A stretch of 64,000 bases of DNA, taken from positions 32,001-96,000 of IMG/VR virus record IMGVR_UViG_3300030117_005808. One strand, written 5' to 3'. Of the stretch, positions 1 through 64,000 are shown one piece after another. The stretch is from a virus. The position numbers were made by a program, and so were the translations under genes. The stretch's first letter is position 1, and each line of letters opens with the position of its first letter. The notes beneath the pieces are model-generated. The model was not told the origin of the DNA. It ran no database searches and saw only the letters and a program-made list of their open reading frames with translations.

Positions 1-2
1 TA

Positions 3-305
3 CTAAACATTTTTGTTATTTGGTATTGCCGAAATCTTATAGTGAGTTTGTTCGACGTGTCAAGCAATATGCAAACACTTGTCGAGGAAGTGTTGGCTTT
101 TGATCAACACTTAAATAGCGTTCATGAGCTAGAAGTATTTTATGGAGACGAAACGCTAGGAAATCTAATACGACATTCTAAGGGTTTAACCGAAACGCTG
201 GAAGACTTCGTAGAAATCTACACTCTCTTTGACCAAGAAACAGAAGAGAGATTAACCGAGGAGGTGCCTGATGATGCCGATGCCCAGACCCAAGAAACGC
301 CGTAG
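3..305 (+). CDS. Hypothetical protein, 5'-truncated; hydrophobic N-terminus plus helical/acidic C-terminus
   Basis: The frame of ORF 42..305 is open back to the window edge (LNIFVIWYCRNLIVSLF...), so the true start probably lies upstream. Confidence 0.6.
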   Translation, partial: LNIFVIWYCRNLIVSLFDVSSNMQTLVEEVLAFDQHLNSVHELEVFYGDETLGNLIRHSKGLTETLEDFVEIYTLFDQETEERLTEEVPDDADAQTQETP

Positions 306-975
306 AAAGGGTAAACAGTATTTTACCAAAGAGCACGAAAATGCAATAATACAATATGTGGCATCGACAGACATTAGGGAGAGATCCTATCTGTATAACG
401 AGTTTATCGGCCCTGTATTTAGTGAGATGGTAGACAAAATAGTTTACACTTATAAGTTTACCACACTTCCCAACATCGCGGATTTACAGGACGAATGCAA
501 GGTGTGGCTTGTCACTATTCTTCCCAAATACAATCCAGAGAAGGCCAAAGCTTTCTCATACTTCTCAGTCATTACCAAAAACTGGTTTATCCATAAAGTC
601 AAGAAACAAAACAAAAAGCGTAGAACAGAACTTGAGATTGTCGAGCAGTTACCAAAAGAAATGGAAATGAAGTATCTTTCCACTGCCAACCCTTATCCTA
701 GTCGTCGTGAACACGAAGAGTTTTTCAACTTTCTAAAGAGCGAGATTGATACTTGGGAGCACGACAAAATGAAAGAAAACGAAGAAAAGGTACTAAATGC
801 CGTCCGTATTCTATTTGAAAGCGCCGAAGACATAGAAATTTTTAACAAGAAAGCTATTTATTTATATATGAGAGAGATAACTGGTTTAAACACCAAACAA
901 GTTGTCAACAACCTTAATAAAATGCGTGTTAAATATGCAGTCTTCCGCAAAAAATGGAATAAGGGCGAGTTATGA
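271..975 (+). CDS. Phage late-transcription sigma factor (T4 gp55-like, sigma region 2 only)
   Basis: KYNPEKAKAFSYFSVITKNWFI resembles the gp55/sigma70 region 2 motif (FDPEK...FAYFT.I...AF); SD GGAGG upstream. Confidence 0.75.
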   Translation: MMPMPRPKKRRRKGKQYFTKEHENAIIQYVASTDIRERSYLYNEFIGPVFSEMVDKIVYTYKFTTLPNIADLQDECKVWLVTILPKYNPEKAKAFSYFSVITKNWFIHKVKKQNKKRRTELEIVEQLPKEMEMKYLSTANPYPSRREHEEFFNFLKSEIDTWEHDKMKENEEKVLNAVRILFESAEDIEIFNKKAIYLYMREITGLNTKQVVNNLNKMRVKYAVFRKKWNKGEL

Positions 976-1265
976 AAGATTTAGATCACTATCTTGAGAC
1001 AGCGATCAAAAACATACAAGACGACCGTGAGGTCACCAAAGAACTCTTAGACGATGTGATGCGGTACCTCTCCAAAGACGAGGAGAGACACACGCAGGTG
1101 GGCTCCGTGGCGGCTAAGTATGTGGAGACCCTGCAACGCTCCAACGAGCAGCTAGTGAAGATCTCAGGCCTTATTCACAAGCAACAGGCTGGTGACACAG
1201 GCTTGTCAGACTCTGACCGTGAAGACATCTTTGAGATGTTGCAACAGGAGAACGCTGATGGCTGA
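972..1265 (+). CDS. Small helical protein, possible terminase small subunit
   Basis: 97 aa, coiled-coil pattern, overlaps the sigma gene stop. Only a loose resemblance to gp16-type helices. Confidence 0.45.
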   Translation: MKDLDHYLETAIKNIQDDREVTKELLDDVMRYLSKDEERHTQVGSVAAKYVETLQRSNEQLVKISGLIHKQQAGDTGLSDSDREDIFEMLQQENADG

Positions 1266-2403
1266 AGTAGATTTTCGCAATATCCTTCCGGGCCAATTGA
1301 ATCCAGACCTCACGCCGGTTATTGGTAGTCCGATTGCACGTTCGTCCAATATTATTGATGACCCGATGTCCATATATCGCAGGTCTATCAAAAATGTGTT
1401 TGCCCCAAATGTGTTTGAAAATGTTACCGTTCTCCGAGCAGTGGTTTTATATGTTTATCAAACGCCGGGCCAGCCAATCCTTGGTAACCTGCCGCTTAAA
1501 CAACGTTCAAGAAACGAGAGGTCGGACGCTACCTCCGTACATTTAGTTCAGTACGGCCTTGAAGCCGGCGATGAGGTTTATATTAAATGTATGATTCCAG
1601 AGGTTCATTTGCACAACCCCAACCCATTTGAGGCTAATGATGCTGCTGGGTTTTTAAGTATTTCGGATGCTTTTTATCCTGCATATCAAGTCACTGATAA
1701 GATGGTGGCCTCTGATTGCAAAGGTTTAATGCCGGGCTCTATTGTTGAGGTTAGGTTTGATGACCCAAACAGATCTATTGGGTATGTATCCATGGTTGTG
1801 AATAGAGCGACAAATCATATTCTCGGAGATCTTATTCAGCAAAACTCTGCCCGAGGTGCTTTTAACGGAGCTAGCCCAGCAACAACCCCATATCCCGGCG
1901 AGGAGTCGAGCAGCGAAGGTGACTTGGATCCGGAGTTCGCAGAATTATTAAATAATTTATTGGACAGCGTTTTTGCTGAATATGGCTACACGTTTACTAT
2001 TGAAAGAACTTTCCGATCGGAAGAAAGGCAAGAATTCTATAAAGATCAGGGATGGTCTTCGGTCACGCGTGGCCAGCACAACAATGTTGACTCCTCTGGC
2101 AATCCTGCCGCACTCGCGGCTGATGTTAATGTGACTGGTATACCAACTCCGGGCACATCAGGCACCGGACCCATGAGTCCAAATGAAGCAGCAGCTTATA
2201 TCGCACTAAGAGACACAGCACCTAGATTCGGACTTCGCACTGGCGGCGCATATAGCACTACTGCCCCTAATGGCGAACCATCGGCGGGAGCAGCTTATGG
2301 GCTCGGTTGGGATCCTTTCCATATTGAGTACGCGCCTCCACGAAGCGTACAAATAGCAAGCGATGTTGGCGTAGCAGACCCCGACGCAACAGAGATCGTT
2401 TAG
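1258..2403 (+). CDS. Baseplate hub protein: gp5-like N-terminal OB-fold plus C-terminal M15-family Zn peptidoglycan peptidase
   Basis: ATG 1258 with AGGAG at 1246-1250. PGSIVEVRFDD is OB-fold-like. M15 motifs TFRSEERQ, GQHN, LAAD, WDPFHIEY. Confidence 0.7.
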   Translation: MAEVDFRNILPGQLNPDLTPVIGSPIARSSNIIDDPMSIYRRSIKNVFAPNVFENVTVLRAVVLYVYQTPGQPILGNLPLKQRSRNERSDATSVHLVQYGLEAGDEVYIKCMIPEVHLHNPNPFEANDAAGFLSISDAFYPAYQVTDKMVASDCKGLMPGSIVEVRFDDPNRSIGYVSMVVNRATNHILGDLIQQNSARGAFNGASPATTPYPGEESSSEGDLDPEFAELLNNLLDSVFAEYGYTFTIERTFRSEERQEFYKDQGWSSVTRGQHNNVDSSGNPAALAADVNVTGIPTPGTSGTGPMSPNEAAAYIALRDTAPRFGLRTGGAYSTTAPNGEPSAGAAYGLGWDPFHIEYAPPRSVQIASDVGVADPDATEIV

Positions 2404-2413
2404 AGAGTTTAAA

Positions 2414-3448
2414 ATGGCAAGAGATAAAAAAATAAATAAGAAGAATAAGAAATTAAGCCCGTTTGATGGAAAACTGAGCCCTAAAGACGGAGCAGGGTTC
2501 GACAACACGGTTTTAAAAGAAAAGCAACCACACTATGTGTTGGCAGAATGTGAAAAACAATATCCACCAAGTGTTTTGAATAATGCTAGAATTGTATTTG
2601 GCCGCGACCGAAACTCTTCTATTAGTTCGGGCTATGGTGGTAAAGGCCACACCAGAGCCGGCGCAATTGATTTAGTTGTTGGTCTTCAAGGGTGGTCACC
2701 GGGTGAAAACTATAAAGAGATTAAAAAGACCGGTGAAGAGAAGATGGGTTTTGCTGATAAAAGCTTTGGCTCGATGAATAACGGACAGCCCGGCGATGCT
2801 GCAAGGATTTATATATCCCAACGCGCCGACATCGATAAATATTTTGATATATGTGATGGCAATGTTGGACAATCAATAGCAGAGTCTGCCATTGGCATGA
2901 AGGCCGATTCCATTAGGATTATGGCCAGAAAAGGCATTAAAATTGTTACCGGAAAGAACCCGCCCGGTAGAAACTCTTTAGATGGTAAACTAAATGAGAC
3001 TTACGGTATTGACCTCATTGCCGGAAACCGCGATTTTAGCACAGGACTAGAAACCGTGGGTGCCAAAGTGGCTGATATGTTGGATTTACCATTTGGCCGA
3101 CCACACCCTCTACAGCCCATCCCTAAAGGGGACAATCTAGTATTCTTTTTAGATATATTGTCAGATAACATAGTGCTCCTTAACTCTGTTGTTGCTGGTT
3201 TACTTATGATTGTTCCTCTTTTATCAAACGCAACACTCTCGCCAAAAGCAGGCCTAGGCCCAACAGGCCCAGTAACTACTTTTCCGGGCCTCTCGGATCT
3301 ATCCAGTGTCTCAGCATATTTATCTCTTATTAATAAACAAATGACCAAGCTGATATCGCAACAAGCAAATATGACGGCTGTAAAAAACAACTATTTGCAA
3401 CACGGTAGCATATACTATATTAATAGCCGACATAACAGGACCAACTAA
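2414..3448 (+). CDS. Baseplate central spike-like protein (gp5 C-terminal beta-helix-like)
   Basis: Short beta-strand repeats (ARIYISQ, ADSIRIMARKGIKIVTG, YGIDLIAG); lies between the OB/peptidase gene and the wedge genes. Confidence 0.5.
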   Translation: MARDKKINKKNKKLSPFDGKLSPKDGAGFDNTVLKEKQPHYVLAECEKQYPPSVLNNARIVFGRDRNSSISSGYGGKGHTRAGAIDLVVGLQGWSPGENYKEIKKTGEEKMGFADKSFGSMNNGQPGDAARIYISQRADIDKYFDICDGNVGQSIAESAIGMKADSIRIMARKGIKIVTGKNPPGRNSLDGKLNETYGIDLIAGNRDFSTGLETVGAKVADMLDLPFGRPHPLQPIPKGDNLVFFLDILSDNIVLLNSVVAGLLMIVPLLSNATLSPKAGLGPTGPVTTFPGLSDLSSVSAYLSLINKQMTKLISQQANMTAVKNNYLQHGSIYYINSRHNRTN

Positions 3449-3450
3449 AA

Positions 3451-6400
3451 ATGTCAAAGATTAAAAGAGAAGACGGTAAAAGCAGTATAGAAGAATATAC
3501 TGGTGCAGAAACCGAAGAGGGCTTTGAGTCTGGATCCCGTCGTGGAAGAAGTCGAGATGGGGAAGATACCGGCTCATACCTTGATCCCAATCAGGATCCC
3601 TCCGCTCCCGATGATGAGTCAGAAGGCAAAGACACATCTGATGGTTCTTTGTTAGAAGATTATGCTGATCTTTACGACCCGATAGACGAAAGTTTCAAAT
3701 TTCTTGAATGTGATCCAGTTGAACAAGTAGATGACAAGCCACCTTGTCCTGTATGTCGCCCTAATCCGTATGCTTATGTCCCCGACTATCGTATGATGGA
3801 AAACGGTGAAGTGTTTTTTAACGGCAAGAACTGTACACAAAACATAGTGTTAACCTTCGACGCACCGGCAAACTCTGTTTTAACTGGTGCGACAATCAAA
3901 GAAAGCCGCGAAGACTCAGAGGTATTTGCACCAGCGCCCGATAGACAAATAATCGAATCAACTGGCCCGACCGTTTCGGAACTAAAAAGCCCAAACTTTA
4001 AGAAAGAGCAAAAACAAATTGGCATTGGAAAACTCCTAGATTATTTTAATAAATCCACAGAGGCAACAGCTTTTATTTACCGAGCTAAACCACCAAAAGA
4101 TAGAGTGTTGGCTGGAACTACTGCTGCTCTTGGGACAGGTGGCACAGCAGCGGCAATAGCTTTAGCAGCTACAGCCCCTGCATCTTTAGCTCTTCTAGTC
4201 GGCGCCACCGCCGCAGTCACACTTGGCCTTGGGTATGCAGCATTATTACCTAAGAAGAAAGGTTATGATCTATCAACAGAAGAAATAGATATCCCAAAAG
4301 AGTTGATGAAATATGCAACATATGAATATCATATTCCCTTACAACTTAAAGCAAGGACAAGGGTTTTGATATCGATTCCTGTCGAACAATTTAACCGTGC
4401 GCCAGATAGGCTTGTTTCGGAACCAGAAACGGACTTTGAAGATAAGCTAGAAGTCACATTTATGGGTAACGATATTAACGGTATGATAAAAAGAGCAACG
4501 TCTGCTTTTAGGGTTTATGATAATGAACTTAAGAGATGGAGAGGATTTGAGGGAGGCAAGCTTGTTGAGGTCAACAGTGGTAGAACAAGTGCTTTTAGTC
4601 TAGCTTCTGAGGCTGACAAGCTTGTGACATTTAAGCATGAACTTGACAATTTAATGGAGGAGCTTGGCTTTTCTTTAGATCCGTTTAAACCCGGCAAAAG
4701 ACCAGAAAAAATACTTATTAAGTTTAAGTTTGAGAACGAAAAATATTCTATTCGACAAATACATGTTAATCTACCGGGCTGTCCTGTTGTTAAAGTTGGA
4801 CCCCGAGGCAAATTTAAGGGCTTATATGAAAAGTATACTAAAAAGTCCCCGCTTGGCCGTTCTAGAACTCTGCATTATGTCGGCGCATTGCCAGAAATCG
4901 ATATTGCATTAACTGCACGAACACCAATGCCATGGCTCGAAGTCACAACCAAGTTCACATATCCTCCTCTTGAAATACAAAACGGTATTAACTCAAATAC
5001 TATGTTTAATGATCCAACTATGTTGGGCTGTCTGATAAACTCAAACCTTGCAGATGAGAGAGTGGATGATTTTTTCAATGATATAACTGGCCTTCTTGAT
5101 GGTTTTGACGATTTATTTTTGGCCAAACTCGGAGAGTTTAGTTGTAAAACACGCGAGCAACTTCAAGACGATTTAACTGTATTACAAAATTTCGACAATG
5201 TGTTCACAGCCCAAAGTAAGCGAGTCCTAACGCAACTTCGCAATGAACTACGCGCTGACGATCCATATTTAGATATTGTTGTACAAGAAATGTTCCCGGC
5301 ACAGACTGCTTGGGGCGAACTTAGCCCCCAACAGCAAGCTGCTGAAATTAAAGAGCATGGCTCTCTGAAGGCCGCTAAGGAATCAAATGCTCCAAAAGAC
5401 GTTCAGGAAAAGTTTTTTGTTAGATTGAACGATAGGTTAGGTCATTGCGGGTGGATCGCTTTAACGATGAGAGCTATTGATTGTGTCGCACAAGGTATAA
5501 CTGGTGACGCTGCAACAAAACTCCTCGCGGAAGCAGCTTTTGATGCTATGGAAGACGCAGCGTTAACAAGATCTTTCTTAGGACTTTCACCAGAGGCTCA
5601 ACAGAAAGTTGTCGATTCTATGCGAAATAACTTTGGTGATATGCCAGCGCCTTGGGATACTGACTATCAGCCCGGAAATTATACAGGTGCAGGCTTTTCG
5701 GTTAGCCCACTTAGTGCAGACCAGAAAAACTTTCTCGATGAGGAAGGAGGCCAAGAGGCGGTTGATGAGGCTCTTGCTGATGTAAGAGAAGCCGAGGCGG
5801 ACACGCCACCCAAACCTCTCAGTCAGAGGGGATCGGGCGGCACATATGGTCGAGCTTTGGGCGGCGTCCAAAAGGAGGCTTACGATGCACTTAAGCAGTC
5901 CATGTTTGATGCTCTCGGCGCGGAAGAGCTACTAGAGGCTGCGAATCAACTTCCCGGCGCTCCAATCATATCACAGATACTTAAAAGAGTAGCTTGTAGG
6001 CAGACACCCCTTATCTATAGTGAACCAAAACTGGATTCGTTCCTAAGCACCGTAGAATTTGATTTCTGCCAGTGGGATTCTGACATGACATTCCCTGAAT
6101 TTGGCATACTTAGTATTCCTGATCTTTTTGCAAGATTGTTAAAAGCTTTGGAAGAAGCCATTATTGAGACTGCCGTAGCTATTGCAATGCAAGTGGTTAA
6201 ATTAATCTTAGAAAAGATCTTTTCTCTTGCTTGTGATGCTTTGGCATTACTCGGAGCTAACTTACTCGACCTTACTAACGGAAACAATCACTTTAGGAAC
6301 CTATTGAAGGACAACCTGTGCCCCGATGCATCTCAAGAGGATATGAACGATACAATCAAAAACCTGTTTGACGCCCTTGGAGATCCTGATCAGGATTGTC

Positions 6401-9400
6401 TTGAAAGATTGACAAACGATGAGATGGGAGATTTCATTGATGATATATCCTTGATGTTAACACAAGGCCAAATATGTCAACTTCTAAGGGGCAACCCAAG
6501 CGACGAAACAATGAAAATGGCAATGGAGCTTGCACAAACATCAGGTTCGGAGTGTATTAGGGATATATTTTCAGATCCCAACGCGTTCAGAGATTTCTTT
6601 AGGTCACTCGCGCCATTTATCCCCAACTTAAATGAGTTATGTGATAACTTACTACCAAATGCTAGCGATTTGGATGTCTACCCTTGTGCCCCCGGCACTG
6701 CTGACAAGATCGAAGAGTTTAGGTGTGACCTCTTGCAACAGAAGGGACTCACAAAGGAAGAGTGCAGAGATATTCTTGACGATCTTAAAGATAAGGCTCT
6801 AATGGATTTGGCAGATCTAGCCGATGTAATGCAGAACGGACCATTTGCAAACACACCTCCAATGAGATCCGACGCCGATTGTCCAGCCGCTGGTTTCTTC
6901 CCAAATGAACACCCGCTTCAAAAGGCTCTTAATAATAATATTTCTAAATCAATGATGGAAACTATTGAGAAGGCTCACTTAAGAGACCTGTGGGGCAATA
7001 TTAATAAAGGCACAGGCCAAGGCGGTTTCTTAAATGCTGTCTTGTCCGATACATTAGGACGCCCCTACAAACAACACAACTGGTATGTTGAACACCTTGG
7101 TGCTCCATTGGCAGCAGATTTTGGTTTTTTCGATTATCATTGTGATAATGCGATTATGAAACCCCAAGAGGGCAAGGTTGATGGTAACAAAAACAAGCCT
7201 ATAAATGTATTTGGTGAAGAACTGGCAGGCGAAGAGGGTGGTAAGTCTGGAAGGCAATCTTTCGGCGCCGGCTATTCTAATGGCGGGTATCCTCCAACCG
7301 TAGCGGCTCATCTTTCCAAGAAGTTTAAAAATATGCACAAAAACATGACGTTTAGCACTACAACTAAGCCTCCGGGTTTTCCAAATATGGCATCAGCCAT
7401 AGAAGAGTTTGAAAGAGTTCAAAGAGTTAACGAAAAACGCATTGATGAGCGTAGCAAATATATCGAAGCTTGGATTAGAGAGAATGATATTGAAGATAGA
7501 TTTCAATCTAAGAGATCGGTCCTCGCGCAAGATCTTCGTTCGGGTATCACTAAGAAGATATTCTTTGCCGAGTTTGCCAGAGACGAAGATAAAGTCAGCA
7601 CAACTAATATCGCAAGAAAATCCAATCCCAAAAACTCAGCCGGTGACTTGGCCCGAGAGGTTTTATTAGGTAAGCAAGTTTTAGGTGGTGTTGGAAAGAA
7701 GGGGGAAAAAGGAGTTCCATCTCGCTCGGGCACCAAGGGAGAAGTATTTATTGATTTTTATGCCGGAAAACATCAGTTACTTCCGCTTCCCGATACTTCA
7801 TCTGCTGACGTTGTACTAAAATATGGAGCATACTCAACAGACCCTGAAGACAATGAATCACCGTATCAGTTCACGATTGAGTATGATTACAATTTGTTTG
7901 ATCAAGAAACACAACGCATAATCGATGATAACAGATACAAAATTAAAGTCACTGAAACATATAGAACTGGCAAACCCTCTGGCAAGACCAAGAAGGAGTT
8001 ACGCAAGCTTGGCAACCAACAACTAACAACATCAATTTATCAACCGAATGCTACGGGGTACTCTTTTCCTAGATATGAATTTGAAGTTGTGTCCAACCCA
8101 CCGGGTGACATAGCTGATTTCTTAGATGGTTTGACTGAAGCAACACCGGGCGAACCATTAACAAGGCCAACTGCGGATCCATTGGGCGATTCTTTTGAGA
8201 CCGAGGCATTGTATAACTTCTTTAGAAGTCAGTTAACTGACATTTCGGAGGACCAACGCACAGCAGTTAGAGTTATGGATAGAGGAGCATTTAGAAACTA
8301 TTTTGCCAAAAAAGAAGATGTTTTTGACCCGCTAAATATTAATGAGCCAATAAAAAAATTAAACCTATTTGATCAACTCTCAACAGGATTTATAGAAAGA
8401 ATCTCCACACTTGTGTCAACTGGAAACCCAAATGACGGATACAAGGGCAGAGATGACGACGATCTTAGTAAAACAGAAAAGAAAATCGCGGATAAGATGA
8501 GCCTTGACAATATATCCAGAGCCTTCCAGTTCGGGTATAACCCAGATCGGCAGGCTAAGATTGTTGAACTTGATCCATTAAAATTTGGTGGCCCTATCGC
8601 TCGGGCAAACCCTGATTTAGTTCCCCCTCCGTTTTATGTAAAGGCTAGAAGATTCAAAGGCTGGTTAGATTTGTGCGACACACTAGTTCCAGAGGTATCA
8701 GGTTGTGAGCCAGAATCCAAAGCCATATATAACTTAGAAGATTTGTCAGATCTCGTAAGCTCGCTAGAATCGCAACTAACAGCAGATCCAAGATTACAAA
8801 ACGATCCGCTTTGTTCCCAAGAAGCACCATGCGATAAGATTCTTAGTTCTTTTGATGCCGCCAACCTTGAAGCCTCCATGAGGGCAATCATAAGAATATA
8901 CACTTTGGACGTGTTCTTAAGAACGATACCAGTCTTCACAGCATTCGCATTAACAAAAGATAACTATGATGACCTAATGTTGACGTTTGTTGTTGAAAGA
9001 ATGAAGCAAGGTCTTGTCATTGATGGTGCTAAGAGAACAGGTGCAGCCGACAACACTTATTACTACAGGTTCCTAGAGCAAGCGGTTAACAATACTAAAA
9101 GAAAACTAGACGCTGGAATATTAACTGCTGAAGATTTAACTGATGAAGAGAACGCTGCTTTTGATAGAATATCCATGGAAATAGCAAAGTTTTACGATCA
9201 ATTTGATGGACAGTTAGAGTGCCTATCTGATGCAGCTATTAAAGGTAAAGGTATTTTTGATGGATTCTTTTCTACTTCCGCTGCTGCCTCTGCGGTCGGT
9301 ATTGGTGCGGGAAGCAACAGATTTAATAAGGGAGTTGCTAAAAATGCGAAAGACAGGGCATTTAAAGATTTTGTCGGCCGCACCGAAAAAGACGCGCTCC

Positions 9401-10503
9401 TGTTCTTAAGAAGGTACGTTAGGGAAGAGTTTGCATTTTTAAGGGATAAGTTGTCGAATGCAATCCCACCAGTGGTCAATGATGTTAATAATCTCATGGC
9501 ACTTAGCCCTGATTGGGTTCGTGGTGCTGTAGACGCCGAGGGTCCATATAATGTTATGGGCGACGTAAATGATCCAACCGATTATGTGATAGAGGCCGCA
9601 CCGGCCCGACGAGGCTCTAATGATTCGGTGAGTTTTGTTACAAATAATTACTGGCCGTTTGTGTTAGAAAAATATATCAGAATACACGAAAAGGAAACCC
9701 CCGGCTCCGACGTAGACAGATCTTCAAATCTTTACGACATTGTAAACATAGACGACTGGGAAGCGTACATTAAAGAAGTGGCCTCTAGAGGAATAGAGGG
9801 TGATATATCTGACTTGTGGGAAGGCTGGAGTTTTGGACTGCGATTAAGCTATCTTGTTGCCAAGGAGGATAACGCGACATTTGAAGAAGTTATGAACACA
9901 GTACCAGAGTCTGTTTCCAGAGAGAATAAGGCATTTAATGTTGTGGATCGCGCCGGAGAAACCAGATACCTTATCCCAATCGCCTCTGGCGAGCTTCCAA
10001 TACCAGATCAGAAATATGATTTGTTCACGGCAGAGTCTTACGATGTTTACTGCCTGATCCCAGAGATGCAAAAAACTCCTGAGTTCCGAACAATGTTTAA
10101 ATATATTTTCCCGTTGCCTCGTTTTATTTCTTTGATCGCGATGTACTCAACAATGGGCTTTACATCATCAATAGGCAATACCGGCTATCCAAACGAAGGT
10201 GGAGACGTATGGGAATATCCGGGTGGAAAGCCCCATAAGAAATTTAGAAAGTGGAATCACAGCCCACAGAAAGCTTTTCAAAGATCCCGTCAGGCTGCGA
10301 GAAGAGTGTTCGAAAGCTTCTATGAAGCAGCCCAAGCTCTTGATTTTGATATGTCTTCCGATAGGGATCCAAAAAACAGTGCTGATTCTTTAAGAAACTC
10401 AATCCGTCCAAAAGTTAACTTTGAAGACGGGCTTCGTTGGTGGGAAAGGGGTCTTAGAGTTAAAGGTAATCCATATAACGATGACGGCGACTTGTGTGAC
10501 TAA
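3451..10503 (+). CDS. Giant (2350 aa) mostly helical, Cys-rich virion-associated protein with a hydrophobic hairpin
   Basis: Long uninterrupted ORF in the baseplate cluster with a 48-aa uncharged segment. No family recognised. Confidence 0.6.
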   Translation: MSKIKREDGKSSIEEYTGAETEEGFESGSRRGRSRDGEDTGSYLDPNQDPSAPDDESEGKDTSDGSLLEDYADLYDPIDESFKFLECDPVEQVDDKPPCPVCRPNPYAYVPDYRMMENGEVFFNGKNCTQNIVLTFDAPANSVLTGATIKESREDSEVFAPAPDRQIIESTGPTVSELKSPNFKKEQKQIGIGKLLDYFNKSTEATAFIYRAKPPKDRVLAGTTAALGTGGTAAAIALAATAPASLALLVGATAAVTLGLGYAALLPKKKGYDLSTEEIDIPKELMKYATYEYHIPLQLKARTRVLISIPVEQFNRAPDRLVSEPETDFEDKLEVTFMGNDINGMIKRATSAFRVYDNELKRWRGFEGGKLVEVNSGRTSAFSLASEADKLVTFKHELDNLMEELGFSLDPFKPGKRPEKILIKFKFENEKYSIRQIHVNLPGCPVVKVGPRGKFKGLYEKYTKKSPLGRSRTLHYVGALPEIDIALTARTPMPWLEVTTKFTYPPLEIQNGINSNTMFNDPTMLGCLINSNLADERVDDFFNDITGLLDGFDDLFLAKLGEFSCKTREQLQDDLTVLQNFDNVFTAQSKRVLTQLRNELRADDPYLDIVVQEMFPAQTAWGELSPQQQAAEIKEHGSLKAAKESNAPKDVQEKFFVRLNDRLGHCGWIALTMRAIDCVAQGITGDAATKLLAEAAFDAMEDAALTRSFLGLSPEAQQKVVDSMRNNFGDMPAPWDTDYQPGNYTGAGFSVSPLSADQKNFLDEEGGQEAVDEALADVREAEADTPPKPLSQRGSGGTYGRALGGVQKEAYDALKQSMFDALGAEELLEAANQLPGAPIISQILKRVACRQTPLIYSEPKLDSFLSTVEFDFCQWDSDMTFPEFGILSIPDLFARLLKALEEAIIETAVAIAMQVVKLILEKIFSLACDALALLGANLLDLTNGNNHFRNLLKDNLCPDASQEDMNDTIKNLFDALGDPDQDCLERLTNDEMGDFIDDISLMLTQGQICQLLRGNPSDETMKMAMELAQTSGSECIRDIFSDPNAFRDFFRSLAPFIPNLNELCDNLLPNASDLDVYPCAPGTADKIEEFRCDLLQQKGLTKEECRDILDDLKDKALMDLADLADVMQNGPFANTPPMRSDADCPAAGFFPNEHPLQKALNNNISKSMMETIEKAHLRDLWGNINKGTGQGGFLNAVLSDTLGRPYKQHNWYVEHLGAPLAADFGFFDYHCDNAIMKPQEGKVDGNKNKPINVFGEELAGEEGGKSGRQSFGAGYSNGGYPPTVAAHLSKKFKNMHKNMTFSTTTKPPGFPNMASAIEEFERVQRVNEKRIDERSKYIEAWIRENDIEDRFQSKRSVLAQDLRSGITKKIFFAEFARDEDKVSTTNIARKSNPKNSAGDLAREVLLGKQVLGGVGKKGEKGVPSRSGTKGEVFIDFYAGKHQLLPLPDTSSADVVLKYGAYSTDPEDNESPYQFTIEYDYNLFDQETQRIIDDNRYKIKVTETYRTGKPSGKTKKELRKLGNQQLTTSIYQPNATGYSFPRYEFEVVSNPPGDIADFLDGLTEATPGEPLTRPTADPLGDSFETEALYNFFRSQLTDISEDQRTAVRVMDRGAFRNYFAKKEDVFDPLNINEPIKKLNLFDQLSTGFIERISTLVSTGNPNDGYKGRDDDDLSKTEKKIADKMSLDNISRAFQFGYNPDRQAKIVELDPLKFGGPIARANPDLVPPPFYVKARRFKGWLDLCDTLVPEVSGCEPESKAIYNLEDLSDLVSSLESQLTADPRLQNDPLCSQEAPCDKILSSFDAANLEASMRAIIRIYTLDVFLRTIPVFTAFALTKDNYDDLMLTFVVERMKQGLVIDGAKRTGAADNTYYYRFLEQAVNNTKRKLDAGILTAEDLTDEENAAFDRISMEIAKFYDQFDGQLECLSDAAIKGKGIFDGFFSTSAAASAVGIGAGSNRFNKGVAKNAKDRAFKDFVGRTEKDALLFLRRYVREEFAFLRDKLSNAIPPVVNDVNNLMALSPDWVRGAVDAEGPYNVMGDVNDPTDYVIEAAPARRGSNDSVSFVTNNYWPFVLEKYIRIHEKETPGSDVDRSSNLYDIVNIDDWEAYIKEVASRGIEGDISDLWEGWSFGLRLSYLVAKEDNATFEEVMNTVPESVSRENKAFNVVDRAGETRYLIPIASGELPIPDQKYDLFTAESYDVYCLIPEMQKTPEFRTMFKYIFPLPRFISLIAMYSTMGFTSSIGNTGYPNEGGDVWEYPGGKPHKKFRKWNHSPQKAFQRSRQAARRVFESFYEAAQALDFDMSSDRDPKNSADSLRNSIRPKVNFEDGLRWWERGLRVKGNPYNDDGDLCD

Positions 10504-10530
10504 CTATATATTAATGTGGAGGAATAAATA

Positions 10531-10980
10531 ATGGCTCAAGGTTTAGCAGTAGCACTGCCGCTGGAATTAGACACGACTGACGGTCCGTATAAGTTACATA
10601 AGAACTTGACCGATATGGCCGCACAAAATTTAAAAATGGTTATTTTAACCTCCCCCGGCGAGAGAGTGATGATCCCAGAGTTTGGAGTTGGCATTAGAAA
10701 CTTTCTTTTTGAGCCAAACAATAATGACACAAGAGAAAGAATTAGAAACAGAATTCAAGTTCAAGTTGAAAAATACTTACCATATATTGAGCTAGTAAGT
10801 CTTGAATTATACAAGCCACAAAGCGCATTAGTGGGCGAGACAGAAGATAATGGTTTAGTCATAAGAATAAAATATTCAATACCAGCCGCAAATGTCGTCT
10901 CAGAGTTAACCATAGACGCAGGCACCGGCGCCTCCACTTCTACTGGAGGTAGCTCTGGCGGTTCTGGCGGCGGCTATTAA
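10531..10980 (+). CDS. gp25: Baseplate wedge / sheath initiator, gp25-like
   Basis: QNLKMVILTSPGERVMIPEFGVGIRNFLFEP is the GPW/gp25 signature. Confidence 0.88.
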   Translation: MAQGLAVALPLELDTTDGPYKLHKNLTDMAAQNLKMVILTSPGERVMIPEFGVGIRNFLFEPNNNDTRERIRNRIQVQVEKYLPYIELVSLELYKPQSALVGETEDNGLVIRIKYSIPAANVVSELTIDAGTGASTSTGGSSGGSGGGY

Positions 10981-11007
10981 TCTATGTGTTTAAATGTTTG
11001 TTTGAAT

Positions 11008-11015
11008 ACTATTTA
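11008..11015 (+). promoter_or_regulatory. Putative late promoter ACTATTTA
   Basis: Exact motif 19 nt before the gp6 ATG. Confidence 0.72.
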
Positions 11016-11034
11016 AAGAGTGGAGAAACACTAG

Positions 11035-12831
11035 ATGGCTAGAAGAAATGTACCCATAGATTATACCAGTAGAGATTTTGATTCCATTAGGGATGATCTC
11101 GTAAACTATGCAAAAAGATACTATCCTGATACTTTTAAAGATTTTAGCGAAGCCTCTTTTGGGTCTCTAATGCTGGATACAGTCGCCTACGTCGGTGACA
11201 TTATGTCATTCTATCTTGATTATCAGGTCAACGAGTCATTCATTGACACGGCCGTCGATTTTAAAAATATCCTTCGATTAGCCAAACAAATGGGATATAA
11301 ATATACCGGAGCCAAAACGACTTCTGGTATGGTGTCTTTCTACGCCATTGTCCCAGCAACATCAATCGGGCTTGGTCCAAAAACAAGCCATATGCCAATC
11401 CTAAAAGCAAATACTGTAGTTAAGTCAGATTCGGGCGCCTCGTTTATCTTGACAGATGATGTTCGTTTTGATGATCCATCTAACGAAACTGTAGCTGCAC
11501 AAACAAATGCTACAACAGGAATTCCAATAAGCTACGCTGTTAAAGCCGAGGGCCAAGTAATATCAGGCATATTTAATCAAACCACTCAAACTATAGGTGC
11601 CTTTCAGAAGTTTCTCCCAGTCCGTATAGACAATGCTAATTTGATAGAGATTGTTAGTGTGTTCGATTCTGAGGGTCATGAATATTTCGAGGTTGAATAT
11701 TTAACACAAGATGTAGTTTACAAGGCTGTCCCCAATAGGGATGAAAATACAAGACAAAATGCCCCATCCCTTATGAGGCCATTCGTTGCCGCTCGACGAT
11801 TTACAGTCGAAAGAGACATTAACGGAGTTACTCTTACATTTGGACATGGCTCTGACTCGGAGTCAGGATCCCAGACGATTGCGGATCCGGCAAATGTTGT
11901 TTTGCAGAGAGCAGCAAAAGATTATACCACCGATGAATCTTTTGATCCGTCAAACTTAGTTGGAAACGATAAACTAGGCATAGGCCCTGCAAACACTACT
12001 CTAACAATCAGGTACAGGGAAAACACTGCCTCAAGTGCAAACGCTGCGATCGGATCGATCACTTCGGTGACAAGTCCTATCTTTGAATTTAACGACCCAT
12101 CTATAGCAAACACGTCAGCAGCAAGAGATGTTGTTGCAAGTATAGAGTGTTCAAACGAGGAGCCATTGGTCGGCTCAACTGCTATCCCATCACGGGAAGA
12201 AGTGAGACAAGAGGCCATGATGGCCTTCTCTAGTCAGAATAGAGCGGTAACCTCACAAGATTATGAGGCTCTTGTTTATATGATGCCCGGTAAGTTTGGT
12301 TCTGTTAAGCGTGCGAGAGTGGTTAGAGACCAAGACTCACTAAAAAGAAATCTGAACATTTACGTTATTTCTGAAAACTCTTTTGGTAAGATGGCAGCTA
12401 CAAACAGCGCGATCAAAGAAAACTTGAAAGTTCACTTAAATAGATATCGCATGATTAACGATACGGTAGATATTTTAGATGCAAAAGTGGTTAACATAGC
12501 TATTGACTTTGAGGTTGTTTCTAGTGAAGAGGTTAATAAATATGAGGTCCTTGATTCCTGCATACAAGCACTCAGGAGAAAATATTCTTCTCCAATGTTT
12601 ATAGGAGAAAGATTTTATCTTACAGATGTGTATACAGAACTCAATAAAGTGCGCGGTGTCGTGGATACTTCTAGAGTCAAGCTTGTTAACAAATCAGGTG
12701 GCAATTATTCATCCTCGGCTCTTAATATAGATCAATATATGTCCCTCGACGGTAGATACTTATCAGTCCCAGACAATGTAATACTTGAGATCAAGTTCCC
12801 AAGAATAGATATTAAAGGAACTGTGAGATAA
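11035..12831 (+). CDS. gp6: Baseplate wedge subunit, gp6 / baseplate J-like
   Basis: YTSRDFDSIR...FSEASFGSLMLDTVAYVGDIMSFYLD and QNRAVTSQDYE motifs; follows gp25. Confidence 0.88.
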   Translation: MARRNVPIDYTSRDFDSIRDDLVNYAKRYYPDTFKDFSEASFGSLMLDTVAYVGDIMSFYLDYQVNESFIDTAVDFKNILRLAKQMGYKYTGAKTTSGMVSFYAIVPATSIGLGPKTSHMPILKANTVVKSDSGASFILTDDVRFDDPSNETVAAQTNATTGIPISYAVKAEGQVISGIFNQTTQTIGAFQKFLPVRIDNANLIEIVSVFDSEGHEYFEVEYLTQDVVYKAVPNRDENTRQNAPSLMRPFVAARRFTVERDINGVTLTFGHGSDSESGSQTIADPANVVLQRAAKDYTTDESFDPSNLVGNDKLGIGPANTTLTIRYRENTASSANAAIGSITSVTSPIFEFNDPSIANTSAARDVVASIECSNEEPLVGSTAIPSREEVRQEAMMAFSSQNRAVTSQDYEALVYMMPGKFGSVKRARVVRDQDSLKRNLNIYVISENSFGKMAATNSAIKENLKVHLNRYRMINDTVDILDAKVVNIAIDFEVVSSEEVNKYEVLDSCIQALRRKYSSPMFIGERFYLTDVYTELNKVRGVVDTSRVKLVNKSGGNYSSSALNIDQYMSLDGRYLSVPDNVILEIKFPRIDIKGTVR

Positions 12832-14345
12832 TGGCTATTAAAAGATACTATGCAAAAATAGACAATACTATAACTAACGCTTTCAAAGAAAATTTAGTTA
12901 CTCGCGGCACAGGGTCTAATATGGGGGCCTCAGATATTCTTGAGGTGTTTTCTATTTATGGTCAAGCTAGTTCGGCATCAGCCGAAGAGGCTAGAGTGCT
13001 TATTAAATTTAATTGTACAGCATCAACAGATTCTATTAAAGCAGACAGAGATGCCGGCGTTCTACCAGCTAGCGGAAGTGTGAATTTTTATTTAAGACTT
13101 TACAATGCGCCTCATAGTCAAACTCTTCCAAAATCTTATACAATGGATGTCTCTGCAATTTCCGGCGGATGGACAGAGGGCACCGGTCTTGATATGGAGG
13201 GCTATAAAGATATAGGAATATCTAATTGGGTGAATAGGATAGCTTCTCGATCTGCTGGCGACCACGCGTGGAGCACCACCGGTGGAGACTACTATTCAGA
13301 CGCGTCGTCATCTTTTACTGCTTCTTTTGATGGTGGAGTCGAGGACATACAACTAGATATCACATCACTTGTCGAACAATGGATCGCGGCCGATAAAGAG
13401 GACGACGGCATAGGCATATTCCTGTCCAGCGAATACTCCAGCGCCGCTCGCTCTTATTACACAAAGAAGTTTTTTGCGCGTGGCACAGAATTTTTCTATA
13501 AGCAACCAAATATTGAGGCACGATGGGATTCTTCTATAGAGGACGACCGAGGTAACTTTTATTATAGTAGTTCCCTAGCCACCGCCGGCGAAAACTTAAA
13601 TACCATTTATTTCTACAATTATTTTAGGGGCCGACTTCGTAATATTCCCGATATCGGAACAGGAAACATAGGTGTAAGTGTCTTTTCTGCAAGTGCTGGA
13701 ACCCCCAACGGTTCGGCTATTCGTTTGGTTGCAGATGGCGCACATGTTCTATCAACCGGCCTGTTTGCTGTGACAGGCGGGCATGTATCAACAGGTATTT
13801 ACTCTGCGTCTTTTGCCATGACTGCGGCCACCACCCCTTTGCCCGTTGTTAATGATGTATGGTTTAAATTAGACAACGCAGTCGCCGATGCATCAACGGG
13901 TGTTCAATATGGCACTGGAACAATCGAGCCTAGAACCATTACAAACATGTACAACGCCCCCACAAATGATTATGTGGTTACGATAACAAACTTGCGAGAA
14001 AAGTATCGCCCTGATGAGACAGCACGTTTTAGAGTCTACAGTCGCCAAAAAGATTGGACACCAACTATTTATACTAAGGCGGTAAGCACGCCAGAGGTTC
14101 AAATTGTTGAAAGCGGCTCTTTCGAAGTCTTCAGGGTTATAGATGATCTAAAAGTTATACCACACGGAACGGGAAGCACACCATATTATACTTTCCTTTC
14201 ATACGACACATCCGGATCATATTTTGATTTAGATATGGCACTCTTTGAGCCCGGATATGTCCACGGTATAAAACTAGCATTCTATAACGAAGATATAGGG
14301 AGTTGGGTTGAGCAATCAGAAACCTTTAAATTTAGAGTTGAGTAA
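12831..14345 (+). CDS. Baseplate-associated beta-rich structural protein
   Basis: Coupled to gp6; beta-sandwich-like motifs RVLIKF, YLRLYNA, WTEGTG, LDITSLVEQW. Confidence 0.55.
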   Translation: MAIKRYYAKIDNTITNAFKENLVTRGTGSNMGASDILEVFSIYGQASSASAEEARVLIKFNCTASTDSIKADRDAGVLPASGSVNFYLRLYNAPHSQTLPKSYTMDVSAISGGWTEGTGLDMEGYKDIGISNWVNRIASRSAGDHAWSTTGGDYYSDASSSFTASFDGGVEDIQLDITSLVEQWIAADKEDDGIGIFLSSEYSSAARSYYTKKFFARGTEFFYKQPNIEARWDSSIEDDRGNFYYSSSLATAGENLNTIYFYNYFRGRLRNIPDIGTGNIGVSVFSASAGTPNGSAIRLVADGAHVLSTGLFAVTGGHVSTGIYSASFAMTAATTPLPVVNDVWFKLDNAVADASTGVQYGTGTIEPRTITNMYNAPTNDYVVTITNLREKYRPDETARFRVYSRQKDWTPTIYTKAVSTPEVQIVESGSFEVFRVIDDLKVIPHGTGSTPYYTFLSYDTSGSYFDLDMALFEPGYVHGIKLAFYNEDIGSWVEQSETFKFRVE

Positions 14346-14361
14346 CTAAGGTAGTTAAAGT

Positions 14362-17300
14362 ATGAGTATCAAAAAACTATTTGATTCAAATAAAACAAAC
14401 GACATACTCGTCTCAACTAATCTAGAAGAAGAGGTAGTCAAAAACGTCCCCGAGCTTGAATCTGCGGATAACGTCAGAGAGCAGATCGAGAGGATCAATC
14501 GTTTTATACCACAGGTGGATTATAGTGATCCAGCCAACTTTGCTGTTTATGGATCAGCCGAGCGATATTATAGGGATTCATTCCACAGAATCGCTACTCA
14601 ATACCCGTATGATGGTTCCGAAGAAGAGATAACTCGCTACGACAACGAGTCCAACTATCTTGACCTTCATATCCTTGAGAATGAGTATCCTAGGACGCTT
14701 GGGCACGTTCGGTTTCCTTCAAACAATCTTGGCCCAAACGCTACCGCTAACCAGTTTGGTCAGAACACCCACGCAGCAAACATTACATTTTTTGGTGGAC
14801 CAAATGCTATAGCAGGTGGGATGACAACTGGCTCATTCCACCTACAGTTCACTGGTTCCAACTATTACGATACAGATATTTATCAAACTGATGGTACGCT
14901 TGCATTAGACAGAGTTGGGTCAAGAGAAAGTAACTTAACTTATAACCTTCCTAGCAAAGGACTCACAGTTGAGTTTTGGCAAGGAACCGAAGGAAACCTG
15001 ATAGGTGGGACCGGCGCGTTTGGCCGACAAGCCAGACACGCTTTGTTTGATTTGTGGAACGGAGAAGCCTCAAGTTCGGCTCAATATGGTCGCCTAACTG
15101 TATACGCTTCAGGTTCTACAACAGCCTTTAAAGGCATTTATCTAAACGCATATTCAGGCACTGTTGGAATCCAAGAACTTAAGTTATTGGATCCTGCTGT
15201 AGCTGCTCAAATCCCACCACAATATGTTGATACTTCATCTCCCACGCCGGGTCACTTGGCTTTTGCTTTTAGTTCTGGGTCAACTCTGGGCTTAACTGTT
15301 AAGACATATATTAATGGTGTTCTAACCACAACAACAGGCTCTTCAATCGCCCTAAATGAAGTCACTGGCGCCCTCCGAGGCCGTATTGGTGCTCTCCTAA
15401 CGAATCCATCAGGCACTTCTATAGGCACAGATATGGATGGTTATGGTACCAGTATTCGCAGTGCCTACGACGAGTTTAGGTACTGGAAAGCCGAGAGAAC
15501 AGAAAAAGAAATACAACAAAACTATTGGACACAAGTTCGTGGCGGCACAAATAACGAAATAGCAAACGCAGAACTTGGTGTATATTACAAGTTTAACGAG
15601 GGCATTACAGGGGACGCAACAACTGATGCGACTGTTTTAGACTATTCTGGCCGTATTACAAACGGAACCATCACAAACTACGGCACTGATGCTACCAGTA
15701 CGCTAGTAAGAAATGCCCATCCAGCCCCCGCACGCAGTTCGCTTATTGTTGCTGCTGGAGCAGCTACATCAGAGTTCAAAGACCCAATCATTTATGCAAG
15801 CCACCCGGATGTTGTCTCTGCACTTGACAGATTGGTCGCATCTGGTAGCGTCCACGACTTTGAAAACCAAGCAAGCATAAAAGATTCTATCCCAAGCTGG
15901 ATTATAGAAGAAGACGAAACATCAGGCGGTGAAGAGTTAGGCAAGCTTACACAGATCCTCGGTTCCTATATGGATACTCTCAACCTGCAAATCCAGTCCC
16001 TGCCTACATTAGCAGACAATACATACTTAAGCGGCAGCGATAAGCCTACACCATTTATGAAAAATCTGTTAAGCTCCCGAGGCCTAGCAGTCCCAGAAAT
16101 CTTTGTGGATGCTGACCTTCTCCAGCGATTCGCCAACAGAAGCGACACCGAAAGCTACACTCTTGATATTAACGATACCAAGAATCTTATTTACAAGAAT
16201 ATCTACAACAACCTTACTTACCTTTACAAGTCAAAGGGCACAGAAAAAGCATTTAGAAACCTTATCCGTTGTTACGGTATTGGCGAAGATGTCATTAGAT
16301 TCAACGCATACGCAAGCAATCAAACCTTTGACATCCAAGAAACAAGACAAGACAGAGTTATTAGAAAGAACTATGTTGACTTTAACCACCCTGATAGGTT
16401 TGATGGCGTTGTTTACCAGAGAGGCAACAGCATTGTGCCAGAGGCAGATGGCATTTCTTTCTTCTCGGCATCCTCACCAGACGCCGCCTTTGCTCAAACC
16501 GCAGAACTAGAAGTTATATTCCCAAGAAAGTTTGAGTTCGCTAACTCACAATATTTTGATACACCTTTTGTTACAGCATCTCTCTACGGTAAAGCATCAG
16601 CATCAGCAGACCCAGCATCCTTTGACGCATCATTCAGTAATAACCCAGCCAACGCGCCTTGGCTTGTTGCTTATGCTGTTCGGACCCATCAGAATTCAAA
16701 GGACGCTTATTTTGTTCTTGATTCTAACTTATTTACAAATCCGCTCACAAGTGATATTTACTCAAACATTTATGATAATCAGAAATGGAATCTGGCGATA
16801 AGAGTTAACTCTAAAGCTTGGCCATACGCAGCATCCTCCAGTGTTAACGGTGCGTTAGATGATCAAGACATAAGTTTTATTGGATATAATGTAGAGAACG
16901 GAGTCGTAAAAAATAGTTTTGTCTTAACAACTTCATCAGTGTCTTCCAACTTGGGGCCAAGTTTACCTTACCGCTACTTTGTTGGATCACAAATAACAAA
17001 CTATACCGGTGCAGTAGACCATCGAACTGATGTTTTGGCATCCTCACTGCGAGTGTATACAACCTACCTAGATGACGATGTTATCAAATCACACGCCCTT
17101 GATCCCGAAAACTACGGAACAAGAAACCCAAGCAGAAACTTTTTATTTTACAACGACTCTGGTCCCCAACTCGCGAGCGTTGTTGGAGGCATTAAAAACT
17201 CTATCCCAGAGTCTGTTTCTCTTGCTCTTAATTGGGATTATTCGCAGGTCACCACAACAGACCCCAACGGCCGCTTCATCGTCCAAGATGCATCATCTGG

Positions 17301-20300
17301 TTCAACAGGACTAACCAGCAGATACCCGCAAGAGAATGTTCTTACAAATGTTAATAAACAGTTCGCAGGCCGAGGTCAGTTTGGGGCTAGCGCATACAGT
17401 TCAACGGATGTCATCTCCAAGCAATTTGTTCAATCAGCACAACAAAGACTACCCGAAGTTGTTAATACCAACGACGACGTAAACGTTCTATCCAGAGATG
17501 ATGAACTTTATCCAAGAGATGCGTCTATTTCGCAGACCTACTACACCTTTGAAAAGAGCATGTACGGTATTGTTTCACAAGAAATGATCAATATGTTCTC
17601 GTCTATTGTTGAGTTCAACAACCTTATCGGTGAAGTTGTCCATAAGTATCGTGGCGAGTACAAGAGTTTAAGGCTTTTAAGAGAACTTTTCTTCGAGAAG
17701 ATTCAAAACAACCCTGACCTCGACAAGTTTATTGATTACTATAAGTGGATTGATTCCTCACTCAATATTTTCCTACAGCAGTTTGTTCCTGCTTCTGCTG
17801 ATGTTTCCGATGAGATTCGCACTGTGGTTGAAGATTATGTTCTTAACCGCTCCAAATACCAGCACAAGTACCCACAACTAGATTATAAGGGCAACGCTCG
17901 CTTTGGTGGCGACGAGGCCAAGTTAGAAGGCAGAGTCAAGGGCATTAGAGAACTAGAGTACAACTGGCAGTTTGGCCACGCGCCAACAACTAACTCTCAG
18001 ACTGAACATTCTACTTGGTGGAAAGAACGAGCAGAAAGAAACAACACAGCATTTAATACCGCTGCGCTTATTGATACAGCAAGAGAAGACATCCTCAACA
18101 TCATCCAGCTATTCAACTCTGCAAGCGCCCCATCGCTTAATGACGGCACCGGAGCCTCTGGGGTATACGAAGGGTCCACTTACGCCACAAGACGCTTCAC
18201 AAGGCAATATAAGCTTGATGCAGCCATCGTCCCTGACATCGGCGGTGGCTACAACTACCCAAGGGGCCATAAGCCGGATGCTATTTATTCTATAGTTTAC
18301 GACCGGCCGGTCGACGTGTCAGGCCTGACAAACGAGGAAGCAATACAGTTTGAAAAACAAGCGACGTTCACGCTTCCAAGCGAGGAACTAAGGCCTGTCA
18401 CAAAACAAGAAAAAAGAAGAGTCTCTGCCATTAATCCAAATGGCGTGTATTCCTCCAATTTGGGACCCCAAACGCCCGGAGGTGGATCAAAACTTGTTGC
18501 GCCTTTCATAGCGTTTAGCTCCTCTGTTTCTCCTGCTGGCGGTTACGGTACACAATGGCAAGAATACAATCGTAGACCAGACGTTAGTAAAGAAGAGTTG
18601 GCTGGGTACCATAATGATTCTTATGGTGACGACTATGAAGTTCCAATGCAAGGGCCGTTTACTAATCAACACGTTGGAGGCAATAGGCACAGGCATACAG
18701 ATTTAAATCAAGGTTCTGACAATCTAAAAACTCGGGCCGAGGCTTGGCTCGTTGCCGGCGCCGGTAACGATGGCATCTTCGCGCCGGCCAAGACCGCCTT
18801 CGCCAACCCGCCTGCTCCATTGAACCCAACCGTACCCGGATCTAGCCCCAACTACCGCAGAGACCAAACAGCCAAGCGCCCTGTTAACATCAAAAACATC
18901 AAACACAGAACAGGCTCACTCGGAACCATCGCGATGGGCAACTATTCTGCAAGTTATGAAATCGTTCAAACAACCGGCAGAACTCAAAACAACTCTGCGT
19001 TTGTAAAGTCAGAAGGTATAAGAGACAACTTTACCATCTCTGTTGCAGGCGCTGATGAGGTTGGTTATATCGATCACGTCACAGACTACGCCAAGCCTAC
19101 CCGCCGTAGAGCAGCCCATGTTATAGTTAACCGCTTCTCCGCACCCGGCGGTCCTGAAACAGCAGGTGATAGTCAGGGTGGACCGGGCCTCGACTTTGAA
19201 GCAGCAGAGTTTAGCCCTTACAACAACTTAAACTATAGAAACACTACAGTCCGAGATCCATTAAGAACGCTTTTGACCGACCACACAGCGTTTGGCGGTA
19301 TTGAGTCTGGGTCTGCTGTCTCCGCGCTGAACTATACGGACGTTACGGCTAGTTATCACAAGGTTAATCGAAACCCGCTGCATCGTTTGGAAGGATATGA
19401 TAACGGACAAGAAACGGCAGTTACCGGAACAGTGTTCGATAATTATTTTGTGCAGCATATGATTCCAAGATCTGATTTTCAATATTCTTGGATAACAGCA
19501 TCAACAGATAGATTTAATGCCGCCCTCGGCGCAGCAAATAATATATATGGATATTTTCCTTACGATGGACTTGCAAGAGTTTCAAGTTCTGCTAATGGCT
19601 TTAGGTACGAAGCAGCAGTTAATTTTGCTAGCGCAAGCGAAGTAGGCTCTGGCAATCCATTAGGAGTCCAGCAAGCGACAAGGCAGATCAGATTGATAAC
19701 AAGTGCGCTGATGCAAGATGCATCATTCGTCCCAACTGACTTTGCTGGCATAAACTCAAATGTTATAGAGCCTATTAGCGCATCTGAATTTACTATTGGT
19801 TATCCTCTGGATGCGGATCCTATGAATTATTATAACTACGGACCCTTTGGACAGGTTCCAGCCTTTGGTTCAGCTCATCGTGGTGGGTTTATAACTAGAA
19901 TAAACTCTAATGTCGCCGCAAACTTTAATGCATATTTTACTATGTTGATGGCTCATAGGGGAGGTAATGTTGGGCACCCAACTTGGAAACAGATCAGAGT
20001 CGGAGAGACTCAACTTGCACGACACTATCGTAAAAATAACTTATATACTAATACTTATGAGCCTGTCATAGCATCAAGCGTGGCCGATTTGTCTGGGACA
20101 AGACAAAAAATTTCTTCAACGACCGAAAGTGTTATACTAACTCAATCTGTTGTTACCGACCGATACTTCCCAGTCGTGTTTGAGGTTGAAGCAAGAGATG
20201 ATGAGCAAAATAGTAAAGTCCTTAAATCATCAAATTTTGTTATTCGAACTTCTTTTGTGAATGATACTATTACTTTTGACGACGCCACTATAGTCAACAG

Positions 20301-23300
20301 GCTGCTAGACGAGAACGTTATAAGTAATGCGGCAAGAAAATCCTCATATAAACAAATCATTGATGATTTTAGCATTTATGATAGTTTCTTAGACGAACAG
20401 AAGCCTATACTTCAAATTAATAGTTTAAAATATAGAGAAACTGTGTTCCCTCCACAACTACATGCTTATACTAGTAAAATACGCGGAAGAACAAACTATG
20501 AAAATGATTTCTGGCGTGACAGCCGAACAGATAGGACTGCTAAGGGAGCCTTGAAAAAAGCCAAAAACAGTCAAGGTACCGCCGTTCTTCAAAGCGCGTG
20601 GTCACTTGATGGCCTAGAATCTAATACAAATTCTAATATTGCAACTGGCCTGATTGGATATCCAACAGGTGGCATCAACGCCAATAACGCAACTGGGTAC
20701 AAACCCGGTGAACTTCAGAACTTATATACACATTTTGTAAGAGCACCTGACGGCCGAGATGTTAATTCCGAATTAAGGAATCAGTTGAGAACAGGCGCCT
20801 TATACTCTAGAAAGCATCTCATGCCTTTTACTTCATCAGTTGTTGGTATGTCAGGGATGAGGAAACAAATCGGTATTGAACCATTTGTATACGGCGGCAC
20901 AAGTTATTTGCTGTTAACATCATCTATTGGGGCTGGTGAAGCTTTTTGGGACGCAGGAAACTTAGCAGGTAAATACGAGGGTACGTCTAGCATCTTTGTT
21001 ACAACCCCAGCGAAACCATTTTATGATGATTACGATCAATATTTTGCAGATATAAAAAATAAAAATCGAGGTAAAGCGATTTTGCCAGAGTTTAGAATAA
21101 CAGAACATTTAGATTTTTATGAAAATGAGGGCAACAATTTTCTTGTTGAAAATGAAAAACTTTTTTCTTTCGCCGGAACCCCCTCGGGCTCTTCTTTGCC
21201 GCAAAATAGTTCAGAGGCAGACTTTTTCTCGATTTACACAAACTCAGATTTTATGAAATATTTTGAAGTAGTGAGAGAGGATGGAGCCAAAGAGGGTGGC
21301 ATTTTGGAGCCCACAGCAGTTAAATTGCGATGTAGGGGGATCAAAAAGTTTATTCCGTATGATGGCTTTTACCCTGCCGAAAGAACCATCCAATTGGCGA
21401 ACGCATTTTCAGCGTCAATAGCACCTACAACAGGCTTGACGGGCGATGACGCAGCAAAGCAAGTTGCTTTCCGTAGCATGCTCAAGCCTTTTTTCGCCCC
21501 CGGAATTGTATACAATACTATCAAGTCGGGTGTTGCTGTTGACTATCCAATAATGACTGGCTCTTTTAATAGAGCAAACTTAATCAACTCTGCTGCTAAT
21601 GCGGGTATTAGATTTTGCACTACAGCCTCTGCTGGAATATTTTCTAACTCAAGGGCTGTTTCGGTGACACCCTCTGGTGATGGTAGCGGCTTTGGAACGG
21701 TCTCACACAATGATGGTTGGGATTATCGTGTGCCGTTTGAGGCTGTGGTTGATCCAGCAAAATATGTATACGCCAAAAACATTGTCGATGACGAGCCCAG
21801 TGCTTATGCTAATATTCACTCAACAGCTTCGTGGGCCACCTCTCTGGCCACCAATAAATATAAATATATGATGCACAATTTCCTAGCTTCGTCTTTAGAT
21901 TTCTTTATTAAAGACGGCAAACCAACAGAAATTATATCAGCACCAGAAAGTGAATTTAAGTCTGTCACACCCGGCCAGCCTTACGGCCTACGCATTAAAA
22001 TGTTTAAGAGTTATGAAACGGGCTCACAAAATCCGACCTCTGGTGACTGGGGCGACTTTTCTGTGCCTCAGTTTGTTAGTGGCTCACTATCAAACTTTAC
22101 AATGTATAGTCGCCCCTCGGCCTTCGGTCCTCCCGTCTTGGCCGGCTCCGGATCTAGTACACTGGCACAACAAAAATACGTTGTCACAGGATCAAGAGAG
22201 ATGACCCCGGCTCGCGGCCGCTACCTGTCCCATACACCACCGTATTATGATGGTGAATCTTGGATTGATTTAATTTATTATCCGTACAAGTCTTTCGATA
22301 CAGGATCCGGCGGTTTGCTTATAGAAAACAATCAAACCAAAGTAGTGCGAATTGATGAACTACACAACCTTGCACTATCTGAATTTAACACTGGGTCAGC
22401 AATCTTACAAATAGAGGATTACGAAGGCACTAGATTTGGAGGAGAGGGAACTTATGTTGTTCGCTGGCGTTTTGACCAAGAGGCCCTTCGAGTCGATCGG
22501 CCAGACCTTTCATCTTATCACGACATTGGCAAAGACATCGGCCCTATGGGAGGCCCATGGGCAAACCGGTGGGCAATGCAACTAGATGCATCTCTCAATA
22601 TCTTTACTAAGCTTCGTGGTGCCGGCAGTCTTGCGTCTGAGGCAGTCTCTGCTGATTTGGCAGGCCTCGGTGCGACCGGAGCGACCGAACCTCAAGATGA
22701 TCGTTGGAGAATCCAAACTAAGTTTGAAACACCAATGTTAAATTTCCAACATGTAAAAACCGCCGATATAACAGTTAATGGCACTCTTGGTAGCTTAACA
22801 CAATATCAAAAGGCAGTGAATAGTGTTATACCAAGAGGTATGTGGCACCAATTTGGTAGAATTCCAAAACCTGACGAAGGAGTATACTTGCAGGTAACAG
22901 ATATTCCAGACGATTTTATAAACAATCACCCATCATCAAGTATCGTGTTTGACCCAGCCGGTCATTTTGACTCAAGAAATAGTGCCTCAGAAGCAATAAA
23001 AGCTTTGGCTGATGTTAATGCAGGCGCAAATATACGCGATATAATTGCAAAAGATTTGAACGGATACAGGATACCTCAGAATTTACAAATACCCGCCTCT
23101 GCATTCTCTGTAGCCACCGACCGCCCACCAGCACCAACTACACCTCCCCCTTTATCACTTGTTGACATATGTGGCTTCCCCACAGATCCAGTAAAAATTG
23201 GAGAGTTGCCAGAAGCTAAAACTGTTTATGAGGCTGTTGTTGCGGTGCCCTTTGTTGAGAAAGAAGGTGAAAGAGAGTTCTTTAAAATTATGTCTCCAAA

Positions 23301-23919
23301 ACAAGGAGATATATTTGACGATTATGCTGGCAAAAGTATTAAGAGACAAGCTGAGTTAATGGAGAAATATGTTTTTCCACCTACTTTTGATTTTGTTCAA
23401 AATATTTCTGTGGACCCAATAGCTATGTATATTTTTGAATTCTCACATAAGTTTACACAAGATGATTTATCTCACATGTGGCAGAACCTATCGCCAAAAG
23501 TTGGCACCCAAGCAGAAAATGCCATGGCAACAGTCTCTCATCCGCTCTTAGCTAATCAGCTTTTAAACTTTGATTTTGCAGAAGCACAGGATGCTTTTGA
23601 AGAATCCCGTAAGCCAGCAAAGGCCGAGTTCCCAGAAAATCTCCAGTGGATGGTTTTTAAAGTTAAGCAAAGAGCAAAAACAAATTATTATGAACAGATT
23701 GCTAGCACTGAATCTGCCGTAATTCCATTTTACACTCAAAATTGGCCGTATGACTTCTTTTCTCTTATTGAGGTAGCTGAGATTGATGCTGAAGTTAATC
23801 TTAAGCCTACACAAAATAATTTAGATATGAAGACTCAACAACGCACCGCTGCTCAAGAAGCCCTGAATGAAGTGACAAGCAGGCAACAGCCGCTAGATAT
23901 CGGACCAGCGGAGGACTAA
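14362..23919 (+). CDS. Giant (3185 aa) baseplate wedge protein, gp7-like, with LamG/concanavalin-like domains
   Basis: YLYKSKGTEKAFRNLIRCYG is a gp7/gpI-type wedge motif; YDEFRYWKAERTEKEI...LGVYYKFNEG is a LamG-like end; follows gp6. Confidence 0.65.
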   Translation: MSIKKLFDSNKTNDILVSTNLEEEVVKNVPELESADNVREQIERINRFIPQVDYSDPANFAVYGSAERYYRDSFHRIATQYPYDGSEEEITRYDNESNYLDLHILENEYPRTLGHVRFPSNNLGPNATANQFGQNTHAANITFFGGPNAIAGGMTTGSFHLQFTGSNYYDTDIYQTDGTLALDRVGSRESNLTYNLPSKGLTVEFWQGTEGNLIGGTGAFGRQARHALFDLWNGEASSSAQYGRLTVYASGSTTAFKGIYLNAYSGTVGIQELKLLDPAVAAQIPPQYVDTSSPTPGHLAFAFSSGSTLGLTVKTYINGVLTTTTGSSIALNEVTGALRGRIGALLTNPSGTSIGTDMDGYGTSIRSAYDEFRYWKAERTEKEIQQNYWTQVRGGTNNEIANAELGVYYKFNEGITGDATTDATVLDYSGRITNGTITNYGTDATSTLVRNAHPAPARSSLIVAAGAATSEFKDPIIYASHPDVVSALDRLVASGSVHDFENQASIKDSIPSWIIEEDETSGGEELGKLTQILGSYMDTLNLQIQSLPTLADNTYLSGSDKPTPFMKNLLSSRGLAVPEIFVDADLLQRFANRSDTESYTLDINDTKNLIYKNIYNNLTYLYKSKGTEKAFRNLIRCYGIGEDVIRFNAYASNQTFDIQETRQDRVIRKNYVDFNHPDRFDGVVYQRGNSIVPEADGISFFSASSPDAAFAQTAELEVIFPRKFEFANSQYFDTPFVTASLYGKASASADPASFDASFSNNPANAPWLVAYAVRTHQNSKDAYFVLDSNLFTNPLTSDIYSNIYDNQKWNLAIRVNSKAWPYAASSSVNGALDDQDISFIGYNVENGVVKNSFVLTTSSVSSNLGPSLPYRYFVGSQITNYTGAVDHRTDVLASSLRVYTTYLDDDVIKSHALDPENYGTRNPSRNFLFYNDSGPQLASVVGGIKNSIPESVSLALNWDYSQVTTTDPNGRFIVQDASSGSTGLTSRYPQENVLTNVNKQFAGRGQFGASAYSSTDVISKQFVQSAQQRLPEVVNTNDDVNVLSRDDELYPRDASISQTYYTFEKSMYGIVSQEMINMFSSIVEFNNLIGEVVHKYRGEYKSLRLLRELFFEKIQNNPDLDKFIDYYKWIDSSLNIFLQQFVPASADVSDEIRTVVEDYVLNRSKYQHKYPQLDYKGNARFGGDEAKLEGRVKGIRELEYNWQFGHAPTTNSQTEHSTWWKERAERNNTAFNTAALIDTAREDILNIIQLFNSASAPSLNDGTGASGVYEGSTYATRRFTRQYKLDAAIVPDIGGGYNYPRGHKPDAIYSIVYDRPVDVSGLTNEEAIQFEKQATFTLPSEELRPVTKQEKRRVSAINPNGVYSSNLGPQTPGGGSKLVAPFIAFSSSVSPAGGYGTQWQEYNRRPDVSKEELAGYHNDSYGDDYEVPMQGPFTNQHVGGNRHRHTDLNQGSDNLKTRAEAWLVAGAGNDGIFAPAKTAFANPPAPLNPTVPGSSPNYRRDQTAKRPVNIKNIKHRTGSLGTIAMGNYSASYEIVQTTGRTQNNSAFVKSEGIRDNFTISVAGADEVGYIDHVTDYAKPTRRRAAHVIVNRFSAPGGPETAGDSQGGPGLDFEAAEFSPYNNLNYRNTTVRDPLRTLLTDHTAFGGIESGSAVSALNYTDVTASYHKVNRNPLHRLEGYDNGQETAVTGTVFDNYFVQHMIPRSDFQYSWITASTDRFNAALGAANNIYGYFPYDGLARVSSSANGFRYEAAVNFASASEVGSGNPLGVQQATRQIRLITSALMQDASFVPTDFAGINSNVIEPISASEFTIGYPLDADPMNYYNYGPFGQVPAFGSAHRGGFITRINSNVAANFNAYFTMLMAHRGGNVGHPTWKQIRVGETQLARHYRKNNLYTNTYEPVIASSVADLSGTRQKISSTTESVILTQSVVTDRYFPVVFEVEARDDEQNSKVLKSSNFVIRTSFVNDTITFDDATIVNRLLDENVISNAARKSSYKQIIDDFSIYDSFLDEQKPILQINSLKYRETVFPPQLHAYTSKIRGRTNYENDFWRDSRTDRTAKGALKKAKNSQGTAVLQSAWSLDGLESNTNSNIATGLIGYPTGGINANNATGYKPGELQNLYTHFVRAPDGRDVNSELRNQLRTGALYSRKHLMPFTSSVVGMSGMRKQIGIEPFVYGGTSYLLLTSSIGAGEAFWDAGNLAGKYEGTSSIFVTTPAKPFYDDYDQYFADIKNKNRGKAILPEFRITEHLDFYENEGNNFLVENEKLFSFAGTPSGSSLPQNSSEADFFSIYTNSDFMKYFEVVREDGAKEGGILEPTAVKLRCRGIKKFIPYDGFYPAERTIQLANAFSASIAPTTGLTGDDAAKQVAFRSMLKPFFAPGIVYNTIKSGVAVDYPIMTGSFNRANLINSAANAGIRFCTTASAGIFSNSRAVSVTPSGDGSGFGTVSHNDGWDYRVPFEAVVDPAKYVYAKNIVDDEPSAYANIHSTASWATSLATNKYKYMMHNFLASSLDFFIKDGKPTEIISAPESEFKSVTPGQPYGLRIKMFKSYETGSQNPTSGDWGDFSVPQFVSGSLSNFTMYSRPSAFGPPVLAGSGSSTLAQQKYVVTGSREMTPARGRYLSHTPPYYDGESWIDLIYYPYKSFDTGSGGLLIENNQTKVVRIDELHNLALSEFNTGSAILQIEDYEGTRFGGEGTYVVRWRFDQEALRVDRPDLSSYHDIGKDIGPMGGPWANRWAMQLDASLNIFTKLRGAGSLASEAVSADLAGLGATGATEPQDDRWRIQTKFETPMLNFQHVKTADITVNGTLGSLTQYQKAVNSVIPRGMWHQFGRIPKPDEGVYLQVTDIPDDFINNHPSSSIVFDPAGHFDSRNSASEAIKALADVNAGANIRDIIAKDLNGYRIPQNLQIPASAFSVATDRPPAPTTPPPLSLVDICGFPTDPVKIGELPEAKTVYEAVVAVPFVEKEGEREFFKIMSPKQGDIFDDYAGKSIKRQAELMEKYVFPPTFDFVQNISVDPIAMYIFEFSHKFTQDDLSHMWQNLSPKVGTQAENAMATVSHPLLANQLLNFDFAEAQDAFEESRKPAKAEFPENLQWMVFKVKQRAKTNYYEQIASTESAVIPFYTQNWPYDFFSLIEVAEIDAEVNLKPTQNNLDMKTQQRTAAQEALNEVTSRQQPLDIGPAED

Positions 23920-23922
23920 TAG

Positions 23923-24963
23923 ATGAAGTTTTTTAACCCAAAAGAGGAAGTGTTAGATATAAAGATGACCCAATATGGTCGCCATTTGCTTTCAAAAGGA
24001 GAGTGGAGACCAGAGTTTTATGCATTTTTTGATGATAATGTTCTTTATGATTCGCAGTACGCTGGCACCACCGAAAATAAAAATAGCACCGAGGGTAGGA
24101 TTCAAAACGAAACTCCGTTGCTAAGAACTCAACATACTTTTACCGGCCGCGACGAGTATCTATTTGACGGGGCTAACGATATCGTTGATAGAGTTAGACT
24201 AAGCACTTATGAAAAACTTAATGTTATGCCGATGTCCCTTGGCACTTCTGATTATGAGTCAACAAAAACTCCCGCCTTTCGAGCACAATTTTTAGCGGGG
24301 GAGATAAAAAGTTTAGAATATAATCTTACGGGGAGTTCTAGAACGGTGTCAGGAGTCTCGTCAACAGCCCATCAACTACAAAAAATACCCCAGTTAGAGT
24401 TTGATATTGAATATAAAATACAAATAATCGATCCAGAGTTCCCAGACGAAGAAGTGGTTCAATTTGAGGTAGACCCAGCATTAACACCGGGCACAACATA
24501 TAGCGACGGAAAGCAGGTTGTTGTCGGCCCAGAACAGATAATATTTACTCTTGAAGAACTAAATGCACCATTTGATTTTAAAAACTATGATATAGAGGTT
24601 TTTGAAATAACAGATGAATTTGGTGAGAGTGGAGAGCGAATATTAAATCCACTTAATTTTGTTAAACCTCTTGAGATGGTTGAGAACAATATATTGATAG
24701 ATAAAAGAGATGCCGAAATAAAGGCTGGAAGAGTAGCAGGTTCTATACCTGAAACTGATCCAACTTTTGTTAGTTACTTTTTTGATATCAATGTGGACGA
24801 CGAGATATCTGAAACCATTCTATGCAAGTCAGTAAGCGAACTTAAAGCCAAAGGCAAAAGCCTATATACAGATATTGATATTAATTGTCCCGATCTCTCA
24901 ATTCCTGTGCGTCAAAATATTTACGGATCCGACGCACTTGACGAAGATTGTTCAGATTATTAA
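23923..24963 (+). CDS. Baseplate structural protein; N-terminus paralogous to 31269..32198
   Basis: DIKMTQYGRHLLSKG...YAFFDDNVLY matches DAVLTDTGRMRLARG...FALGDDEINY. Confidence 0.55.
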   Translation: MKFFNPKEEVLDIKMTQYGRHLLSKGEWRPEFYAFFDDNVLYDSQYAGTTENKNSTEGRIQNETPLLRTQHTFTGRDEYLFDGANDIVDRVRLSTYEKLNVMPMSLGTSDYESTKTPAFRAQFLAGEIKSLEYNLTGSSRTVSGVSSTAHQLQKIPQLEFDIEYKIQIIDPEFPDEEVVQFEVDPALTPGTTYSDGKQVVVGPEQIIFTLEELNAPFDFKNYDIEVFEITDEFGESGERILNPLNFVKPLEMVENNILIDKRDAEIKAGRVAGSIPETDPTFVSYFFDINVDDEISETILCKSVSELKAKGKSLYTDIDINCPDLSIPVRQNIYGSDALDEDCSDY

Positions 24964-24969
24964 TGGAAA

Positions 24970-24977
24970 ACTACTTA
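24970..24977 (+). promoter_or_regulatory. Putative late promoter variant ACTACTTA
   Basis: One mismatch, intergenic, 20 nt before ATG 24998. Confidence 0.55.
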
Positions 24978-24997
24978 GATATGTGAGGTTCTAGTTT

Positions 24998-27900
24998 ATG
25001 CGAATACAAGTCGATTTTCCAAGTATTTTTAATACGGCGCTTCCAAAAGTTTATATTAAAAGGGTGTCGTTGATGCCTACTGTTGAGGTAGGTAATAGAA
25101 ATGGGGTGTCCTATGATCTAGAGGCTAACGATGGCCTCCGGACCAACAAATATGGAAAGAAAAAACCAAAAAGAACTTCTCCAAGATTTAACGCATCCGG
25201 CGAAAAAGGTAAAGCCCTAGAGGTAAAAACCGAGGTTACTATAAAAGAACGCATAAAAGAAGATGGTGACACAACTTGGTATGGCAATGACGAGTTTAGG
25301 AAGTTTTTAAAACTAAAAGTTGTGTTAGCAAAAAATAGAGGCGCCATAGAAGACCTTGAAGACGGCCGCTTTACACCTAGATTCTTGAGACGCCTCAAGG
25401 CGCGGAACTTTGTGATGGAAAAAATCATCACATTAAGAAAAGATAATACATCAATATTAAAACAAAAAATTGAAATAATAGATGGTAGAGAAGTTTATTG
25501 TACGACGTATGAAGTAAGTTTTGTCATTCCTAATTACAGGCCCCGGAACATGTCAGTTTTTGCTGCGACTTTTGTTGATCTTAGAGAATATTACTCATAT
25601 AAATCACCGGGCACAAAATCTTCTCGACGTTTTTTGCAAGGCACTGCTGTGTCGCAAAAAATAATCAAAGCTGGCGATGTGATAACGGACGCAAACATTT
25701 ATTTACTTCCTAACAATAAGCTTTGGGCCGGCCCTATACACTATCATGAAGGCACTGGGTACATGGCCGGCGCATTTCATTCGGCCAAACCTCACAGCAC
25801 TCTTCAGCAGAGAAAAGTTCCTAATTTGGTCATCCGAGATTTTAGAATACTTGACACGGTGAGGAAGGCAAACTTTTTGCTACGTCCTGAAAGAAAAACT
25901 AGAAACAAAAAACTCGAAAATAAAAGGGCACAAGGAAATAGAAATATTACAAAAAATCTATACATATCTGAGCCCGACTATGCATTTGATGAAAAAAACG
26001 AACTTAGATTTATTTTTCATCTTGATATGCATAAATTAATAGCAGAAAAGTCCCAGTTTGGGGCTTTGTTTCGTCAAGCCGACGCAGCCGCGCAAAAACA
26101 AATTATGACGGACACAAAAATAAAAAACTTAGTTATTTTACGACGACGCGTAAGAGAGGGGTTATCTGATAAAGATATTATCATTGTTGATAACGCTGAT
26201 CAAGATGAGACTGTGGCACAAAGCAGCGATGGTAAACGAAACCGGTTGAGGCCGCGAAGAACCACAAGACCCCTAAATCCTCAGTTGGTAGACTCAGAAA
26301 AAATATTAGTTGGCGGAATAAGAGAGGTAAAACTGGATGTTCCCGGCGCCGTAGGCATTAGAACTTTTACAGTTTCTGATTTTGGAATGTCAAGCAAAAC
26401 TGACGGTATATTTTCATATAGTGTCGATTTTGATATACAAGATGGTACAATAACGTTTGTAAATGACCAGAAGAAAAAATTATCACAAGCTATTAATGCT
26501 TTGACAGAATATTATGATGTTGCGAAAAGGCCTGAAAATACAAATATCGCAACTGGCCTATTTACTGATGAATTTATTAAAATGATGGAAGAGCAGTATA
26601 GTATACCAGAGTTTGCATCAGTTAACATACCTAACCGCCGCCGGCGGCGCCGCATAGTTCAGTCGAGTATCGCAAAGGCGCCATGGCTAAATGCAATAGC
26701 AGTTTATACTGATGTTATGAAAAACTTAACAAATGTTCAAACAAATGACATAACACGCGCAGCTTTTCTCCTACATAGCTTAGTGGAGCCATCAAGCGGC
26801 ACAGTGGGAGGGATTGAAATACTGATGTCAACGTTGCAGGCCACTCAAAGCAAGATATCTACATCCGTTATAGGCGGAAAAAATAGATCTGGTTCTCCAA
26901 CACCTAACACAAATATGCAAATGGAGGACGAGGTTGATTACAATGCCAAAACTCCTGCCTTCAAAGGCAAAGCACCAAAATCAGAAATTCGACTTAAAAA
27001 GCATTTTAAAACAGTTCACGACAGTAACATACAAAATTCTGTTGGATACGATTTTCTCAACTTACGTCGTTCAAAAAACTTAGGTTTAAGAGTGCTCACT
27101 ACTGAGCAGTTATCTCAAAGATTGTCATTAGAAAATCAGAAGTATTATAGTAGAAATATAACTGACGAGGCACCGGACGATGTAGCCGACAATACCACTC
27201 CAGAAGATTTTACTAGATTCATTAATTTAGAGGATGCATATTATTCATATTTGACGCCTGCTAGGGTATTATATGGAAATAAAAGGCTTAAACTAATTAA
27301 TCGCGGCCGTCGCTTGTGGAATGTAAAACAATATCAGTCATTTATTTCGAACATAGAAAATTCAACACGAACAAGAGGCGGTCTTGCGTCCAAGGGTGGC
27401 CCTGCCGGCAGAACTCCAAGAACAAGCCCATACATGCCGTCATTCCCAGTATTAGATTACGGTTCAGACTATGATAGAGGAAGAGCAAAAGTACGCGCCG
27501 AACAATATGAAGTAAATTCTATTAATAGTGTTGTGGTAGCGAAGTATGGTGTTTCAATGTCTACAAAAAAAACCGAGAAACAGTTTGTTAGGTCAGAAAA
27601 CAAACTAAATGGCATTGATTTGGAGGAGGCTGGAATCCTGACATCAAATCAATATCTGGGCGAAAGTTCTACTTTTGTATCAGGTGGGTTGAATGTTTTG
27701 GAAAATGTCTTAGAGAAAATTGACGATTCGCAGCAAAAAGATTTTTCTTCAGTTTCAAATATATTTATTGGCGCCTCAAGAAAAGCGAAAAAGGATAAGC
27801 TTGCTGCAAAATCAAGCCTTACAATTAAATCTTTTAGGCCCTCAGATGAAAATAACGTTATGGATCAAGAACTAGAAAAATACAATGATATGGAAAACCC

Positions 27901-28768
27901 AAACAGCAAAAAACAAAGGTTTATTTCTAGAATTCCAAATCAGATAAAATCTATTTTCTTAGGAGATGATCCAAGAGTTAATAAGAATTGGTTTACTTTT
28001 TTAGAGGACAAAGGTCTTGATGTATCCAGTTCCTCTAGATATACGGGATTATATTATTTTAACTACAACCATATAAACCAAATAGAAGTGTTAGTTGGTT
28101 TTAAAGAGGACAGGGATGGAAACGCACAAGTTTCTTCCCCATTATATAGGCTTATGACGAGAGAGGAATTTGATAAGATATCAAATTCAAATAGGCCGTA
28201 TGTGTGCCGCATGCGTACCGCCAAGGTACCCTTTTTCAGCAAAAGTAGGAAACTTAATTTGCCAGAATACAATGAAACTTTTATTGTAGTGTCTAGAGCA
28301 AGTCAAGAAGATTTAACCGCTGATGCAGAGATGATAGAACTGCAAGACGAAGCAGCAGAAGATTTTGATTTTGAAACAGAGCAAGAGTCTATATTTGTAA
28401 GCCGCTTAACGGAATATGAAGACCTGAATACAACTGGTAGGAGAATACTTCGTAGGCTTATTCGAAGAAACACACGTTTAGGAGGATTAATGCCAGAGTT
28501 TACATCTACGGCTTTTGTGCAACAACCAGAACGCATTTCAAGAACCGGAGCAACGTTTGGGGTTGACACAGAACAACAACGTGGTCAGAACGTGTCTAAC
28601 GTCACTAGCGAGGCTATTACAACCAGCCGACGCGTCCGGACCCCACGGGCCGCTCCCACTCAGGCACAAGCCCAGACAACAACAGCCGCAAGGAGAACTA
28701 GCACAATGCCTCCACGCCCACGCGTTACAACTTCGACGCCTTCTGGCGGCGGGGGAGGAGGCTACTAA
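24998..28768 (+). CDS. Large (1256 aa) basic virion-associated protein with a His motif and a Gly-rich Tyr-ended tail
   Basis: Long ORF after a late-promoter variant; GPIHYH...GAFH...PH motif; ends SGGGGGGY. Confidence 0.55.
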   Translation: MRIQVDFPSIFNTALPKVYIKRVSLMPTVEVGNRNGVSYDLEANDGLRTNKYGKKKPKRTSPRFNASGEKGKALEVKTEVTIKERIKEDGDTTWYGNDEFRKFLKLKVVLAKNRGAIEDLEDGRFTPRFLRRLKARNFVMEKIITLRKDNTSILKQKIEIIDGREVYCTTYEVSFVIPNYRPRNMSVFAATFVDLREYYSYKSPGTKSSRRFLQGTAVSQKIIKAGDVITDANIYLLPNNKLWAGPIHYHEGTGYMAGAFHSAKPHSTLQQRKVPNLVIRDFRILDTVRKANFLLRPERKTRNKKLENKRAQGNRNITKNLYISEPDYAFDEKNELRFIFHLDMHKLIAEKSQFGALFRQADAAAQKQIMTDTKIKNLVILRRRVREGLSDKDIIIVDNADQDETVAQSSDGKRNRLRPRRTTRPLNPQLVDSEKILVGGIREVKLDVPGAVGIRTFTVSDFGMSSKTDGIFSYSVDFDIQDGTITFVNDQKKKLSQAINALTEYYDVAKRPENTNIATGLFTDEFIKMMEEQYSIPEFASVNIPNRRRRRRIVQSSIAKAPWLNAIAVYTDVMKNLTNVQTNDITRAAFLLHSLVEPSSGTVGGIEILMSTLQATQSKISTSVIGGKNRSGSPTPNTNMQMEDEVDYNAKTPAFKGKAPKSEIRLKKHFKTVHDSNIQNSVGYDFLNLRRSKNLGLRVLTTEQLSQRLSLENQKYYSRNITDEAPDDVADNTTPEDFTRFINLEDAYYSYLTPARVLYGNKRLKLINRGRRLWNVKQYQSFISNIENSTRTRGGLASKGGPAGRTPRTSPYMPSFPVLDYGSDYDRGRAKVRAEQYEVNSINSVVVAKYGVSMSTKKTEKQFVRSENKLNGIDLEEAGILTSNQYLGESSTFVSGGLNVLENVLEKIDDSQQKDFSSVSNIFIGASRKAKKDKLAAKSSLTIKSFRPSDENNVMDQELEKYNDMENPNSKKQRFISRIPNQIKSIFLGDDPRVNKNWFTFLEDKGLDVSSSSRYTGLYYFNYNHINQIEVLVGFKEDRDGNAQVSSPLYRLMTREEFDKISNSNRPYVCRMRTAKVPFFSKSRKLNLPEYNETFIVVSRASQEDLTADAEMIELQDEAAEDFDFETEQESIFVSRLTEYEDLNTTGRRILRRLIRRNTRLGGLMPEFTSTAFVQQPERISRTGATFGVDTEQQRGQNVSNVTSEAITTSRRVRTPRAAPTQAQAQTTTAARRTSTMPPRPRVTTSTPSGGGGGGY

Positions 28769-31209
28769 TGGCCAAAAAAACTACAAGATTAGCAAATCCA
28801 AGTGTTATGAATGCTCAAGATAGGTTTCGCCTGTTGTTTGGCAGGTGGACACAAAACACAGACGGAATAAGCTTTTCAGTTTTAGAAAATGATAACACGG
28901 TTCAGCTTGATAAAATATTTGATCCCGTCCCACTAGAACCAGATCTTGCTACCGGTAATGTGTCGTTAACTGATGGCACGGAAAGTTTTACGGACGCTAT
29001 AACAAGTACAAGTGACGAGAACACATCTCTCTTCCGTCCCACTGAAGAGATAGAGAGGCCACTCGGCTCGGTAAGCGATAGAACAGGAAACCCAATCCCA
29101 TTTAATCCATATCCAACATTAGTGCCTACACATGTGCAAACAGTAAGATTGTTAGATACTAGGGATAAGAACACCACTACTCATCAATCTTGGGTGGATA
29201 TTGTTAACAATTTGTTTGATCCCACCATAGTGTACGAAGATTATGTAACTTCTTTCGATGCGCCTGCTACAAAAGAGGAAATGCTAAACATAGAAGGTAG
29301 TCCTGTATCTGCACCAGCTACAATTGATTATGTATACAATTTTAGCGACATTCCTTATGAGAGGGTCGCGGCTAATGTCACAAACCATGTTGTCTTGCCG
29401 AACTTATACTCTATGCTAGATGAAAGCACAAAAATAGGGACAACACCAGTAACAGATGATACAGATATTAATGTTCTTAGATCCCCTACTGCTAGGCAAC
29501 TAAGGCGAAACATTAGAAATAGAAATCAAAGATTGGGCCTTCAAAACAAAATAGTGCCCATTGAAAATATGCCATTATTAGCTGACTATGAGGGCAGTAA
29601 GTATTTATTTCAAATGTATGTGAATATGAATATACCACTTGATAAGAATAAGAAATTTGCTGAGGTGATGAAAGACAGTACGATGGGGATCGCTTTAACA
29701 AGAGATGTTGAAGGGGTGCCAGATGTCGCATCACAGCTAAAATCTGAACCTTTTGTTTTTTCTACGCAAGTCATAGCAAAACGATCTGGAGTAGAGGAGA
29801 CTAACATCTCCGAAATACAAGTTAAAACATTAAATCTTTTAGATTGGACCCTAATAGATGCTCCCTCGTATGTCACCGAAACAGACACCCTGTATGAAGC
29901 TCCTTTTACTTTCAGCTTTGTCGGCGCCGACGCAGGATCATTCCAAGAGTTAGGCAATTTTAATTCTGTTTCTACTGCGATTGCAAATAACGATGCTTTT
30001 GCACTAGCATTAGAAAATTGCTACGATGGGCTAAAAGATCTTGCGGACAACAATCGACGAACATTCCAAGACTTGATAGGCGGCAAAGAGGCATATTCTG
30101 AAATGCTCATGTACAAGGTGGAAAAGAGGCTAGGACCAGTCCAGCCAGTTTTGCAAGATCCAATACAAACATTTCATTTTATGAACTCTGCTGAAGTCGA
30201 AGAATTTTTATCAAATGAAAATCAATTTAAGTTTGTTGATACACAGGTTAAGTATGGCACCGAATACATCTACACGGTGACCGGATACAGAGCAGTCATT
30301 GGAACTCGCTACCAGTATGGTAACCCAACCACAGTCTCGGACTCGTTTGAGAATCCAAATAATCGCACTGCGTCGGTACCCGTATTTACCACCCCGATGA
30401 TTAAGTTAGTAGAAGTGCCTCTTCTTTCTTCAACAGGTAGAATACTTGACAACCCACCTCTAAAACCAGAGGTAAGATTTTTTCCAGTTGTTGGCGATAG
30501 AAGTAGTATAAAAATGTTTTTCACCACATCCACAGGGATGAAAGATGTTGAGCCTATAGCGTTCTCTCAAGAAGAAGCTAGCGAGCACGCACAAATTGCC
30601 ATTAATCAAAACAGGAACGATGGTAAACTAACATTTAAAACCGATGACTCAGCCTCAGCTTTTGAGATATATAGAATATCGGAGCCTCCAGTCACTATTG
30701 ATGATTTTGCGGAACAGTTGTTTGCAACAGTCTTAACCAGTTCTCCAACTAGTGTTCCCCTGAATGGCTCATCAGCCACAGCTTTAGTATCACAAATTCC
30801 AAATCAAAAGTATTATTATGTATTCCGAACGGTGGACACGCACGGCCACAAATCAAATCCAAGTGCAGTTTTTGAAATAGAACTATATAATGATGGAGGG
30901 GCAGGATATCCAATCATAAGACATTATGATATGGCTTCACCTGATCCCACTACAACCACTAAATCAGCAAGGAAAATAATACAGATTATTCCAAGAATAT
31001 CTCAAGTATATTTAAATGAGGCAGCATCTGGCTTGTTAAATGAAGACGGTCAAACACAGCCCGCCGGCGGAAATAGGAATATTCAACTTGGAACCGAGGA
31101 CGAGCCTTTATTTGGCAAAAAATTTAAGGTGCGGATAACATCTAGATCAACCGGAAAAAAACTTGATTTAAATATTGATTTTAAGACAAAACAACTCAAG
31201 AGTTCATAG
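28768..31209 (+). CDS. Virion structural protein with FN3/Ig-like C-terminal domains
   Basis: FVDTQVKYGTEYIYTVTGY and PNQKYYYVFRTVDTHGHKSNPS resemble FN3 strand motifs. Confidence 0.55.
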   Translation: MAKKTTRLANPSVMNAQDRFRLLFGRWTQNTDGISFSVLENDNTVQLDKIFDPVPLEPDLATGNVSLTDGTESFTDAITSTSDENTSLFRPTEEIERPLGSVSDRTGNPIPFNPYPTLVPTHVQTVRLLDTRDKNTTTHQSWVDIVNNLFDPTIVYEDYVTSFDAPATKEEMLNIEGSPVSAPATIDYVYNFSDIPYERVAANVTNHVVLPNLYSMLDESTKIGTTPVTDDTDINVLRSPTARQLRRNIRNRNQRLGLQNKIVPIENMPLLADYEGSKYLFQMYVNMNIPLDKNKKFAEVMKDSTMGIALTRDVEGVPDVASQLKSEPFVFSTQVIAKRSGVEETNISEIQVKTLNLLDWTLIDAPSYVTETDTLYEAPFTFSFVGADAGSFQELGNFNSVSTAIANNDAFALALENCYDGLKDLADNNRRTFQDLIGGKEAYSEMLMYKVEKRLGPVQPVLQDPIQTFHFMNSAEVEEFLSNENQFKFVDTQVKYGTEYIYTVTGYRAVIGTRYQYGNPTTVSDSFENPNNRTASVPVFTTPMIKLVEVPLLSSTGRILDNPPLKPEVRFFPVVGDRSSIKMFFTTSTGMKDVEPIAFSQEEASEHAQIAINQNRNDGKLTFKTDDSASAFEIYRISEPPVTIDDFAEQLFATVLTSSPTSVPLNGSSATALVSQIPNQKYYYVFRTVDTHGHKSNPSAVFEIELYNDGGAGYPIIRHYDMASPDPTTTTKSARKIIQIIPRISQVYLNEAASGLLNEDGQTQPAGGNRNIQLGTEDEPLFGKKFKVRITSRSTGKKLDLNIDFKTKQLKSS

Positions 31210-31233
31210 AATAAGACAAAACCTTTTTAATAT

Positions 31234-31241
31234 ACTATTTA
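31234..31241 (+). promoter_or_regulatory. Putative late promoter ACTATTTA
   Basis: Exact motif, intergenic, before AGGAGAGG and ATG 31269. Confidence 0.72.
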
Positions 31242-31268
31242 TTATGATGCCTTTAGGAGAGGAAACGA

Positions 31269-32198
31269 ATGGCTTTTTTAGATAATTCGGGTGATATTAT
31301 ACTCGACGCTGTGCTGACCGATACTGGTCGAATGAGACTTGCAAGAGGAGACGGCAGTTTTAAAATTGAAAAGTTCGCCCTTGGCGACGATGAAATCAAT
31401 TACGAACTTTACAATAAGAACCATTCAAGTGGTTCTGCTTATTATGATTTAGAGGTTTTGCAGTCTCCTGTCCTTGAGGCTTTTACTGATAATGCAGCCT
31501 CCATGAAGTCTAAGCTTATTTCTATTCCAAGAAATAACCTGCTATATCTCCCAGTATTGGCACTTAATGAAGTTTTTGATACAACTGCAACAGCTAAACA
31601 CACCTCTGGATTTTTTCTTGTGGCGGTTGATTCTGATACACAAACTGAGCTAGAGGTTAATACTTCTGGTGAGTCTGTGGCCGGTATCCTTTTTGGCGAG
31701 GATCCGGGCGCAAATGGCAATCGTATTCGAGTAGACCAAGGTTTGAACACAACAGCGATATCTCCGGGTAAAACTATTGGACCCCTATTACTTGAAACTC
31801 AATATTTGATTGAGATAGATAACCGTCTTGGGTCTGTTTCTAACCTTAAGGGCGGTGAAGCATCACCATCATTTATTGACGACGATAACCTTGCGTCTTA
31901 CTATCTTTCTAGGGGAACAGACCGAGAATTTGTAACAAACAATACAGACACTACCAACTCTGCTAATCAGATTATTAGTGGCCCGCGCGGCACTATTCTT
32001 GTTTTTAAACTCGCCGCGTCCCTAGAATTGAATACGAGTGATTATTTGTTTGATACAATCGGCACTACCGAAACTATTTCTACTTCTAAGACCGCAAGTC
32101 AAAACTTTAAGACTATTAAGTCAAACATTAGAGTCACTGGCGTGAACACCGGATACCGTATCGATATCCCCGTCAAATTCTGCAAGAAGACAACCTAA
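31269..32198 (+). CDS. Baseplate / fibre-attachment structural protein
   Basis: N-terminal LTDTGRMRLARG...FALGDD resembles the start of P2 gpH-type (DUF3751) fibre attachment domains; late promoter upstream. Confidence 0.55.
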   Translation: MAFLDNSGDIILDAVLTDTGRMRLARGDGSFKIEKFALGDDEINYELYNKNHSSGSAYYDLEVLQSPVLEAFTDNAASMKSKLISIPRNNLLYLPVLALNEVFDTTATAKHTSGFFLVAVDSDTQTELEVNTSGESVAGILFGEDPGANGNRIRVDQGLNTTAISPGKTIGPLLLETQYLIEIDNRLGSVSNLKGGEASPSFIDDDNLASYYLSRGTDREFVTNNTDTTNSANQIISGPRGTILVFKLAASLELNTSDYLFDTIGTTETISTSKTASQNFKTIKSNIRVTGVNTGYRIDIPVKFCKKTT

Positions 32199-32214
32199 AG
32201 GATAAGGATTAACA

Positions 32215-33327
32215 ATGGCTACGACATTTAAAGATTTTCAAAGTAACGACTTAGCGAACACAAGAACCCTTCTCCATGAGGCGATTCCTATTACAGGGTC
32301 CATTGTGTCCGGAACATACGCCGAGACTAATATTAAAACATATGGACATGGAATGTTTTCGAGCGTATATGATTATCCTTTCCTAAGTTCTTCGGCAAAC
32401 CATATCTTTGATACAACTCTCGGCATCTCAGCAACATCAAGCTTGTACGCCTCGGTTACTTCACAGAAAGCTAAAAAACTTAACATCTATAATCAAATGG
32501 CTCAAACTCTTGTTGGCTATGATGATTCCGGAAACATTAAGAAGTTTGTGATCCCCGAAACAAACGCCACCATGCATGATGTTTATGTGATACCATTCAG
32601 TCGGCTTTTATCGAAGGACGAAATTAAAAAAGGCTCTTTTAGTCTTGAACTTGCCGTGAGTGGTACTTTTGGCCATGGCGGACCTTTGTTCAACAAGCGC
32701 ATTCAGTTATCTGATGCATCTGGATCAGATGGTTATTACGTTGACTCTCCAGCCGGCGAATATGGAGTTTTGTTTGCGACAACCTCTGCCCCCTCGGGTA
32801 TTTCACTTATTGATGGTGAAGTTTCTTCAGCCGGTACTAGGCCAAGCGTTGGGCTTGTATACTATCAGGCGGGCATCGCTATTGTTTCATCTTCGGCATT
32901 TAACACTACGAGTAGTGGTGGTATTTTGAAAGATATTGATGGTGATGATGAAACTGGTGTTGAACTAGGTAGTGGCTTGGGTCGTGTTGGATTCGCTGCC
33001 GCCACAGCATCTACAATCGCAACTATGAACACTGGCTTGAGAAATCGTATTTATAATATATCATTCAATAATACAACTGAGCTTAACTCAACGATTTATT
33101 TCTGCCGCGCAGGACATACGGACTTTAACTACAGTTCAAACCCAACTTATCTCAATGGCAGCGAGATCAGAGTTAAGACACGCCCATCAGACACACCCGT
33201 CGCATATTTTACAACAGTCGGATTGTATTCCGCAGATAACGAGTTGCTTGCGGTTGCCAAGTTGTCTGAGCCGCTTCGTAAAGACCCCACGAACGAACTA
33301 ACACTCCGAGTGAGGCTTGACTACTAG
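32215..33327 (+). CDS. Baseplate structural protein, paralogue of 33339..34679
   Basis: C-terminal FNYSSNPTY...YFTTVGLYSADNELLAVAKLSEPLRK...LRVRLDY. Confidence 0.55.
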   Translation: MATTFKDFQSNDLANTRTLLHEAIPITGSIVSGTYAETNIKTYGHGMFSSVYDYPFLSSSANHIFDTTLGISATSSLYASVTSQKAKKLNIYNQMAQTLVGYDDSGNIKKFVIPETNATMHDVYVIPFSRLLSKDEIKKGSFSLELAVSGTFGHGGPLFNKRIQLSDASGSDGYYVDSPAGEYGVLFATTSAPSGISLIDGEVSSAGTRPSVGLVYYQAGIAIVSSSAFNTTSSGGILKDIDGDDETGVELGSGLGRVGFAAATASTIATMNTGLRNRIYNISFNNTTELNSTIYFCRAGHTDFNYSSNPTYLNGSEIRVKTRPSDTPVAYFTTVGLYSADNELLAVAKLSEPLRKDPTNELTLRVRLDY

Positions 33328-33338
33328 GAGGTGCGAGC

Positions 33339-34679
33339 ATGCCTCTTTATAAGTTCGGGGCCGGGGATGTATTTTACAATCAGTTAAGAACATACCCCAG
33401 TTGTTCTTTTTTGATTATGTCGGGTAGCGAAACAGGCGCCGGCACAGTTTTTTATCAGGGAAAGTCAACAGAGCCCGGCTCAATCGTTGCAAATGTTAAC
33501 GGTGTTCCTGTTGGTAATATAAGCTTATTTGAGCTTAATGTTGATCGTGCCGCAACTTCTACTGGTAGAGTTATCGGTTTGTCATCATCTGTTGGTACAC
33601 AAAACGTTGTGGATAACGGAACAATATATCCGTTTATAGAAAAAGGTTTGTCTAAAGTAGGCTTTAAGGGTCTTACAAGAGAACAGTTTATCAACGACTA
33701 TGCCCAAGGCGACGTTATAACTGGTTCTTATTTTATGTCTGCCAGCTTAACAAGAAGAAAATACATTGCCTCCGCAGGTTTTAACGACGCTAATAGAGAT
33801 GGCGCTGCTCTTAAAAACAGTCTAGATTTTGCAAAACGCCTCGGAGATCATTATGATTTCCCATCTGGATCATCTGGTACCACTACTACTATTGACATTC
33901 CATCTATATATTACGGATCAGGTATCAAGCCGGGTACTGTATCTCTCGAAGTGTATGTCACTGGAACTCTTCATACGCGATGTCGGGATTCTAGATACGA
34001 TGGCGCATTGATACAAGATTTTGTGGTTGGGTCAGACCACGGCGCCTCCAGCACCCCAACTAATGGCACAGTTGTCGGTTGTATATTATATAAAGAGGGC
34101 GTTATAATACTGAACAATACTACTAGCTTCCTCGGCCCTAGCACTAGTGTCCCCAACACACCCGGCACCGGTACCGAGAGCCGATATTCAAGCCCAGATA
34201 ACCAATCTATTTCATCTACTGGTAACAATTGGAATTGGACAATATTTGGAGTGGGGATTCAGAATGGTCCTAACGTGCCGAAACTCGATACTCTCTCTAA
34301 TGGATGGCAGGTAGCAAAAAAAGTTTATTATAAGATTAATTTCGCAGGCACCCACAAAATCCCAACCGTCACAATGCTTGCCAACGCAAACCGAGGCGAG
34401 TTAAACTATACGAACAACCCAACTTATATTGAGTTTGGCCAAACGGCTTACAACCCAGTAACAAGTTCTACATTCTTTGGTGAGCAACAGTTAAATATCA
34501 AGAATATTCACTCTTCTTCCTATTCAGATCCTACTGGGAGCTTAAAGAAGACCACATATATTACCAAGATTGGCATTTACGATGATAAGAAAAAGCTTAT
34601 CGGTGTTGCTTCTGTAGCCAAGCCAGTCAAGAAAACTGAAGATAGAGACTTGACATTTAAATTAAAGCTTGACATCTAG
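33339..34679 (+). CDS. Baseplate structural protein, paralogue of 32215..33327
   Basis: C-terminal LNYTNNPTY...YITKIGIYDDKKKLIGVASVAKPVKK...FKLKLDI. Confidence 0.55.
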   Translation: MPLYKFGAGDVFYNQLRTYPSCSFLIMSGSETGAGTVFYQGKSTEPGSIVANVNGVPVGNISLFELNVDRAATSTGRVIGLSSSVGTQNVVDNGTIYPFIEKGLSKVGFKGLTREQFINDYAQGDVITGSYFMSASLTRRKYIASAGFNDANRDGAALKNSLDFAKRLGDHYDFPSGSSGTTTTIDIPSIYYGSGIKPGTVSLEVYVTGTLHTRCRDSRYDGALIQDFVVGSDHGASSTPTNGTVVGCILYKEGVIILNNTTSFLGPSTSVPNTPGTGTESRYSSPDNQSISSTGNNWNWTIFGVGIQNGPNVPKLDTLSNGWQVAKKVYYKINFAGTHKIPTVTMLANANRGELNYTNNPTYIEFGQTAYNPVTSSTFFGEQQLNIKNIHSSSYSDPTGSLKKTTYITKIGIYDDKKKLIGVASVAKPVKKTEDRDLTFKLKLDI

Positions 34680-34696
34680 CATAATCGTGTTATAAT
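34669..34696 (+). promoter_or_regulatory. Sigma70-type promoter (TTGACA-16-TATAAT, extended -10 TG)
   Basis: TTGACA 34669-34674, TG 34688-34689, TATAAT 34691-34696, directly before the RuvC ATG at 34702. Confidence 0.8.
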
Positions 34697-34701
34697 ATAG
34701 T

Positions 34702-35229
34702 ATGATATTAGGTTTAGACGTTTCCACAAGCATCACCGGATACACAATCGTAGATAACGGTAATATAATCCTTAACGGTGCTTGGGACACAAGAAAATAC
34801 AAAAACTTTTTTGATAAGGTCGTTCACGTTAAAGACGGTCTTGATAAGATAAGGAAAGAATATGGAACACGGATTACAGCAGTTTACATCGAACAATCAC
34901 TCCAATCATTTAGATCAGGGTTTTCATCTGCCAAAACTCTCTCGACTCTTTCTCGTTTTAATGGCATCGTCTCTTGGTTGGTTTTTGATCAATACGGAAT
35001 CCAGCCAGAATACATTGCGGCTACTTCTGCAAGGAAACTTTGTGGAATCAAAGTAAGCCGGGGACAAAAGGCAAAACAAGTTGTTTTAAATTTTTTACTT
35101 GACAACGAGCCTAGTTTCGTGATAGAATATACTCGTAACGGTAATCCTAAACCCGAGTCCTATGACAAAGCTGACTCGATAGTGATTGCAAGGGCGGGGG
35201 CCATATGCGAGCAGAAAAACTCAAAATAA
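34702..35229 (+). CDS. ruvC: RuvC-like Holliday junction resolvase
   Basis: MILGLDVSTSITGY, VYIEQ and YDKADSIVIA supply the catalytic D/E/D/D residues. Confidence 0.82.
   Translation: MILGLDVSTSITGYTIVDNGNIILNGAWDTRKYKNFFDKVVHVKDGLDKIRKEYGTRITAVYIEQSLQSFRSGFSSAKTLSTLSRFNGIVSWLVFDQYGIQPEYIAATSARKLCGIKVSRGQKAKQVVLNFLLDNEPSFVIEYTRNGNPKPESYDKADSIVIARAGAICEQKNSK
35099..35128 (+). promoter_or_regulatory. Sigma70-type promoter inside ruvC, upstream of primase
   Basis: TTGACA 35099-35104, 18-nt spacer containing TG, TAGAAT 35123-35128. Confidence 0.6.
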
Positions 35230-36134
35230 TAAAGAATGTTCTTGGACGAGGCTATCAGTCTGGTGAAGAGCATCTATTCAGTTGTCCATTTTGCGGCCAT
35301 CACAAGAAGAAGATGTCTGTCAATGTGGACAAATCTGTATTCAAATGTTGGATTTGTGACAAGTCAGGCCGAGATCTAGGCTACATTGTCCGCAAGTTTG
35401 GAACCAGAGAAGATCGTGACGAATGGTCCAAGTATGATGACCGTGTTGAAATCACAGATTTTGACTTCTTATTTGCGGAGCCTGAAGCCCCTTCTGAGCA
35501 GCGCGTCTCTTTACCCGACCAACTAGTCACCTTAACAGGTAAGACGCCTTCTGTGGCCTCACAGATTGCTTTAAACTACTTATCGAAGCGTGGGATCACA
35601 AGAGACGACATTCTCAAATGGAAGATCGGGTATTGCCCTGACGGAGAGTATGCTGGTCGTGTGGTTATCCCATCATTCAACGAGAACGGCTATGCAAACT
35701 ACTTTATTGCACGCTCATACGGTGATGCTTGGCCAAGATATAAGAACCCGCCAGCCTCCCGTGACATTATTTTCAATGAACTGTATGTAAACTGGGATGA
35801 AGACATAGTTATAGTAGAGGGCGTCTTTGACGCCATAAAGGCCGGTAATGCAATTCCTCTTCTTGGATCAACGCTTCGTGAATCTTCTGCTCTTTTTCAA
35901 ACCATTATTAAAAGCGGCTGCTCTGTGTATCTGGCTTTGGATGAAGACGCATCCAAAAAGACGCGCTCCATCACTCGCTTACTTATGAAATATGGGGTCG
36001 AGGTTTACGAGATAGACACATCCGGTGTTGAAGATGTTGGAGAAATGACAAAAGAAGAGTTTAAGCACAGGAAAAACAACGCGGCGATTATAGAAAAAGA
36101 CAACTATTTATTGCAAAGGCTTTTTGCTGTTTAG
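35205..36134 (+). CDS. DNA primase (Zn finger + TOPRIM)
   Basis: CPFCGHH...CWIC zinc finger; GRVVIP, YFIARS, YKNP; IVEGVFD and LALDED TOPRIM motifs. Confidence 0.9.
   Translation: MRAEKLKIIKNVLGRGYQSGEEHLFSCPFCGHHKKKMSVNVDKSVFKCWICDKSGRDLGYIVRKFGTREDRDEWSKYDDRVEITDFDFLFAEPEAPSEQRVSLPDQLVTLTGKTPSVASQIALNYLSKRGITRDDILKWKIGYCPDGEYAGRVVIPSFNENGYANYFIARSYGDAWPRYKNPPASRDIIFNELYVNWDEDIVIVEGVFDAIKAGNAIPLLGSTLRESSALFQTIIKSGCSVYLALDEDASKKTRSITRLLMKYGVEVYEIDTSGVEDVGEMTKEEFKHRKNNAAIIEKDNYLLQRLFAV
36103..36110 (+). promoter_or_regulatory. Putative late promoter ACTATTTA driving the leader-tagged gene array
   Basis: Exact motif in the 3' end of primase, 33 nt before ATG 36144. Confidence 0.65.
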
Positions 36135-36143
36135 GGTCACAAA

Positions 36144-36371
36144 ATGAAAACCACCAAATCACAGTTAAAACAAATCATTAAAGAAGAAATGTCAAATGCC
36201 CTCAAGGAGCAAGACGGTGAAGAAATAATGTCTGCCATAGAGGACGTGCCAAAGGCAGCAGAGGACATAGCAGATAAGGTGCGTGATGAGGTTGAAAAAA
36301 TGGCAGAGCCATCTGGCCTCGACCCATCAGTTTTAATGCAGGCTATTGCAGCGTTGTTACAAGCAGATTAA
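36144..36371 (+). CDS. Leader-tagged small protein 1 (putative internal head protein)
   Basis: Begins MKTTKSQLKQIIKEE. Confidence 0.65.
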   Translation: MKTTKSQLKQIIKEEMSNALKEQDGEEIMSAIEDVPKAAEDIADKVRDEVEKMAEPSGLDPSVLMQAIAALLQAD

Positions 36372-36384
36372 GGGAAAATAAACA

Positions 36385-36882
36385 GTGAAAACCACCAAAT
36401 CACAACTGAGACAAATCATTAAAGAAGAAATAAGCAGCATGCTGAACAAACCAAGAACAGCAGACCAGTTTTTAGAAATGATTAAGTCTCAGTTTAGGCG
36501 GGCGGCAACAGAAAAAACTCTTGAAATGATGGCTAAATACTATGATGCAATGGTTAAGACCGCAGCCGAAAGAGCACCGCTTCAACCCAGCGACCCAAAA
36601 GAGATCGCAGCAGAGATTGGTATTGCACAGGACAGTCCTTACCTACGGTGGGCTACTTTCCACCTAAACAAGCTTCAACAAGTACCCAGAGAGGCTTATG
36701 AAATGCTGCCCGCAAGTGACGAACTTACCGCTATGCATTACGACCGCCTCGCAGCAAAAGAGAAAAAGCGAGCAGAGCGAGAGGCAGAGTTGCGCCGCCC
36801 GCGTACACCCGAAGAGAAAAAAGCAGCAGCAATCAAATTTGGTCAAGATATGGCCGCAGGCAAATACGGCCCGCTAGATTAA
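36385..36882 (+). CDS. Leader-tagged small protein 2 (putative internal head protein)
   Basis: GTG start, begins MKTTKSQLRQIIKEE. Confidence 0.65.
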   Translation: MKTTKSQLRQIIKEEISSMLNKPRTADQFLEMIKSQFRRAATEKTLEMMAKYYDAMVKTAAERAPLQPSDPKEIAAEIGIAQDSPYLRWATFHLNKLQQVPREAYEMLPASDELTAMHYDRLAAKEKKRAEREAELRRPRTPEEKKAAAIKFGQDMAAGKYGPLD

Positions 36883-36893
36883 GGAACAGTATT

Positions 36894-37475
36894 ATGAAAA
36901 TCACAAGATCACAACTTAAACAGATTATCAGAGAAGAGTTGGAAGAAGGCGGTCTCGCTGGGCACTACGACAAGGATCGCGACATCGCCGTATCTGACGC
37001 TCTCGTTAATGCGGTGCTTGACATGCAGGAGATGCGTGGCGATGCGTATGCTGTAAAGGTTCTTAGAGAGATGGCTAACGACATTGAAAAAGAAATGGCC
37101 GCAAAAGACGGCCCCACTATGCAAGAGGAAGTGAAAAAACAAAGTATAAAGGCAATAATCAAGCCCATTGGTCGTATGACTCGGTACATCTTGAAAACAC
37201 TCAATTATGATGAAGATCGCGATGTTGACTACGGCATACCGGGGGAAGATCCGGGATTTGTAGATGATAAACAGTGGGTTGAACTTAAAAGTCTTGTTCA
37301 AACAACTCTTTCCAAGATTCCAAAGGCAGGAAGGGCCGATGCTATGTATGATGAAATTATGACCAACATTCAAAAACCTCGCCTTCATCGCACAGAGATT
37401 GCCGACTTTGCGTCTGCTTTTGATGAGTATTTTATCGGGTTAGAGGCTATGGTAAGGGATGGAGATTTAAGATGA
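36894..37475 (+). CDS. Leader-tagged small protein 3 (putative internal head protein)
   Basis: Begins MKITRSQLKQIIREELEE. Confidence 0.65.
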   Translation: MKITRSQLKQIIREELEEGGLAGHYDKDRDIAVSDALVNAVLDMQEMRGDAYAVKVLREMANDIEKEMAAKDGPTMQEEVKKQSIKAIIKPIGRMTRYILKTLNYDEDRDVDYGIPGEDPGFVDDKQWVELKSLVQTTLSKIPKAGRADAMYDEIMTNIQKPRLHRTEIADFASAFDEYFIGLEAMVRDGDLR

Positions 37476-38092
37476 AAATCACCAAAGAACTTTTAGAGCA
37501 AATGATTGAGGAAGCAGCATCGGAGTATGTCTATGGTGTTAAAAACCCCGGTCGTGTTGCTAATCAATACAAGATCAAAACAATCAAAAAAGTTATCTTT
37601 GAAGAGTTATCCGCAAACCTTACTGAGGACGGACACGAAGATACATCCTCAGCTATAAGAAAGTTAAAGACTTCTATTGAAGACGCAGGAGAGATCCTAC
37701 AAGGTCTCCAAGCACACCACGGTGATTTACCATCTTGGTGGATGGGCAAAGTAACTATCGCTGCTGACTATCTTAACAAAGCCAGAGACTATTTCCTTGT
37801 TTCCGGTGATGTGATGCAAGAAGAAGAGTTGGACGAGCGATGCCAGAAAGGTTACAAGACCCATCCAACACGCAAAACAAAAGAGATGTACGGCAAGACT
37901 TACCGCAATTGTATTAAAGCAGAAGGCGAGGAAGTTGAAGAGCGCAAACTAAAACCGGGCGAGAAAAGAAAACTTAAACGACTTGAAAAAGAAGTTCCCA
38001 AAAAAGACTTTACTGACCAGTATGGAAAGGAAGGCGAATCTATTTATTATGCTACCTTGACTAAAATGGCGAAAAAGGATAAGAAAAAATGA
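37472..38092 (+). CDS. Leader-tagged modular protein 4 (putative internal head protein)
   Basis: Begins MKITKELLEQMIEE, with an internal IKKVIFEEL copy; short modules separated by Glu-rich linkers. Confidence 0.65.
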   Translation: MKITKELLEQMIEEAASEYVYGVKNPGRVANQYKIKTIKKVIFEELSANLTEDGHEDTSSAIRKLKTSIEDAGEILQGLQAHHGDLPSWWMGKVTIAADYLNKARDYFLVSGDVMQEEELDERCQKGYKTHPTRKTKEMYGKTYRNCIKAEGEEVEERKLKPGEKRKLKRLEKEVPKKDFTDQYGKEGESIYYATLTKMAKKDKKK

Positions 38093-38706
38093 AAATCACT
38101 AGAGAAAAACTAAAGCAAATCATCAAGGAAGAACTTGAGAGTGCCCTTAGTGAACAACCACGCGCCATGATCGGCGCAGGTATACCCGGCATTATGAAAC
38201 GCCTTAGCCCCGTTCCGGACCATCTGGTACAAAGCTATAAAGGAAAAAAGAAAGTCTATAACACGAATAATGGAAATATTGTGGCATTAGATGATAGGGG
38301 CATTCCTTTTGTTGCATATGCTGATGAGATAGAGAAGAACCCCAATGCGGACTACCAATTCGCGATAGACACGCTTAAAAAAAATGGCTATGTAGAAGCT
38401 TCTCTAAGTGTCCCTATGTCTCCGGCAAATCTTGAAGCACTCACTCTCGGAGCTATCAAAGGGGAAGAGATCGACCGTGGCTATGTACAAAGAGCGCGCC
38501 CAAACTTTAAGAATCAGGACAAAGATATCCCCCGGATTAAACAAGTCATCGGCAAGAGAGAACTATCAGACCCAAGTATGCCTAACTGGGATCCCAGCAA
38601 AAATCAAATAGTTTACTTGGGATCACGGACACTTCGTTCCGGAGATCAGGAAATCTACTTTAAGACATCAAATACTCACAAGTATTATAAAGCATTGTCC
38701 AGATAA
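38089..38706 (+). CDS. Leader-tagged small protein 5 (putative internal head protein)
   Basis: Begins MKITREKLKQIIKEELESALSE. Confidence 0.65.
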   Translation: MKITREKLKQIIKEELESALSEQPRAMIGAGIPGIMKRLSPVPDHLVQSYKGKKKVYNTNNGNIVALDDRGIPFVAYADEIEKNPNADYQFAIDTLKKNGYVEASLSVPMSPANLEALTLGAIKGEEIDRGYVQRARPNFKNQDKDIPRIKQVIGKRELSDPSMPNWDPSKNQIVYLGSRTLRSGDQEIYFKTSNTHKYYKALSR

Positions 38707-38719
38707 AGGGAATAACATT

Positions 38720-39169
38720 ATGAAAACCACCAAACAACAACTTAGACAAATCATCAAAGAAGAGTTAGAGGTCATCCTCACAAACGAGGAGGCAGGCGAA
38801 CTCTTTGGCGAGGGTGTTGAAGCAGAGTTAGAAGAAGAGTTGAACGAAGATCTGACTACTATTATGCAGAATCTTACACCTGAGAATCTTGATTTGATTG
38901 TTAGGTCTATCATTCAGGTTGGCACAACATTTGGTGTTCCGATGCTCGCCGCCGCCCTTGGTAAGTTGGGCCTTGAAGCAGCACAGGCAGCAAGAACAGC
39001 CGGCAAGGCGAAAACGATGATTGGTGATAAGGATTCCGGCAGGTTAGTTGATTTTCTGTATCATGAAATAACAGGTTATAGAGATTTTAAAGGGCAGGAT
39101 AAGCAGTCACTTGAAGATGCCGAAAAAGAGTTCCCAATGGCGCCCGCCCGTCCCCCTATGCCTAAATAA
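38720..39169 (+). CDS. Leader-tagged small protein 6 (putative internal head protein) with a hydrophobic segment
   Basis: Begins MKTTKQQLRQIIKEELEVILTNEE; contains IIQVGTTFGVPMLAAALG. Confidence 0.65.
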   Translation: MKTTKQQLRQIIKEELEVILTNEEAGELFGEGVEAELEEELNEDLTTIMQNLTPENLDLIVRSIIQVGTTFGVPMLAAALGKLGLEAAQAARTAGKAKTMIGDKDSGRLVDFLYHEITGYRDFKGQDKQSLEDAEKEFPMAPARPPMPK

Positions 39170-39179
39170 AAAATAATCC

Positions 39180-39208
39180 TTGACAACAAGTTTGTAACAG
39201 GTTATAAT
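39180..39208 (+). promoter_or_regulatory. Perfect sigma70 consensus promoter (TTGACA-17-TATAAT)
   Basis: TTGACA 39180-39185 and TATAAT 39203-39208, intergenic, AT-rich upstream. Confidence 0.88.
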
Positions 39209-39234
39209 ATATTATATTCAAGTAAGGGGTTACT

Positions 39235-42200
39235 TTGAAGATAGCACATATCGCGGATACACACATCCGCAACTATAAGTATCATAGAGAGTATCGTGAG
39301 ATATTCGATCTTATCTATGATAGACTGAAAACAGAGAAAGTTGACTACATTGTTCACTGCGGAGATCTCGCACACACAAAGACACAACTTTCTCCTGAAT
39401 ACTTTGACTTGGCGACATCGTTCTTAAAGAACCTTGCCGACATTGCGCCGACCTACATCATTCTTGGCAACCACGACGGTAACCTAAAGAATGAACACAG
39501 GCAAGACGCAATCACGCCAATCGCAAACGCACTCCGACACCCGAATCTCAACCTGTTAAAGAACGCAGGCGAGACGATTGTCGAAGGCAACATAGCGTTT
39601 AACGTTCTTTCCGTCTTTGATGAAGAGAACTGGGTGAAGCCGACAAGCGACAAACGCATTAACATTGCGCTGTATCACGGCTCTGTGTCCGGTGTTACAA
39701 CCGACACAGGCTGGGTAATGACGCACGGCGACCACCCTATCACAGTCTTTGAAGGGCACGACTATGTGTTCCTCGGGGACATCCACAAAACAAACCAAAT
39801 CCTCGATGACGAGGGACGTGTAAGGTATCCGGGCTCCACTGTTCAGCAGAACTTTGGTGAGACGGATGACAAAGGCTTCCTGCTCTGGAACATCCAAAGC
39901 AAAGAAGACTTTACTTGTGAACACGTTGTAATCCCAAACCCCAAGCCTTTTATAACAATAAACCTAACCCCCACTGGGCGTATGCCCAAAGGCTTGACCG
40001 TGAAGAAGGGTGCAAGATTACGACTTGTGTCTAACAATAATCTATCTCTTGAAGCGATGCGAAAGGCAGTTGATGTCGCAAAGCAACGCTTCAAGCCCGA
40101 TACTATTACATTCTTAAACCGCGCAGCAGGGGAGCGTGGTAATGTTGAAGAAATCACGGACAGTATTCAACAAGACGATATGCGTAATCCACAGATCCAA
40201 GAGGAACTTATCCGCGAGTATCTAGTAGATTACCAAGCCAGCGAAGAACTGATGAAAAAGGTTCTGGACCTTAATACTCTCTACATTAAGAAGGCAGAAG
40301 AGTCCGAGGAGATCTCTAGAAACATCAAGTGGCGTATCAACGATCTACAGTGGGATAATCTGTTTAACTACGGTGAAGGCAATAGAATTGATTTTAATAA
40401 ACTAAACGGAACAGTTGGTATCTTCGGTAAGAACTACTCCGGTAAATCCAGTGTGGTGGACAGCTTATTATATACTTTGTACAACACAACGTCTAAGAAT
40501 GAGCGTAAGAATGTCAACATTATTAATCAAAACAAGGACGAAGGCTCTGGCGAGGTTGTAATTACTATTGGCGATGAGCAGTATTACGTCCGTCGCGGCT
40601 CGTCAAAATACACAAAACGACTCAAGGGTGTGGAAACTCTTGAAGCCAAAACTGATCTTGACTTCTTCAAGGTCGGCCCAGACGGAGAAAAGGTAAGTTT
40701 AAATGGCCTCACAAGAAACGACACAGACAAAAACATCAGAAAGGTATTCGGAACTCTTGATGACTTCCTTCTCACTAGTTTGTCTAGCCAGTTGGATAGT
40801 CTTTCCTTTATTAGGGAAGGTAGCACAAAACGGAAGGAAATCTTGGCAAAGTTTCTCGACTTGGAAATCTTCGAGAAAAAGTTCAGACTAGCGAAGGAAG
40901 ATGCATCTGATATGCGAGGTGCTTTGAAGCGCCTTGAAGGACGCGACTATGATACAGAGATCGAAGAAGCAGAACAAGAGCACACTCAATGTGAAGAGGA
41001 GTTGGATGACCAAAAGGTTAAGTGCGCCGACTTAAGGCAAGAAGTTATTGATCTTAGAGACAACATTACAGAGATAGAAGGTAAGATTGCATCTATCCCT
41101 GCTGAGATGATTGATATTGCAAAAGTCAAAATAGATATTAGACAAAGGCGTCTGGACCTCACCTCGGCACAAAAAGATCTTGAACAAGACAAGAAAACAC
41201 TCAAAGATAAAAAGAAACTTACCAAAGATATTGATAAGTTCTTGGCAGGTTATGACGTTACAGATCTTGGCGATAAAGAAAAGAGGTGCGATCAGCTAGG
41301 CTTTGAGATAATGGATTTGGACAGAGAAATGATCCAGATCGTGAAAAAAGCTGCATCTCTCGACGATCCCGGCTTCTTGCGTGGTTGCAAGTGTTTGCAC
41401 GAAGCAGAAGAAGCTTTAGCACAGAAGCCAGACCTTGAACAAAAAATCGAAGAACTTTCTCAGGAACTTGAAGGGCTTGATGTTGAATCTGTCAAGAAAA
41501 GCCTTGAGCAGTATCGTTCGCTAGCAGATAAAAAGAACCAAACGACGAGAGATATCACAACCACAGAACTTGCTATTGCTCGTAACCAGAATACGATCAA
41601 TCGTCTGGCCACAGAGTTGTCTAATCTAAAAGACAAAGAAACATCTTATGAAGACAACCGTGAAGCTATTGAAAACTTGGAAGCACTCCTGACTGAGAAA
41701 GACGGCTTAGACGCAGATATATCTATTAAGGAAGGTAAGCTAGAGGCTTGCAAAGATAAAATTGTTGATTACCACAGAAGAGTTGGCTCGTTAGAGCAAA
41801 AAGTTATCAACATTAAGGATCAGAAGAACGACTATCTTGAGCTACGCGAACAGTTCGCAGCCTACGATCTTTACATGCGTTGTATGCACCCTAACGGTAT
41901 CGCATACGATGTTATCAAGAAGAAGCTTCCAGTTATCAACCAAGAGATAGCAAAGGTTCTTACAAACCTAACAAACTTTGAAGTCCTTTTTGAAGAGGAT
42001 GGAAATAAGCTTGATATCTTTATCAAGCACCCGAAGCATGACCCTCGTCCACTCTCTATGGCTTCGGGAGCAGAGAAGACAATGGCCGCAATGGCTATCC
42101 GTCTTGCTTTCCTTGCAGTGTCAAACCTGCCTACAAGCGACATTATGGTGCTTGATGAACCGGGGACAGCATTGGATGAGGAGCACTTACAAGCATTTAC

Positions 42201-42333
42201 CCAACTTTTGGACATGATTAAGGTGCATTTCAAGACAACACTTTTGATTTCCCATTTGGATTCTTTGAAAGATGTTGTTGATTTAACACTTGACATTTCC
42301 AAAAAAGAAGGTTATGCTTATATAAACCAATAA
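39235..42333 (+). CDS. Fused Mre11/SbcD nuclease - Rad50/SbcC ATPase (gp47-gp46 fusion)
   Basis: Phosphoesterase motifs IADTH, GDL, GNHD, GDIH; Walker A GKNYSGKSS; coiled coil; signature ASGAEK; Walker B VLDEP; H-loop ISH. TTG start. Confidence 0.9.
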   Translation: MKIAHIADTHIRNYKYHREYREIFDLIYDRLKTEKVDYIVHCGDLAHTKTQLSPEYFDLATSFLKNLADIAPTYIILGNHDGNLKNEHRQDAITPIANALRHPNLNLLKNAGETIVEGNIAFNVLSVFDEENWVKPTSDKRINIALYHGSVSGVTTDTGWVMTHGDHPITVFEGHDYVFLGDIHKTNQILDDEGRVRYPGSTVQQNFGETDDKGFLLWNIQSKEDFTCEHVVIPNPKPFITINLTPTGRMPKGLTVKKGARLRLVSNNNLSLEAMRKAVDVAKQRFKPDTITFLNRAAGERGNVEEITDSIQQDDMRNPQIQEELIREYLVDYQASEELMKKVLDLNTLYIKKAEESEEISRNIKWRINDLQWDNLFNYGEGNRIDFNKLNGTVGIFGKNYSGKSSVVDSLLYTLYNTTSKNERKNVNIINQNKDEGSGEVVITIGDEQYYVRRGSSKYTKRLKGVETLEAKTDLDFFKVGPDGEKVSLNGLTRNDTDKNIRKVFGTLDDFLLTSLSSQLDSLSFIREGSTKRKEILAKFLDLEIFEKKFRLAKEDASDMRGALKRLEGRDYDTEIEEAEQEHTQCEEELDDQKVKCADLRQEVIDLRDNITEIEGKIASIPAEMIDIAKVKIDIRQRRLDLTSAQKDLEQDKKTLKDKKKLTKDIDKFLAGYDVTDLGDKEKRCDQLGFEIMDLDREMIQIVKKAASLDDPGFLRGCKCLHEAEEALAQKPDLEQKIEELSQELEGLDVESVKKSLEQYRSLADKKNQTTRDITTTELAIARNQNTINRLATELSNLKDKETSYEDNREAIENLEALLTEKDGLDADISIKEGKLEACKDKIVDYHRRVGSLEQKVINIKDQKNDYLELREQFAAYDLYMRCMHPNGIAYDVIKKKLPVINQEIAKVLTNLTNFEVLFEEDGNKLDIFIKHPKHDPRPLSMASGAEKTMAAMAIRLAFLAVSNLPTSDIMVLDEPGTALDEEHLQAFTQLLDMIKVHFKTTLLISHLDSLKDVVDLTLDISKKEGYAYINQ

Positions 42334-42340
42334 CTATTTA
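42333..42340 (+). promoter_or_regulatory. Putative late promoter ACTATTTA
   Basis: Exact motif followed by SD GGAGG and ATG 42357. Confidence 0.7.
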
Positions 42341-42356
42341 TTACATTGGAGGAAAT

Positions 42357-42548
42357 ATGAATATGATTAAGGGAGCAGTCGATAAGACTTTGGAAAAGGT
42401 TGTATCGCGCAAGCTACTTGTCTGGGCAACTGCAACCGGCCTTGCGGCTGGTGGCTTTTTGACTAGCGGAGACTGGGTTGTCATCTCTTCGTTATACCTC
42501 GGTGGCCAAGCTGTCATCGATGCCGTTGTTAAGCTTAAGAGCGTATAA
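42357..42548 (+). CDS. Putative holin (small two-TM protein)
   Basis: 63 aa; SRKLLVW motif followed by two hydrophobic segments. Confidence 0.55.
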   Translation: MNMIKGAVDKTLEKVVSRKLLVWATATGLAAGGFLTSGDWVVISSLYLGGQAVIDAVVKLKSV

Positions 42549-42925
42549 TGCGAAGCCTTATGAGATTCATAAGCACCTACTGGAAGGAGATCGCTCTGGC
42601 GGGACTGCTATTTGCGGTCTCCTTCTTTTGGTGGCAAGACCACAAGGGTCTTGTTGATGCATACGACGCGTCCGTAGAAAGCTACGAGACAAGACTAAAA
42701 GAACTAAAAAAGAGCCACCAACGCGAGACTGAGCGTAAGGAAAAGGCTCTGGAAGATTACAAAGCAAAGCTGGAGGAACTAGAAATGGAATACACAGAGT
42801 ACCAGCAAGCAGTAGCAGAGGCAAAAGAAGAACGAGTACGAGACTTCGTTACACTACGACAAAGCAATCCAGATCAACTGATCGTGGAGATTGAGGCAAA
42901 GTTTGGTTTTGAACACGTTGATTAA
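42548..42925 (+). CDS. Inner-membrane spanin-like protein (N-terminal TM + coiled coil)
   Basis: IALAGLLFAVSFFWW followed by a long heptad region; follows the holin-like gene. Confidence 0.5.
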   Translation: MRSLMRFISTYWKEIALAGLLFAVSFFWWQDHKGLVDAYDASVESYETRLKELKKSHQRETERKEKALEDYKAKLEELEMEYTEYQQAVAEAKEERVRDFVTLRQSNPDQLIVEIEAKFGFEHVD

Positions 42926-43340
42926 AACATTGTTTTTATTTCTCTTGATGATCCCCGTAGCTTACGGTGGCGATGGTAAGTTTACCCTCGTTCCGCAAGG
43001 CGGGGTTGTCCCATTTGAAGCAACCTGTTTTGACACCGAGGCTACAGCCAAACTATTAACTTGGAAAGAGTTTCTGGCAGAGGAAGCTAAGACTCAATGT
43101 GAGTTTGAGAAGCGAGCCTTAGTGCTAGACTCAGAGTTAGTCATTAAAAATATGCAGATTACACTTGATGAGACACAGGTTCGCTATCAGGTAGAGATTG
43201 ATACGAGGGACGAAGAGATCGAATCCCTTAGAGACATTATCAAGAAAAACAAAAAACTAAATATACCCGTAGTCGTTGCAACCAGCGTGGCCGTTGGTTT
43301 TGGAGTTGGCTTCGGCACTTATCATTTTGCGAGCCGGTAA
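42918..43340 (+). CDS. Secreted coiled-coil protein with C-terminal membrane anchor (spanin partner-like)
   Basis: Probable TTG start at 42918 gives signal peptide (M)IKTLFLFLLMIPVAYG; C-terminal IPVVVATSVAVGFGVGFGTY. Confidence 0.45.
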   Translation: MIKTLFLFLLMIPVAYGGDGKFTLVPQGGVVPFEATCFDTEATAKLLTWKEFLAEEAKTQCEFEKRALVLDSELVIKNMQITLDETQVRYQVEIDTRDEEIESLRDIIKKNKKLNIPVVVATSVAVGFGVGFGTYHFASR

Positions 43341-43738
43341 TGAAAAAAGATTTAGATTTAAATGACATTGCTAAGTTTGAAAAAGCGATCGCAAAGAAAT
43401 ACGGTCCAGAGGCCATAGAGAACCCAAGGAAACATTGGAACGATGAAAAGGAAAAGTCTTATCAAGACCAGATTAAAAAGCTTGCCGAAAAAGAGCTTGC
43501 ATTCGAAGAAAAGGACGATAAAGTAGAACAAGACGGCTTTTTAATCTCTAAAAAACTACTTAATAAAGACGCAACTAGGAGATCTTGTCCAGTTTGTAAA
43601 ACATATTCTTTTAAAATAAAAGATGATGTTTACATGAATAAGTTTGAATGTTGTGAAAAATGTTATGTACAGTGGGTTGAAAACCGAGAGGAACGCTGGT
43701 TGTCAGGCTGGCGTCCCAAAAAGCAGGAGAAAAATTAA
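43340..43738 (+). CDS. Hypothetical Zn-binding protein
   Basis: CPVC...CCEKC motif, 132 aa, translationally coupled. Confidence 0.6.
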   Translation: MKKDLDLNDIAKFEKAIAKKYGPEAIENPRKHWNDEKEKSYQDQIKKLAEKELAFEEKDDKVEQDGFLISKKLLNKDATRRSCPVCKTYSFKIKDDVYMNKFECCEKCYVQWVENREERWLSGWRPKKQEKN

Positions 43739-44352
43739 TGGCTACAACAATGGAAATCGTTCAAGGTATCTCGCAAGTAATGGCAAACAGTTACGATGGA
43801 GCCCTTGACGAAAATGGTGAGCCTATCAAGGTTGGCCTCAAAAGAGAGGAGGGTCACCCAATTTTAGACTCTCGCGTCATGGACGGGTTTAAAATTTCTT
43901 TTCATGGCAACAAACTTTGTATCCACTATCATGCTGAAATTAAACTTAAAGATGTTTATGCGAATGGATTTGAGTCTGACTTGGAGCAAATGATTGAAGA
44001 CATCGCTTCCTTTGTCAAGAAAGAATATAGAAAGGTTACTGGCAGTTCGTTAACTCTGACTAAAGATGGGGAAATGGATGCACTTGTGCAAAACACATCT
44101 AGAGTCCGCACTTTTGTCCAAGCCAAATGTTTCTATATCATTGGCGGATTAGATGATAGTACCGAGGGTATTAGCGATCCATCCGAAGATAAGCTTGAAG
44201 ACAACTTCCGCAAGTTTTTAGAACAGGACGCTGGCGATAAGAAGGCCAAAAATGACAAGCGCAAAGCACCTACCCCCGGCCAGCCCGTTTACGCAGGCAA
44301 GGGCAAAGTCCACGCTAGAAAGGATGTAAATAGCACTTACAAGGCTGAGTAA
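43738..44352 (+). CDS. Hypothetical protein immediately upstream of terminase
   Basis: 204-aa ORF coupled on both sides (TAATG overlaps). Confidence 0.6.
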   Translation: MATTMEIVQGISQVMANSYDGALDENGEPIKVGLKREEGHPILDSRVMDGFKISFHGNKLCIHYHAEIKLKDVYANGFESDLEQMIEDIASFVKKEYRKVTGSSLTLTKDGEMDALVQNTSRVRTFVQAKCFYIIGGLDDSTEGISDPSEDKLEDNFRKFLEQDAGDKKAKNDKRKAPTPGQPVYAGKGKVHARKDVNSTYKAE

Positions 44353-45938
44353 TGCCAGCGGGTCTATCCAAAAAAGAAACTGTCAAAGAGATAGTTAAGT
44401 GCGGTAAAGACCCGTCTTACTTTATCAACAACTATGCTAGAATCTCGCATCCCCTGAAAGGTTTGATACCATTTAAGACGTATCCCTTTCAGGATGAGTT
44501 GCTTGTAGATTTTAACGACTACCGCTTTAATGTTATTCTTAAAGCTAGACAGTTGGGCATCTCAACTATCACAGCCGCATACATTGTGTGGCTTTTGCTA
44601 TTTTATCGAGACAAGAATGTCTTGGTTATTGCAACTAAGTTCCAGACTGCTGCAAACTTGGTCAAGAAAGTCAAAAACATTATGCAGAATGTTCCCCCTT
44701 GGCTACGCATCGCAGACATTAAGATTGATAACCGCACGTCGTTCGTCCTGACTAACGGCTCCGAAGTTAAGGCTGCTTCTACATCTGGTGATGCTGGTCG
44801 TTCGGAAGCTTTGTCCCTTCTCGTTATTGACGAGGCCGCACACGTTGATGGGTTAGAAGAGTTGTGGACCGGCTTGTATCCTACGCTATCTACTGGTGGT
44901 CGCTGCATTGCTCTATCTACACCAAACGGTGTTGGCAACTGGTTCCACAAAACCTATATTGAAGCCGAGCAAAATGTAAACGACTTTCATCCTACCAACT
45001 TACCGTGGAATGTTCACCCTGACCGTGACGATGAGTGGTTTGAAAAAGAGACAAGAAATATGTCTCGTAGACAAATTGCCCAAGAGCTAGAGTGCAACTT
45101 CAACGCTTCGGGCGAAACTGTCATACATCCGGAAGACTTAGAAAGACTAGTATTCGGCGCTACAGAGCCGATGTATAGAACCGGCTTCGATCGTAACTTG
45201 TGGCTTTGGGAGCAATACAACCCAGAGGCCACATACATGATGTCCGCAGACGTTGCCCGTGGAGATGGGGCAGATTTTTCTGTTTTCCACATAGTTAAAT
45301 TAGAAACTATGGAGGTCATAGGTGAATATCGTGGCAAACCAAACCTTGAGGAATTTGCTTCTATTCTTGATTCCACAGGTAGAGAATTTGGCAATTGTCT
45401 GCTGGTGGTTGAGAATAACAGTCTAGGAATATCAATCCTAGAGAAGCTGCAAGACAGAGAATACCCCAATCTTTATCACTCGATAAAGGGTACTCATGAG
45501 TACATTGATCAGTTACGAGCAGAATCAATCAACAATTCAGTTCCCGGTTTTACTACTTCATCCAAGACTCGTCCACTTATCGTGGCGAAAATGGAGGAAT
45601 TCATACGAAATAAACTAATTACAATATATTCTTCACGCATAGTAGACGAGTTTAAGACATTTATATGGAATAACAACAAGGCACAGGCTATGAGAAGTTA
45701 TCACGATGACTTAGTTATGGCATTGGCAATCGCTTGTTGGGTTAGAGACACAGCCTTAGAGGTTAGCAAGAAAGACATAGAGTACAGAAGGGCTATGATG
45801 GATTCAATGAGGCTCAACACAAGACAAATCAAGACTACAATACCGGGAATGGAAGGGCACCAACAAGGCGTGTGGAGCGAAAAGGCTAAGAAAGAAATGC
45901 AACAACACAAAGATTTTATTTGGCTTATTAAGGGATAG
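44352..45938 (+). CDS. terL: Terminase large subunit (gp17-like)
   Basis: Walker A KARQLGIST, Walker B LVIDEAAH, STPNG, nuclease motifs ADVARGDGADFS and HDDLVMA. Confidence 0.95.
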   Translation: MPAGLSKKETVKEIVKCGKDPSYFINNYARISHPLKGLIPFKTYPFQDELLVDFNDYRFNVILKARQLGISTITAAYIVWLLLFYRDKNVLVIATKFQTAANLVKKVKNIMQNVPPWLRIADIKIDNRTSFVLTNGSEVKAASTSGDAGRSEALSLLVIDEAAHVDGLEELWTGLYPTLSTGGRCIALSTPNGVGNWFHKTYIEAEQNVNDFHPTNLPWNVHPDRDDEWFEKETRNMSRRQIAQELECNFNASGETVIHPEDLERLVFGATEPMYRTGFDRNLWLWEQYNPEATYMMSADVARGDGADFSVFHIVKLETMEVIGEYRGKPNLEEFASILDSTGREFGNCLLVVENNSLGISILEKLQDREYPNLYHSIKGTHEYIDQLRAESINNSVPGFTTSSKTRPLIVAKMEEFIRNKLITIYSSRIVDEFKTFIWNNNKAQAMRSYHDDLVMALAIACWVRDTALEVSKKDIEYRRAMMDSMRLNTRQIKTTIPGMEGHQQGVWSEKAKKEMQQHKDFIWLIKG

Positions 45939-45942
45939 ATAA

Positions 45943-47916
45943 ATGGCAGATCAAAATAGAAACCCAAGAAACCCAAGATCAGAATTGTTTAAGGCTCTGA
46001 CTAGAGTTTTCTCTGGTCCACTAACAACTAGAAGAACACAGACCGGCCGTAGACTGAGAAGGTATCAACTGGACAAATTCCAGAGTAGATTTACTTCTGC
46101 TAGTGGTCAGTCTTTTAAAACCGCTCGTTCATATAATGCATACAATATGCAACTGGGGATTATGAACCAACACAACCGCACCGAGAGGTATGTTGATTTT
46201 GACCAGATGGAGTACACTCCAGAGATAGCGTCAGCCCTTGATATTTATGCTGATGAGATGACCACGCATTCCTCGTTACAGCCAATGCTTAATATTAAAT
46301 GTTCGAATGAAGAAATTAAAGCGGTCCTTGATTCCTTGTATCACAATATTTTAAATATCGATCACAATCTTTTCGGCTGGTGTCGCTCTATGTGCAAGTA
46401 TGGGGATTTCTTCCTGTATCTTGACATAGATGAGAAGTTCGGTATTAAGACCGGCATTGGACTGCCTTCTAGGGAGGTGGAGCGCCTCGAAGGTGAGGAC
46501 GAGACAAATCCAAACTATGTCCAGTACCAGTGGAACACAGCGGGTATAACTTTGGAAAATTGGCAAATGGCCCACTTCCGAATCCTTGGGAACGACAAGT
46601 ATGCACCATATGGAACGTCTGTTTTAGAACCTGCCCGTCGCATCTTTCGTCAACTAATTCTTTTGGAAGATGCTATGATGGCATACCGTATTGTTCGCTC
46701 TCCGGAGCGCCGAGTAATAAAAATTGATGTTGGCCAGATCCCTCCTAATGAAGTAGAGCAGTATGTTCAAAAAGTCATCACATCAATGAAACGAAACTCT
46801 GTTGTTGACGAAAACACAGGCCGAGTTGATCTTCGATACAACCCTCTGTCTATTGAGGAAGATTATTACATCCCCGTTCGCGGAGAATCAAAAACAGAAA
46901 TTACATCTTTACCCGGTGGAACATTTACCGGTGACATCGACGACGTTAAATACCTCAGAGACAAACTATTCTCTGCTCTTAAAATTCCTGCTTCCTATCT
47001 AACAAATGCTGAAGGTGCTGAGGAGGATAAAACAACGCTTGCCCAGAAAGATATTCGTTTCGCCAGAACAATTCAGAGACTACAGAGAGTTGTGGTGTCT
47101 GAGCTAGAAAAAATTGGTATTATCCATCTTTACACTTTAGGATTTAGAGACGAAGATTTGTTAAATTTTGAGCTTGCACTTAATAATCCGTCCAAAATCT
47201 CGGAATTACAAGAGCTAGAGCACTGGGATAAAAAGTTTGCAGTCGCGGGCGCAGCCACAGAAGGCTTCTTCTCACGCCGTTGGGTCGCCGAGCATCTATT
47301 CTGTATGTCCCACGAAGAGTTTGAAAGAAACCAAAGAGAAATCTTCTACGATCGTAAGTTTGATGCTTCGCTTGCAGCCGTTGCAGAGGCGATGCAAGAA
47401 GAGGCAGCAGGAGCAGGCCTTGGTGATCTTGGAGGCGATGAAGGCCTTGGAGATCTTGGGGATCTTGGCGATGAGGACCTTGGTGGCGATCTCGAAGATC
47501 TCGGCGGTGATGAGCCCGCAGCAGAGGAGCCAGCAGAACCTGAGATTGGTGATGACCCACTCTTAGCCGCCCCCGGTCGAAGAGAAGATGATGGTTATAC
47601 GACCCCCGGATCCAAAGGTAAGGTTTATTATCCTGTTAAGAAAGGACGCGACAACAGGGCAAAAGGTGCCATGAAGCGTCACCGTTCATCTGTAGCAGGT
47701 ACAAATATGGATCCTCGCAAGACTTTCCCCGGTAAGAGTGGTTATGGAGGCTTAGATTCCTTAGCCAAGGGGATGTTTGAATCGAAAGAAACTAATTATG
47801 ATAATGGTTTTAGAACCGAGGAAGAAAAGATACATAATACTAACTTTGAAGTCAAAAGACTATTGGAAAGTTTAGGTAACTCAACGGAGATTAGCAATGA
47901 AACTAAGGCACAATAA
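45943..47916 (+). CDS. gp20: Portal protein (gp20-like) with acidic low-complexity C-terminal extension
   Basis: EDAMMAYRIVRSPERRVIKIDVG, EEDYYIPVRG, DDVKYLRDKLFSALKIP. Confidence 0.93.
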   Translation: MADQNRNPRNPRSELFKALTRVFSGPLTTRRTQTGRRLRRYQLDKFQSRFTSASGQSFKTARSYNAYNMQLGIMNQHNRTERYVDFDQMEYTPEIASALDIYADEMTTHSSLQPMLNIKCSNEEIKAVLDSLYHNILNIDHNLFGWCRSMCKYGDFFLYLDIDEKFGIKTGIGLPSREVERLEGEDETNPNYVQYQWNTAGITLENWQMAHFRILGNDKYAPYGTSVLEPARRIFRQLILLEDAMMAYRIVRSPERRVIKIDVGQIPPNEVEQYVQKVITSMKRNSVVDENTGRVDLRYNPLSIEEDYYIPVRGESKTEITSLPGGTFTGDIDDVKYLRDKLFSALKIPASYLTNAEGAEEDKTTLAQKDIRFARTIQRLQRVVVSELEKIGIIHLYTLGFRDEDLLNFELALNNPSKISELQELEHWDKKFAVAGAATEGFFSRRWVAEHLFCMSHEEFERNQREIFYDRKFDASLAAVAEAMQEEAAGAGLGDLGGDEGLGDLGDLGDEDLGGDLEDLGGDEPAAEEPAEPEIGDDPLLAAPGRREDDGYTTPGSKGKVYYPVKKGRDNRAKGAMKRHRSSVAGTNMDPRKTFPGKSGYGGLDSLAKGMFESKETNYDNGFRTEEEKIHNTNFEVKRLLESLGNSTEISNETKAQ

Positions 47917-48724
47917 GAAAAGAAATACTGCTTTCTTGTATGAGGCGCTTGTTAAAGAGTTGACGAAGGCCATCGTTAATAAAGATATAAAAAAGAAAAA
48001 CGCTTTAGTTTCCACGCTGAAAGAAAATTTCTCTACTGGGCAAGTTCTTCAAAAAGAGTTGGAACTGATTAGAACTTTGTCCGAGACCAAGAGAGTAGAT
48101 ATGTTCACAGCAGAGCGGTTGTTATCAGAATCGGTTTCTCGTTACTCCAAATTGGACGCAGACAAAATTTTTGAAGCACAGTCTAGACTTATAGAAAATA
48201 TTAATAAAAACTTTGGTAAAGAAGTTTATAGCAATTTTGTACCAAACTACAAGCACCTCGCTACTATCTGGCAATTGTTTACACAAAATACTTCTGTAAA
48301 AGAAAAAGTTCTTTTAGAGAAAGCCTTAGTTTTTTCTATGACTACAAAAGGTAAAGAACCCGTTAAGGCAAAACAAATGCCCCATGTTGACAAGCTAGTG
48401 TTTAAAACTGTTATTGAAAATTTTAACAAGTCTTATGATGGTGAACTTTTAACAGAACAAAAACAATTATTAAATAACTATATTGTCTCGTTCGGCGCAA
48501 ATGAAGTGGAATTCAAAGTATACCTTAATGAAGAGCTTGGAAGGCTAAAAAACGAAATATCTTTACTTAAAGAAAAAGAAATAATGCTTGAAAATAAAGA
48601 CCTTTTTAGCAAGTTAGGAGACGTTAGAGTAACGCTTGATAAATTTCAAACTGAAAAAATTAATCCCACAATGCTAGAAAAAATTATGCAGGTGCAAAAA
48701 CTTGTGAAGGAATGTTCTGAATAA
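47897..48724 (+). CDS. Hypothetical helical protein, possible prohead core component
   Basis: Lies between portal and protease; HNKKRNTAFLYEAL start; multiple L-x-E sites; ACTAATTA motif at 47791. Confidence 0.55.
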   Translation: MKLRHNKKRNTAFLYEALVKELTKAIVNKDIKKKNALVSTLKENFSTGQVLQKELELIRTLSETKRVDMFTAERLLSESVSRYSKLDADKIFEAQSRLIENINKNFGKEVYSNFVPNYKHLATIWQLFTQNTSVKEKVLLEKALVFSMTTKGKEPVKAKQMPHVDKLVFKTVIENFNKSYDGELLTEQKQLLNNYIVSFGANEVEFKVYLNEELGRLKNEISLLKEKEIMLENKDLFSKLGDVRVTLDKFQTEKINPTMLEKIMQVQKLVKECSE

Positions 48725-49266
48725 TGGCTATCAAGATCACCGTTGGCTCCAAGCGACCACCAGAACCTAAAAAGCCGAACCCAATAGCAACGGTTGAACT
48801 TCAAATAAGAAGAACTGCTAATGGTGATTATTATATTTCTGATCATGCTGATATTGACATCATAATAATGGCAAACAAAGTTTTGGCCATTGCAAAAGAT
48901 GTTATGTCAGAAATGGTATACGGTGCCCAAGACAGGCTATTCTCTTTTCTGGTAAAAAAGGGTCTTATCTCGGCCGAATCTATACAGGGTGGTTCCGTAT
49001 ATGGCTCTATGGAAGGTGCTTTACTACCATCTGACGAAATAAACGTCATCAATTTGACCATACTTAATATTTCAAAGTACATAGACGAAGAGCGTCCATA
49101 CTTTGAGTTTGTTGAAAAGTTTGATGAAATGGAAACGGAGTACTTCACAGAGCCTGACGAAGAAGATTCAACTGAGCTTGGAGAAGTCCCACAAGAAGTT
49201 GAAAAGGGTACCTTGCGACCCGGTTACAGCTACGGCCCGTATTGGCAATCTTATACCTATGAGTAG
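48724..49266 (+). CDS. Hypothetical protein, head module
   Basis: 180-aa coupled ORF with acidic C-terminus. Confidence 0.55.
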   Translation: MAIKITVGSKRPPEPKKPNPIATVELQIRRTANGDYYISDHADIDIIIMANKVLAIAKDVMSEMVYGAQDRLFSFLVKKGLISAESIQGGSVYGSMEGALLPSDEINVINLTILNISKYIDEERPYFEFVEKFDEMETEYFTEPDEEDSTELGEVPQEVEKGTLRPGYSYGPYWQSYTYE

Positions 49267-49274
49267 AGGTTAAA

Positions 49275-49580
49275 ATGGAATTATTGTGGTTTGCGCTCGC
49301 TTGCTACGGCTTGACTTATCTTGTCGTGTATGCGAGCATTTTTAATAGAATCCGACCAAGCAGAGAATGGCTTGGTGGTTTTGGCAAGTTATTTAACTGC
49401 ACCCTGTGCTTTGGCTTCCACGCAGGCTGGTTTTTGTTTGTCATAAACCGTTGGACAGAACTATTTACTTTTGACTATACTATCGCAAACTTTTTTATTT
49501 GTGGTTGGGTAGGTGCTGGAGTTTCTTACATTCTTTCAATGATTGTTGGTGACGAAGGTATTCGGATAACAAAGGAGTAA
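49275..49580 (+). CDS. Membrane protein with CxxC motif (DUF1360-like)
   Basis: Three hydrophobic segments; LFNCTLCFGFHAGW. Confidence 0.6.
   Translation: MELLWFALACYGLTYLVVYASIFNRIRPSREWLGGFGKLFNCTLCFGFHAGWFLFVINRWTELFTFDYTIANFFICGWVGAGVSYILSMIVGDEGIRITKE
49460..49467 (+). promoter_or_regulatory. Putative late promoter ACTATTTA (intragenic), upstream of the 16-aa ORF and protease
   Basis: Exact motif. Confidence 0.5.
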
Positions 49581-49583
49581 ACA

Positions 49584-49634
49584 ATGCGACGTAGAAACAT
49601 ACCAGAGGTTCGACGCTGCTGTAGCGGCTCTTAA
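49584..49634 (+). CDS. Unannotated 16-aa peptide MRRRNIPEVRRCCSGS
   Basis: AGGAG at 49573-49577, 6 nt before the ATG; fills the intergenic gap; below the ORF track cutoff. Confidence 0.45.
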   Translation: MRRRNIPEVRRCCSGS

Positions 49635-49638
49635 CTCG

Positions 49639-49655
49639 GGCGGGTCGCGCCCGCC
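49639..49655 (+). other. GC hairpin GGCGGG-tcgcg-CCCGCC without a U-tract
   Basis: Perfect 6-bp inverted repeat just upstream of the protease RBS. Confidence 0.55.
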
Positions 49656-49675
49656 AACGTCAATTGGAGATAACT

Positions 49676-50290
49676 ATGGGAAAATCACTTTTACGAGAAT
49701 ATTACGCACTTTGTGATGGTGGCGTCTGTCAAGACTTACTGACTGAAGAAGAAAAGAAGTTGATGTCCGCCGGCAAGAAGTTTTACATGACCGGCTGCAT
49801 GCAGAAGTTTGATACACCAAACGGAAACGGTCGCGTTTATTCCAAAGAGATCCTCCAACGCGAAGTAGAAAACTATTGGAAACTTGTCAAGGAGCGTAGA
49901 GCACTTGGTGAGTTAGACCATCCCGATGACTCTGTTATTAACTTAAAGAATGCATCTCACCTTGTAACAGACATGTGGTGGGACGGCCCCGCTCTTATGG
50001 GCAAGGTCGAGGTTCTAGATACACCATCAGGCAACATTTTAAAACAACTGGCTAACTCTGGTGTCACACTTGGCATTTCATCCCGTGGCCTTGGGTCAGT
50101 CAAAGAGGTTCGCGGAACTACAATGGTCGAAGACGATTTTCAACTTATCTGCTTTGATTTCGTCTCGGAACCATCTACTCCCGGTGCTTTCATGCATTCC
50201 GATAAAAGAATGCGAGAACACAAAGAACCAAATATTTTTACAAAAGCAGATAAGATAAACAGAATCTTAAATAATATTTTGAGAGATTGA
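49676..50290 (+). CDS. gp21: Prohead core protease (gp21-like)
   Basis: NGNGRVYS, ALGELDHPD, SHLVT, GISSRGLGS, DFVSEPSTPGA; ATG 49676 preceded by GGAG. Confidence 0.93.
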   Translation: MGKSLLREYYALCDGGVCQDLLTEEEKKLMSAGKKFYMTGCMQKFDTPNGNGRVYSKEILQREVENYWKLVKERRALGELDHPDDSVINLKNASHLVTDMWWDGPALMGKVEVLDTPSGNILKQLANSGVTLGISSRGLGSVKEVRGTTMVEDDFQLICFDFVSEPSTPGAFMHSDKRMREHKEPNIFTKADKINRILNNILRD

Positions 50291-50291
50291 G

Positions 50292-50720
50292 ATGAAAAGA
50301 ACAGAACTTAAAAAATTAATAAAGCCATTAGTAAAAGAATGTGTCCAAGAGACGATTTTAAATGATGGTCTTTTATCAAATATAGTCTCTGAGGTAATGC
50401 AAGGAATGGGAAACCAGTTCCTCGTAGAAAATAAAGAACAGGTTGTTCCCACAATGTCTAACGAAAACAGTGTACAACTAGAACAACTAAAAGAAAGACA
50501 ACAAGAGACTAGAAAACGATTGCTTGATGAAATAGGTCACGATGCTTACAATGGTGTTGACCTTTTTGAAGGCACGACGCCTATTAGAGATAGCGGGCAA
50601 CCCTCCGCGACGGCTCAAGCGAACCCAATGTTTGGTCAGGATCCTGACGATGCAGGCGTGGACATTTCATCGATCGTCGCATTAGGTGGAAAAAACTGGA
50701 AAGCTTTAGCGAGTAACTAA
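50292..50720 (+). CDS. Hypothetical head protein with a leader-like N-terminus
   Basis: MKRTELKKLIKPLVKECVQE resembles the array leader; directly after the protease. Confidence 0.55.
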   Translation: MKRTELKKLIKPLVKECVQETILNDGLLSNIVSEVMQGMGNQFLVENKEQVVPTMSNENSVQLEQLKERQQETRKRLLDEIGHDAYNGVDLFEGTTPIRDSGQPSATAQANPMFGQDPDDAGVDISSIVALGGKNWKALASN

Positions 50721-50727
50721 CTATTTA
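50720..50727 (+). promoter_or_regulatory. Putative late promoter ACTATTTA
   Basis: Exact motif 19 nt before ATG 50747. Confidence 0.7.
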
Positions 50728-50746
50728 AAGGAAGAGAGGAAAAACA

Positions 50747-51205
50747 ATGGCAACAGATCCCAAAACAGGACAGCAAATATTTGGTGGCTCTTATGGTGTA
50801 GGATTCAACAACGTCGGAAGCTATCAGGCCAGCGCCAAACCATATATTCAGACAGAACTTGTAGTGCCAGCATCTTCTAGTAACGCAGGCACTGCACTCG
50901 AAGTCGCGTTCCCGAAAGTGACAAAATTTATAACTGTACGAAATGATGGTACAGCATCGGAAGAAATTAGGCTTGCTTTTGCATCTGGCGGACTTGGAGT
51001 CAATAAGCTTGGGGCGACATCTGGTAACAACTACATCAAAATCGCACAATCTGCATCATTCTCAGCAGACTTTAGGGTTACAAAACTTTATCTAATGTCA
51101 GAGGATGGCCACACTCCAAACGCCACCGTCATTGCCGGCTTAACCCAAATAGATGCTACGCGACTTCCAGACTCTTGGAAGGGCGATAATGGTGTTGGCG
51201 ATTAA
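50747..51205 (+). CDS. Small beta-rich virion protein (possible capsid decoration)
   Basis: 152 aa, G/S/A-rich with alternating beta pattern; head module; own late promoter. Confidence 0.45.
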   Translation: MATDPKTGQQIFGGSYGVGFNNVGSYQASAKPYIQTELVVPASSSNAGTALEVAFPKVTKFITVRNDGTASEEIRLAFASGGLGVNKLGATSGNNYIKIAQSASFSADFRVTKLYLMSEDGHTPNATVIAGLTQIDATRLPDSWKGDNGVGD

Positions 51206-51219
51206 CACAAAGAGGAACA

Positions 51220-51495
51220 ATGAGCTACCATAATAGAAGAGGCAATCGAGGACGCAATCCAAAAAAGTTTTATTATAAGACAAGACGACCTGCCCACGTT
51301 GCTACCTACGCCAAAGAAGGCGAACATCCAGAACGCACTATAAAACGTTTCCTTAAGAAGTGTAAGAAGGAAAAAATCATAGAGCAAGTAAGAAAATACG
51401 ATTATTACGAAAAGCCATCTGTTAAGCGAAAACGAGCTAGATCTAGACGCAAAGCGGTTCTAAAAAAGCTAAATGAGCAAAACAAGAAGACATAA
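51220..51495 (+). CDS. rpsU: Phage-encoded 30S ribosomal protein bS21
   Basis: EGEHPERTIKRFLKKCKKEKIIEQVRKYDYYEKPSVKRKR matches the bS21 core (E..E.ALRRFK......G...E.R....YEKPS..RK). Confidence 0.85.
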   Translation: MSYHNRRGNRGRNPKKFYYKTRRPAHVATYAKEGEHPERTIKRFLKKCKKEKIIEQVRKYDYYEKPSVKRKRARSRRKAVLKKLNEQNKKT

Positions 51496-51516
51496 AGGTT
51501 TTTCTACAAATAGGGT

Positions 51517-51524
51517 ACTATTTA
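51517..51524 (+). promoter_or_regulatory. Putative late promoter ACTATTTA
   Basis: Exact motif, intergenic, upstream of scaffold and major capsid genes. Confidence 0.72.
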
Positions 51525-51564
51525 TTTATGACAAAATAAGTGTTTCCAACACGAGGATTAAGGT

Positions 51565-52536
51565 ATGCCAACACTCTTAGAACAAGCTATTATTGATGCA
51601 CAAGAACTTAGAGACGCCGCGCTAAAGAACGCCGAGTCTACTATTCTAGAAAAGTATAACAACGAAGTGAAGAATGTTGTTGAAACCCTCTTGGAGCAGG
51701 AAGAGGAAATGATGGGGGCTATGGAAGAACCTGCCTTCGCCGCTGCCGAAGAAGAGGAAATGTGTCCTTGCCCGGACAAGGAAGAGGAAGAGACCGTAAT
51801 GTTCAGTCTTGATGACCTAAAAGCCATGGCTGATGAACTTGACGGTGATGCTCTTGGGACTCCCGAGGATCAAGAAGATCTTATGACTGATCTTGGAATG
51901 GAGCCCGAAGAAGAGGAAGACACACTTCCCCTTCAAGAAGATCTTCAGTTGGTTGAAGAAGAAGTTGAACTCGATGAAGCTACAATCAAAGAACTTGTTG
52001 AAGAATTGGTTGTTGATGTTGTGCCTACCAAGAGTGGCTGGCTAGCAACTCCTCAAGGCGAGATGCAATATGCAGAAGAATTAGAATTGGCTAGACTGGC
52101 TAGCACAGAGGCCCAAGAGCAGATTAAAGCTCTTAAGGATGCCCGTGACCGTCTAACCATCACAAACGAATCTTTGACAAGCGACAATAAGAAGCTTGTT
52201 GAGGGCATCTTAGCATTGAAAGAGAAGGTTGAACAAACCCTCTTGGAAAATGCGAAACTACTCTATATGAATCAGGCATTGAATAGTGCCTCCCTGAATG
52301 AGCGACAAAAGTCAAACGTTGTCGAGTCTATTCGCAAGGCTGATTCTGTTGAAGAGGCGAAGGTAATATTTGAAACCCTTCAAAGCGCAGCGGGCGATTC
52401 TACTCGTAGAAAGCCAAAATCGTTGAGCGAAGCAATCAGTAGACCTTCATCGACATTGCCAAGACGAAGAAAAGAAAGAGCACAAGGGGAAACCATTGTG
52501 AAGGATCGATTCCAAAGATTGGCAGGACTTAAATGA
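51565..52536 (+). CDS. Prohead scaffold / core protein (gp22-like)
   Basis: Very acidic coiled-coil protein directly before the major capsid gene; many L-x-E sites; ends RFQRLAGLK. Confidence 0.8.
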   Translation: MPTLLEQAIIDAQELRDAALKNAESTILEKYNNEVKNVVETLLEQEEEMMGAMEEPAFAAAEEEEMCPCPDKEEEETVMFSLDDLKAMADELDGDALGTPEDQEDLMTDLGMEPEEEEDTLPLQEDLQLVEEEVELDEATIKELVEELVVDVVPTKSGWLATPQGEMQYAEELELARLASTEAQEQIKALKDARDRLTITNESLTSDNKKLVEGILALKEKVEQTLLENAKLLYMNQALNSASLNERQKSNVVESIRKADSVEEAKVIFETLQSAAGDSTRRKPKSLSEAISRPSSTLPRRRKERAQGETIVKDRFQRLAGLK

Positions 52537-52577
52537 CAGAATAATCCAATAAATTTAATAAAAGGAGGTGATTAAAA

Positions 52578-54377
52578 ATGTCAGTATTAAATAAATTAAC
52601 TGAAGGAATCGTTAACCGCGATCTCCGTCAGGAAGGCGATGCTCTTATCTCCAAGTGGGAAAAGACCGGACTCCTCGAAGGCCTCAATAACGATGTCACG
52701 AAGAACGGTATGGCTCGTCTCCTTGAAAACCAAGCCAAGCAGCTTCTGAAAGAGGCTTCTTCTATGGCAGCAGGCGATGTGGAAGGTTTTGCTTCCGTCG
52801 CTTTCCCGCTCGTTCGCCGCGTGTTCGGTGGTCTTTTGGCCAACGATCTCGTTAGCGTTCAGCCGATGAGTCTCCCAAGTGGTCTCATCTTCTTCCTCGA
52901 TTTCACTTACGAGGCTGGTAAGCTCGGCCTCGCCGCCGGCGAATCCGTCTACGGTGGTGGAGTTGTTGGTAAGGGCATCCAAACGGGTGTCACAGACATC
53001 ACCGAAGAGGGTGGTGGCCTGTATAACTTGCAGAATGGTTACTCGCAAGTAAGTGCTTCGACAACTGTTGCAACTACCATTGTTGCTTCTGGTAACGTCG
53101 GTGTGGGTGGTATTCCCGAGTTTGGTGATACAACTGTTTCTGGCTTTACTGCTGGTTATGACCTTGCTCGTCTTCTGAAGTTCGACGTGGACCTTGTGTC
53201 TGGTTCGGCTTTCGCAGCAGCAACAGTGCCATTGGCTACACTCACAGCAGCAGGCGTGCGATTCAACGAGGATGACTTTGTTGATATCAAGCTTGCCGAC
53301 CAAAGCATTGACGGTGGTCTCGGTACTCTTACTGATGGTCTTCAAGTTCGTCGCTTGACCCAGCTTGACCCAACTGAGAATGCAGCTTCGGCAACTAGGC
53401 TTCTGTTTGTTGTCGCCGCAACTGGTTCGGAAACAACCGCGCAGATGACGACCTCGCTCAACGCTGTTGATCTTGCACTTCACACCATCGTGGATGACTT
53501 CATCGCTGGCGGCGCCATCGGTGCTGTTGTTGGTGATGATACTTGGGGTCTTGAAGAGCCTCAGTTCGGTACCGGCAATGCTGGTTCTACGACGGCTAAG
53601 AACGAGATCCCCGAGATCGACATCAAGGTGGACTCGATTGCTGTTACGGCACAAACCCGTAAGCTGAAAGCTAAGTGGTCGCCGGAACTTGGTCAGGACT
53701 TGAACGCCTACCACAACCTTGATGCCGAGGTTGAGTTGACTAGTGTTCTCTCTGAGCAGATTGCTCTTGAGATCGACCGTGAGATCGTTTCTGATCTTAT
53801 TAACGGTGCAACTGCTGGTACGTTCTATTGGTCGCGCTCTCCGGGCATGTTCCTGAACCGCACAACCGGTGCAGAGATTGGCGCTTCAACCGCCGCTCCT
53901 GACTTCACTGGTACGGTTTCCGAATGGTACGAGACCCTTATCGAGACTGTTAATGATGTCTCGGCACAGATCCACCGCAAGACTCTGCGGGGTGGAGCTA
54001 ACTTCATCGTGACCTCACCTGAAGTTGCTAACATCCTTGAGTTCACCGCTGGTTTCCGTGCAAGCGTCACCGCTGATGCTGATCGTGGCACCGCAGGTGC
54101 TGTGAACGTTGGTGCTATCTCGAAGAAGTTCGACGTGTACGTCGATCCTTACTTCCCTCGCAACGTGCTGCTTGTCGGCCGTAAGGGTGGTAGCTTCCTT
54201 GAGTCGGGCTATGTTTACGCTCCGTATGTGCCGTTACAGGTCACGCCGACTATCTTCGGTACCGAGGACTTCATCCCCCGCAAGGGCGTGATGACTCGCT
54301 ACGCTAAGAAGATGGTCCGTCCTGATATGTACGGTCTGGTCATCTGTCGTGGCCTTCTCGGTGAGTCTGGCGCTTAG
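52578..54377 (+). CDS. gp23: Major capsid protein (gp23-like)
   Basis: VQPMSLPSGLIFFLDF, TRKLKAKWSPELGQDLNAYH, EIDREI, YAPYVPL, GVMTRY; strong SD AAGGAGGTG. Confidence 0.96.
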   Translation: MSVLNKLTEGIVNRDLRQEGDALISKWEKTGLLEGLNNDVTKNGMARLLENQAKQLLKEASSMAAGDVEGFASVAFPLVRRVFGGLLANDLVSVQPMSLPSGLIFFLDFTYEAGKLGLAAGESVYGGGVVGKGIQTGVTDITEEGGGLYNLQNGYSQVSASTTVATTIVASGNVGVGGIPEFGDTTVSGFTAGYDLARLLKFDVDLVSGSAFAAATVPLATLTAAGVRFNEDDFVDIKLADQSIDGGLGTLTDGLQVRRLTQLDPTENAASATRLLFVVAATGSETTAQMTTSLNAVDLALHTIVDDFIAGGAIGAVVGDDTWGLEEPQFGTGNAGSTTAKNEIPEIDIKVDSIAVTAQTRKLKAKWSPELGQDLNAYHNLDAEVELTSVLSEQIALEIDREIVSDLINGATAGTFYWSRSPGMFLNRTTGAEIGASTAAPDFTGTVSEWYETLIETVNDVSAQIHRKTLRGGANFIVTSPEVANILEFTAGFRASVTADADRGTAGAVNVGAISKKFDVYVDPYFPRNVLLVGRKGGSFLESGYVYAPYVPLQVTPTIFGTEDFIPRKGVMTRYAKKMVRPDMYGLVICRGLLGESGA

Positions 54378-54403
54378 TAGCTAGCCAGCCTTTCTAAGAC
54401 TAT

Positions 54404-54433
54404 ACCCCGCTATCTTCGGATAGCGGGGTTTTT
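54404..54433 (+). terminator. Rho-independent terminator after the major capsid gene
   Basis: ACCCCGCTATC-TTCG-GATAGCGGGGT: 11-bp stem, UUCG tetraloop, followed by a T-run. Confidence 0.92.
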
Positions 54434-54445
54434 GTTTATATACAA

Positions 54446-54453
54446 ACTATTTA
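54446..54453 (+). promoter_or_regulatory. Putative late promoter ACTATTTA
   Basis: Exact motif right after the terminator, followed by AGGAGG. Confidence 0.75.
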
Positions 54454-54472
54454 TTATTAGGAGGAATGTAAA

Positions 54473-54652
54473 ATGCACATTCGTAAAAGAAAGTGGCTTA
54501 GAGCCCAAGCAATCAAGAAAGCTGAAGCATCCCAATCGGTCGCCCCAGCCCCAGCCCCAGCACCAGTGGAGGCCCCAGCCCCAGCCCCAGCACCGGCTAA
54601 GAAGGCCAAAGCTACAAAAACTAAAAAAGCTACAAAAAAAACCATTAAGTAG
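54473..54652 (+). CDS. Unannotated 59-aa Lys/Ala/Pro-rich basic peptide
   Basis: MHIRKRKWLRAQAIKKAEASQSVAPAPAPAPVEAPAPAPAPAKKAKATKTKKATKKTIK; AGGAGG at 54459-54464; below the ORF track cutoff. Confidence 0.7.
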   Translation: MHIRKRKWLRAQAIKKAEASQSVAPAPAPAPVEAPAPAPAPAKKAKATKTKKATKKTIK

Positions 54653-54666
54653 AGGGAGAACTTTAA

Positions 54667-55983
54667 ATGGCAGTGCCTACACTAACGCCTGTTAGTACAA
54701 CAAGCAAAGTAATATTAACTTCTACAGGTAGCACGACTACCGTAGGCAATGGTGCAGGCTCAACCACTCATTATCCTTTTGGCATGTATGTCACAACAAC
54801 ATCTGCCTTATATGATACAAACTTTATTTCAGGAGCAGCCGATCAAGTCGCGTATACATACAAGAAGCTTGGCGGTGATGTGCTTGATATTGAACTAACA
54901 GTTGGGAATGTGTATGCGGCATATGAAGAGTCAGTGCTAGAGTACACTTATCATGTTAATAAACATCAGGCAAAAAATGTTCTTGGTAGCTTGTTAGGCT
55001 TTGCAACTGGCACATTTGATCATGATGGTCAGATGACTGGAGGCGATGCATCCGGATCTGCTGTTAACCTTGCGTTTCCAAAATTTAAAGTGGAATATGC
55101 TCGTAAGGTTGGCGAGGGCTTCGCGGAAGAGGCAGGCATTGGTGGTGATAATACTTTTTACTCGGCATCATTTGCATTAACTGCCGGCGTGCAAGACTAT
55201 GATTTACAGGCTATTATATCAAAGTCTGCCGCTGATAATTACGATCAAGCCGAAGCCGGCGGTCCAGTGCCATACGCTGACCTAGTTGGTAACAGAAAAG
55301 TAAAGATACAACGAGTATTTTACAAAACACCGGGCGCAATGTGGAGATTTTACGGCTACTATGGTGGGTTAAATGTTGTTGGTAACTTAAATTACTATGG
55401 CCAATACTCTGATGATACTACTTTTGAGATTGTCCCCGTATGGCAGAATAAACTTCAATCTATGGCCTATGAAGACCACTTATTTACCAGATTGTCTCAC
55501 TATTCATATGAATTGTTTAATAATAAATTAAGAATTTTTCCTATTCCTCACGGCTTTGTTCCATTCATGCATGTCCAATTTACCATTGATAGCCAGCCAT
55601 GGACCGAAGACGCTGACAGGAAGAATGGTACAGATGGTATTAACAACATGAGTACGTTGCCATTCGATAACATACCGTATGAGAATATTAACGCTATCGG
55701 CAAGCATTGGATCCGCCGCTATGCTCTTTCGCTCTGCAAAGAGATGTTAGGTCAAATTCGTGGCAAGTTCGGTGGCGGTATCCCGATCCCCGGTGATAAT
55801 GTTACACTTAACTCAGGTGATTTGCTTTCGCAAGCAAAAGAAGAACAAGACTATCTCAAGGAAGAATTAAAAACTATTCTGGATGAAATGACGTACAAAG
55901 CACTTGCACAACAAGACGCTGAAAAGATCGAAGCTATAGATAAGGTGAATGGTGGTATTCCATTAATGATTTATCAGGGGTAA
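54667..55983 (+). CDS. Neck / head completion protein (gp13-like)
   Basis: KLGGDVLDIEL and WIRRYALSLCKEMLGQIRGKF...IPGDNVTLN motifs; position after MCP. Confidence 0.8.
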   Translation: MAVPTLTPVSTTSKVILTSTGSTTTVGNGAGSTTHYPFGMYVTTTSALYDTNFISGAADQVAYTYKKLGGDVLDIELTVGNVYAAYEESVLEYTYHVNKHQAKNVLGSLLGFATGTFDHDGQMTGGDASGSAVNLAFPKFKVEYARKVGEGFAEEAGIGGDNTFYSASFALTAGVQDYDLQAIISKSAADNYDQAEAGGPVPYADLVGNRKVKIQRVFYKTPGAMWRFYGYYGGLNVVGNLNYYGQYSDDTTFEIVPVWQNKLQSMAYEDHLFTRLSHYSYELFNNKLRIFPIPHGFVPFMHVQFTIDSQPWTEDADRKNGTDGINNMSTLPFDNIPYENINAIGKHWIRRYALSLCKEMLGQIRGKFGGGIPIPGDNVTLNSGDLLSQAKEEQDYLKEELKTILDEMTYKALAQQDAEKIEAIDKVNGGIPLMIYQG

Positions 55984-55987
55984 GTAA

Positions 55988-56482
55988 ATGTCAAATGAAA
56001 ACAAATGGTCACAGCCTGATGCTCCACCCCCTCCCTTGTTCACAGGTAAAAAAGAAAGAGATCTTGTAAAACAAGTCAATGATGAGCTTATTGAGCGCGT
56101 CATAGGCCAAACCATCGCCTATTATCCAATAGACACACAAACAACAAACTTTCATTCTCTTTATGGAGAAGCTATCCACAAGAACTTTTTGCCTCCAATC
56201 AGAGTTCAGGCCCTAGTCGAGTTTGAGGGGATAAATACAAAGTTTGAAAACAGTATTGGCTTAGACAAAGAAACTAATATTACAGTTCATTTTCATAAAC
56301 GTCGCCTAACCGAAGATCAAGACCTTTTTGTGCGAGAAGGTGACTTTGTAGCATACGGAAAGTTTTTCTACGAGATAGTTAGTTTATCGGAACCAAGACC
56401 ACTCTATGGTCAAGTAGATCATCTTTTAGAGATTTCTGCTAAATGTATCCGAGCACGGGAGGATTTATTCGATGCCAGCTAA
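55988..56482 (+). CDS. Neck / head closure protein (gp14-like)
   Basis: ELIERVIGQTIAYY, SLYGEA, REGDFV...FYEI; synteny. Confidence 0.72.
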   Translation: MSNENKWSQPDAPPPPLFTGKKERDLVKQVNDELIERVIGQTIAYYPIDTQTTNFHSLYGEAIHKNFLPPIRVQALVEFEGINTKFENSIGLDKETNITVHFHKRRLTEDQDLFVREGDFVAYGKFFYEIVSLSEPRPLYGQVDHLLEISAKCIRAREDLFDAS

Positions 56483-57407
56483 AAAGCCCGACTACTCGTT
56501 CACAGACTTGCCAGATCACGGTGATGTATTGAAAGATTTAACTTTCATGCCCTCTACTGCTGAAAACATTGATCAGGCCATATTTAAATTTATCAATGAA
56601 GAGCTTGATTTATTTACAACCACAAATAAAGGCAGAAAAAAGGTTCCTATTATTTGGGTTTCTGCCGAACGTGCTCATCAAATAAAAAACAATCGAGACC
56701 TAAGAGACAATAATGGTGTGTTAAAGCTACCACTTATTACAATTGAAAGAACGGGCCTAACAAAAGACCCAGCCTTCAAAGGCACTTGGCAAGCGCATAT
56801 GCCAGACTTCGGAAAAACATATCACAAAGTTAGAAGAGTTAATGTCCCGGCAGCAAGAAAAATAAACCATGAGAAGACATCAAACTTTGCGAATGCTTTT
56901 TCGGGCAGAAGATCAGGGGTTAATAACAATGTTGGCATTGGCCAACAAAACTTTCCAGCCCAACCTAATAGGAAAAATCCAACTGTGCTAGAAACAATAT
57001 ACTTGCCAATACCAATCTGGGTTAACGCAACATATTCCCTAAAGCTAAGAACTCAATACATACAACAAATGAACGATTTAACACAGCCTTTTTATACTTT
57101 TACAGGACAGATGAATTCGTTTTTTGCGACTAACGAAGGTCACAGATATGAAGGGTTTGTTGAGGGCGACTTTGGTAAGACAAATAATATTGCTGATATG
57201 GGGGAAGAAGAAAGAACTTATGTAACAGACGTTACCTTAAAAGTTCTTGGCTATCTTATGGGCGAGGGTTCCAACGATAAGAAGCCTAAAATTACCGTGA
57301 CTCAAAACTTTGTAGACGTAAAAATACCAAGGGAAAGAGTTATTGTTGGAGACATTAATGAGTTCTTAAGAGAGGACGAGGAAGGAAAAGGTTTTTATAG
57401 AGAGTAA
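56472..57407 (+). CDS. Tail terminator / sheath stabiliser (gp15-like)
   Basis: KVPIIWVSAERA, LKLPLITI, PIWVNATYSL...QQMNDL; precedes sheath. Confidence 0.7.
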   Translation: MPAKKPDYSFTDLPDHGDVLKDLTFMPSTAENIDQAIFKFINEELDLFTTTNKGRKKVPIIWVSAERAHQIKNNRDLRDNNGVLKLPLITIERTGLTKDPAFKGTWQAHMPDFGKTYHKVRRVNVPAARKINHEKTSNFANAFSGRRSGVNNNVGIGQQNFPAQPNRKNPTVLETIYLPIPIWVNATYSLKLRTQYIQQMNDLTQPFYTFTGQMNSFFATNEGHRYEGFVEGDFGKTNNIADMGEEERTYVTDVTLKVLGYLMGEGSNDKKPKITVTQNFVDVKIPRERVIVGDINEFLREDEEGKGFYRE

Positions 57408-57428
57408 GGGTCTTTGCTTCTATACAAT

Positions 57429-57436
57429 ACTATTTA
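57429..57436 (+). promoter_or_regulatory. Putative late promoter ACTATTTA
   Basis: Exact motif, intergenic before sheath. Confidence 0.72.
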
Positions 57437-57487
57437 TAAAGTGAAAGGAACCATATCGAGACTATTTGGTTTTAAGGAGACATAGTA

Positions 57488-60469
57488 ATGCCATCAGACG
57501 CTAGAAAATTTAGATTCGTATCCCCCGGTATTTTCATTAATGAAATCGACCAGTCGCAGATCCCTGCACTCCCTGAAGCTGTAGGGCCTGTGATTATTGG
57601 CCGCGCAGAAAAAGGCCCCGGAATGACCCCAACAAAGGTCGGCTCATTTTCTGAATTTGTTGAAAGATTTGGAAACCCACTCTCTGGTATAGGCACGGAC
57701 GGTGATGTCTGGCGCTTAGGTAATGGTTACGCTGCTCCGTCATACGGTGCATACGCCGCACAAGCTTATCTCCGCGCTGGTGTTGGTCCTGTTACTTTTG
57801 TTCGTCTTATGGGCACGCAGTCTCCTGATGCTACCACTGCCGGCAAAGCAGGCTGGACCACAACTGCTACTAGTCCCACTAGTCTTGCATCCACCAACGG
57901 CGGCGCATATGGTCTCTTCTTGTTCGAGTCTGCTTCAGCAGGCGGTACAACGACTGCACCGGGCACACTTGCCGCTGTTTGGTATTTGAATAGTGGCGCG
58001 ATTGTCCTTTCTGGAAACGTTGCTGGCTCTACAGCGACAACTGGCGCAGCAGCAGTGGCAGTCAAAGCGGATTCCACTGGCAACTTCAAAGCGCAGATTT
58101 ATAGCACTGCCGGCGTCCCACTTACGGGCGCAGGAAAACTAGAGGACATTACCTTTAACCTTACTGAGGGTAGTCGCCACTTTATCCGTAATGTGTTCAA
58201 TACGAATCCCGAGAACGCCGGCGCAATGGCAGATACAACCACTTCCAAAAACTATTGGCTTGGACAAACGTTTGAAAGCTATGTTGCACGCGCTGGAACG
58301 GCTGGTGCATCCTTAGCAGGAGACGCTGCTTCGTTTGGCGCAATTCTTGCGATCGCGAACAGTTCAGACGACAACGGCCCACATGAGCAAAGAATCCCTT
58401 ACCGTGATGCACACTCTGGTTGGTTCTTTGCACAGTCTCTCAACGCCGACACCGCTTCATATACTCATGAAAATCAACAAAAACTTTTTAAGTTTGTTGG
58501 CATCAATGGTCACGGCGCATGGCTGCATAGAAACATTAAAATCTCTATCAATAACATCAAAGCACCAAGCAATGACAACGTGAAATATGGAACGTTCGAT
58601 GTTGAAATTCGTAAAGCACAAGACACCGACCTTGGTCCAGTAATTCTTGAAAGATTCTCTAACTGTAACTTGGACCCAAGAAGCGCCAACTTTATTGCTC
58701 GCAAGATTGGTGACATCTCCGTTGAGTTTGACAATGATGAAAAGAGATATAGAGAGTTTGGGGATTATGCCAACAATTCTGAATACGTTCGCGTCGTTCT
58801 ACATGAGAATGTTGGTGTTATCGATCCAAAGTTCTTGCCATTTGGTGTCTTTGGGCCGCCAAAGTATCCGGGCTGGACTTCTACTGCTGCTACCGCACCG
58901 ACCAACGGTAATGCAAGCACCAACGCATTTGCTCTTGGCTCTAATGAGATCCCATTCTCTGCTTGCACAACTGCGAACTTCTTAACTGGTGGCGCAGATT
59001 CTGTTCTTGGTGCTTATGGTACTGCTGATATTACATATCCTAATGTCCTGACCCGCTTAAGTTGCTCTAATGGTGGCGACGGCGCTAGCCCAACCACTAA
59101 TGCCTATTTTGGGCTGCAAACTACTAAGGCTAGAACTAGCACAGTGTTTGATAACGGGTATGTTGATTATCTTCGTCCTCTCGGAGCGGACGTTGTGAGT
59201 GACGCAGCTTGGGTAGATACTTTTGGAATCAGTGGCTACACTAGTCCGCTTATCCCACAGTTTAAGTTTACCCTTGATGAAGTGTTTGTTACTTACGATA
59301 CAAGCACCTACTCCTCAACGACCCCAACTCTCGGTATTCAAGACGCTGCATATATCTCTGGATCTTTTGCAAACGGCACCTCGTTTACCGCAACCAGTTC
59401 TGTTGGTGGTACAGCAAACTTTGAGAATATTCTTAATGCCAAGGTTAATCGTTTCACATCGCCTCTCTTCGGCGGCTTTGATGGTGTTGATATCACAGAG
59501 CGTGATCCGTTCCGCAATACTCTTATTGATGGCACCTCACCTACGGAAGAGACTAACTATGTGTTCTTCTCGCTCCGCAGAGCCATTAACACTATTGCAG
59601 ATGCAGAGGTCGTTGAGATGAATCTTGCTTCTCTCCCCGGTATTTGGCACGAAGAAACCACCAAGTATCTTATCGATACTTGTGAAGCTCGCGGAGATGC
59701 ATTGGCCGTCATCGACCTTAAGGGTGGCTTTACCCCAAGGCACGAAAGCACTGATTCCAAGTCTACTAGAAAGGGATCGTTAGGTAATGTCCTAACCAAC
59801 ATTAAGGCTCGTAATCTTAACTCCTCCTATGGCGCGGCTTACTACCCATGGGTGAAGGTCAGAGACGATCAAAGTGGCACCATTGTTAATATGCCTCCTT
59901 CGGTTGTTGCCCTTGGTGTTCTTGCCAACACAGAGAGAGCAGCAGATGTCTGGTTCGCGCCAGCAGGTTTCCGTAGAGGTGGCCTGTCACTTGGAGCGGC
60001 TGGTCTAACTGTTAGCGGCGTTGAAACCAAATTAACTTCGCGCAATAGAGATGATCTCTACGAGGTCAATGTTAACCCGATTGCTTCTTTCCCCGCAGAG
60101 GGCATCGTGGTCTTCGGACAGAAGACATTGCAAGCCACTCAGTCGGCACTTGACCGTATCAACGTGCGTCGTCTGTTGATCTTCCTCAAGAGAGGAATCT
60201 CCAGAATCTCCAGCACCACGCTGTTCCAGCCAAACGTGCAAGCTACTTGGAATAACTTCAAGTCTAGAGCAGATCAGTTCTTGGGCGATGTCCAAACTAG
60301 ATTCGGTCTCGATGACTTCCGGGTTGTTCTTGACGAAACCACCACTACTCCTGACTTAGTTGATCGTAACATCTTGTATGCTAAGATTTTTGTCAAGCCC
60401 ACAAGAGCCATTGAGTTCATTGCTATTGACTTCATTATTACAAGGTCAGGTGCGTCTTTCGACGACTAA
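57488..60469 (+). CDS. gp18: Tail sheath protein (gp18-like)
   Basis: FVSPGIFINEIDQS, YYPWVK, WFAPAGFRRG, FGQKTLQ, LDRINVRRLL, KPTRAIEFI. Confidence 0.96.
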   Translation: MPSDARKFRFVSPGIFINEIDQSQIPALPEAVGPVIIGRAEKGPGMTPTKVGSFSEFVERFGNPLSGIGTDGDVWRLGNGYAAPSYGAYAAQAYLRAGVGPVTFVRLMGTQSPDATTAGKAGWTTTATSPTSLASTNGGAYGLFLFESASAGGTTTAPGTLAAVWYLNSGAIVLSGNVAGSTATTGAAAVAVKADSTGNFKAQIYSTAGVPLTGAGKLEDITFNLTEGSRHFIRNVFNTNPENAGAMADTTTSKNYWLGQTFESYVARAGTAGASLAGDAASFGAILAIANSSDDNGPHEQRIPYRDAHSGWFFAQSLNADTASYTHENQQKLFKFVGINGHGAWLHRNIKISINNIKAPSNDNVKYGTFDVEIRKAQDTDLGPVILERFSNCNLDPRSANFIARKIGDISVEFDNDEKRYREFGDYANNSEYVRVVLHENVGVIDPKFLPFGVFGPPKYPGWTSTAATAPTNGNASTNAFALGSNEIPFSACTTANFLTGGADSVLGAYGTADITYPNVLTRLSCSNGGDGASPTTNAYFGLQTTKARTSTVFDNGYVDYLRPLGADVVSDAAWVDTFGISGYTSPLIPQFKFTLDEVFVTYDTSTYSSTTPTLGIQDAAYISGSFANGTSFTATSSVGGTANFENILNAKVNRFTSPLFGGFDGVDITERDPFRNTLIDGTSPTEETNYVFFSLRRAINTIADAEVVEMNLASLPGIWHEETTKYLIDTCEARGDALAVIDLKGGFTPRHESTDSKSTRKGSLGNVLTNIKARNLNSSYGAAYYPWVKVRDDQSGTIVNMPPSVVALGVLANTERAADVWFAPAGFRRGGLSLGAAGLTVSGVETKLTSRNRDDLYEVNVNPIASFPAEGIVVFGQKTLQATQSALDRINVRRLLIFLKRGISRISSTTLFQPNVQATWNNFKSRADQFLGDVQTRFGLDDFRVVLDETTTTPDLVDRNILYAKIFVKPTRAIEFIAIDFIITRSGASFDD

Positions 60470-60482
60470 AAAACATTTGAGT

Positions 60483-60490
60483 ACTATTTA
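60483..60490 (+). promoter_or_regulatory. Putative late promoter ACTATTTA
   Basis: Exact motif, intergenic before tube. Confidence 0.72.
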
Positions 60491-60514
60491 AAATAGATAG
60501 GGAGACACTACAAC

Positions 60515-61084
60515 ATGGCAAATAACTTCTGGACAAATGTCCCGGCTCAAGATCCAAAGAGAGGCTTTCGCTTCCGGGTTTTAATTCCCGGTATTGATTC
60601 TAACTTTCTTTGGTACGCTAAGACTGCCACGAAGCCACAGATTTCTTTTGGCGAAGCATCACACTCTTACTTGAACCACACCTACTATTGGCCCGGCCGA
60701 GCAGAGTGGAATGAGGTGGATGTTACCCTTGTTGATCCTGTCGAGCCAAATCTCGCCGGAAACATGTCAGCCCTGATCGTTGCTGCTGGTTATGAGATTC
60801 CCTCTGATTCCAATCAGTTTAGTACAATGTCGAAAGCTAGAGCCTCACAGCCGCTTGGAGTTGTTACAATCGAACAAATTGATGAGAGTGGAAACACTTT
60901 AGAGAAGTGGAACCTGAATAATGCTTGGGTGAAAGAACTCACTTGGGGAGAGCTTGATTACTCTAGTGATGATCTTACCGAGTGTACTATTAAGTTCCGA
61001 TATGATTGGGCATCCCTTACTTCCGCAGCCGATGGTCCACAAAACATCAGTGGCCCCTTCTTCGCAGGACCTACAACCAGTTAA
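60515..61084 (+). CDS. gp19: Tail tube protein (gp19-like)
   Basis: DPKRGFRFRV, WPGRAEWNEVDVTLVDP, EKWNLNNAW...GELDYSSD...FRYDW; follows sheath. Confidence 0.88.
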   Translation: MANNFWTNVPAQDPKRGFRFRVLIPGIDSNFLWYAKTATKPQISFGEASHSYLNHTYYWPGRAEWNEVDVTLVDPVEPNLAGNMSALIVAAGYEIPSDSNQFSTMSKARASQPLGVVTIEQIDESGNTLEKWNLNNAWVKELTWGELDYSSDDLTECTIKFRYDWASLTSAADGPQNISGPFFAGPTTS

Positions 61085-61097
61085 TAGAGGTGATTAA

Positions 61098-62042
61098 ATG
61101 GCTAGTGGTACAGATGGCAAGCCCGGTGAGAGGTTCGTTATACCCAGCCAAAGATTTCTGGAAACGGTCAATCGTATTGAAGGCGGGGGAACTTTTGACG
61201 CCTCTTCCATTCCAGACGCTGATTTTGAACAAGCTTTTGGTTTACCTAGTGATGAAGAACTTGTAGCTGACGCACTACTTAGTTCGGCTAAAGCCACTAC
61301 GAAAGCTAAGGATAAGGCACATTTTTGGACAACGCCATCGGTATTTTTGGACTTTGATCCTAAATCACAGTTTCGTTGGAGAGTCCGCATACCGGGCCTG
61401 AATTTAAAAGATACCTCTGCTAGCCCCGACGAGGTTGATGTTGTACGCCGCTCTATACTTGCTGATGCAAGTGGTGATACAGTATGGTATGCGAAAACAA
61501 TTGATAAACCAACTTATGCTGTGAAAAACATGGTTGACGGTAGATACCCTGTAGATGGTGTGTTGGCAACACCAAAGATAACCGCTACATCGCCAGAACT
61601 TAAGCCAGTAACAATGACATTGGTTGACCCTGTAAGTCCCGGCTCAACAAGAGCACTTGCTAGATATTTGCGTAACGCAGGGTTCCAAGAGAAAGCAAAA
61701 CCTGACAACGCTACGCGAGCCTATCTAGGGACCAACTATCCATCGGCTTTACCCGGAGGCCCAGAACCTACACACGGAGAGATGTATATAGAACAGCTAG
61801 ATGCGAGAGGCGTTATTCTTGAACGCTGGACACTTATCGATCCTTATCCGATTGAAGTGAACTTTGGAAAGCTTGATTACTCTAGTGATAATCTAGTAGA
61901 AATCTCCGTTACTTGGGGATACAGAACATTTAAGGTATTTTTCCCAGCTATTGGGGATGAGCCAGAAATGGAATACTTTGCAGAAATACCAGCCGCCAAT
62001 AGTTTGGGTGGTGGCGCCGCCGGCGGATTACCCGGCACATAA
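61098..62042 (+). CDS. Second tail-tube-family protein (tube paralogue / tube initiator)
   Basis: Collinear motifs with 60515..61084 (DPKSQFRWRV, WYAKT, TLVDP, ERWTL, GKLDYSSD) plus an N-terminal extension. Confidence 0.75.
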   Translation: MASGTDGKPGERFVIPSQRFLETVNRIEGGGTFDASSIPDADFEQAFGLPSDEELVADALLSSAKATTKAKDKAHFWTTPSVFLDFDPKSQFRWRVRIPGLNLKDTSASPDEVDVVRRSILADASGDTVWYAKTIDKPTYAVKNMVDGRYPVDGVLATPKITATSPELKPVTMTLVDPVSPGSTRALARYLRNAGFQEKAKPDNATRAYLGTNYPSALPGGPEPTHGEMYIEQLDARGVILERWTLIDPYPIEVNFGKLDYSSDNLVEISVTWGYRTFKVFFPAIGDEPEMEYFAEIPAANSLGGGAAGGLPGT

Positions 62043-62063
62043 TAATTTTAACCTAGAGAGGTA

Positions 62064-62909
62064 ATGATGAGAGACAATAATAAGCGGCTATCAGCCGGTG
62101 CAGATCCAGCACCTGCCGTAGCTGATGATGCAAAGCCGTCCTTGGACTTTGCTACACCAACAGAGTTGGTGGACTTGCCATCAAAAGGCAAGTTTTATTC
62201 TGAAGGGCATCCCCTTTATAATCAAGAAACAATCGAAATCAAGTATATGACAGCCAGAGATGAAGATATTCTAACATCTCCTTCGTTATTGAAGAAAGGT
62301 GTTGCCATTGATAGATTCCTACAAAATGTTATTCGTAATCAACGGATTAACGTCAATTCGTTGCTATCTGGTGATAAAAATGCTATTCTTGTTGCATCGC
62401 GCATCAATGGTTTCGGAGCAGACTATACAACTAAGGTAACATGTCCGAACTGCATGGCTGTAAACGAACATACTTTTGATTTGGATGCTGTTGAACAATA
62501 TTCTGGAGATGTACACGATGGGTACGATATTGTTGCAACCGATCGTGGAACCTTTCTTGTTAAACTTCCAAGAACCGAACTTGAAGTTGAAGTGAGGCTG
62601 CTAACCAGTAAAGATGAAAATGAACTCGCTGCAAAAATGCAAGCAAACAAAAAACGTTCTAATGTGGTAGAAACGAACCTAACAGATCAGCTTAAAAAAG
62701 TGATTGTATCTATTAATGGTGTTGATGATATGCAATCAATCCATAAGGTTGTTAACAATTTACCGGCTTATGATTCTCGATATCTGCGTGGTGCCTTTGT
62801 AAGGATCACGCCCGGTTTGGACATGACACAAGATTTTACTTGTGATTCCTGTGGTTTCGAGAAGGAGGTAGATATACCGTTAACGGTTGACTTTTTTTGG
62901 TCTAAATAA
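62064..62909 (+). CDS. Baseplate hub / tail assembly chaperone (T4 gp26-like)
   Basis: LPSKGKFY, MTARDEDILTS, CPNC and CDSC zinc pairs; ends FFWSK. Confidence 0.78.
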   Translation: MMRDNNKRLSAGADPAPAVADDAKPSLDFATPTELVDLPSKGKFYSEGHPLYNQETIEIKYMTARDEDILTSPSLLKKGVAIDRFLQNVIRNQRINVNSLLSGDKNAILVASRINGFGADYTTKVTCPNCMAVNEHTFDLDAVEQYSGDVHDGYDIVATDRGTFLVKLPRTELEVEVRLLTSKDENELAAKMQANKKRSNVVETNLTDQLKKVIVSINGVDDMQSIHKVVNNLPAYDSRYLRGAFVRITPGLDMTQDFTCDSCGFEKEVDIPLTVDFFWSK

Positions 62910-63099
62910 CGAGTATATCGCTTCGGTATATGAAGAGTTATTTCTTTTAAAATATCATGGCAACTGGTCATTTATGGAGGCATATAATCTTCCGATTACT
63001 ATTCGTAGATGGTTCCTTAAACGCCTCAGCGACCAGATAGAAAAAGAAAACAAACAAGTCGAAGAGGCTCAAAACAAATCTAAGTCCGGAAGGCGTTAA
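62887..63099 (+). CDS. Tail/hub chaperone C-terminal module (gp51-like), probably reached by frameshift
   Basis: LFLLKYHGNWSFMEAYNLPITIRRWFLKRL; overlaps the upstream gene in the +1 frame across a T7 run; no early ATG. Confidence 0.65.
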   Translation: MTFFGLNNEYIASVYEELFLLKYHGNWSFMEAYNLPITIRRWFLKRLSDQIEKENKQVEEAQNKSKSGRR

Positions 63100-63116
63100 T
63101 GTCTTCCGGTCTTTTT
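63086..63116 (+). terminator. Rho-independent terminator
   Basis: CCGGAAGGCG-TTAA-TGTCTTCCGG stem (two G-U pairs) followed by TCTTTTT. Confidence 0.75.
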
Positions 63117-63126
63117 GCTTCTCGAA

Positions 63127-63134
63127 ACTATTTA
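63127..63134 (+). promoter_or_regulatory. Putative late promoter ACTATTTA
   Basis: Exact motif right after the terminator, before GGGAG and ATG 63156. Confidence 0.72.
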
Positions 63135-63155
63135 CATACAGGGAGAATATAGGCT

Positions 63156-64000
63156 ATGGACGATATTAGTGAACAAATAGATCTGGTTTTAGAATCATCT
63201 TTAGAAGAGTTTGTTAGAGCCGGTTCTCTCAAGGGAGCATCGAAGGCCAAACAATATGACCCTGATGCTTTTCTAAGAGGAGGGCAGAAGAGATTTGGCT
63301 TCTTGCCAACAACGTACAAGTCTCGCGCCACAAAATCTTTAGCTCGTACCGCCGCCGGCCCTTTAGCCCGAACGGATCGTCTCGTAGCAGCCGACGCAGC
63401 AGTAGATGTTGAGCCTAGAGAACAGAGTCCAGAGAGGCTTGTCCCGACACCCATCCCCCCAAACCTTGAAAGAGATGGCGACAAGTGGAAGCCAAAAGAG
63501 GGATATATGTGGGCTATCCCTAGCAGTGACCCAGATTTTGAAGAGGCAGACGCGGAGGCATACTATGCAGTCGAGGAAATGCCAGAACTTGAACCATCAC
63601 CAGAACCCGAACCAGATCCAGCATCGGACACCGAAGATGATGATGACCTCTTACGCATGCTCGCAGACCTCATCGACGACGATGAAGATGAGGATACACC
63701 ATCCACCCCTAGCCCGTCATCAACTGCCACGCGCACATCCGGCGGTCTGGGTCCAGCGTTAGGCGGCGCCGCCCGAGCCATCCGAAACCGTTTCCGCCGC
63801 AACGAGAATGTTAACGAAAACCGCAAACCAGCCGATGACCTTGTTGAAATCGTGATTGATTTTGAAGAGCTAAAGAAACAAGAACTAAATGAAAGCTTTT
63901 TAGCTATGTTTGGTGGCTGGGTTGAACAGATATTGGGTTCTATATTCACAGGCCGTTCTTTACCGCTAGCTGTTAAAGGTAGCTCTAGAGATGTTAAGGC
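63156..64000 (+). CDS. Hypothetical protein, 3'-truncated, with acidic/Pro-rich linker
   Basis: MDDISEQIDLVLESSLEEF... is open to the window end (...ELNESFLAMFGGWVEQILGSIF...); absent from the ORF track because it has no stop in the window. Confidence 0.7.
   Translation, partial: MDDISEQIDLVLESSLEEFVRAGSLKGASKAKQYDPDAFLRGGQKRFGFLPTTYKSRATKSLARTAAGPLARTDRLVAADAAVDVEPREQSPERLVPTPIPPNLERDGDKWKPKEGYMWAIPSSDPDFEEADAEAYYAVEEMPELEPSPEPEPDPASDTEDDDDLLRMLADLIDDDEDEDTPSTPSPSSTATRTSGGLGPALGGAARAIRNRFRRNENVNENRKPADDLVEIVIDFEELKKQELNESFLAMFGGWVEQILGSIFTGRSLPLAVKGSSRDVK

Follow-up and report, generated by a model that had tools for sequence, protein, structure and literature searches.

A portable N-terminal leader on otherwise unrelated late genes of an uncultured marine T4-type phage: a candidate capsid-targeting propeptide

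Introduction

The closest described counterparts of the genes reported here are the internal proteins of T4 and the T-even phages, in which IPI, IPII, IPIII and Alt carry a capsid-targeting sequence (CTS) that is removed by the prohead protease gp21 (PMC3012670, Rao and Black 2010; PMC5694885); the CTS work of Mullaney and Black (1996) is taken here as relayed in PMC5694885. Comparing T4 ipII and ipIII, we see a common MKTYQEFIAE, followed by A, and divergence after it. In phiKZ and SPN3US, head and ejection proteins bear propeptides that are cut at S/A/G-x-E (PMC5694885).

Here we describe a leader peptide, or tag, of 14-22 residues carried by six adjacent genes of an uncultured marine T4-type phage with a genome of 106.5 kb, of which a 64,000-nucleotide stretch is here called the window. 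The arrangement resembles that of the T4 internal proteins in that a short N-terminal peptide with an MK(T) start and an I-x-E end lies on adjacent, otherwise unrelated genes, in that the gene set is polymorphic between relatives, and in the company of a gp21-type S77 protease, a gp22-like scaffold and a gp23-type capsid protein. It differs in leader length (10 aa for the T4 CTS) and in charge, T4 IPII and IPIII being basic whereas many cargos of the tag-bearing clade are acidic. The scale differs as well, each genome having 5-25 tag genes and the leader profile matching 14,570 protein clusters (50% identity) at E<=0.001, and so does the architecture, which includes tandem polyproteins with internal tags and a joint motif, and a long-form double tag. 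Unlike those of T4, the genes are inserted within head and tail operons. The leader profile finds no match in the T4 genome at E<=10, and the two peptides resemble each other just in an MK(T) start and an I-x-E end, so the connection to the T4 CTS is one of analogy. The phiKZ and SPN3US systems share with the present one a related protease that cuts after Glu, propeptides thought to target the prohead, extra sites inside the propeptides and diverged paralogues with identical N-termini, but their propeptides mostly exceed 100 residues, do not amount to a single portable tag spread over thousands of unrelated families, and have small residues at P3 where the tag clade has I, L or M.

A leader shared by six adjacent genes

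Six co-oriented + strand ORFs span 36144-39169, in agreement with the coordinates of a preliminary description of this DNA, and start with MK(T/I)T...L.QII.EE. Alignment of the six starts gives invariant M1, K2, T4, L8, Q10, I12, E14 and E15, and the consensus is a helix of ~22 residues, MKITKxQLKQIIKEEhxxhLxE. The preliminary description had quoted these starts correctly and had called the proteins otherwise unrelated, which holds: there is no cargo similarity past ~residue 22, and BLASTP of the cargo parts returned no matching pair among the six. In a six-frame scan of the 106.5-kb genome the leader profile recovered five of the six genes at E 1e-8 to 1e-11 and the degenerate fourth gene weakly, with no match beyond the array. 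The same description termed the leader helix amphipathic, a property that we do not recover, since its hydrophobic moment of 0.28 is equalled by 23% of shuffles.

Leader gene 1 (36144..36371, +; 75 aa) bears the leader at residues 1-22, ending in LKE22, ahead of an acidic helical cargo that has 43 homologues and is kept in marine metagenomes. Its AF2 model (pLDDT 77) predicts helices at 5-22, 24-57 and 61-74, with confidence dropping where leader meets cargo. Leader gene 2 (36385..36882, +; 165 aa) has a GTG start, a basic cargo and IKE14 as its only site, while leader gene 3 (36894..37475, +; 193 aa) has an acidic cargo whose C-terminal part reappears in a leader gene of relative L071, at the same hot spot. 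The start of leader gene 4 (37472..38092, +; 206 aa) overlaps the stop of gene 3 (ATGA); its long-form double leader of ~46 aa, found also on members P0012 and P0006 of the gene-1 cargo family, is followed by an EDGH..SA.RKLKT module and then by a basic C-terminal tail. Leader gene 5 (38089..38706, +; 205 aa) joins a leader ending in LSE22 to a basic orphan cargo with only 6 homologues, among which the cargo is conserved and the leaders differ; its AF2 model, built from 5 sequences, is poor (pLDDT 51). Leader gene 6 (38720..39169, +; 149 aa) is acidic, its leader preceding a recurrent LTNEE.GE.FGE module. The mature pI values of genes 1-6 are 4.1, 8.8, 4.7, 9.0, 9.2 and 4.4, so that three of the six in the window are acidic (pI 4.1-4.7); over the whole clade, net charge averages slightly below zero.

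Searches of Pfam and PHROGs with the six array proteins gave no significant family, and the ESM Atlas had no usable match to the cargos of leader genes 3 and 5. Against cultured and deposited phages, the cargo of leader gene 4 had weak matches inside a large cyanophage protein (E 0.03) that we judged meaningless, and blastn and tblastn over 50,697 such records turned up nothing related to the array, to the 22-aa consensus tag or to the tag protein of a relative. Searched for in the literature, the tag string gave no match, and the Far-T4 genomics paper makes no mention of such a tag. A RiPP-type leader/core arrangement was considered and rejected, given cargos of 46-375 aa with folded domains and a neighbourhood of primase, SbcCD and head genes with no modifying enzymes.

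Protease-type sites and the head module

The leader termini fit the prohead protease rule (L/I)-x-E, as had been proposed: in 99% of tag proteins residue 14 is the Glu of an [LIM]xE (I-x-E). Of the same proteins, 46% have a second h-x-E with its Glu at 21/22, against a background in cargo of 1.2% per position, and the P1' of this second site is mostly Q, G, A or S; in 35% any second site within residues 18-26 is absent. The further h-x-E sites listed earlier for the window (LKE22/Q, LEE18/G, LTE52/D, LSE22/Q and LNE43/D, the slash preceding P1') are all present, in five of the six genes. Residue 15, directly after E14, is Glu in nearly all tag proteins, whereas sites in the capsid protein have a small or polar P1', and E14 may therefore have a part in binding instead of cutting.

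The head module encodes a T4 gp21-type prohead protease (Peptidase_S77; 49664..50290, +; phrog_207, E 1e-52), presumably the enzyme that processes the tagged proteins. The gp23-type major capsid protein (52578..54377, +) has an N-terminal propeptide with four L-x-E sites, the last being LLKE59/ASS; these sites are conserved across the clade as LTE/G, LLE/G, LLE/N and LL[KR]E/[AS]. Density of [LI]xE, which averages 1.2% per position in the genome, is highest in a scaffold-like acidic protein at the gp22 position (51565..52536, +; 14 sites in 323 aa) and second highest in a head-module protein conserved in 40 loci (47897..48724, +; 10 sites in 275 aa). Another conserved head-module protein (50292..50720, +; homologues in 20 loci) has the leader-like N-terminus M.K.ELKKLIKP..KE. 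The related start that had been claimed for it is borne out in part: it receives no score from the leader profile, and a short likeness is seen only at the profile-profile level, where hhalign of the leader against the N-termini of this family gives 72% probability (E 3.4e-5, 10 columns). Among tag-bearing contigs, 30 of 40 contain PF03420 (the S77 prohead protease) and the other ten are fragments (9-34%), in line with the proposed pairing of tag and gp21-type protease.

In our view the leader is probably a propeptide for capsid targeting, an analogue of the T4 CTS with no sequence relation to it, and its most likely role is the loading of its bearers into the capsid in the manner of T4 internal proteins. 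Docking, cleavage, packaging and injection are inferred as follows. The tag helix would dock late-made proteins onto the prohead scaffolding core, and the S77 protease would remove it at I-x-E14 and/or at the second h-x-E at 21/22, leaving the variable cargo in the head. Enzyme and LRR cargo types may then travel into the host with the DNA, and an accessory role in the core may fall to other cargo, such as the small acidic helical modules. All computable predictions of capsid targeting held, and the interpretation given in the preliminary description is partly supported. Counting against capsid targeting are the Glu at residue 15, the 35% of tag proteins with no second site, the three acidic cargos of the window the hydrophobic moment no higher than in shuffles and the missing match of the leader profile in T4, together with a possible early read-through and the tail-module arrays, both described below.

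Cargo diversity in relatives

An exact DNA pattern of the tag matched at least 120 IMG/VR loci. Clustering the cargo parts of 146 tag proteins, taken from 120 loci and the window, yielded 116 clusters, of which 102 have a single member, and Pfam searches of 135 tag proteins at E<=0.001 returned only LRR, YkuD, GNAT, AAA_33, FliG_C, EF-hand and DUF6321, with 1-2 members each. The tag-bearing contigs tested fall without exception in one Far-T4 clade, their capsid proteins being 52-67% identical to that of the window; the tag was searched for in RM378, Mel-JY01, S-SM2 and T4 and is absent from these. Both expectations raised earlier for relatives, namely very many unrelated cargos confined to one T4-type group and a variable gene content at this locus, were thus borne out. 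Many cargos are small, acidic and helical, assembled from shuffled micro-modules, and some tag proteins end in a basic AKKDKK tail.

Such features would also suit accessory scaffold or core proteins that enter the prohead via the tag and then, like T4 gp22, gp67 and gp68, are broken down and expelled as the head matures, being neither stored nor injected. The tag-like start of the head-module protein at 50292 and the insertion sites that hug the protease gene, the position of T4 genes 67 and 68, point the same way, and the AKKDKK tail could bind coat. We nevertheless find this fate unlikely for the tagged proteins, as 116 clusters among 146 proteins amount to an extreme turnover and diversity of cargo, enzyme and LRR cargos are hard to square with a structural scaffold, and many internal L-x-E sites occur in few cargos only.

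Returning to capsid targeting, its most far-reaching form, in which one portable tag and a polyprotein joint grammar load thousands of unrelated proteins, including enzymes and LRR proteins, that enter the host together with the DNA, is conceivable but somewhat short of an even chance in our estimate. If the tag is a head-loading signal, a 22-residue motif would assign upwards of 14,000 dark-matter families, from phages abundant in the ocean, to virion cargo or to parts of the prohead core, giving a function class to genes that today have no family at all and a list in which candidate injected effectors and counter-defence proteins could be looked up. The T4 internal-protein principle would then appear scaled up and made modular by cassettes, polyproteins and swappable tags. 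Were the cargo delivered with the DNA, the phages would carry in their virions an effector arsenal exceeding the T4 internal proteins by far in size and modularity, with the tag as a ready handle to find phage effectors in metagenomes; once a clade member is cultured, the tag could serve as a packaging handle for engineering.

Genomic positions and polyproteins

Arrays in relatives comprise up to 7 genes and occupy a few sites: g49275/protease, protease/g50292, g43738/TerL, SbcCD/g42548, primase/SbcCD and the tail module. At all of them the arrays are co-oriented with late genes, forming hot spots in the late-gene backbone that often touch the protease gene. Most flank head genes rather than tail genes, while two relatives (L043 and L099) have seven-gene arrays between the tail tube and tail chaperone genes. 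The tag genes may accordingly be pictured as swappable cassettes entering a few intergenic hot spots of late virion operons.

Some relatives have polyproteins with 2-4 internal tag copies, in frame and lacking Met. At their joints, [LIM]xE ends 1-7 residues ahead of the internal copy in 49%, about three times the summed background of ~15%. The tag therefore marks junctions in addition to being an N-terminal signal, and these polyproteins would be fusions of several units with protease-type sites at every joint.

An uncleaved docking helix for some other late structure (capsid exterior, portal/neck or tail/baseplate), or for a shared assembly chaperone, would explain the late expression class and the arrays of L043 and L099, and LRR cargos would suit surface adhesins. 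It accounts poorly for a protease-type site with invariant P3 and P1 and variable P2, for a second site enriched ~20-fold exactly where similarity ends, for further sites at polyprotein joints, and for the head genes, not tail genes, that adjoin most arrays. We regard it as quite improbable.

Promoters and expression class

The array was earlier credited with a late-type promoter of its own, and indeed the promoter-like motif ACTATTTA, shared with virion genes, lies at 36103..36110 (+), 41 nt ahead of the first ATG. The window contains it 12 times, always on the + strand, against 3.0 expected, and the genome 16 times on + and 0 times on -, mostly 27-59 nt ahead of virion gene starts. In relatives, 19 of 251 leader genes have a copy 20-50 nt upstream (2.6 expected).

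The array was also said to be wedged between replication genes read by the host sigma factor, and the flanking promoters agree, both being sigma-70-type with a score of 12/12: one at 34669..34696 (+), upstream of the array and before the RuvC-like and primase genes, the other at 39180..39208 (+), downstream of it and before a fused SbcD-SbcC gene. Sigma-70-type promoters scoring 11-12/12 lie mostly just upstream of non-virion genes, with none ahead of any virion gene or of the array. There is no + strand terminator-like site between 35565 and the array end; thus early read-through from the upstream sigma-70-type promoters into the array is possible.

That read-through and the enzymes among the cargo that could act in an infected cell would fit a non-virion role, with the tag as a shared interaction or regulatory peptide on intracellular proteins (for instance a degron, a host-factor binder or a timing tag that the protease cuts to switch proteins off). 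Such a role sits badly with a tag restricted to a clade with an S77 protease, placed among late structural genes under the virion-gene motif and absent from the four phages named above, and we give it as little weight as the uncleaved docking helix.

Selection on the peptide

In 257 genes the tag codons vary (L8 as CTT 106, TTA 60 and CTA 58 times; Q10 as CAG 110 and CAA 101 times). Synonymous positions being free while residues are fixed, selection acts on the peptide, which, with the in-frame internal copies lacking a start codon, contradicts and leads us to reject a DNA or RNA element (a recombination cassette or translation-initiation region with the peptide as by-product), a very improbable origin despite the DNA-level likeness of the leaders of genes 1 and 2 and the cassette-like behaviour of the genes; plain paralogy, named earlier as an outcome that would overturn the proposal, is rejected with it, because similarity stops at ~residue 22 instead of covering most of the length. 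The tag is independent of its cargo, since the same cargo is found with different tag variants and a variable linker, and the AF2 model sets residues 5-22 apart as a separate predicted helix.

A six-gene array with a common N-terminal tag

Six ORFs in the same orientation (36144-39169, + strand) share a tag at their starts, which match those quoted for them in the preliminary description, gene 2 beginning at a GTG codon. In an alignment of the six proteins M1, K2, T4, L8, Q10, I12, E14 and E15 are invariant and no credible similarity is seen beyond the tag, BLASTP among the six cargos (residues after 22) linking zero pairs. A scan of the six-frame translation of the whole 106.5-kb record, of which the window makes up bases 32001-96000, with a leader profile, as had been proposed, recovered five array genes at E values of 1e-8 to 1e-11, gave a weak score for gene 4, whose tag is degenerate, and matched nothing outside the array. 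The array as originally observed is confirmed, and the observation now reaches much further. ATGA overlaps join genes 3/4 and 4/5, and the array has a RuvC-like resolvase, a primase and a fused SbcD-SbcC as neighbours. The latter is a single 1032-aa ORF (39235-42333, + strand) combining SbcD-like (gp47) and SbcC-like (gp46) nuclease subunits (phrog_100 over residues 1-362, phrog_77 over residues 295-1031).

Spread of the tag among related phages

The degenerate DNA pattern M-K-[IT]-T-x3-L-x-Q-I-I-x-E-E is present at no fewer than 120 IMG/VR loci; it carries, by our own estimate, about 45 bits, so that chance matches are expected well below one. Among the matches listed, 160 proteins give the consensus MKITKxQLKQIIKEE(L/I), followed by divergence, and 146 full-length tag proteins fall into 116 cargo clusters, 102 of them singletons. 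A relaxed profile finds 268 tag copies in the listed loci; 257 of these begin at a start Met, and their arrays reach seven genes. A2, a 30-column profile of the tag, retrieves 14,570 clusters at E ≤ 0.001 from 1.84 billion representatives.

The tag is both widespread and clade-specific. PF03420 is encoded in 30 of 40 tag-bearing contigs, the other ten being 9-34% fragments, and the capsid proteins of five large tag contigs are 52-67% identical to that of the window over their full length. G002 and G033, both 100% complete according to CheckV, have 12 and 6 tag matches, respectively, two 79-81% contigs have 5-6, and a 242-kb fragment has 25. A divergent tag (MRLTERKLRRIVKEEI..VL.E) occurs in 15 copies in the 484-kb uncultured phage LR756508.1, and phage immuto, the only cultured phage in which such a start was found, has one tag-like start (gene immuto35A_190); none was found in RM378, Mel-JY01, cyanophage S-SM2 or T4. 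LR756508.1 also encodes a related capsid protein; its 15 genes with the divergent tag (L132-L138, ~143-220 kb) start with M[RK]L[TS]E[RK]KL[RK][RK]IVKEEI..VL.E and include arrays at ~189-195 kb and ~219 kb. Two further capsid observations come from relatives: the contig of locus L011 (G006) carries two gp23-type capsid genes in tandem (139128-142941), 52-53% identical to the window's, and that of locus L029 (G011) has a TAA stop within its capsid gene match.

The gp23-type major capsid protein of the window (52578-54377) has Flavobacterium phage immuto (48%), Microcystis phage Mel-JY01 and Rhodothermus phage RM378 as its closest cultured relatives, and the record accordingly belongs with the uncultured 'Far-T4' phages (PMC4360716). 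Its head module comprises a T4-type TerL (44352), a portal (45943), a Peptidase_S77 prohead protease (49664-50290; phrog_207, E 1e-52) and an acidic scaffold-like protein (51565). The gene of a ribosomal protein bS21 homologue (51220-51495, + strand; 91 aa, very basic; PF01165, E 1.9e-12, above the cut-off) separates the core genes from the scaffold-like one, and the baseplate/tail region contains giant ORFs of 2350 aa (3451-10503) and 3185 aa (14362-23919), both on the + strand.

Promoters and genomic position

All 16 genomic copies of the promoter-like motif ACTATTTA are on the + strand, most of them 27-59 nt ahead of a virion gene start. One copy stands 41 nt ahead of the array, for which a late-type promoter had first been proposed. 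In relatives, 19 of the 251 tag genes among the matches listed have the motif 20-50 nt ahead of their start, against 2.6 expected. Sigma-70-type promoters scoring at least 11/12 number ten on the + strand (1.8 expected), mostly directly upstream of non-virion genes; none of the ten stands ahead of the array or of any virion gene. Two that score 12/12 flank it upstream (34669, + strand) and downstream (39180, + strand), and read-through into the array from such promoters is possible because no terminator-like site is seen on the + strand from 35565 to the array end. Near-perfect TTGACA-N16-18-TATAAT promoters of this kind are spread over the genome, among them those at 34669, 35099 and 39180 of the window. 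The host presumably uses this classical sigma-70 consensus and not a Bacteroidota-type promoter, yet the nearest cultured capsid is from a Flavobacterium phage.

Tag genes of relatives are inserted at a few hot spots between genes of the conserved backbone and are always co-oriented with late genes. These are primase/SbcCD (also the site of the window's array), SbcCD/g42548, g43738/TerL, g49275/protease, protease/g50292 and tail tube/g62064, where g names a backbone gene by its window start; part of the relatives' arrays lie in tail modules.

The peptide and its candidate protease sites

Codon use excludes that selection acts on a DNA or RNA element: across 257 genes among the matches listed, every synonymous codon is found at the fixed residues (L8: CTT 106, TTA 60, CTA 58, CTC 19; Q10: CAG 110, CAA 101; E15: GAG 132, GAA 119).

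The peptide itself carries [LIM]-x-E ending at residue 14 in 99% of tag proteins, its middle position being variable. A second [LIM]-x-E ends at residue 21 or 22 in 46% of proteins (1.2% per position in cargo) and anywhere within 18-26 in 65%, with mostly Q, G, A or S at P1'. The residue after E14 is Glu, atypical against capsid-protein sites, and the capsid propeptide of the clade conserves LTE|G, LLE|G, LLE|N and LL[KR]E|[AS]SSM, the last of which is positionally analogous to the T4 gp23 cleavage. The highest [LI]xE densities of the genome are in the scaffold-like 51565 (14 sites) and in the 47897 protein (10 sites). An AF2 model of gene 1 with 43 homologues (pLDDT 77) has a separate helix over residues 5-22, closed by the LKE22 site, and model confidence drops in the linker; the amphipathic character claimed for the tag helix is not significant. 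Three of the six array proteins are acidic in their predicted mature form.

Polyproteins and modular cargos

The best profile matches contain 2-4 tag copies per ORF, and 68 of 168 internal copies lack a starting Met. Of the residues preceding internal copies, -3 is E in 38%, -2 is N in 25% and -1 is K in 40%; 49% of the copies have a [LIM]xE that ends between -7 and -1, where the background is 2.2% per position. Given this enrichment, the polyprotein joints look like processing sites. A joint motif h-x-E-(N/G/S)-K stands immediately before internal copies in polyproteins (representatives P0045-P0194).

Sub-modules recur among the cargos, which have a mosaic make-up. Residues 1-46 of gene 4 form a recurrent long-form double tag that proteins of the gene-1 cargo family also carry, and orthologous cargos bear different tag variants and varying linkers. 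Pfam searches (E ≤ 0.001) of 135 cargos returned the unrelated LRR, YkuD, GNAT, AAA_33, FliG_C, EF-hand and DUF6321, with 1-2 members each. The product of gene 4 (37472-38092) has a basic C-terminal tail, 'YAT.TK.AK(K)DKK', which is seen again at tag loci L039, L044, L105 and L001 in proteins that otherwise differ; the tail may be another conserved end, with a separate role.

Comparison with T4 internal proteins

T4 ipII and ipIII (read from NC_000866) have MKTYQEFIAE|A in common and then diverge. The T-even internal proteins are a diverse set whose sole conserved part is the CTS, the signal for their encapsidation into the scaffolding core (PMC3012670); gp21 removes CTS propeptides of 10-20 residues, and cleavage after Glu is common to all the related proteases (PMC5694885). 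Architecture and protease family are the same in our phages, but the present tag has no detectable sequence relationship to the T4 CTS, and the tag string had no match in the literature searched. Scale, polyproteins and cassettes embedded in operons are new relative to the T4 system. The earlier interpretation, in which the tag loads variable cargo into the prohead, is clipped off and leaves the cargo as candidates for injection, is partly supported; we infer packaging, cleavage and injection of the tag proteins.

A related start had also been noted on 50292, the gene following the protease. This gene is conserved in 20 loci and starts with M(N/K)KxELKKLIKP(L/V)(V/I)KEC. The leader profile gives it no match in the genome scan, but hhalign of the tag profile against the 50292 family finds a likeness over 10 columns (72% probability, E 3.4e-5), which is no more than suggestive.
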